DNA of 64,000 nucleotides from Anolis carolinensis (taxonomy: Eukaryota), in assembly GCF_035594765.1 (NCBI RefSeq), contig NC_085846.1, forward strand, positions 95,219,190-95,283,189. The letters are read 5' to 3'. The notes below the pieces were generated by a model. That model did no database searches and was not told the DNA's origin. It worked only from the letters and a program-made list of their open reading frames with translations. Shown piece after piece: positions 1-64,000 of the stretch (positions within the stretch are counted from its first letter, which is position 1; the number at the start of each line of letters is the position of its first letter). A program made the position numbers and the translations under genes.

Positions 1-619
1 AAAGTATGCAACTCACTGAGCAAATTACAGCTGCCAACAAAACACAAGAACTTCACAGAACAGAAGCCTATTGTACCCTGCACTTTATCTTTAAAAATTC
101 TAATTGGGCAACCCTAGGAGAAACTAAAATACACAAGCCAAAAACTTGCATAGTTTTCCTCCCTAGAGGAGGAAACTGATGACAGAGGGGGAGAGGTCTG
201 AATCCCAGAGGCAATTTCAATTCATCTTCAGGTTCTGGGGGTGTACATCTACAGCTGAGTTTCCCAGTGGCAATTTGGCACGAGTCAGCAGTTGGTAAAA
301 TAACAAGCATCAAGAAGGCTAATTACTTCTTCTAGATTTACAATGGCAAATGGAATGACAAGGAGTTCCAGCTTATCTACCAGGATCTGGGAAGGAGTGG
401 GTGAAACTGCATTCTTTCCTTTGCTAGTCTGAATTGCACGACAACATATTTATTTCCCGCAGTTGAAAGTACAGGGTTCAAAGCGCCTCATATATCTTTT
501 CGTTCTGATATTTACACATCAAGGAGGAAATGAAAAGAAAATAAAGTATGGATAAAAAAATGGAAGAAAGGGGAAATGATATGGTATAGTAAAATGCTAA
601 GAAATTACAAAGAAAAGAC

Positions 620-1470
620 AGCAACACTCAATACCTATGCTGAGTCAAAGTTTTTCCCAAAAAAAGAACTGTGTGCTTTCACGCAGCAGCAAAGAGATCA
701 AGATTCAAATCAAATTTGATAAGGAATTAGTCAGGAATTACCTAACTAATATGAATGATTTCAGATCTGAAGGGCCAGATAAATTGCATTACCAAAGGAA
801 GGAATTTGCTGTTGTACTCTCTGAAACCCTTTCCATCGGTTTTGAGGATCAAATGAAATACTAAAGGACTGGAGAAAGGGACATGATGGGGATACATGGC
901 TTAGGAGTAATACATGAAAAAGGACCTTGGGATGATTGTGGACTATAAATTGAAGATACATCAGGAGCATAATGCTTTAGCAAAGAAGGCAAATGCCATT
1001 TTGGCCTGCAGTAATGGAAGCATATTTTCCAACTCAAGAAAAGTAATAGTCTCTCTATATTCTGTCCTGGTCAGGTATCTTCTGGACTACAGGACATTGG
1101 CATCACATTTTAAGGGTATAGACAGGTTGGAGCAGGTTCAAAGAAGAGCAATAAGGATGACAAAAGATTGAAGGAGGTGGGCTTTTTAAAGCTTGGTGAA
1201 GGAAAGACTAAGGGCTGGCATGGTTGAACTCTTTAAATACCTTAAGGGCAGACACAAAGAGGCTTGGGTGAACATTATTACAAGGATGTCCTTGACAGTA
1301 AGAGTGGTCCAGCAATGGAACCGATTGCCCAGAGATGTGCTGCAGTTTCCTTCTTTGGACACCTTCAGAAAGAGGCTGGATAGCTATCTCCTGGGGATGC
1401 CCTGGCTGGAGAGGGAGCTGGACTCAATGACCCATAACCACCCATCTAACTTGATGATTCTGTGAAGACG
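620..1470 (+). mobile_element. Old CR1 LINE fragment (degenerate ORF2 and 3' end)
   Basis: ORFs give CR1-like peptides (RSEGPDKLH, KKDLGMIVD, AKKANAILAC, LEQVQRRA, RVVQQWNRLPR) broken by stops and deletions; ends near GATTCTGTGA. Confidence 0.85.
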
Positions 1471-1963
1471 ATTCTATCAAAACAACATTACAGGGACAGA
1501 GATTTCTCCTAGCAGTAAAACTCGCTCAGCAGTCAGGAAAAAAGTAAAGCATTACGGTACCAATTTCCCCAAACTGTCACTAGTAGGAAAGCCAATAAAA
1601 GACATCCAGCTCACTTCTTTTTATATCAGAAATTAGCTCTTTTACCGTTGTAAAATGCCTGTTGTTTTATAATTACTATAAGAACCAAGAGAGAAAGATA
1701 ACAAATAGCAATAATGTTCTAAAGATGCTGCAAATGGCTTAACAACCATCTCTGGAATTAAAAATAGAGATAACTAAAATTGAGCCAAAACACATGGACA
1801 GACATGTAAATGGTCTAGTAATTCTGAAACCATCAGGGGGAAATTTTGGGGTTCCTGACCCTCACAATTTTTTCCCAGAAAAAATACTGACATTTTGAGG
1901 GGAAAATGGGAAAATGCAGTATTAGAACACTTTAGAGACTAAAATTTCACTCTGTTACTTTAA

Positions 1964-2103
1964 TAAAGGTTTTCCCCTGACATTACGTCTAGTTGTGTCT
2001 GACTCTAGGGGCTGGTGCTCATCTCCATTTCTAAGCCAAAGAGCCGGCATTGTCCGTAGACACCTCCAAGGACACGTGGCCGGCATGACTGCATAGAGTG
2101 CCG
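1964..2103 (-). mobile_element. Sauria SINE, 3' fragment
   Basis: Reverse complement of the tail ...GGCTTAGAAATGGAGATGAGCACC...GGGGAAAACCTTTA. Confidence 0.9.
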
Positions 2104-2759
2104 CACAGAAAGTGTACAGTATTAGATATAAAGTTCAGTTTGCAATAACATGATAATTTGTATTATAACAATCTAGTTCATTTAGAAAAAAATTAAAAAT
2201 TGGCTTTATTCTTTAATGTTTTACTTGGTATCAGTAGAACCACACAGTCCTGAACTGTAAAGAACACTTAAACTGTAAATGACATTTCGAGGTTTGCTCG
2301 TTCATTAAGAGCAAGGGTAAAAAGAACAGAAAAAGAAACAACGGATATTAGCAAAACACTTTGGTTTCCCTAATTTTGCCCAACTTCATCAGACTCATTA
2401 CCATAAAAGATATCCCTGGATCTTGGGTTTCTTTCCTCAGGTTTTTATGGCTTATCCTATCCATTTATTTATAGTCATATTTGTGATCAATGAAGGTTGT
2501 TGTTTCTGGTCTCGGTGGAATCTGCTCTGGGTTTAAATCTGAACTTTAAAGGGAATATTTAGGATGTTGCACCATATCCACAAAATAGGATCCATTTTTG
2601 GATCGCTACTTTAAAATCTGAACTAAAAATGCAGTAAACACACTGACATTAAAGCCACCAACCTCCACTGACATGTATGTAAAAAAACACTCCAAAAAAA
2701 CTTTAGAAAATTCAATATAACACAGTTATCTAAGTAATACAGTGATATATCAACACTAA

Positions 2760-2876
2760 TGATATTTAATACTGTTTTAATATTTGTATATTTTAAATTG
2801 TATTGTAATGCTTTTAATGTTAGCTGCTTTGAGTCTCCTTGTGGAGAGAAAACGTGGGATATAAATAAACATAAAC

Positions 2877-2929
<53 letters not shown>
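2760..2929 (+). mobile_element. L2-type 3' tail ending in an (AAT)n microsatellite
   Basis: TGTTAGCTGCTTTGAGTCTCC...GGGATATAAATAAA followed by a long (AAT)n run at ~2877-2929. Confidence 0.7.
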
Positions 2930-2931
<2 letters not shown>

Positions 2932-2999
2932 GATCCTAAAATTCAACACTACTTGCAGCAAAAGTAATACAACTGAATTTCATACAACAAAAAATATCA

Positions 3000-3134
<135 letters not shown>

Positions 3135-3229
3135 TCACTAAATAAGCACTGGCGTTTACAAAACACAAAATCCAGTGGGATCAGTTTCTTCAAATATTAA
3201 CATACATAATGCTGAAATACACACTAACA

Positions 3230-4080
3230 GGAGGACAAGACCCTGGCACAAACCCAGGTATTAACTCTGTCCCCAGATTTGTCTTGGAAGCAATATTACA
3301 CGGGTCAATAACATCACCCACAACATCAAGGGTGTGCTATCCTTGAACATTTACAAAGGAAGACTGGAAAAAGAAACAGCTGAATTGAATTATATTCACA
3401 AATTCCAGACCATTAGTAGAATGTGAATGAAGACAATAGCTTCATGGCACAGATATATTAGCACAAGAGGCCTGGCTACTGCACATTAAGGAACGTTCTC
3501 ATAGTTTTGTTCCCAGGGAAACTGACTTTTAATAAGTTGATTTATTGTTTTCAGATATCAGTGCTAACTAAACACTATAATGATCTGAAAAACATTGAAA
3601 TTTTAAGGCAAAGAATCTTTTAGGATTCTATTACATTCTATCCCACTATCACAACTGCATCAATACATTATATCGGTAAAGGTAAAGGTTTTCCTTGACA
3701 TTAAGTCTAGATGTGTCCGACTCTGGGGTGGGGGTGCTCATCTCTTTTTCTAAGCTGAAGAGCCAGCGTTGTCCGTAGACGCCTCCTAGGTCATGTGGCC
3801 GACATGACTGCATGGAACACCATTACCTTCCCATCGAAGCAGTACCTATTGATCTACTCACATTTGCATGTTTCGAACTGCTAGATTGGCAGAAGCTGGG
3901 GCTAACAGCAGGAGCTCACCCCACTCCCCAGTTTCAAACTGCCAACCTTTTGGTCAGCATGTTTAGCAGCTTGGAGGTTTAATCCTTCAATATACTGTAT
4001 AGCCTGAGACTATAATATCACTCTGTGCTCCATCTGAAGAAGTGGTTTTTATATCCACAAAAGCTCATGCTACAAGAAGC
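3230..4080 (+). mobile_element. Old Penelope-like element 3' remnant, interrupted by a Sauria SINE
   Basis: GIY-YIG C-terminal-like peptide YKGRLEKETAELNYIHKFQT at ~3350-3410; degenerate hammerhead-like motif at 4031-4069. Confidence 0.55.
3675..3985 (-). mobile_element. Sauria SINE, near full length
   Basis: (ACCTTT)n tail, core CTAGCAGTTCGAAACATGCAAATGTGAGTAGATCAATAGG and tRNA-like head. Confidence 0.92.
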
Positions 4081-5354
4081 ACACATCAGACTCAAAAGTG
4101 CTGGCACAATCCTTTTTTCCTCCCGTTCCTTTCTCCTTTGTACACCAAAAGACGTAGCACTTAATGGTAACAGAGTTGCATTCAGACATTCGGGACACAA
4201 ACAGCAATATGCTGAAGAGTGACTTATTTATTTATTTATTTATTTCCAACATTTGTATCCCACCTTTCTCACCCAAAGGGACTCAGGGCGGCTTACAACA
4301 ATGGCAACAATTCAATGCCCACATAAAAACAATACATAAAATACATAAAATAAATTAACACTATTAAATACAATATAAAATTACAATGTATAAATTTAAA
4401 ACATTTGATCAGATCCGAAGAAGCCGCTAATTGATCACCAACATCAAGATCCAAAGTTTACTTTGGCTTGTAATACAATAAGACAAACACTACATAGAAA
4501 TCTTATCCCTACAGTCAACATTTCAGTTCCTCTATATCTGTTCACATTCTACAAGGCACACAATTCTCTTTTTTAAAAAAATAAATTTTATTGAATATTA
4601 CATACATAAAATAGCTTAAAAAGAAAAACCACCTTAGTGGATTGGAGGGGAAGGGAAACACAATTCTCTTGATATAACTTGTGCTACTCTTGATTTCTGA
4701 TATCTTGCTATTTTAACAGCATTATAGTCCCAATGCAGATATTCAGTCTCTTGACCTTTTCTTGAGGCACAGATATATGAATGAAAATTCCACCCCAAAC
4801 ACAAATCTCCAAATCTGGGTCTTTTTCTTTTCTTTTTTTTTTGCCCAATCTGATTGAACACTGCCACAGATTTACAGCTCATAATGATCTGTACCAAGAT
4901 CATTTATCGGTTTTAGAAAGCTGGTATAAAGAAAAGTGTAATGGCCTCATCATGACTAGTCCCAGAAGCAATTGAAAGGTCCTCTTTCCACCCCAAGACT
5001 CTCTCAACATCCCAACTGTCTCCGCCCTGGCCATGGAGGAAAAGAAGAATAGGCAGCATCTGGGCTGGATTTGGACCTCTGGCACGCTGGCAAAACAGAA
5101 TCCCAAGAAGCCATCGCATGAAGCACAACCACTTCTGGCGTCCACACGTAGGAATCCATCGTGCTAGTTGTGGGATGACTGGCCATCCCTGAAGACGTGC
5201 CTTGACAGGAGAAAATGGAGTAAGACTGTTTCCCTATTCTTCCCAATGCTTTCCCCCACTTCCCTCCTGCCCATCTGATAAAGTCCTTGGTCTCTTCTCC
5301 AACTGCCATTCCCTTTTTTTGTGGGCCCTGTTTTATTTAAATTATAAGCCTGAT

Positions 5355-5516
5355 GGCAGAGGTGTGGTGGAGGCTCCTTCTTTGGAGACTTTTAAACAGA
5401 GATTGGATGGCCATCTGTCAGGGATGCTTTGAATGCGGTTTCCTTGCTTCTTGGCAGGAGGTTGGACTGGATAGCCCACAAGGTCTCTTCCAACTCTATG
5501 ATTCTATGATTCTATG
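5355..5516 (+). mobile_element. CR1 LINE 3' end
   Basis: [22 protein letters not shown] then 3' UTR ending in (ATTCTATG)n. Confidence 0.9.
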
Positions 5517-8251
5517 GCTGTCAAATTAAGTTTGTACACCATGCTGAAAACCTTTTGTGGCTGAAGAGTGGGATATAAATACTTTAAACAAACATACAAA
5601 TAAATAATACATAAAATTAATCTTTTACATATTTTCATCTTACTAAAAGCAAGAGTAAAAAATATTCCTGCAAAATTCAGAAAAGCTACTTGTTTGGACT
5701 ACAACTCCCAGAATCTTTCAGTCACCATGGCTGGGAAATCTAGGCATTAATAATCCAAAGAAATAATTTTTCCAGTCTCTGAAATTCTGAAGAAGATGTT
5801 GAGTGTCTAGTTGGTGTCGAAAACTCTTCAAACTGCCTTTGAGTGTTAAGAGCTGCAAAGTAAGTCGGAGGGAGTACTAGATAAGCAGTATGCTTCTACA
5901 GAGAAAAGACTGTAGGAAATTCTCAGCTTCATGCAGATAATACACGTCAACCAGTGAAGACTTTTCAGCAATCCCAGGGAGGAGCCCATTGTTTCTTCCA
6001 TCGGCAACAGACTTCATGTTATTCAGAACTATACTTACATTATATCTGCTAAGGGATTCTTAGAAACATGTGTCCATTCTAATCAGAACCAAAATATTCA
6101 ATTCAATAAAGCTAAATTTGACCTCTGTTGAGAGATCTAGTAAGTCACCGTTAGGTGGAGTGAAAGCACTAGTGTAAACAAAAAACCTCCTTCAGTAACC
6201 TAATTTGAGTCTGGCATGCTAAAAGCATGGACAGACTTGCGGGCACAAATGAGATACTTGTATTTTCTTCCTTTGTTTACGTGCAGTGGGAAGGCTTTAG
6301 TTATCAGCTCCTATGACAGAATGGAGAACTACTGCATAGCATTGCAAATACTGTAAGGCTTGTTTTGATTGAAATAATTTTGAGAGTCAGATTTCCTCCA
6401 TGGGGTGCTTGAGCAAATCTTACTTGAGGAAATCTCTGTAGCCAGGATATGGCTCAAGAACTAGTTTTGTTACTTCGTTTAATGTTTGTCAGAATCAGAA
6501 AATGGCATACACTCAATACTATGGAATCATGACAGATGTTGGCTCTTTAACCTTCTCTGATAAAGAGTGCGGGTGGCTCACCAAACTACAAATCCCAAGG
6601 TTCTACAACATTGAGCCATAGCGGATAATGTGATTTCTACAGTGTACATACACCTGAAGACTGCACATTTCACTCATCCCAACAAGGATCACCTTGCCAC
6701 TTCTACAAAAGAGAGCAATCATTTTATCAATCAATTAAAATGTATTCCTTCTCATTCTGAAGTTTTACAGTATTACTAGGGTCTATTGCAAATACAGCTG
6801 GTGCCCATTCCTCCCACTCTGTAGCATTTTCAGCCTGGTAGAAGGAAAAATCCTCTCTTCACAATGGTTGCTCATTGGCCATTACTATGTTTCAATGGGG
6901 TTAGAAGTTCCTGCAGGATTTGAAATCTCACAGGAGCTCCAACTCTCCAAAAAAATTTTCTCATGCATGACTTGAGGTGGTCCTTATCTAGGCCTGTCTC
7001 ACATGTACCATTTTGGATTGCCATATATCTTCATCCTGCACCTTTTTTTTGTGGAGAGCAGGCTGAAGATGAAAAGGAGGGTCTGGAGAACTTTAAAGAC
7101 TTACAAAATAATCTACAACTACAGTTCATCCTAGTAGGGGTACGGTCGGCCTGGATTTTGTCTTAAAGCAAAAATGAATGCTATTGACATGAGACAGCTG
7201 CAAACTCTTAAAAAACAAATGCCCTGGGCAGAAAGCCATTCTCGCAATATGGACTTTAATAAGGGAAAGCGGCATCATGTTCTCCCTAGAAACCATTTTT
7301 GTTGTATTGAAATACACTGTTTTTTGGCACTCAGAGCCTAACTATACAGTCTGCATGGGGTAGACACCTTCCCAAAGGCAGGAAAATGGCACTTGCCCTT
7401 GAAGCTTAAAAGCACTGATTCATTTGCCATAAAATGATTTGCATTTCAATGACGACAAGTCAAATGAAATTTCTATGTTTGCTTGCATTTTGAATAGCAC
7501 TAATTGATAGTGAGACCACCCCGAATGCCTGCTGACTCCTAAAAAGGGAAGGCAGAGATATATATGTGTGTGTGGAGTCAATGCACTACAGATATAGATA
7601 TACAGACATAGATATAGATGATGAATTGGCTCTAAAACAATTCCAATTCCATAGACAAACATTTTGGAGAGGCTTATTTTCACCTAAGGCTAAACCAAGT
7701 AATGAATGTGGATGGGAACACAGTAGAACAGCCGGCTCCTATTAATACATTTTTATAAAATTCCATTAACTAAATAAGTGGTTAGTGCTTCTCAGAGCTT
7801 CTCAGAGCTCCCATTGTCTTTGTACTTGCTTGCCAGAACACTAGAAAGCTAAAACAATTTTACTTCTAACTGTGTGAGGAGAGTGGAATTTGGTGAAATC
7901 ATACCCTGCAACATTTCACAGATGGGTTGCTGTGAGTTTTCTGGGCTGTATGACCATGTTCCAGAAACATTCTCTCCTGACATTTCATCCACATCTATGG
8001 CAGGCATCCTCAGAGGTTGTGAAGTATTGGAAACTAAGCGAGTGGGGTTTATATATCTGCAAAATGTTCAGATTGGGAGAAAGAACTCTTGTCTGCCTGG
8101 GGCAAGTGTGAATGTTTCAAATGACCAGCTTGATTAGCACTGAATGGCCTTGCAGCTTCAAAACTTGGCTGTTTCCTGCCTGGAGGAATCCTTTGTTGGG
8201 AGGTGCTAAGTGGCCCTGATTGTTTCTTGTCTGGAAACCCCACTTGCCTAG

Positions 8252-8535
8252 TTTTTTTTTTTTTAAATGTCAGGAGCAACTTGAGAAACTACAAGTCGCT
8301 TCTGGTGTGAGAGAATTGGCCGCCTGCAAGGACGTTGCCCAGGGGACACCAGGATGTTTTTGATGTTTTTACCATCCTTGTCGGAGGCTTCTCTCATGTC
8401 CCCGCATGGAGCTGGAGCTGATAGAGGGAGCTCATCCGAACACTCCCTGGGTTGGATTCGAACCTGGCAGCCTTCAGGTCAGCAACCCAACCTTCGAGTC
8501 ACAAGGCTTTAACCCATTGTGCCACTGGGGGCTCC
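8252..8535 (-). mobile_element. A-tailed tRNA-head SINE nested in the Penelope element
   Basis: Head GGAGCCCCCAGTGGCACAATGGGTTAAAG, poly-A tail and CTAGTTT duplication; homologous to 21431-21718 and 60803-61068. Confidence 0.88.
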
Positions 8536-8555
8536 TAGTTTCCTAGTTTCCAACA

Positions 8556-8608
8556 CCTCACAACCTCTGAGGATGCCTGCCATAGACGTGGGCGAAACGT
8601 CGGGAGAG
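8556..8608 (+). ncRNA. Penelope-type minimal hammerhead ribozyme motif (intact core, antisense to ADAM22)
   Basis: CCT-CTGAGGA-T-GCCTGC[catagac]GTGGGC-GAAAC-GTC-GGG. Confidence 0.7.
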
Positions 8609-9364
8609 AATGCTTCTGGAACATTGCCATACAACCCGGAAAACTGACAGCAATCCAGTGATTCCAGCCATGAAAACCTTTGAAAACACATTTCACAGAT
8701 GAAAAATGGAACACATATGGTTCAGCAAAATCAGAAGGTGCTCAAGATGACAACAGTTACTAAGGAAGAAGTACAGTTAGGTTGGGAAAGGCTGCTGAAA
8801 TTTGCTTTTCCTGAATCTATTGGAAATGCAAGATTACACCCCCTTCCCTTCTTTCTCTCTAACTTAACAATTAGAGAGAACAGTTAACAGTTTAAAACTA
8901 CTTTCTCACTTTGAAATGAGTTGGCAGCAATTGAAATAGACTGAAAATAAAGGTGAAATTAGGAGGAAGAGTACAAAACCAGACATTTAAGTGGGAAAAG
9001 TAGGACGAGAGAGAATTAATTGGGACTATCCCTGTCAAATCTGGACAATTGGGAGGTATGTGAAAGTTGAGGATCTAGTGACAAGGATCTTGTAGGTACA
9101 GTCCTGACCAACCTACAACTTGGCTCTGATGTGAGATGAAATCTTTCAAGTTCTTGTCAGTGGCTGCTGGCCCATGAAATTTCTCCCTATGCAATTTAGA
9201 AAAGTAGCCCGTTGTTGTTGTTGTGTGCCTTCAAGTCATCTCACTCTATGGCAATCCTAAGGCAAACATATTCTGGCATTTTCTTATCAAGTTGTCTAAG
9301 GCCACTTCTACACCGTCCTTATATCTCAGGATCTGATCCCAGATTATCTGCTTATCCCAGATTA

Positions 9365-10662
9365 CTTGAAAAACAAGCCCTGGAAATGGCAACAAAAAAG
9401 CCCACTATATGGTTCAGATATGTGAATGACACCTTCACCATTTGGAGCAATTAAGGAGAAAAGCTAAATAAGTTCCTGGACCACCTTAACAGCATCCACC
9501 CAAACATCCAATTCACCATGGAAAAAGAAAACGAAGGAAAACTGCCATTGTAGATGTTCTAGTCATCTGCAAACCCAATCAACAATTGGACCACACCGTT
9601 TACAGAAAGCCTACACACACGGATAGATACCTACATAAAATCTCCAACCATCACCCAAGTAAAAAAGCATAATAAAAGCCTTGGCAGACCATGCAAAAAG
9701 AATGTGTGAACCTCCTCCAAGGTGAACTAAACCACCTAAACTGGGCTCTACAGGCCAATGGAGACTCCACCACAAACATCAGATGAGTTGCAAGACCAAG
9801 AACAAGCCACAAGGGTAAAGACAAAGATCCACCCAGAGGAAAAGTGTTCTTACCATACATCAAGGGAACCACTGACCGCTTAGGGAAGCTGATGAAGAAA
9901 CACAACCTACAAACGATCTACAGACAAATACTGTGTTCAGCAAAGGGCAAGAGGGATCCTCTCAGCTCTACGGGAGTCTACTGTATGCCATGCAGCTGTG
10001 GACAAGTCTACAAAGGGGCCACCAATAAAGCATTGCCCAAACACGAATCAAGGAACACGAAAAGCACTGCAGACTAACTCAACCAGAGAAGTCAGCCATA
10101 GCAGAGCACTTGATGAACCAACCTGGACACAGCATATATTATTTGAAACACAGAAATACTGAGCCATTCAACCAACCACCATGTCAGACTACACAGAGAA
10201 GCCATTGAAATCCACAGGAATGTGGAAATTTTCAACAGAAAGCAGGAAACAATAAAAATGAACAAAATCTGGCTACCAATATTAAAAAACTCTAAAATCA
10301 GGACAGTAAATAAAGAGCAACACTACAAAAAAAAAAAACAACAGAGGTATTCCAGACAGGAAACAATCAGGCCAACTAACACCTCCCAACAAAGGATTCC
10401 CCCAGGCAGGAAGCAGCCAGTCTTTGAGGCTGCAAGGCCATTCAGTACTAATCAAGGTGGCCAATGGCAACATTCACACTTGCACTCTGGACATTCCACA
10501 GATATATAAACCTCACTTGCCTAGTTTCCAACAGACCTCTGAGGATGCCTGCCATACATGTGGGTGAAATGTCAGGAGAGACTGCTTCTGGAACATGGCC
10601 ATACAGCCTGGGAAACTCACAGCAACCTAGTGATTCCAGTCATGAAAGCCTTCAACAACACA
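9365..10662 (+). mobile_element. 5'-truncated Penelope-like retroelement (RT and GIY-YIG endonuclease pseudo-ORF, 3' pLTR)
   Basis: RT motif WFRYVNDTF, FLPYIKGTTDRLGK and GIY-YIG motif GVYCMPCSCGQVYKG, with stops and frameshifts; terminal repeat carries a hammerhead motif at ~10536-10580. Confidence 0.92.
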
Positions 10663-11336
10663 TTTTTTTAATTTTCATGTCTAGAATTAAGGTTGTAATG
10701 CTACTCCAGGTTTCATTATGTTTTTAATAACGATAATTTGACTAGATTTATCCATGTTACAGCTAGCTTACTCTGTAAGCCATCTTAAGTTCCAATTGCG
10801 GGAGGTGGGGGGAATGGCATATAAATAAAATGAGAAATTATGACAGCCGTAGAATCCTAAAGCTGCTAAGTCTATGGGAAACTGTGGTGATAACACACCT
10901 ATCAACAAAAACAAAAGCAACAACAACAATGCAACACCTGTGCTATGATATATGTGAAACATAAGCTCAGGCACAGAGATAAAACACTTGGAACATGAAA
11001 GAGAGTACAGTGCATTTCAGTTCCAAACAGTACTTTATGGAAAACATGTGTGCACTTGAATTTTGCCCACAAAGTTGTAATAAATGCTAGCATTATCCAG
11101 AGCATCTTCATATTTGAATTCCTGCTTCAAACCATATGGTGGCAAAGAGAAATCCTCTGGGAAACTTTATTACATTTAATACAGGGACTGAAAGAAAGAG
11201 AGCGGGTGTAGAAGAGTATCAGATTTGTTTATTATTACACTGCCTCTGAATTTATTTCATGTCTTGGCCATGCTGTATGTTGCAAATTTCAAATAACGTA
11301 TAGCAAGAAAAGAAATCAAGAAATAAAAAGTATATT

Positions 11337-11554
11337 CAGTGGACGCTAAGTATCCACTGGAGTTCAGTTCTATGCTCTCCCATGGATATTAAAATCCATG
11401 GAGGCTCAAATCCCATTATATACAATGGCATAGTAAAATGATGTCATGCTTATAAAATAGTAAAATTTTGATTTTTGATTTTTTTAAAAAAATATTTTCA
11501 AGTTGTAGATGGTGGGATCTGTGGATATGGAACCCATAGAGTCAGAGAGCTGAC
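11337..11554. mobile_element. MER2/Tigger-like non-autonomous element
   Basis: CAGTGG..TATCC start, AAAATCCATGGAGGCTCAA and GGATATGGAACCCA..CTGACTA end; resembles the recalled MER2-type consensus. Confidence 0.6.
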
Positions 11555-11555
<1 letters not shown>

Positions 11556-11605
<50 letters not shown>

Positions 11606-11700
11606 TATAATAAGGGTATAAAATTTTTATTTTATTTTTATACCCTGCCCCATCTCCCCGAGGGGACACGGAGCGGCTTACATGGGGCCAAGCCCAGGCA
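11556..11700 (-). repeat. (AAT)n microsatellite and L2-type tail
   Basis: (AAT)n at ~11556-11600, then the reverse complement of GTAAGCCGCTCCGTGTCCCC...GGGGCAGGGTATAAAAATAAA. Confidence 0.7.
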
Positions 11701-11913
11701 ATAAGCAATATTAAACTCAGCAATAATATATAACATATAATAATATATATTTTTGTGGCACAAATCCGATTGCCAATCCCAGCTATAGTCAACTCACTGA
11801 ATAAATGGGATTTCCACGAGTACTGACAGAACCATTCACCAATTGATTCAGTAGATCAACTCAGTAGATCAACCCAAAACTGGGATTAATTCTAGTTCTG
11901 GGAAGGAGGCTAA

Positions 11914-12062
11914 GGCTGGATCTATACTGCCCTATAACCCAGGATCGGATCCCAGATTATCTGCTTTGAACTGAATTATATGAATCTACACTGCCAGATA
12001 ATCTGGGATAAGCAGATAATCTGAGATCAAATCCTGGGATATAGGGCAGTGTAGCTCCAGCC
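11914..12062. mobile_element. Palindromic PIF/Harbinger-type MITE
   Basis: TIRs GGCTGGATCTATACTGCCCTATA / TATAGGGCAGTGTAGCTCCAGCC; TAA on both sides. Confidence 0.85.
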
Positions 12063-13726
12063 TAAGAATGCCTAGCAGCAAATTTTCAACATTAGCAGAA
12101 ATATTCACTACACTGTAATTCATTATACTGCTCAATGTGATATATTCTGTTCATATCTAGCTGAGCATAACAGTATAGTGAAATCATGAGTGTCTGTGCA
12201 ACCTCTATTCAAATGACACTGAAGAGTTATACGCAAAAAAGCCATCACTAATCTATTTCAGTGGACCATCAACACTATTCTAATTGCTTAATCACAGACT
12301 TGGGAAAGAAGAAACTCAGCCAATCTTAATTATCCAGCCACAGACTCCCAAACACAACCATGATATCTAGAGTATACAGCCATCAATCCTCATTAACGCA
12401 AAATACATGTGCTCCATTAGAAACCTCCAAACACAATCATTACTACCCCAAAAACAAAATGCTCAAAATATTGAGGAAATATGAGTTGTAATCCATAAAT
12501 TTAAGTTTTCTGAGTTCTAGTCAAACATAGGTTTTAGCCAGCTGTTCCCTTCAAAAACGAACAGGGCGAGACTTTCTACTTGATCAAACCACTTCTGCAT
12601 CTGACACACTATGGTTGATTTTGAATGGAAGTAATGCTTCTCAATGACAAACAGAACTGGTCTTCCCCATTCTTACTATCTCCCATAGAATACTAGCCAG
12701 TCAGTAATAACCTTATTGGATTAAACATGTTGGCAAAATTGAATATGTTCAAGACAGCACAACGACAGATGTCATTCCTCTCTCCATCCATTACCTTGTG
12801 CCAGAGGAATTCCGATGGCTACTGCACAATTACTTTAGAAGTCCTTTGCTTCCTTGGTTTGAGTATTGTTGCTGTTTAGACTTTTTAAGAGGCTTGTTTG
12901 TACACAAACCTGAGGTACTTTCCCCAAGTTTCCTAATGTTTCCTCCTGGTTTCTCTGTGGTCCCATTTTGTCTATAATCCTACAAATGCTCTTCCTCTGA
13001 AGAAATTATCATTGTGTGCCTCCAAATCAGGACTGCCAGTAACCACGATCTGAAGACAGACAGTTGTCCTCACTGGATGACCTTCTCACTAGATTGCTGC
13101 ATCATATTATAGTATATTATGCAGAGGTGATTCCATCATTCTCTACAGGTATGAAAATAGTGGGATAGAATGGAAATAAAAAAATACAATTTTTAGAAAA
13201 CTTGGTTTTTCTTCACCCAGCAAAATCTGGCTGGCAAATACACTTGCGCTATGAGCTTGTTAAAAACCCATTCATTTTGTTTTATTATCACTTACAGATT
13301 GTCATTATTTAACTAAAGTAGCAGTTTCATGCTTGCCCAGACCATATGGGTATTTTTGTTAATTGACACTATTGAGTGGTTTAAATCCATCCTTACTAAA
13401 ACAGGCAGATGAATGGACACATGAGAAATTACATTTGGCAGCAAGGATGATTACATGTGTGTGTTAAAATAAACAGCAATGGACAAGGCTTCCCAAATTC
13501 AGCAAACATTGCTTAACTAGCATTTCCTTAAAAAATTGATATTCCCATTCTTCAGCAACCCTTCCAAGGTCACATGTAGTTGTTTGTTTGTTTGTTTATT
13601 AGTTTAATATATACCCCACTGTTCTCCCATATGGAACACAAAGCAGCTTATATTGTAGGCTAAAACAATATAGCTGAAAGAACTGGAATACAAAATCTAA
13701 GAAAACATTAAACAACCCTCCACTTA

Positions 13727-14047
13727 AGTAAAGGTAAAGGTTTTCCCCTGACGTTAAGTCCAGTCGTGACCGACTCTGGGGGTTGGTGCTCATCTCCATT
13801 TCTAAGCCGAAGAGCCGGCGTTGTCCGTAGACACCTCCAAGGTCATGTGGCCGACATGACTGCATGGAGCGCCGTTACCTTCCCGCCAGAGCGGTACCTA
13901 TTGATCTACTCACATTTGCATGTTTTTGAACTGCTAGGTTGGCAGAAGCAGGAGCTTACAGCAGGTGCTCATTCCACTCCCAGGATTTGAACCTGGCACC
14001 TTTTGGTCTGCAAGTTCAGCAGTTCAGTGCTTTAACACACTGTGCCA
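13727..14047 (-). mobile_element. Sauria SINE, near full length, young
   Basis: Most of the head, full core and tail, with CpGs retained; CCACTTA on both flanks. Confidence 0.95.
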
Positions 14048-16975
14048 CCACTTACAAATACTGATTTAAAACAGTTAATGTATTGCATATTAAAACAAGA
14101 GACAGTGTGGTGTAGCGGTTTGATTGTTGGTGTATGACTGAACACTAGGGTTTGAATTCTTGTTAGGCCACAAAAACCCACTGGGCAACTATTGATCCTC
14201 TTCCATTGGAAGGGGAACCTGGAAAGCTTTGATTTGCATCCTTAAAACTTCTAGGAAAGTATTGGAAAAGCAAGCAGCTACTTATTTCTCAGCAGCTCTA
14301 AGCAAACTCCACTTCAGCTAAGCACTGGATGAAGCTGGTATTAACAATTATCTGGCTGCTAGTCAATAAAAAAATACCTGGCAAGCTTGTATTGCTTTTT
14401 CCTTGCAGAAAAATCTAATGTCATTCCAAACATCTCTAATTCATCCATCCCTTCAGTCTCTACTCTCTTCTGCCCCACCCCCACCTCCTCCTCAGTATTC
14501 TTTTCGGTGCTTTTCTTCCCAGGCATATCCTCTCTTTGCACATTCCTCCCCATTTCCCAATTATTCCATATTGAATTGTCCTGTGCCCCAACATTTTTTC
14601 AGGCTACACCAGCTCTCCTTTATTTCAGGACCTACCGATTTTGTGTTTCTGTAGGTAGTGCCCTCTTTCATCACCACTCTATTATAGCAACCCTGGAAAA
14701 GTCACATAATCCGACCTCTAGAAAATCCTGTCATACAGTTATCTTAGAGTTGTTGTTGTTGTTGTTGCCCCTGGAAGGCATGCAACAACAACAATAATAT
14801 TAAAGCTAGTATACTTGTTGAATTACCCCAAACAGTTAAAAGCTAGAGGTCTATTTAAACAAGAGAACAAAGAAGGAAGCAATCAAGCCTTTCTTGGAAG
14901 AGTATTACATAGCCTGGGATCAGCCACTGAGAAGACTGTGTCCTGAGTCCTCAACAGATATATCAGATGAAGCCTCCAGAAATTCCATTTAAATGAGGCA
15001 TTATGCCATTAAAGTTCTGCAAAACAAAACAAAACAAAGGGCTGGCTGGGGTATGGAATAGAGGGTCCTCAACATGAAAAGTCCTCCTCCCAGAACCTAA
15101 TCTTCTTTCTTCTTCATTCACTCAGTCGTTTCCAACTCTATGTGACCTCATGGAGCAGTCAATGACCTCATGGACCTAACCTTCATGTAGATGCAATTCC
15201 CTGCACATCTCACCAAGAAAAAAGCACTCATAGTAGCCACAATTCTACGAGTCACCCACTTTGATGTAAATAAGACATCTACCTGGAACCAAATTAGTAC
15301 AGGAGTCAGTGCTAGGCAACTATCTCTAAGCACATGCTTGACAGCAATAGCTTATTTGTTACATATGTCAGAGATCCTGCTGTAACAGCATCACAGATAC
15401 CTATATATAAAAATGCCTGCATGTAATAACCCTTGTGATTGCAGCATTTGACTTCAGGTGTAATCCTCTGAAGAACAAGCTAAAGAGAATTTTCATACAT
15501 CAAGGTGAAATGAGGGCAAATTCTTCTTCTTCAACTATTCAAGAAGACCAGATAAGGAACATTTAGCTACTTGCTTCTAGCTAGAAGGCAAATAAAGAAA
15601 GAAAAAATAGATGATGCTACAGCAATTGGGATTGAAAGATGGGTGCTAACTAAGAACAGTATGACTTCAGTATCTGTATCCACTACAGAAAAATATGACC
15701 TTTCTGGGCATTTTCTATGTCCTCTAGATCAATTCTATGGGTATTATTGGACAAGAAGTTCTTTGTTTCAATAGGATTTGCTATTTTTGCTGTTTAATAT
15801 ATCACACAAAGTTCACAAATGTATCACCTAGATATGGGGGATTGAGCTGCAAATATACAGACCTCCTGGAGACTCTTTACAAATTGCAGAAAATGCAACA
15901 AACTGCTTCTCTATTAATTGAGCTGGAGATTTGCACACTATTCTTTCCTCTTCCCATCGAAGTGGAAAACTTTTCATCCTCATCTCCCTCCTGGAAATGG
16001 TCCACAAGAACTGGAAATTTAGGGCAAGCTTCAGGATCTGGCAAACTTTGATGCAAAGTTTATTCTTGTATTTCTTAATAAATGCAAAATGTTTTTGAAA
16101 ATTATTTATACAAAAAACACTGAAGAAAGACATTCATGTTAAAATGGCCTTCCACCTTTCAAAGATGCTCTCTAGACAAAGCTGCTCCATATGAAAACAT
16201 ACTGTAGATCCACGTCTAAAAGTAAAATGTCCATGGCTTCCCCATTTTTCAGACAGAAGTCCTTTCTGGACGTGCATTCTCTCTTAGCCACAGTCGAAAG
16301 TACTACGGCCAAAGTCACAAGAAAAAATAAGATTGACCTGGGAATGCACTGGAAATGGTATTCCAAAGTGCAGCATTCCAAACCACCATTCACCACAAGA
16401 ACGTCAGCGCCTTGAAATTTTCAGCAAGCTCGTTGCAATGTAAGTAAACCTTCAGTCCTCTGGAATCTCCCTCCACATTGCTAAATTATTGATGGTTCTT
16501 TAAAAAGCTGCTCAGATGCACTATGTGCTATTTATAATGGGGAAAAGAGTAAACCAAAACAAGAATTCAGCACCTCTCTACTGTCATTCTGCTGTCAAGC
16601 ACAATGTATGTGAGTGCCACTTTTAGAACAAAGTTAGACAAAGTGAACTGGGAATTACAGAGATTTCCAAGCAAAGCAAATTACATTGAAAACTATCTCT
16701 GGTGATGCGCAAACCGATGTTTTAAACTTTAACAATGATCTTATGCATATCTACTTAGTTATGAAATTAAGTAGGACAAGCTCTCAGGTGTATAGGGATA
16801 GGTCTGAAAACTTAATTTTTTGGAATATGACTCTCACAGTCTTTTGAAGTTCAACTTTTGGACTACAACTTCAGCTGTCTATATAATGACTGCAGTAGTC
16901 AAAAATCTTAACATCTTCAAGTGTTGATCCATATCTATATCCTAATCTAATTACTTAATTAGATAACAACACAGA

Positions 16976-17246
16976 CAGGCATGTAGCCGGGGGGGGGGGG
17001 GGGGGGGCTTGAGGGGCTTAAGCCCCCCCCCCCCCGAAATTCTCAGGATGGTCCACGAGAAGGCCTAACATTTATTATTTAAACTGTTATGTTTATTCAT
17101 ATCATGATCTGATCACCATGCTCAATATATCCCATATGCATGGGGGGTATTGGGATAATGATACAAAAGGTTTGCTAGGGTAGATCCTCTCTCACTCAGA
17201 CTCAGCCCCCCCCCCCCCCCGAATCAAAATCCTGGCTATGGGCCTG
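16976..17246. mobile_element. hAT-type MITE with long G/C runs
   Basis: TIRs CAGGCATGTAGCCGGG / CCTGGCTATGGGCCTG; 8-bp TSD AACACAGA at 16968-16975 and 17247-17254. Confidence 0.88.
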
Positions 17247-17751
17247 AACACAGAGAAAGCCTCCTTCGGCATGACCAAGTGGAAATGATGGCTGAAGGTA
17301 TTTCTTTTTATAAGCCATAATTCATAAACCAATCCCAAACCCTGATTTGCAAATCTGGATTGTGAAAAATTAGAAATCAGAGAATGAGCTATGTGCACCA
17401 ACACGCAATTCGTTCCACAAAATCTTCCCATTCCATGTAAACACAGTCATTGATTAGTCCTTCCAGTCAAAAACATACATTATTATTTTTTCTTTGGATG
17501 AACCAGAAAAGAATGAACAAAAAAGCAAAGCCAATTACACTGATATTGTGCTCAAACAGCCCCAAAATCTATTTTCTTCTCTTATGTGACTTTAAATACA
17601 TGTGTGTGATAATATGTATAGGTTATGCACATGTGATTTTATGGAACAGTACCACAAGAAAAAGTGCAAGTGCCATAGCATAATAGAGCTTGCATGTTCC
17701 TTTATCTCTCCAAGTGAGGTAAAGAGACTAAAGACCCTTTCACACAATATA

Positions 17752-18717
17752 GGGCACTTCCAGACAGCATCAAATCACAGGTTTTCTATGAGGAGCAAAA
17801 AAAACCTGGGATGTGAGAGCAGGTCTGCACACAGACCTGTTAGTCCCTGGATTTCTGCCTGCGATGTTCAGACTTTCTGCTTCATTATGGGATTTTGAAG
17901 CCTACAAGGCTACAAGAAATTTTGGCGTTTAAAAAAAAAAAAAACCTTAAATGCACAGATGCAAATATGTGTATTGTTCATATGAGTTTTGTTCTTGGAT
18001 CATACATATCTGCCCCCCATTGTTTTTGTCCTGAAAATATGTTGAAAGTTGTCTAGAGAGAGAAAACTTTGTCTTAGCAAGAGAAACTTCATTTTCCACA
18101 CATTTAATGAAATTTGTGGAGTAGGACCACTATTTTCAAGGTCAGGACTACTCTATTAAACATGAACTGACACTTTCAAGCCAGGAACAAAACTCCATCA
18201 TTATTATTATCATTCAGCAGCTGCATGACCATCTGTCCAAACAGGTTTGGTCATGTACTTGTGCCTGGGAACAACAGGGTGATGTTCCTGGGTTATACCT
18301 GTCTGTTCCTCATTGCTTTTATCATAAAAACATGGGGGAAATGATTACATGGCAAAACCGTTGTTTGTGTGTCACAAACTTCATTAAACCTGTGGAAGAT
18401 TAAGTTTTTCTTGCCAGGATAAAGTTTTCGCCCTCTAGTCAACTGTTGCCATGATTTTAGGATACAACCAATCAGGAACTGACATGTATAACCCGGGAAC
18501 AAACCAACATAAAAAATCCCGTATTTTCTGAGTGTAGGGATATAAAGAGATTTGAATATCCACATTTTCCGGACAGAAACGGAATATTCTCGCGACTGAA
18601 AAACTCGTGTTTTTAGCGCTTTGTAGCGATTCTCCCATGTTTTCAGAGGACGTTGTTTGGCCAACCTCCATTTTGAACCAGGAGCTCCTGAAATAAAGGT
18701 ACTGTGTGGGTGCGCCC
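17752..18717. mobile_element. Candidate Harbinger-type non-autonomous element
   Basis: Imperfect TIRs GGGCACTTCCAGACAG / reverse complement GGGCGCACCCACACAG; ATA on both flanks. Confidence 0.45.
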
Positions 18718-20344
18718 ATAATGTCAATGCTATGATTCCACTTCAGCTATCATGGTCTCAGCCTATGGATTTGCAGGGAGGGATATTTAGAATTCTCAGC
18801 CATACAGTTCAAATGCCTCCTTGGGTCCCATACTGTGAGAAAGGCAGGGTATAATAAATTAAAGAAATAAAGGGGGAAATCCCTTCCCAGAATGTAAATG
18901 CCAGCATTCCACAGGATGCAGCCATGGCAGTTAAAATGGAATCCCTGTACTATAATTGCGTATTATAAAATGGCCCTAGAGCTAGGAGCACCCAACCCGT
19001 CAAGGTAAAAAAAAAATCAAAAGATAAGCAAAGAATCTTATCTTGAAGCTAGAGATACCCTAATTCCCTTCTTTGAAGGGTCAGAAAAGTGAATTCGAAC
19101 AAATCTGTCCTTTGCTGATTGATGGCACAATTGTTGCCTTCTCATTTTTATTGAAATAGAATAGTCTTCATTTCAATATAGAGATGAAGCGAGAACAGGT
19201 GGGGATGGGAGGAGAGAAATGGAGGAGTCATATCAACAGCAGATTGAATGTTGGCTTGCATGCACATACACAGACACACACACATCCTTGAGCTTGCCTT
19301 GTTGTCACAGAGACAGGCTATAAATATCAGCATAAATAAATGATACGCTCCGGGTGAAGGCACCAGGATGATTGGAATCGTGGGCAGGTCCTATGATGTA
19401 CTCTACCTAGATGTTACACTCACAAGGGCAAAATCAGCTGATCTGGGTGGGAAAGATCTTAAGATCAAGGCTATTCTTAGCCAGAGTAACTGCACCCTTC
19501 TATTTATACAGGCCCTGGCTTCCCCCCTAGGCAGGTCTTAAAAGAAAAGCTAGAAACGATTGTTCCCAAGAGCAGAATCCAAAATAGACTTGACTACACA
19601 TCTTATACGCCAAGAACAGTTGAAAAAAGGATATTCAAATCACCTATCTGCTAAAAATGCAAATCCAAAGGAGTCAGAAACACTGTGTTTCAACACATAA
19701 TGTTATAGTGAAAATGCAGATGTCTAGCCATATAACTGCAAAAATTCAGAAGTGTCTAATAATCCCAGGGATACAGATGAATGCATTACAGCATCTTGTC
19801 TTACTGTGGTAGAGGACCTTCTACCTATTTCTGTTACAACAATCAACAAATACAACTCATTGGTTTTCAGATGCAGACGTTGGAAAGTTAATTTTTAAAA
19901 CGAATTCATTATTTTTTTTAAATGATGGAGCTATATAAACAAATGATAATAAATAATAATGTGACTTGCTCGGAAGTCCCAAAGAATAAATTACTACTGT
20001 TAACCTTAGTGCATGTGTCTATCACATTACTTTTTATTATTCTTTTATATTTTACTTGCAAAAATAACCCTTAGGTTAGATAATAGAATGGCATAAAACT
20101 TTAAAATGTCTTTAAAACATCTAAAAATACTCTTAAAATGTCTAAAAATACAGTTACATTTTGCAAAAACATTACTCATCACACCAAAAAAGAGCCATCA
20201 TTTCCACACGTTCCCTTTGAAATGTAATTTCTCTATGTCCTTATTTCCAAAAAAGGGAACAAAATAATGAATTGCAGCTAGTAGGCTCTTAGGAATTGTG
20301 GGAGTTGAAGTCCAAAACACCTGGTGGGACCAAGTTTGCCCATG

Positions 20345-20560
20345 CCTGATCTATACTGTGTAGAATTAATGAAGTTTGATACCACTTTAACAGCACTCGC
20401 TCAATGCTATGGAATCCTGGGGTTTGCATTTTTGGTGAGGTACTAGCACTCTGACTAAACACCATGCAAAACTACAGCTCTCATAATTCCATAACATTGA
20501 GCCATAGCAGTTAAAAGTGGTGTCAAACTCCACTAATTCTACAGTGTAGAAGATGCACCC
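20345..20560. mobile_element. Old palindromic MITE (related fragments at ~6510-6655, ~18720-18975 and ~46540-46685)
   Basis: Inverted arms GTAGAATTAATGAAGTTTGATACCACTTTAAC / GTTAAAAGTGGTGTCAAACTCCACTAATTCTAC. Confidence 0.65.
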
Positions 20561-21010
20561 CAAGTTCTGTTCAAACTACAGTGCAATGCTACGTATTGCT
20601 GAAAAGAATAATGAGTAGAGTTAAATAAACAGCAGCAGTAGGCACAAAGAGCAAGAAAGAACCATTTTAGAAACGAAATAACAAAATGGAAGAATTACAG
20701 GAAGGACAGTGGCAGCCAAAAGGGGTTCTTTTGGTGACATATCGGTGCAGAAAGACCTGCTGCCAGTTTTAACAATCAATCCCGAATTAATCATGTGCAT
20801 TTTAAAAAGTGGCAACAGATAAGTATTGTAAATTATAGCCAAAGACGCCAGAGAACATAGCTGCACTTCTACCACTTAATGAAAATATTTATTTACTTAA
20901 AACATTTATAGTCCGCCCTTCTCACCCCGAAGGGAACTCAAGGCGGAGAACATATATACGGCAAATGCTCCATGCCGGGACATAAAATAATTATTATAAA
21001 TATACACATA

Positions 21011-21317
21011 CAGTGGAGTCTCACTTATCCAACGTTCTGGATTATCCAATGCATTTTTGTAGTCAATGTTTTCAATAATTGTGATATTTTGGTGCTAAAT
21101 TCGTAAATACAGTAATTACTACATAGCATTAATGTCTAATGAACTACTTTTTCTGTCCAATTTGTTGTATAACATGATGTTTTGGTGCTTAATTTGTAAA
21201 ATCATAACCTAATTTGATGTTTATTAGGCTTTTTCTTAATCTTGCCTTATTATCCAACATCTTCGCTTATCCAATGTTCTGCCGGCCCGTTTATGTTGGA
21301 TAAGTAAGACTCTACTG
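21011..21317. mobile_element. Tc1/mariner (Tigger/pogo-type) MITE
   Basis: TIR CAGTRGAGTCTCACTTATCCAAC at both ends; TA TSD. Confidence 0.9.
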
Positions 21318-21430
21318 TACATTAAAATTAGTTACATCTACTTTAAAATCAGCTATTTAAACCAACTCAGGACACCATAATACTTTCAGCTCTCCACATG
21401 CACTGAAATTAGCAGCATAGGACACCCATG

Positions 21431-21718
21431 TTTTTTTCATATCAGGAGCAACTTTAGAAACTGCAAGTCTCTTCTGGAGTGAGAGAATGGCCACCTGCAA
21501 GCACGTTGCTCAGGGGATGCCTGGATGTTTTTATGTTTTTACCATCCTTGTGGGAGGCTTCTCTCATGTCCCTGCATGGAGCTGGAGCTGATAAAGGGAG
21601 CTCATCCATGCTCTCCCTAGTGTGGATTCAAACCAGCAGCCTTCATGTCAGCAACCCAACCTTCAAATCATCAGTCCTGCCAGCACAAGGGTTTAACACA
21701 CTGCACCACGGGGGCTCC
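21431..21718 (-). mobile_element. A-tailed tRNA-head SINE
   Basis: Homologous to 8252-8535 and 60803-61068. Confidence 0.88.
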
Positions 21719-23507
21719 AGTAATGTGTTAAGTAGTGCTATATTTTATCGTGTTGTGTCCAAGAGCTGGCTAGACAAGCCAATGCCTTGGCTCTATTTCA
21801 GCGCCAGATTTGCAAGTCTGTTGTCTTTTTCTCATTAGATGGCAGACAATAAACATCTTATTTCCAGAAGTATTTCACCGTCTCCCCAAGAGGTCAAAAA
21901 GCACCTTGAAGATGTGTACATTTCTTATACCATAAGCTTCTTGTTGACCAGGCCCAGTGCTTACACCAGAATAAGCATCTCAGTCTTTAAGCCACCCTTA
22001 GACCCTTTGTTCTTTTTCCTGCAACGGAGTAGCCCAACTGCCCTCCTGGAATCTGGCCCTTGTCTACTAACTGCTAGCCTTTCTGTCTCATGCACTTAAA
22101 TCCACAACCAAAGCTTCGAGGCTGGTTGGGGCACAGCAAAAGGAAAAGCCAAGGAGCACAGCTTGAGTCACATAATAATCAATCATACTTTCTTGAGCCA
22201 AAAGCTTTTATGCCATCATCCAGACAGTTATATTAAATATTTATGCAGAGCAAAAGACAATAGCTCCTCTTTTTTGCTCTTTGTCAGTTTTTTTTTCTCC
22301 CCTGGAAACAAATTCTATCTGTGACGAATCATAGCACCTGAATGTCGTTTCTTTTACATTTGATGCCTTACAATTAATTTTCAATTTGTTTCACATTTCA
22401 TTTCATTCAATTTCTGCACCAGAAATATTTTTCCTACATTTCTCCCATTAGTCAGTTAGTGGAAGATAAAACAAAATGAAAATTAGAAATACAATGTTAT
22501 ATGTGACTGACGAGAAGTACGGTTGGAGTTACACGGAGATAAATGGGTATAGGTTTCAGTGTAATCTGTTTTCTTCTCTTCCCCCCCCCCCCTGCTTTTT
22601 CTCTCTTCTTTCTCATTTGAAACACATTTCCAAAAATGCCTTCTGCAACCTATTTTTAATATAGCAAATGCTTTGGGGATGGGATGAATTAATACCATTT
22701 TCTGCTATTGTTCCATCTTAATTTACTCCAGCAAAGAAAGAAGCAGAGCACAGTGTGGATATTTGACAGCATATTCTTCAAACACCTAGTTAAGTATCCA
22801 AAAAAAATGAAAATGTATTATACCCATACTGATTTATTAAAGTGCTGTTCTATTATGTTCACTTATTTATTACAGTGTTGAATGACTGTCTAGAGAAGCA
22901 ATCCAGAAATATTCATATCCAAGGGGAGTTGACTTCAAGAAGCTGCGAAGTGCTTCTTAAACATATTACCCAAGGCTGTTCTTCAGCAAAACATTGGTTA
23001 CCAGTCCACTGAAAATCCTCGGCTACCGAAATACTTCTCAATGAACAAAGATACTTCAAGGTAAGCCCAAACGCACAGTACAAGGTTTGACAAGAACAAT
23101 AGCAAAAGTTAAATTAAATCTGATCATTTTAATGTCAGTACAGCTTATAGTTGGTTTGTGCAAGTGAAAAAAGGTCTTCCTACCTCCTCTATGGGTAATG
23201 CATATTTAGTAGGTAAAGCACCTGTGGAAAATTCAAGGCTCGCGGGCCAAATGCATCTCACCATGTCATTTTAGGTGGCCCTTCAGATGCTTAGGAATCC
23301 ATTTTGTCATGATTCAATTTATTGGCCTCATCCAGTTCATTACAGCATTCAAATAATGAATCTACATGGTCTCATCTGGCTCTGTTGAAAGCCCAAACTA
23401 ATATCCACTGCACTAGTTTGGACTCTACAAATGAAAGCTCAGATACTTTGACACCAAGACCTTCTGTTTTGACAAAAATCAGATGCCAATCCTGGTTCTT
23501 TGATATA

Positions 23508-23815
23508 CAGTAGAGTCTCACTTATCCAACATAAACGGGCCGGCAGAACGTTGGATAAGCGAATATGTTGGATAATAAGGAGGGATTAAGGAAAAGCCTA
23601 TTAAACATCAAATTAGGTTATGATTTTACAAATAAAGCACCAAAACATCATGTTATGCATCAAATTTGATAGAAAAAGTAGTTCAATATGCAGTAATGCT
23701 ATGTAGTAATTACTGTCTTTACGAATTTAGCACCAAAATATCACGATGTATTGAAAACATTGACTACAAAATTGCGTTGGATAATCCAGAACGTTGGATA
23801 AGCGAGACTCTACTG
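23508..23815. mobile_element. Tc1/mariner MITE, same family as 21011-21317, opposite orientation
   Basis: Same TIRs and TA TSD; internal sequence is the reverse complement of the first copy. Confidence 0.92.
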
Positions 23816-26113
23816 TATTTTTAAAAATCAATATTTTCTCTCATGCTCACATTTTGCTAAATGGCTATGCTAGAATTGCATATTTGAAGAACAAATGGAA
23901 ATGTTTCAATTGAACAATGGTTAATCTCCTTGTCCTCTATGACTTTGGACTGGTAAAGTAGATTGAGTTTTATACTCTTATTTCAGTTCTCCCCAAACCA
24001 CAACACAATCCACATAGGCACTGATCAACTGTCTAGATTTGGCAAATCTCACATACAGCATTTTTCACAACAGATCTCTCCATGTGTGTTGACTGCTTAA
24101 TGGGGTTCTGTGTGATTAAAGAGCTTACACCAGTGCCCTATCAGCAAAGTAGTGTGGTATCTCCCCACCCACTGTCAATCATAAGCTGAGAGCACACATC
24201 TGAGAAGGGAAGGTCTAAGCATGTGGGCCTGTACGAAAAGCCTGATTAGAATTTAAGCCAACACACATACAACCGAATCCGGTGGAGCATAAAGCCAGCT
24301 CTACTAGCCATAACTATGTGTCACCCCCCTGTCCTCCTCTTTATAAATGACATCACCAAGGTTGTAGTCACCCAATGTGGTAACTCATGGTGTCACCTCC
24401 ATAGACCTTCTCCCATACCAGATCCCCACCTTAGTATTTTAAGTAGAGCATTAGAAAATTTGACAAAATCAGCAACTATTAAAGGCCAGCAACAACAAAA
24501 ACAACAACAGTATAAAAACAATTGTTCCGGTGTCTCCCGCTCTGATGGTGCCACTCATTGCGGTTCACACATCCTACACTGCCTTAATTATATCAATGCT
24601 CTTTATTACCTAGTGCTGGGTCATCTTCCTTGGGCATTTAGCAGCTAGGGAAGCACAAATGGTGCCCAGGTTGCTGCTGGATTTTTTCAGCAGCAAGTGA
24701 AATGACACTGACATAATCTTCAAAGGACCATGAGATGGATTCTTGTTTCTTCTTATTCCTGTTGAAACCCAGCCAGCCACTGCTTGGCTTCCCGTACCCT
24801 GTCCTGACTATCCCTGGCCACTAAATGGTTATGGGATGGCAACCTGACACCATATTAGTAAATAAAGATGGCCAATATTAACACCACAGGCTATGTGCAA
24901 CTCCAGCTTTGCATGATTTATTAATATTTTTATACATATAAAGATACAGATGGCTCCCATGGGGCAGACTGGGAGATATTACTAAATTCCTATCAACATT
25001 CACCACTGAATTTGTAGGCTGAAATATATCTAGAAAGCCACGCATTTCCCAACCTGAATGAATTTGCCTCTCCTAGAGTCATCCCTATCCATTTTAGTCC
25101 AAATGCTAACAAGCATACACACAAATGGTTATCGAGTATGGGGACAGCTGTCCAAAAATATAGGCATCTATGTGAAAAGATATAGAATGGCACATCTGGC
25201 AAGGTCTTTTAAGTTAAAATATAAAATATAAGGATGATCTTTCAAGTTTGGTTGCTCAAGCTATTTGGAGTCAGAAATCTTTACAAGAAACACAGAACAA
25301 ACATCCTCCTTTATCACACAGAGTGTTGCCTCAGATGTCAGTACTGCTTTCCCTTTTGGAGCAAAATAAAAGAGAGGGAACAGAATGGGGTCACTAGATA
25401 AATTTGGTTTCAGCTGTGTTTGGGCATTTATTTTCCAACACTAACAATACTATTACCCCCTAGCCAGTTTTACAAAAACTATATTCAGGCTCATTCAGCA
25501 ACAGTCAGGTTCATTCATTGTAAGGATTTGAGAGGGGGGGGGAATGTACCACCAACATCACCCACATGACTTGCTTCATTTTTGTAATACCAAAATAATT
25601 AGTTGGTTAGTTATCTGGATGCACCTGTGATAAGAATTTAATACAAGAATGCACAATTTTGCCAGAGTTAGAAATCAAATGCTGACCCATCACGGACCAC
25701 ACCAGAAATGGCAAAAACTATTTTAAAACAGAAAAAACCCTGAGGGAGCTCAACATCTACATCAAGTTCTGATTTTGCAAATGGCAGTTTGAAAGCTTGG
25801 GGTAATGACCTATTTATGAAAAATAAATACCACTCCTGGCAGTCTCCAGAACACTTAGAAAAGCTTTTCAAAATAATCTCATTAGAGTGGGCATCAAAGA
25901 GAGTGTCTGGTGGCAACACTCATGCCAGGATGTGGTGAATCCATTCCAGGTTTTGACTACTATTAAGAGAGCTCTCCGTGGTTCTGAACCTTTTTAGAGC
26001 TAATGTGTCACCCCTTGCAATGGGTTAATCTACTCCCTGACATGAGAACCACCATTTGAAGGGTTGCATCAGGCCACACCTCTGTTTTCTAACAGAAAGG
26101 TGTTTAACTAATA

Positions 26114-26246
26114 TGGTTGTTCTCAATTTGGGTCCCCAGATATTTTGGCCTTCAACTCCCAGAAATCCTAAGAGCTGGTAAAGTGACTGGGATTTCTGGG
26201 AGTTGTAGGCCAAAACACCAGGGGACCCACAGGTTGAGAACCACTG
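26114..26246. mobile_element. Palindromic hAT-type MITE
   Basis: Arms GGGTCCCCAGATATTTTGGCCTTCAACTCCCAGAAATCC / GGATTTCTGGGAGTTGTAGGCCAAAACACCAGGGGACCC; CTAATA on both flanks; half copy at ~49222-49288. Confidence 0.8.
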
Positions 26247-27504
26247 GTCTAATATATTAATGATATATTTTATTACTAAAATCATAAAATGAAACCAAAA
26301 ACAGTGCTTGTGGTCCTCCAAATGTTAATAATTTATAACCCTCAACATCACAGTCCACTAGCTATACTATACAAGGCTAGTAAGAACTGAGGTCCCATTT
26401 CCAGGCTGGATCTTATTGGAACATTGGTTAAACATCAATTGCTAAGCTGAACAATTCTGAAATAGCCTGAACATATACAAATCTTTGTGCTTAAGAATAT
26501 AGAGCCCATGAAGCACAATATGTATGGTTTCCGCTTACATAATGTAAGAAGTCACATACTGGCAGTTTCTAACATCTTGAACCAATCCTTTGTTCTTGAA
26601 GAATGCAAGGAAGATCAATTGGGAGTCACTGACTTGCAATTGCATTCATTGCTTTAAATTATTTTCATATGAGGTTTTTTAAAATCTTGCCTTTCAACAA
26701 TTCCAATTCCTCTTCTGTTAATTATTTCCACATTTTTAATCATTCGTTTCACCTGTTTTGTCTTTCTTTCCTAAGATAAATGGGGTTCAGCTGAACACAC
26801 TCAGGAAACATCCCTGCGTATATGTTTTCTTCCAGCACTGACTTTAATCTCTTCATATTTCATTGACCCTTTTGATCATTTCTGGATGGTAAGAAGTTGG
26901 AGCACCGTATTCAGATATGAAGGCATGCAGATTTCTTGCATACAAAGTGAGTGGATATTTGAAGTCATTCTGCTGCAAAAATGTCATCCATATGTGGAAA
27001 GGAATGTATGCCAAGCCTGCAATACAAAATTTGGGAAGGCGGACCATTTGGGAAACTTGTTGTGTATGCTATGATATGCTTCTTGCCGGATGTTAGACAG
27101 CATCTATGGCCCCTGTGCATAATTCTGATCTACATTTATTTTTAAACTCACATTTCCTTGAACTGTTTGAGAACTCTAGATTTGTTATCCAAAGCTTTTA
27201 CAGCCTTTTAATAACAAGAGCTTCTTTTTTCCTTCTCCATAAGACAAGAGTTAAAACATATTTTCAAGAAATCAACGGTTTCTAGAGAGAAACCTAGCTT
27301 TCATGAGTGTAGATTTATGTTCATTCATTTTTCTTCCACCCAAAGGCTTCCCAGCATATTATGAAGCAACAAACTTAGAACTGCCAAATAATGTTCACCT
27401 AACAAGAAGTCTCTGCTAATTCCATCTCCCTGACAAATTAACCTGCATGACACACACATTTGAAAACCACTGATACGTCACAAGATTACATCTACATTGT
27501 AAGC

Positions 27505-27724
27505 ATTTGTGCCTTCAAGTCCCCTGTCAATGTATTACAACCCCATGAATTTCATAGGGTTTTCTCTGGCAAATACTCAGAGATGGTTTATCATTGCATC
27601 CCCCCCACCCTGCAAAAAAAAATCTGTCCTTCAGCACCTGGCATTCCTTGGGAGTCCTGCATCTGAGTACTAACTGGGACTGATCCTGCTTAGTTTCCAA
27701 GACCAGATGGGATGTGGTGCCCTC
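27505..27724 (-). mobile_element. 5S rRNA-derived SINE (SINE3, 5S-Sauria-like)
   Basis: Minus strand ATCCCATCTGGTCTTGGAAACTAAGCAGGATCAGTCCCAGTTAGTACTCAGATG...GGAATGCCAGGTGCTG aligns to 5S rRNA; followed by a tail ending GACTTGAAGGCAC. Confidence 0.78.
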
Positions 27725-28147
27725 ATACCAAGAATGACCAGATTTAAAGCATATATTCTAAATATTCTTTGTTCTTTTGAGGACCATGACTTACTCTTTG
27801 TTGTTGTTGACTTATGACAATTCTGTTAATGAGATACCTCCAAGAGATCTTGTTATTAAACAGCCCCATTCAGGTCTTGCAAATTTGGGGCAGTGGTTTC
27901 CTTCATTGAGTCAATCCATCTGTAGTCTTCCTTTTTCCCTACTGCCTGCAATATGTTTTCTCTAAGAATTCACTTCCATCTTGTTCAATGAGTCATGCCT
28001 TCTCGTGATATGCTAGAAACCATAAAAAGGAATGGAGAACGTGTAACTCTCCAGATGTTGCTCAGATACAATTCTTTCATCTTCTTTCATCATTTGCAAT
28101 GCTAGCTGATTCATGTAACTGTGGATCAGCCACATGGGGCTGATCTA

Positions 28148-28829
28148 GGACCTTATCACATTGGGATATAATCAGTTTATGTATCCCAATTTTTTTAGGA
28201 CTGGATGCATACTGCATTGAGACGCAGGCATGTAGCCGGGGGGGGGGGGGGGTTGAGGGGCTTCAGCCCCCCCTCCCCGAAATTCTCAGGGAGAAGACCT
28301 TACATTTATTATTTAAACTGTTATGTATAACAATACAAAAGGTTTGCTAAAGCAAATCCTCTCTCACTCAGACTCAGCCCCCCCCCCCCCCCGGAACCAA
28401 AATCCCAGCCCCTCCCGAACCAAAATCCTGGTTACTGTCCTGTGACATCACACCTGATTATTACAATTCTTATGATTTGAAAATACTGTGCTTTGACTCA
28501 TCACACCACAGAAGGCTGGCTCTTCCCAATCCATTCAAAACACTCCCTATATCACTCTATGACCTTTTAAAAAGTATAATTACTAATGGGATGCATACAG
28601 ATTTTCCTATTACACACAGAAAGAGCGCTTCAGCAATGGAAGAATCTGTAGTATTTTTTTAAAAAACACGATTAGAATTCCATCTACAAATAATCAATTT
28701 CTGCAAAGTTGGCAGACGGATTCTAACAGAACACTGACGGGTTAAGGGCAAACATCATGTGATGGGACCCATTCCAAATCATTCTCAAATAGTCTCAGAA
28801 ACTGAGTATTTCCTCATGTGATAGGGTCC
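28148..28829. mobile_element. Harbinger-type non-autonomous element hosting a nested hAT MITE
   Basis: TIRs GGACCTTATCACAT / ATGTGATAGGGTCC; CTA on both flanks. Confidence 0.65.
28225..28442. mobile_element. G-run hAT MITE, second copy (internally deleted)
   Basis: Homologous to 16976-17246. Confidence 0.85.
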
Positions 28830-29367
28830 CTATAGTAATGCGGGGCAAGAACACCTTAAAATATTCTTGCCCCATGTTACCAAGAGTTGTGGAATGCTCC
28901 CAATTCTTACCCAGAATTTGGGGTATCCATCAACTTTGAACCAGTGAAGAAAGTTGGGTTGGTTCCCAACTGCCATCCTGTGTTTTGCTGGTTTGGATGA
29001 CCCAGGGACACATGATAGCAGTCCCTTATCCCCCTCACACTCATGTCACGGCAGTCTTTAACACGGCACCTATCTTTTCCTTGGGTCTTGGTCTGATGTC
29101 GGCCAGAGTGATGGGGAATGATGAGAAGTAAGGAGGAGAGGAAGGGGATTTCTTTCTGTCCCTCTTCCCTCAGCATCCGTTGCTCTGGTTGAAGTCAGGG
29201 CAAGCAATAGGGGAAAAGATAGGTGCCACTCAAAGACATTTAGAGTCACCCTTTCAGTGGCACTGGACCGTGTTCAATACTGTTGGGCAGTCTCCATGGT
29301 GGCTGGGAGACTTTTCTCAGAATCAATCTGACACCCAATTTAAGTGTCAGTATAGATGTGCCCTAGG

Positions 29368-29525
29368 ATATATATGAAACATAAATGCATTTTTGTGTTT
29401 ACACTTGGATCCTGTCTCAAAGGTACCTTATTATGTACATGAATATACTCCAAAGTACAAAAAATTCCAAAATACAGAAGACTTCTGGACCTAAATAATT
29501 TGAATAAAGGATAATCATCAACCTG
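29368..29525 (+). mobile_element. Tigger4/MER46-like terminal fragment
   Basis: TATATGAAACATAAATGCATTTTTGTGTTTACACTTGGATCC...TCAACCTG resembles the recalled Tigger4 end. Confidence 0.6.
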
Positions 29526-31242
29526 TGCAACACTAGAATGAAACCCAAATAGATGAACCAATGATGCACTAAATGGAGAATTTAGCAACTTGTATGTAGA
29601 GGGGAATATAAAGCATGCCTAGAATCATGGAGCTGGAAAAAGTTGCAAGATCCATCTAAGCCAGTTCCCTGTCTTGCAGGAATATATAGCTAAAGCACTC
29701 CATCCAACCTCTGTTTAAAGACCTTCAAAGAAGGATTTATTGCCTGCCAGGGAAGTATATTCCACTTCCAAACCTCCAAGAAGTTTTTTTGTAACATTTA
29801 GGTGAATTCTTGTAATTTGAATCCACTAGTTCGTGTTCTAGTTTCTGGAAAGAAAGAAGCTCACTTCAGTCACTTGCAAAAACCCCTTACTAGTGACATT
29901 TAAGTTTGCTGATGGAAGCTGCATCCCAAAACTGTTGGAGGGTTACATTTTTCCCCACTTTGGTTTTACAGCATTAGAAAAATAACATCAATACTTCTGT
30001 AGAATCAGAAATTCAATCAGAAGCCAGACCATTTCATCATTCTGCATTTACTGGAATATTAGTTCTGGCTCAAGAACAAGCTCAAGGCTTACTGGAAGTC
30101 CACCTTACAATAAAAATGAAACAATTAAGTCAGCATTTAAGATAAAGCCCAGATCTATTGAAACATTGAAGATTCATCTTGTATTCCAATGGAGTTGAAT
30201 ATTAAACCGGGCAAAACAATAACATGATCCGAAAAGGCAACAAAAATCTTTCAAGTAAACAACTGATGTTGAGTTGTGGGGTATTTACAATTCCATTACA
30301 TAAGGAAAACAAGAAACTATATCCAGATGTTATGATATTACTTGCTTAGATTTGTTTTAAAGTATGTTGCAATTCATAGTTTGTACTAATAATTTGGGGC
30401 GAGAGAGAGAGAAAAAACAAATTGCTTTTCAACCACAGAAAATTTATCATAGTGACAAAAAACGCACACACACAGTGTCAATATTATTCTTATATGCAGT
30501 AGCTATGGAATCTGGATAATGTAGCAATACATCTTTTTACTAAATTTAAAGATCATTTAAACTTAAATTTTGAAAAACTGTAAACCTGTGGGCAGGTTTT
30601 GTTCTTTTTAGCTTAGTAATTATGATACCAAACCTGGCTTTAGAGACAATTGAAAATAAAGATATACAAGGAGAAAAGGGCATTTGCCAGTAGCAAAAAT
30701 GAAAACTGCATTTTCCTTCATTGAAGCAGAAAACTGTACAGTTGCCAGCCTAAAAACTTCAGAGGCATAAACACTTTTCAAAGCACTTTTGTCACAAAAC
30801 TGGCCACTCTAGTGAAAACCTACTGCTACCTCTTAGATTTCTTTTGAATACACAAAATCGGATTACTTCTTGTGATCAGATTGCTACGGAGCCGATTTTA
30901 TACAAGAAAATGATTTTGAAATAAAGCTATAAGTCACCCAAAACCAGCTTAGCCAAAACTATAATGTGCTTTCACAACTATTCTTGTATAAGTAAGGAAA
31001 TTCAAAAGAGATATCCCTTTTGGACAAAGTTAATCTTTGCAGTAAAGCTGTCGAAAAAAATAAATATGAGAGGAGGGGAAAAAATGAGAAAAACAGTTCA
31101 ACAAGTACTGACAAATTAATCTGGTGGCATGGGGGAATATAATTTTAAAGAGACAAGGAAACTTGCATGTTGTTCCCTATAATAAATTTAAAGGGAGAAT
31201 ATACCAAAATGCATTATATCAAGAAAAAATAGGATTAATTTA

Positions 31243-31440
31243 TGTTGTTGTTGTTGATTTGTTCAGTCGCTTCCGACTCTTTGTGACCTCATGGACCATC
31301 CCACGCCAGAGCTCCTTGCCACCTCCAGCCCTTGCCACCCTCAGTTCCTTCAAGGTCAAGCCAGTCCTTGCCATCCATCCATCTTGCCCTTGGCCGACCC
31401 CTCTTCCTTTTTCCTTCCATCTGCCCCAGCATCATTCTCT
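31243..31440 (-). mobile_element. RTE-clade LINE 3' end
   Basis: Reverse complement ends GAGGTCACAAAGAGTCGGAAGCGACTGAAC..(CAA)n; related fragment at ~15105-15175. Confidence 0.7.
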
Positions 31441-31899
31441 AGGATTTATTTATATATTTTTTAAAAGCTGAAACATTTAAAAGCTTGAACTTATTGGAAA
31501 CTGCCAATCTGCAAGAATAAATGCCAAAGAAATCTAAATTACACTAATCAATGAAGACTTACACAGGTTGTTCAAGGTTTCTGAACTGTACAATGACTTT
31601 CTCCTAGTCATACCCTAGAATCCGAATGGTTGCCCCCCAAAATGTTGGTGAAGGTTTTGGAGGAATACAATGAATTGCTGAGAGAAGTAAAATCTGTTGC
31701 ACAAACTTTTTTCATAGCACCAGATATTATCCACAGAACTATCATGTATAACAGGAAGTCAGGTTCTGGTAGGGCAAAGCAGACACACCAGAGGCAAAAA
31801 ATAGACAATTAGGAAATACAAAGTTGAGGAAGCAGAAGGACAAGTCATATAACCATTCGTGAAAACTGAAGGCAAATGAGATTGTTGACCAGTAGGCTG

Positions 31900-32170
31900 A
31901 AGTACAGAAGTCCTTCCAGTGCTGCCTAAACTTGACAGCCCGATGGCTAAATACTGTCCATCTGGTATCTAAGTCCATGCATGAAGTGGTGGATTCATCT
32001 CTGCTTCTGTTTGACTTATCTTCATCACATGACAGAATGAATTATCTCCTTAGCATCCAACTGGCTCAAATGGGGCCTTGCCATCCAGAGAGTCTACATT
32101 ATCTGCTCTTGCTTATTCAAGAGCAGACAATGGCCCTCTGGACGACATTGGGAAGAGGCTGACTTCTGGA
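31900..32170 (+). mobile_element. Old L2 RT fragment
   Basis: Degenerate YCPSGI (YRPVS-like) and SLLLFDLSSSHD (LLDLSAAFD-like) motifs. Confidence 0.5.
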
Positions 32171-32538
32171 GCTCTATGACATTCCTAGCCTGCCTCCTCT
32201 ATGTTGGATTCCTCTGGCAAGCGAGGTGTCCCAGTAGCATCCCAAGGTCATCCTTGCTGCCCTCCATTCCACCAGAAGCCCAAGACTATCTTTTTATAGC
32301 CAAACAAGGCTAAATGACTCCTCCTGCAAGCCTCCAGGAGGGGTGATTCACCTTTTAAATAATTTGAAGAGCAGCTAAACATTTACTAAAACATGTTTTT
32401 CAAAATCAGAAATTGACTTCTAACCAGTTCTGCCTTTTGGTCTATTCCAAAAGGGAGCACTAGACACAGAAGGATAGTCCATTTTACATGGGGGACCGGG
32501 GGGGGGGGGGGGGTTGAAAGAATAAAACTGTTTCTCTC

Positions 32539-33119
32539 TGTGTTGTCGAAGGCTTTCATGGCCGGGATCACAGGGTTGTTGTATGTTTTCCGGGCTGTCT
32601 GGCCATGTTCTAGAAGTATTCTCTCCTGACGTTTCGCCCACATCTATGGCAGGCATCCTCAGAGGTTGTGAGGTATGGAGAAACTAAGCAAGGAAGGTTT
32701 ATATATATCTGTGGAAAGTCCAGGGTGAGAGAAGAACTCTTTGTCAGTTGGAGGCCAGTGTGAATGTTGTAGTTAATCACCTTGATTAGCATTGAATAGC
32801 TGGCTTCTCCTGCCTAAGGGCATCCTTTGTTCAGAGTCGTTAACTGCCCTTGGTTCCCATGTCTGGAATTCCTCTGTTTTCAGAGTGTTGCTTCTTATTT
32901 ACTGTTCTGGTTTTTGAGTTTTTTAATACTGGTAGCCAGATTTTGTTCATTTTCATGGTTTCCTCCTTTCTGTTGAAGTTGTCCAACAATTGTCCACTCC
33001 AACAACTATCATGTCAGACTACACAGAGAAGCCATTAAAATTCACAAGCATGTGGACAACTTCAACAGAAAGGAGCAAACCATGAAAATGAACAAAATCT
33101 GGCTACCAGTATTTAAAAA
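32539..33119 (-). mobile_element. Penelope-like element 3' portion with an inverted 5' segment
   Basis: Minus arm ~32539-32990 with complete tail; plus arm ~32995-33119 is complementary to ~32920-32985. Confidence 0.88.
32621..32670 (-). ncRNA. Penelope-type minimal hammerhead ribozyme motif (intact, sense to ADAM22 pre-mRNA)
   Basis: Minus strand CACAACCT-CTGAGGA-T-GCCTGC[catagat]GTGGGC-GAAAC-GTC-AGGAGAG; all core nucleotides present. Confidence 0.78.
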
Positions 33120-35329
33120 ACCACTATTTTGTTTCGGTTATCAAAGAAATTTGTGCTAGAACTGAAATTCACACCAATGACTAGTTTCAGATTCAGCCTT
33201 CATTCATGACCATTCATTTTTGTATGCTGCATATACAAAAATGGAAATGTGTCCAAACGAAGTTATCTTCCTGATTGGAGAAGAAATGCTCTAGTTTGTC
33301 TTCATTTTATATGTCTCTGTATTTCAGGGTAACTTTCAAATAAGTTTTTAATTTACAGTCTTAGTGGCACTTCAACCTAAATGTTGCAGATTATATGCTA
33401 AAGAAAGTTAATTCATAGTTTAGCAGCTTGTCTATTAATTTAAAAAGAATAAGGGAGGAGGGCAATTTGGTTATCTGGCTATATCTTCCAGATATTTTTA
33501 TTTCTTATAATTTTATAGCCCAAGGGGGCAATGTTTGGAAGGTTCTTCTTCAGCATCGCCATGTGGTTGTCTCATTTGCTTTGGATGCTTTTGCTGCATA
33601 TTTCAAACCAGGCCATCTTATTCTGGATTCCAGATGCAATGGATATTCACTAAAGCTGCATCCTAATTAAAACTTCTCTCACACATCTGTTTCCTTGCAA
33701 AATGGAAGTGCCTCAACCTCAAAAGAACATCAGCACGTTGACCAACAGCTCCAAATCACATACTAATCCACAGGCATGGGTTGTCTCAGCTGTTCCACAC
33801 ATGTAAAATTGCATTTGTGGCCAGATATCTGGTTTTTGCTCAGCTTTATGTATGCTTTATATTAAAGGCAGAAAATGCACATTGTTCAAAGGAGAGGCTA
33901 AGTCTTCCCATCGCAGGCGGGAGATATCATTTCTATGCTCCTTCGCCAAACAGTTATGACAGATTCCCACCTACAGAAACTTTATAGACTTTTTCATCCT
34001 TTTAGGTTGAAGCCAGATGCAATTTAAAGCCGTAGGATGGTATTTTCAAAAAGTAATTTGTTGCCCACAGATTTTTCAAAGTAAAACATTACTTAATTCA
34101 TTTTACTTGTTTTTTAATAAATTAAATAGACAAAAAAGTATATGTTTCTCCCAAACGACCCCCATCAACATTTTTGAACTAATGAGTAAAATGCTAACAC
34201 ATCCCACTAAAACGAAACAGCTGGGTTATCCAGTTTTGGGCTATAGTTGTTTTTTAATAAACCACCTCTTTGATTCCATTACCTCCAAAGCATTATGTTG
34301 CCTCTATTACTTGTAACACATTTATCCCACTCAGATTTGAAAGAAAAAATCCACAATGCTGGGAGCATATGTCAGCTCCCTTTTAGCAGGCCAGATGACT
34401 GAACAATGCTACATAATTCCCTTCATCATCTCTCTGTCTGCTCACTTGCTCGATGAAACAACAGCTCTGAGGCTTCTCTGAATTAGAATGAAAGGACGCT
34501 TCTCTAGGAATCTCTTGGCCGCGTTTGTCAAATACAAGGCCCACGGGCTGAATCCGGCCCTCCATGTCATTTTTGTGGCCCTCCAGATAGAATCATAGAA
34601 ACACAGAGTCGGAAGAGACCTCATTGGCCATTCAGTCCAACCTGCTACCAAGAAGCAGATGCTGGACTACAACTCCTGTATTCTTATTCATTAAACATCA
34701 TGACTAGAGCTGATGGGAGTTGGGATACAGTAACATCTGGAAGGCTGCAGTTTGTTCTGTTCAGTCAGGAGAATGGGATTTGAATTTAAATACAAGGCTT
34801 GTGGATATGATGTCTGACTTTCAAATGTCCTTCCACGTTTCTCCAACCTCAGAGCTACAAGTGCTGATAGGTTGCAATTTTATGATCCCCAGGCATATAA
34901 TCGTAAGTTATGGGAGTTGTTGTTCAGTAACAAACATCCAAGGACCTAAATTGGGTTAAACGAAGGACCACTGACTACTATTATAGTTGGCTCTCTATTC
35001 ACAGATTCTTCATCCATGGATTCAGTGAGCCTTTGAAGACAATTAAAAGGCTGATGTGGCACTTGATAAAAGGAGTTTGACACTCCTGCTCTAGGTCCTT
35101 CAGTGCAACTCTACAGTCAGCTTCTTCCAGAGGTTGACTATACAATGACACCGAATGACCTAAAAATGTCTAGAAATGTTCTGTATTGAATTACTAGGTC
35201 CTGCAGCTCCAGCCTAATACAATATATATTCATTTTTCATCTAAGTAGACCTATGCATTTGAGAGCCAATGTGGGATACTGCTTTGAGCACTCTGGAGAG
35301 CAAGATTAGAGTCCCCACTTGGCCACGGA

Positions 35330-35749
35330 GGCCCCTTCTACACTGCCATATAAAACCCAGATTATCTGCTTTGAAGTGAATTTTACAGCAGTGTAGACTC
35401 ATATGGAGCCCCCAATGGCACAGCGGGTTAAACTACTGAGCTACTGAACTTCCTAGCAGTTTGAAAACATGCAAATGTGAGTAGATCACTAGGTACCGCT
35501 TCAGCAGGAAGGTAACTGCACTTCATGCAGTCATGCCAGCCACATGACCTAGGAGGCAACTATGGACAATGCCGGCTCTTTGCTTAGAAATGGAGATGAG
35601 CACCAACCCCCCAGAGTCGGACATGACTAGACTTAATGTCACGGGGAAACCTTTACCTTTACCTTTAGACTCATATAACCCAGTTCATAGTATATAATGT
35701 GGATTATCTGATTTGATGATCTGGATTATATGACAGTGTATATCCAGCC
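35330..35749. mobile_element. Harbinger-type MITE split by a Sauria SINE
   Basis: GGCCCCTTCTACACTGCCATATA ... TATATGACAGTGTATATCCAGCC; related to 11914-12062. Confidence 0.78.
35405..35666 (+). mobile_element. Sauria SINE with internal deletion
   Basis: Head to (ACCTTT)n tail; TSD AGACTCATAT at 35395-35404 and 35667-35676. Confidence 0.92.
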
Positions 35750-35955
35750 TTAGTGATCTTGGTCTAGTCACACTTTCCTAAACTCAGTGAAAGGCAACTG
35801 CACTCTGACAAATCTTGCTGAGTAAAACCCTGTGAAAGGGTCACACTAGCATCGCCATAATTTGCAATTAACTTGAAGGCAAAGAGCTACGCATACAGAG
35901 AACTCTTCTCTGTCTCTCTCACTTTATTACAAACACAAAGTGTAGAAAGAGGCGT

Positions 35956-35987
<32 letters not shown>

Positions 35988-36607
35988 CAAAGCGCTTGCT
36001 TTGGAGTTGTGCAGCCAAAGTGGACCCACATCAATGGCCAAGGCAAGAAATAGCCAATATTCTTTCTGCTGCAAACAGCAGGGAAAGAGAGCATTGTTTA
36101 ACACCAAAGTGCAGATTTCAATAAATCCATACAATTTTCTGAATTAGAAAGAAAGAAATGGGAAAAGCTCCCTCCTAAGATCCATACAAGGGGTTACCAT
36201 TATAGTAGGCAGCAAAAGGAAGTATGGATGGGTTGACAGTGTGTACAAGACCATGGATTCCAGAATAAGAAGGATCCTGTACTTTTGAGAAGTTACAAAA
36301 AAAAGGCAGACTATCTAGGGAACAGCCACTGATGTATCTGTTAGAGTAGCTTTTCCTAAACTGGTATGCCTACACATATACATACACTTATACACAGTGT
36401 AAAGTACTGTACATGAATTCAACAGATTCAATTGACTTATGCAAGTTATTCTAATGGAGACTAACAATTGGATGTATGCCAAGTATGTTATGTCAACTTG
36501 CATCAAGATCTGAATCAAGAAGCAATACTGGAAAATACTAAAACTATCACATACAATACTGAAGGAGAAATTTTTTTAAACAGTCAAATGAATATATAAA
36601 TACTCAC

Positions 36608-36684
36608 TGGTTTAATTCTACATCCAAGATGAAAGATGATCCAAAAGCATCAACCTGGAAGCTGGCCCGGGCGATATGTGTGGA
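36608..36684 (-). CDS. ADAM22: ADAM22 internal coding exon (prodomain; equivalent to human exon 3)
   Basis: Minus strand reads ttgcag|TCC ACA CAT ATC GCC CGG GCC AGC TTC CAG GTT GAT GCT TTT GGA TCA TCT TTC ATC TTG GAT GTA GAA TTA AAC CA|gtgagt = [25 protein letters not shown](H). Recalled human sequence is [26 protein letters not shown]. 77 nt; the split codon CA+T (His) joins in frame to the 3015-3081 exon. Confidence 0.95.
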
Positions 36685-37139
36685 CTGCAATGTTAAAATA
36701 ATTGAAATGTGTTAGTTGGTACTGAGTCTATCTCCAATGTTTATTCCAAACTTGGGAATGTTACTTATTGGGGGGGGGGGGGGGGATGAAGGGCTGTGAT
36801 TTTGCCCATTGCTGTCCAAAATAGGAACTCCAAGCCCTGATTGTAAATATATTAGAAAGAAAGTGCACTTAGCGTCAGCACAAATATACAAAAACACTTT
36901 ATGCTGCTCAATAGCAAAGCTATCTTTTATAGAACTAGGGCTCTGTTTCAGCATATCAGTTCTTGGCAAATCAATATTAAATGTATAGCACACGATGCAA
37001 TGCAAAGGATAGCTCTGAAACAACTTAAATAGTTATTTGTAATTAATTCCTTTACCCAATAACAAAAGTATAACTATAACACAAATATAATAATGAATAA
37101 CTTCACTCCTTCCGTAACATCTGAAATGGATTTCAAACA

Positions 37140-37382
37140 GACTCTGAAGCTGAAAGGCTATTCAATGCTAATCAAGGTGGCCAATTGAAACATTTACACC
37201 TGCCACAAACAGACAAGAGTTCTTTCTCCCACTCTGAACATTCAACAGATATATAAACCCAAATTACTTAGTTTCCAACAGACCACACGACCTCTGAGGA
37301 TCCCTGCCATAGATGCAGGCGAAATGTCAGGAAAGAATGCTTCTGGAACATTGTCATACAGCCCAAAAAACTCATAGCAACC
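37140..37382 (+). mobile_element. Penelope pLTR fragment
   Basis: Homologous to ~10425-10627; hammerhead motif at ~37290-37332 with GAAATGTC. Confidence 0.85.
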
Positions 37383-37384
37383 TC

Positions 37385-37684
37385 TTTGGATTTCAGTTTT
37401 TTTAGATTTTGGAATACTATATTTGACTATATAAACATAATGGGATATCTTGAAGATGGGACCCAAGTCTAACCACAAATTTCATATCAGTCCGGCTATA
37501 TTTCAAAATATACATCTTAAATACATAGCCTTAAAGTAATTTTATCCACAGTATTTTTTAATAATGCATAAAACAAAGTTTGTGTACACTTGGCCACCAG
37601 AAAGCAAAAGTGTCATTCGCCCATGGAGACAATTTCAGAATTTGAAGGATTTTGTATTTTCAGGTAAGGGAAATACTCAACCAG
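37385..37684 (-). mobile_element. Tigger4/MER46-like non-autonomous element
   Basis: GATGGGACCCAAGTCTAA, CATAAAACAAAGTTTGTGTACACT and CCAGAAAGCAAAAGTGTCA match recalled Tigger4-family sequence. Confidence 0.62.

Positions 37685-64000: not shown

Follow-up and report, generated by a model that had tools for sequence, protein, structure and literature searches.

The minimal hammerhead ribozymes (min-HHRs) of metazoan Penelope-like elements were defined by Cervera and de la Pena (2014; PMC4209133). In the passages of that paper that bear on their structure, min-HHRs lack a helix III loop, are palindromic at positions 15.2–16.2, carry one extra nucleotide, placed after position 9 and before 10.1, as a conserved feature, and combine a G10.1–C11.1 pair and an enlarged helix II with a short helix I. 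They mostly occur as solitary copies left by truncated elements. A single min-HHR from schistosomes is reported there as inactive and its dimers as weak; lizards are not named in the same passages.

A hammerhead is also described from Anolis carolinensis itself, in the Poseidon_Ac element or PAc (Frangieh et al., 2024; PMC11167929). According to the sections of that paper concerned with the ribozyme, the start codon of the element opens stem II, the cut falls 26 nt after the start codon, and reverse transcription (RT) starts at 111–118. Cleavage did not occur without PAc protein, and C3G and G8C abolish it. Insertion in vitro needs the first 172 nt of the ORF, where the authors suppose a protein-binding motif to lie. 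PAc is expressed in anole RNA-seq data, none of whose reads are said to end at the cut site (a statement resting on their Fig. S2B), and uncut RNA is viewed as the main template. Our literature search returned nothing beyond that paper on a Penelope hammerhead in Anolis.

Ribozymes that have been domesticated within introns form the third comparison. The CPEB3 ribozyme and the amniote intronic hammerheads, which we take to be HH9/RECK and HH10, are single-copy, conserved and active as monomers. With them (the mammalian HDV-like ribozyme of CPEB3, in part of PMC10919898, and the hammerheads, in part of PMC6765202) the motif described here shares the sense strand and an intron of a neural gene; it differs from them in belonging to a set of 14,707 young repeat copies and in having a helix III that cannot be closed alone. 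We put the probability at roughly 0.87 that this motif belongs to a young, truncated copy of PAc, that its hammerhead is the one already known and published, and that the copy is an inert passenger in an intron of ADAM22.

The hammerhead and the element copy that carries it

The window, that is, the whole 64,000-nt stretch of DNA that was analysed, contains the hammerhead motif at minus-strand positions 32670–32621. The sequence confirms the parts and coordinates listed by the initial annotation, with the predicted cut between 32628 and 32627 and helix III reduced to ACGU (Table 1). As in min-HHRs, the core nucleotides C3-U4-G5-A6-N7-G8-A9, G12-A13-A14-A15.1 and U16.1-H17 are all present, a single nucleotide separates 9 from 10.1, and helix II, made of four Watson-Crick and two G-U pairs, keeps G10.1–C11.1. 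The palindrome is formed by A15.1-C15.2-G16.2-U16.1 and leaves a loop III of zero nt, so that helix III is unable to close within one molecule. Helix I is the point of difference from min-HHRs, being only 3 bp without an internal-loop extension; the CUC/GAG extension proposed earlier is formally possible, but only across a 4x1 internal loop. Having neither a closable helix III nor an Rfam match (no hammerhead among 41 matches at E≤5), the motif falls outside the canonical monomeric type I hammerheads.

Table 1. Features of the hammerhead, the PAc copy, related copies and the host gene, in window coordinates
Feature	Position	Strand	Basis or remark
Minimal type I hammerhead, Poseidon/PAc: helix I 3 bp, 6-bp helix II, ACGU palindrome	32621..32670	-	sequence
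Helix I 5' arm CCU	32665-32663	-	
Core CUGAGGA	32662-32656	-	
Extra U	32655	-	
Helix II GCCUGC / GUGGGC	32654-32649 / 32641-32636	-	
GAAAC	32635-32631	-	
GUC triplet	32630-32628	-	
Helix I 3' arm AGG	32627-32625	-	
Start codon of element ORF (A9, 'extra' U, G10.1); cut 26 nt downstream	32654..32656	-	sequence; geometry per part of PMC11167929
First 118 nt of PAc ORF; homology ends at +118, distal RT start of PAc family	32539..32656	-	5/118 differences from printed template, by eye
pLTR/untranslated part of element, bounds approximate	32657..32862	-	alignments to other copies
3' tail of element ORF	32863..32985	-	translation matches end of RT-bearing ORFs in L151 and L152
Inverted ORF 3'-end piece; folds back on 32858-32985 as long hairpin	32994..33119	+	-136 kcal/mol for 32851-33125
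Sense copy nearest to motif within same intron, 24.6 kb downstream; decay of palindrome and of helix II closing pairs	7924..8050	-	
Sense copy in upstream intron, 29 kb away; both CpGs decayed	61788..61939	-	
Antisense copy on far side of 77-nt exon, 4.6 kb upstream; potential dsRNA partner of motif copy	37264..37382	+	
Antisense copy in same intron	8544..8690	+	
Antisense copy in same intron; element extends to 10147	10508..10662	+	
Antisense copy, inverted partner of 61788-61939	62606..62732	+	
ADAM22 77-nt prodomain exon; donor GT at 36607	36608..36684	-	P0010 mapping
Host intron, 33,526 nt	3082..36607	-	exon mapping
Next ADAM22 exon, residues about 99-121	3015..3081	-	P0010 mapping

All 50 nucleotides of the motif are identical, by eye, to the PAc template printed in the Methods of Frangieh et al. 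(2024). From +1 to +118, 113 of 118 nt agree (again by eye) and homology then stops, at the RT start (+111–118) of that paper, whose positions for the start codon, at the beginning of stem II, and for the cut also fit the copy; a second end used within the family lies at +84. Judged by its nucleotides, the motif is thus the hammerhead already published for Poseidon (PAc), a Penelope-like retroelement. This identity and the min-HHR features bear out the earlier assignment to the minimal type I hammerheads of Penelope-like elements. By its place in the reading frame, the 'extra' U belongs to the element's start codon, AUG; it had been read as a tolerated insertion, and is instead both a family rule (in the passages of PMC4209133) and part of a start codon. 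As a truncated genomic copy and not the consensus, it departs from published PAc by five substitutions in +40 to +70, by a pLTR longer by about 20 nt (by eye) and by the lack of any ORF past +118.

The element copy is 580 bp long, truncated and partly inverted (32539–33119). Read in the sense of the motif, it opens with the inverted piece from the ORF end and continues with the 41 final ORF codons, the pLTR, the hammerhead and the first 118 nt of the ORF; a motif at the pLTR of a Penelope-like element is a further feature of min-HHRs. The same arrangement is seen in longer relatives. Both long ORFs of L151 and L152 contain a reverse transcriptase (PF00078; E 8e-14 and 1.5e-13) and end in nearly the same peptide as the present copy, and in L151 the exact 35-nt core lies 145 nt past an RT-bearing open frame of 585 aa. 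From its motif, the peptide at 32863..32985 (-) is presumably an endonuclease C-terminus. Pfam GIY-YIG matched none of the four element proteins, and we use that label on the strength of such motifs and of PMC11167929.

Truncation at the RT start is common among the sampled PAc copies, 14/70 of which end at +84 and 17/70 at +118, giving a two-site tail. We suggest that reverse transcription began at +118 of an element RNA and would have run back across hammerhead and pLTR and then through the terminal part of the upstream ORF, leaving the short inversion. At 32539, 227–286 contigs per run diverge into unlike AT-rich sequence. No target-site duplication is evident by eye around the copy, and no empty-site joint occurs among the joints listed (15 of 244 and 15 of 24), the right-flank contigs in 6/8 runs entering the element by only 8–27 letters, below a 31-letter threshold. 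A run of 16 G lies on the plus strand at 32498–32513, 26 nt past the +118 end of the element.

Host intron and capacity for cleavage

The host gene takes its name from a reprolysin exon that lies 37 kb to the left of the window and agrees at 100% over 55 aa with the ADAM22 of Anolis species; a PDB search with the 25-aa exon gave 0 matches. By protein mapping, the 77-nt exon at 36684–36608 matches the ADAM22 protein P0010 at 100%. The motif is in sense orientation within a 33.5-kb intron and its predicted cut is 3,980 nt from the donor, confirming the location first assigned to it (sense strand of the ADAM22 intron, about 4 kb past the donor). Elsewhere in the window, 49850–50430 is an AT-rich degenerate tandem array, and 54523–54646 and 26138–26220 are near-perfect hairpins of a dispersed repeat, which we take to be MITE-like, that match miRNA models below gathering scores. 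An open frame of 232 aa (58872–59567, +) presumably corresponds to the C-terminus of a CR1-type LINE ORF2, which it resembles.

The initial annotation went further and suggested co-transcriptional cleavage of the ADAM22 intron, a claim that we find unsupported. In print, the identical motif cleaves as part of a longer RNA and with PAc protein only, being inactive without it, and the same paper reports no RNA-seq ends at the cut (PMC11167929). From the literature, minimal hammerheads need a second copy, with helix III built through the ACGU palindrome, and the PAc hammerhead needed PAc protein in vitro. Four sense copies span the motif in the mapped ADAM22 unit and only the motif itself (32621..32670) is intact; no intact sense partner was found for it in that unit, nor are sense copies depleted from introns (below).

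Predicted folds likewise argue against activity of the single copy. With nearest-neighbour energies, which omit tertiary contacts, chaperones and proteins, helix II pairs in all five sequence contexts with probabilities of 0.78–1.0, helix I has a probability that rounds to 0.00, and the open hammerhead fold reaches only 1e-5 to 1e-8. A double hammerhead is predicted at -17.7 vs -28.8 kcal/mol for two monomers, the dimer thus being 11 kcal/mol uphill, and duplexes with the four antisense copies of the same pre-mRNA at -166 to -231 kcal/mol. The copy stops at +118 and is therefore without ORF nt 119–172, an absence that we infer would block protein-assisted cleavage. A pre-mRNA copy that has no near intact partner, lacks these nucleotides, misfolds on its own and can instead pair with antisense copies would consequently be spliced out uncut. 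Most likely, then, the motif alone in the ADAM22 intron does not cut. No paper in our literature search joins ADAM22 with a ribozyme, and this particular copy seems so far undescribed in the literature searched; nothing sets it apart from thousands of siblings.

Cutting at a low rate with help, from PAc protein, a host chaperone or a dimer whose second partner is another PAc RNA acting in trans or the decayed sense copy at a distance of 24.6 kb, is an unlikely alternative whose effect on ADAM22 would be small and unselected. It can draw on a core identical to the motif that cleaves with PAc protein, on the expression of PAc in anole RNA-seq (both in part of PMC11167929), on thousands of identical copies that could act as partners, and on the mild excess of genomic copies that start at the cut (see the last section). 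Against it stand the end of the copy at +118, when insertion needed the first 172 ORF nt and the supposed protein-binding region within them, the lack of RNA ends in what that paper reports, the dimer energy, and the fall of the excess once non-independent loci are removed. It is more doubtful still that the thousands of intact sense copies in anole introns, ADAM22 included, are latent cut sites because PAc protein switches the PAc hammerhead on, with host pre-mRNAs severed in trans by that protein or by PAc RNA. If they were, a transposon-gated, genome-wide ribozyme network would exist wherever the PAc element is expressed, and if PAc protein activates truncated intronic copies, a transposon protein would control the cleavage of host pre-mRNAs at thousands of sites. 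As found, the locus carries little weight, since the motif sequence, the start-codon overlap and the protein dependence are already published.

Any influence of the copy on ADAM22 may instead come from its being one arm of a double-stranded RNA with antisense copies, which could favour editing or exon skipping over cleavage. Window positions 32574–32800 and 37157–37382 are 79% identical over 229 nt and flank the 77-nt exon, which their predicted duplex of 113 bp (-166 kcal/mol) could loop out, but inverted PAc pairs are common (15/49 loci have both orientations) and we hold this role to be very improbable.

Copy number, age and strand of PAc insertions

Genome-wide, 14,707 sites fit a 35-place core pattern exactly (7,413 forward and 7,294 reverse), and the reversed-pattern control has 0 genome matches, so the motif sequence does not reflect chance. 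The number of matches does make its placement in an intron expected by chance: with 0.51 cores per 64 kb, about 40% of 64-kb windows hold one, a gene of 130 kb holds one or more sense copies with a probability of 0.40, and about 40% of genes of similar length would show such a placement. The window itself has seven copies spanning the motif.

The age of the copy accounts for its intact core. The core is intact in 15/32 copies with less than 3% non-CpG divergence vs 2/36 older ones (68 of the 70 sampled copies having enough scorable sites), and the ADAM22-intron copy differs at 1/43 non-CpG sites (2.3%). Across copies the two CpGs are the most decayed core positions, and the core is intact here because its two CpGs have yet to decay. 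The suggestion that intactness may simply reflect youth is therefore well founded.

These results also bear on a possible domestication of the copy, by which it would act as an intronic ribozyme like that of CPEB3 and tune the neuronal splicing of ADAM22. The sense strand, the distance of 4 kb from the donor, the intact core and the Cpeb3 precedent (in part of PMC10919898) would suit such a role. We nonetheless regard it as scarcely credible: the best relatives, among 40 of 2,910 candidates scored, are dispersed copies with 93–96% identity over 447 nt, the copy is no more intact than its age class and is not single-copy as domesticated ribozymes are, helix III has no compensating change, and placement is as expected by chance.

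We scanned 1,514,000 bases within ADAM22 and three long CUB-exon genes, which are likely CSMD1-3, assuming single-gene spans and dropping matches that fail to span the motif (in the smaller run, 16 of each orientation). Full copies are sense in 37/70 cases (p 0.72, CI 0.41–0.65) and intact copies in 12/18 (p 0.24), and the 49 loci divide into 18 with sense copies only, 16 with antisense only and 15 with both. Sense copies are thus not depleted in these 1.5 Mb of four genes, a weak test, since a cut intron may be harmless, and one with a wide interval. Tandem retrozymes, a different element class, are depleted from Xenopus introns according to the part of a preprint that concerns them (10.64898/2026.07.22.740005).

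One locus in a long CUB-exon gene, L118:8388-8774 (G000:C12, about 23,208,388–23,208,774), has two intact sense hammerheads about 140 nt apart together with an intact antisense arm, and is the only such tandem among the 49 loci. It is a better candidate than the ADAM22-intron copy for intron cleavage by a cis-dimer. With its unique flanks and its place in a neural gene, the ADAM22-intron copy could serve as a test case; the intact pair of L118 is a better one.

PAc copies that start at the cut

Copies starting at the cut (+30) would be a sign that the family ribozyme cuts in vivo. Six of 104 matches in 1.644 Mb begin there; they come from two loci, a single junction being common to the four in L153. 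Genome-wide, raw starts number 214 at +30, 103 at +33 and 213 at +24. After classing of 30, 20 and 20 loci (22/30 of the examined +30 loci being truncated at +30), the estimates become about 157, 88 and 117 copies, respectively, and without four non-independent loci the figure for +30 falls to about 128, near those of the controls. There is accordingly no sharp peak and at most a mild excess of starts at the cut, in agreement with the view of uncut RNA as the main template (PMC11167929, in part), and the ribozyme of the PAc family may cut now and then in element RNA.

Some loci are rearranged around this position. L153:2272-2963 contains head-to-tail PAc units of about 220 nt, each starting at +30 and running past +235, with an inverted arm; all units share one junction. 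At L128:2203-2364 and in L196, L213 and L219/L220, fold-back palindromes have arms that meet at the cut site or a few bases from it. A perfect fold-back prefix precedes 11 of the 100 first-listed +30 matches (2 of the 11 inspected) vs 2/100 at each control, and such palindromes may have arisen when RT reached the end of a cleaved RNA and turned.
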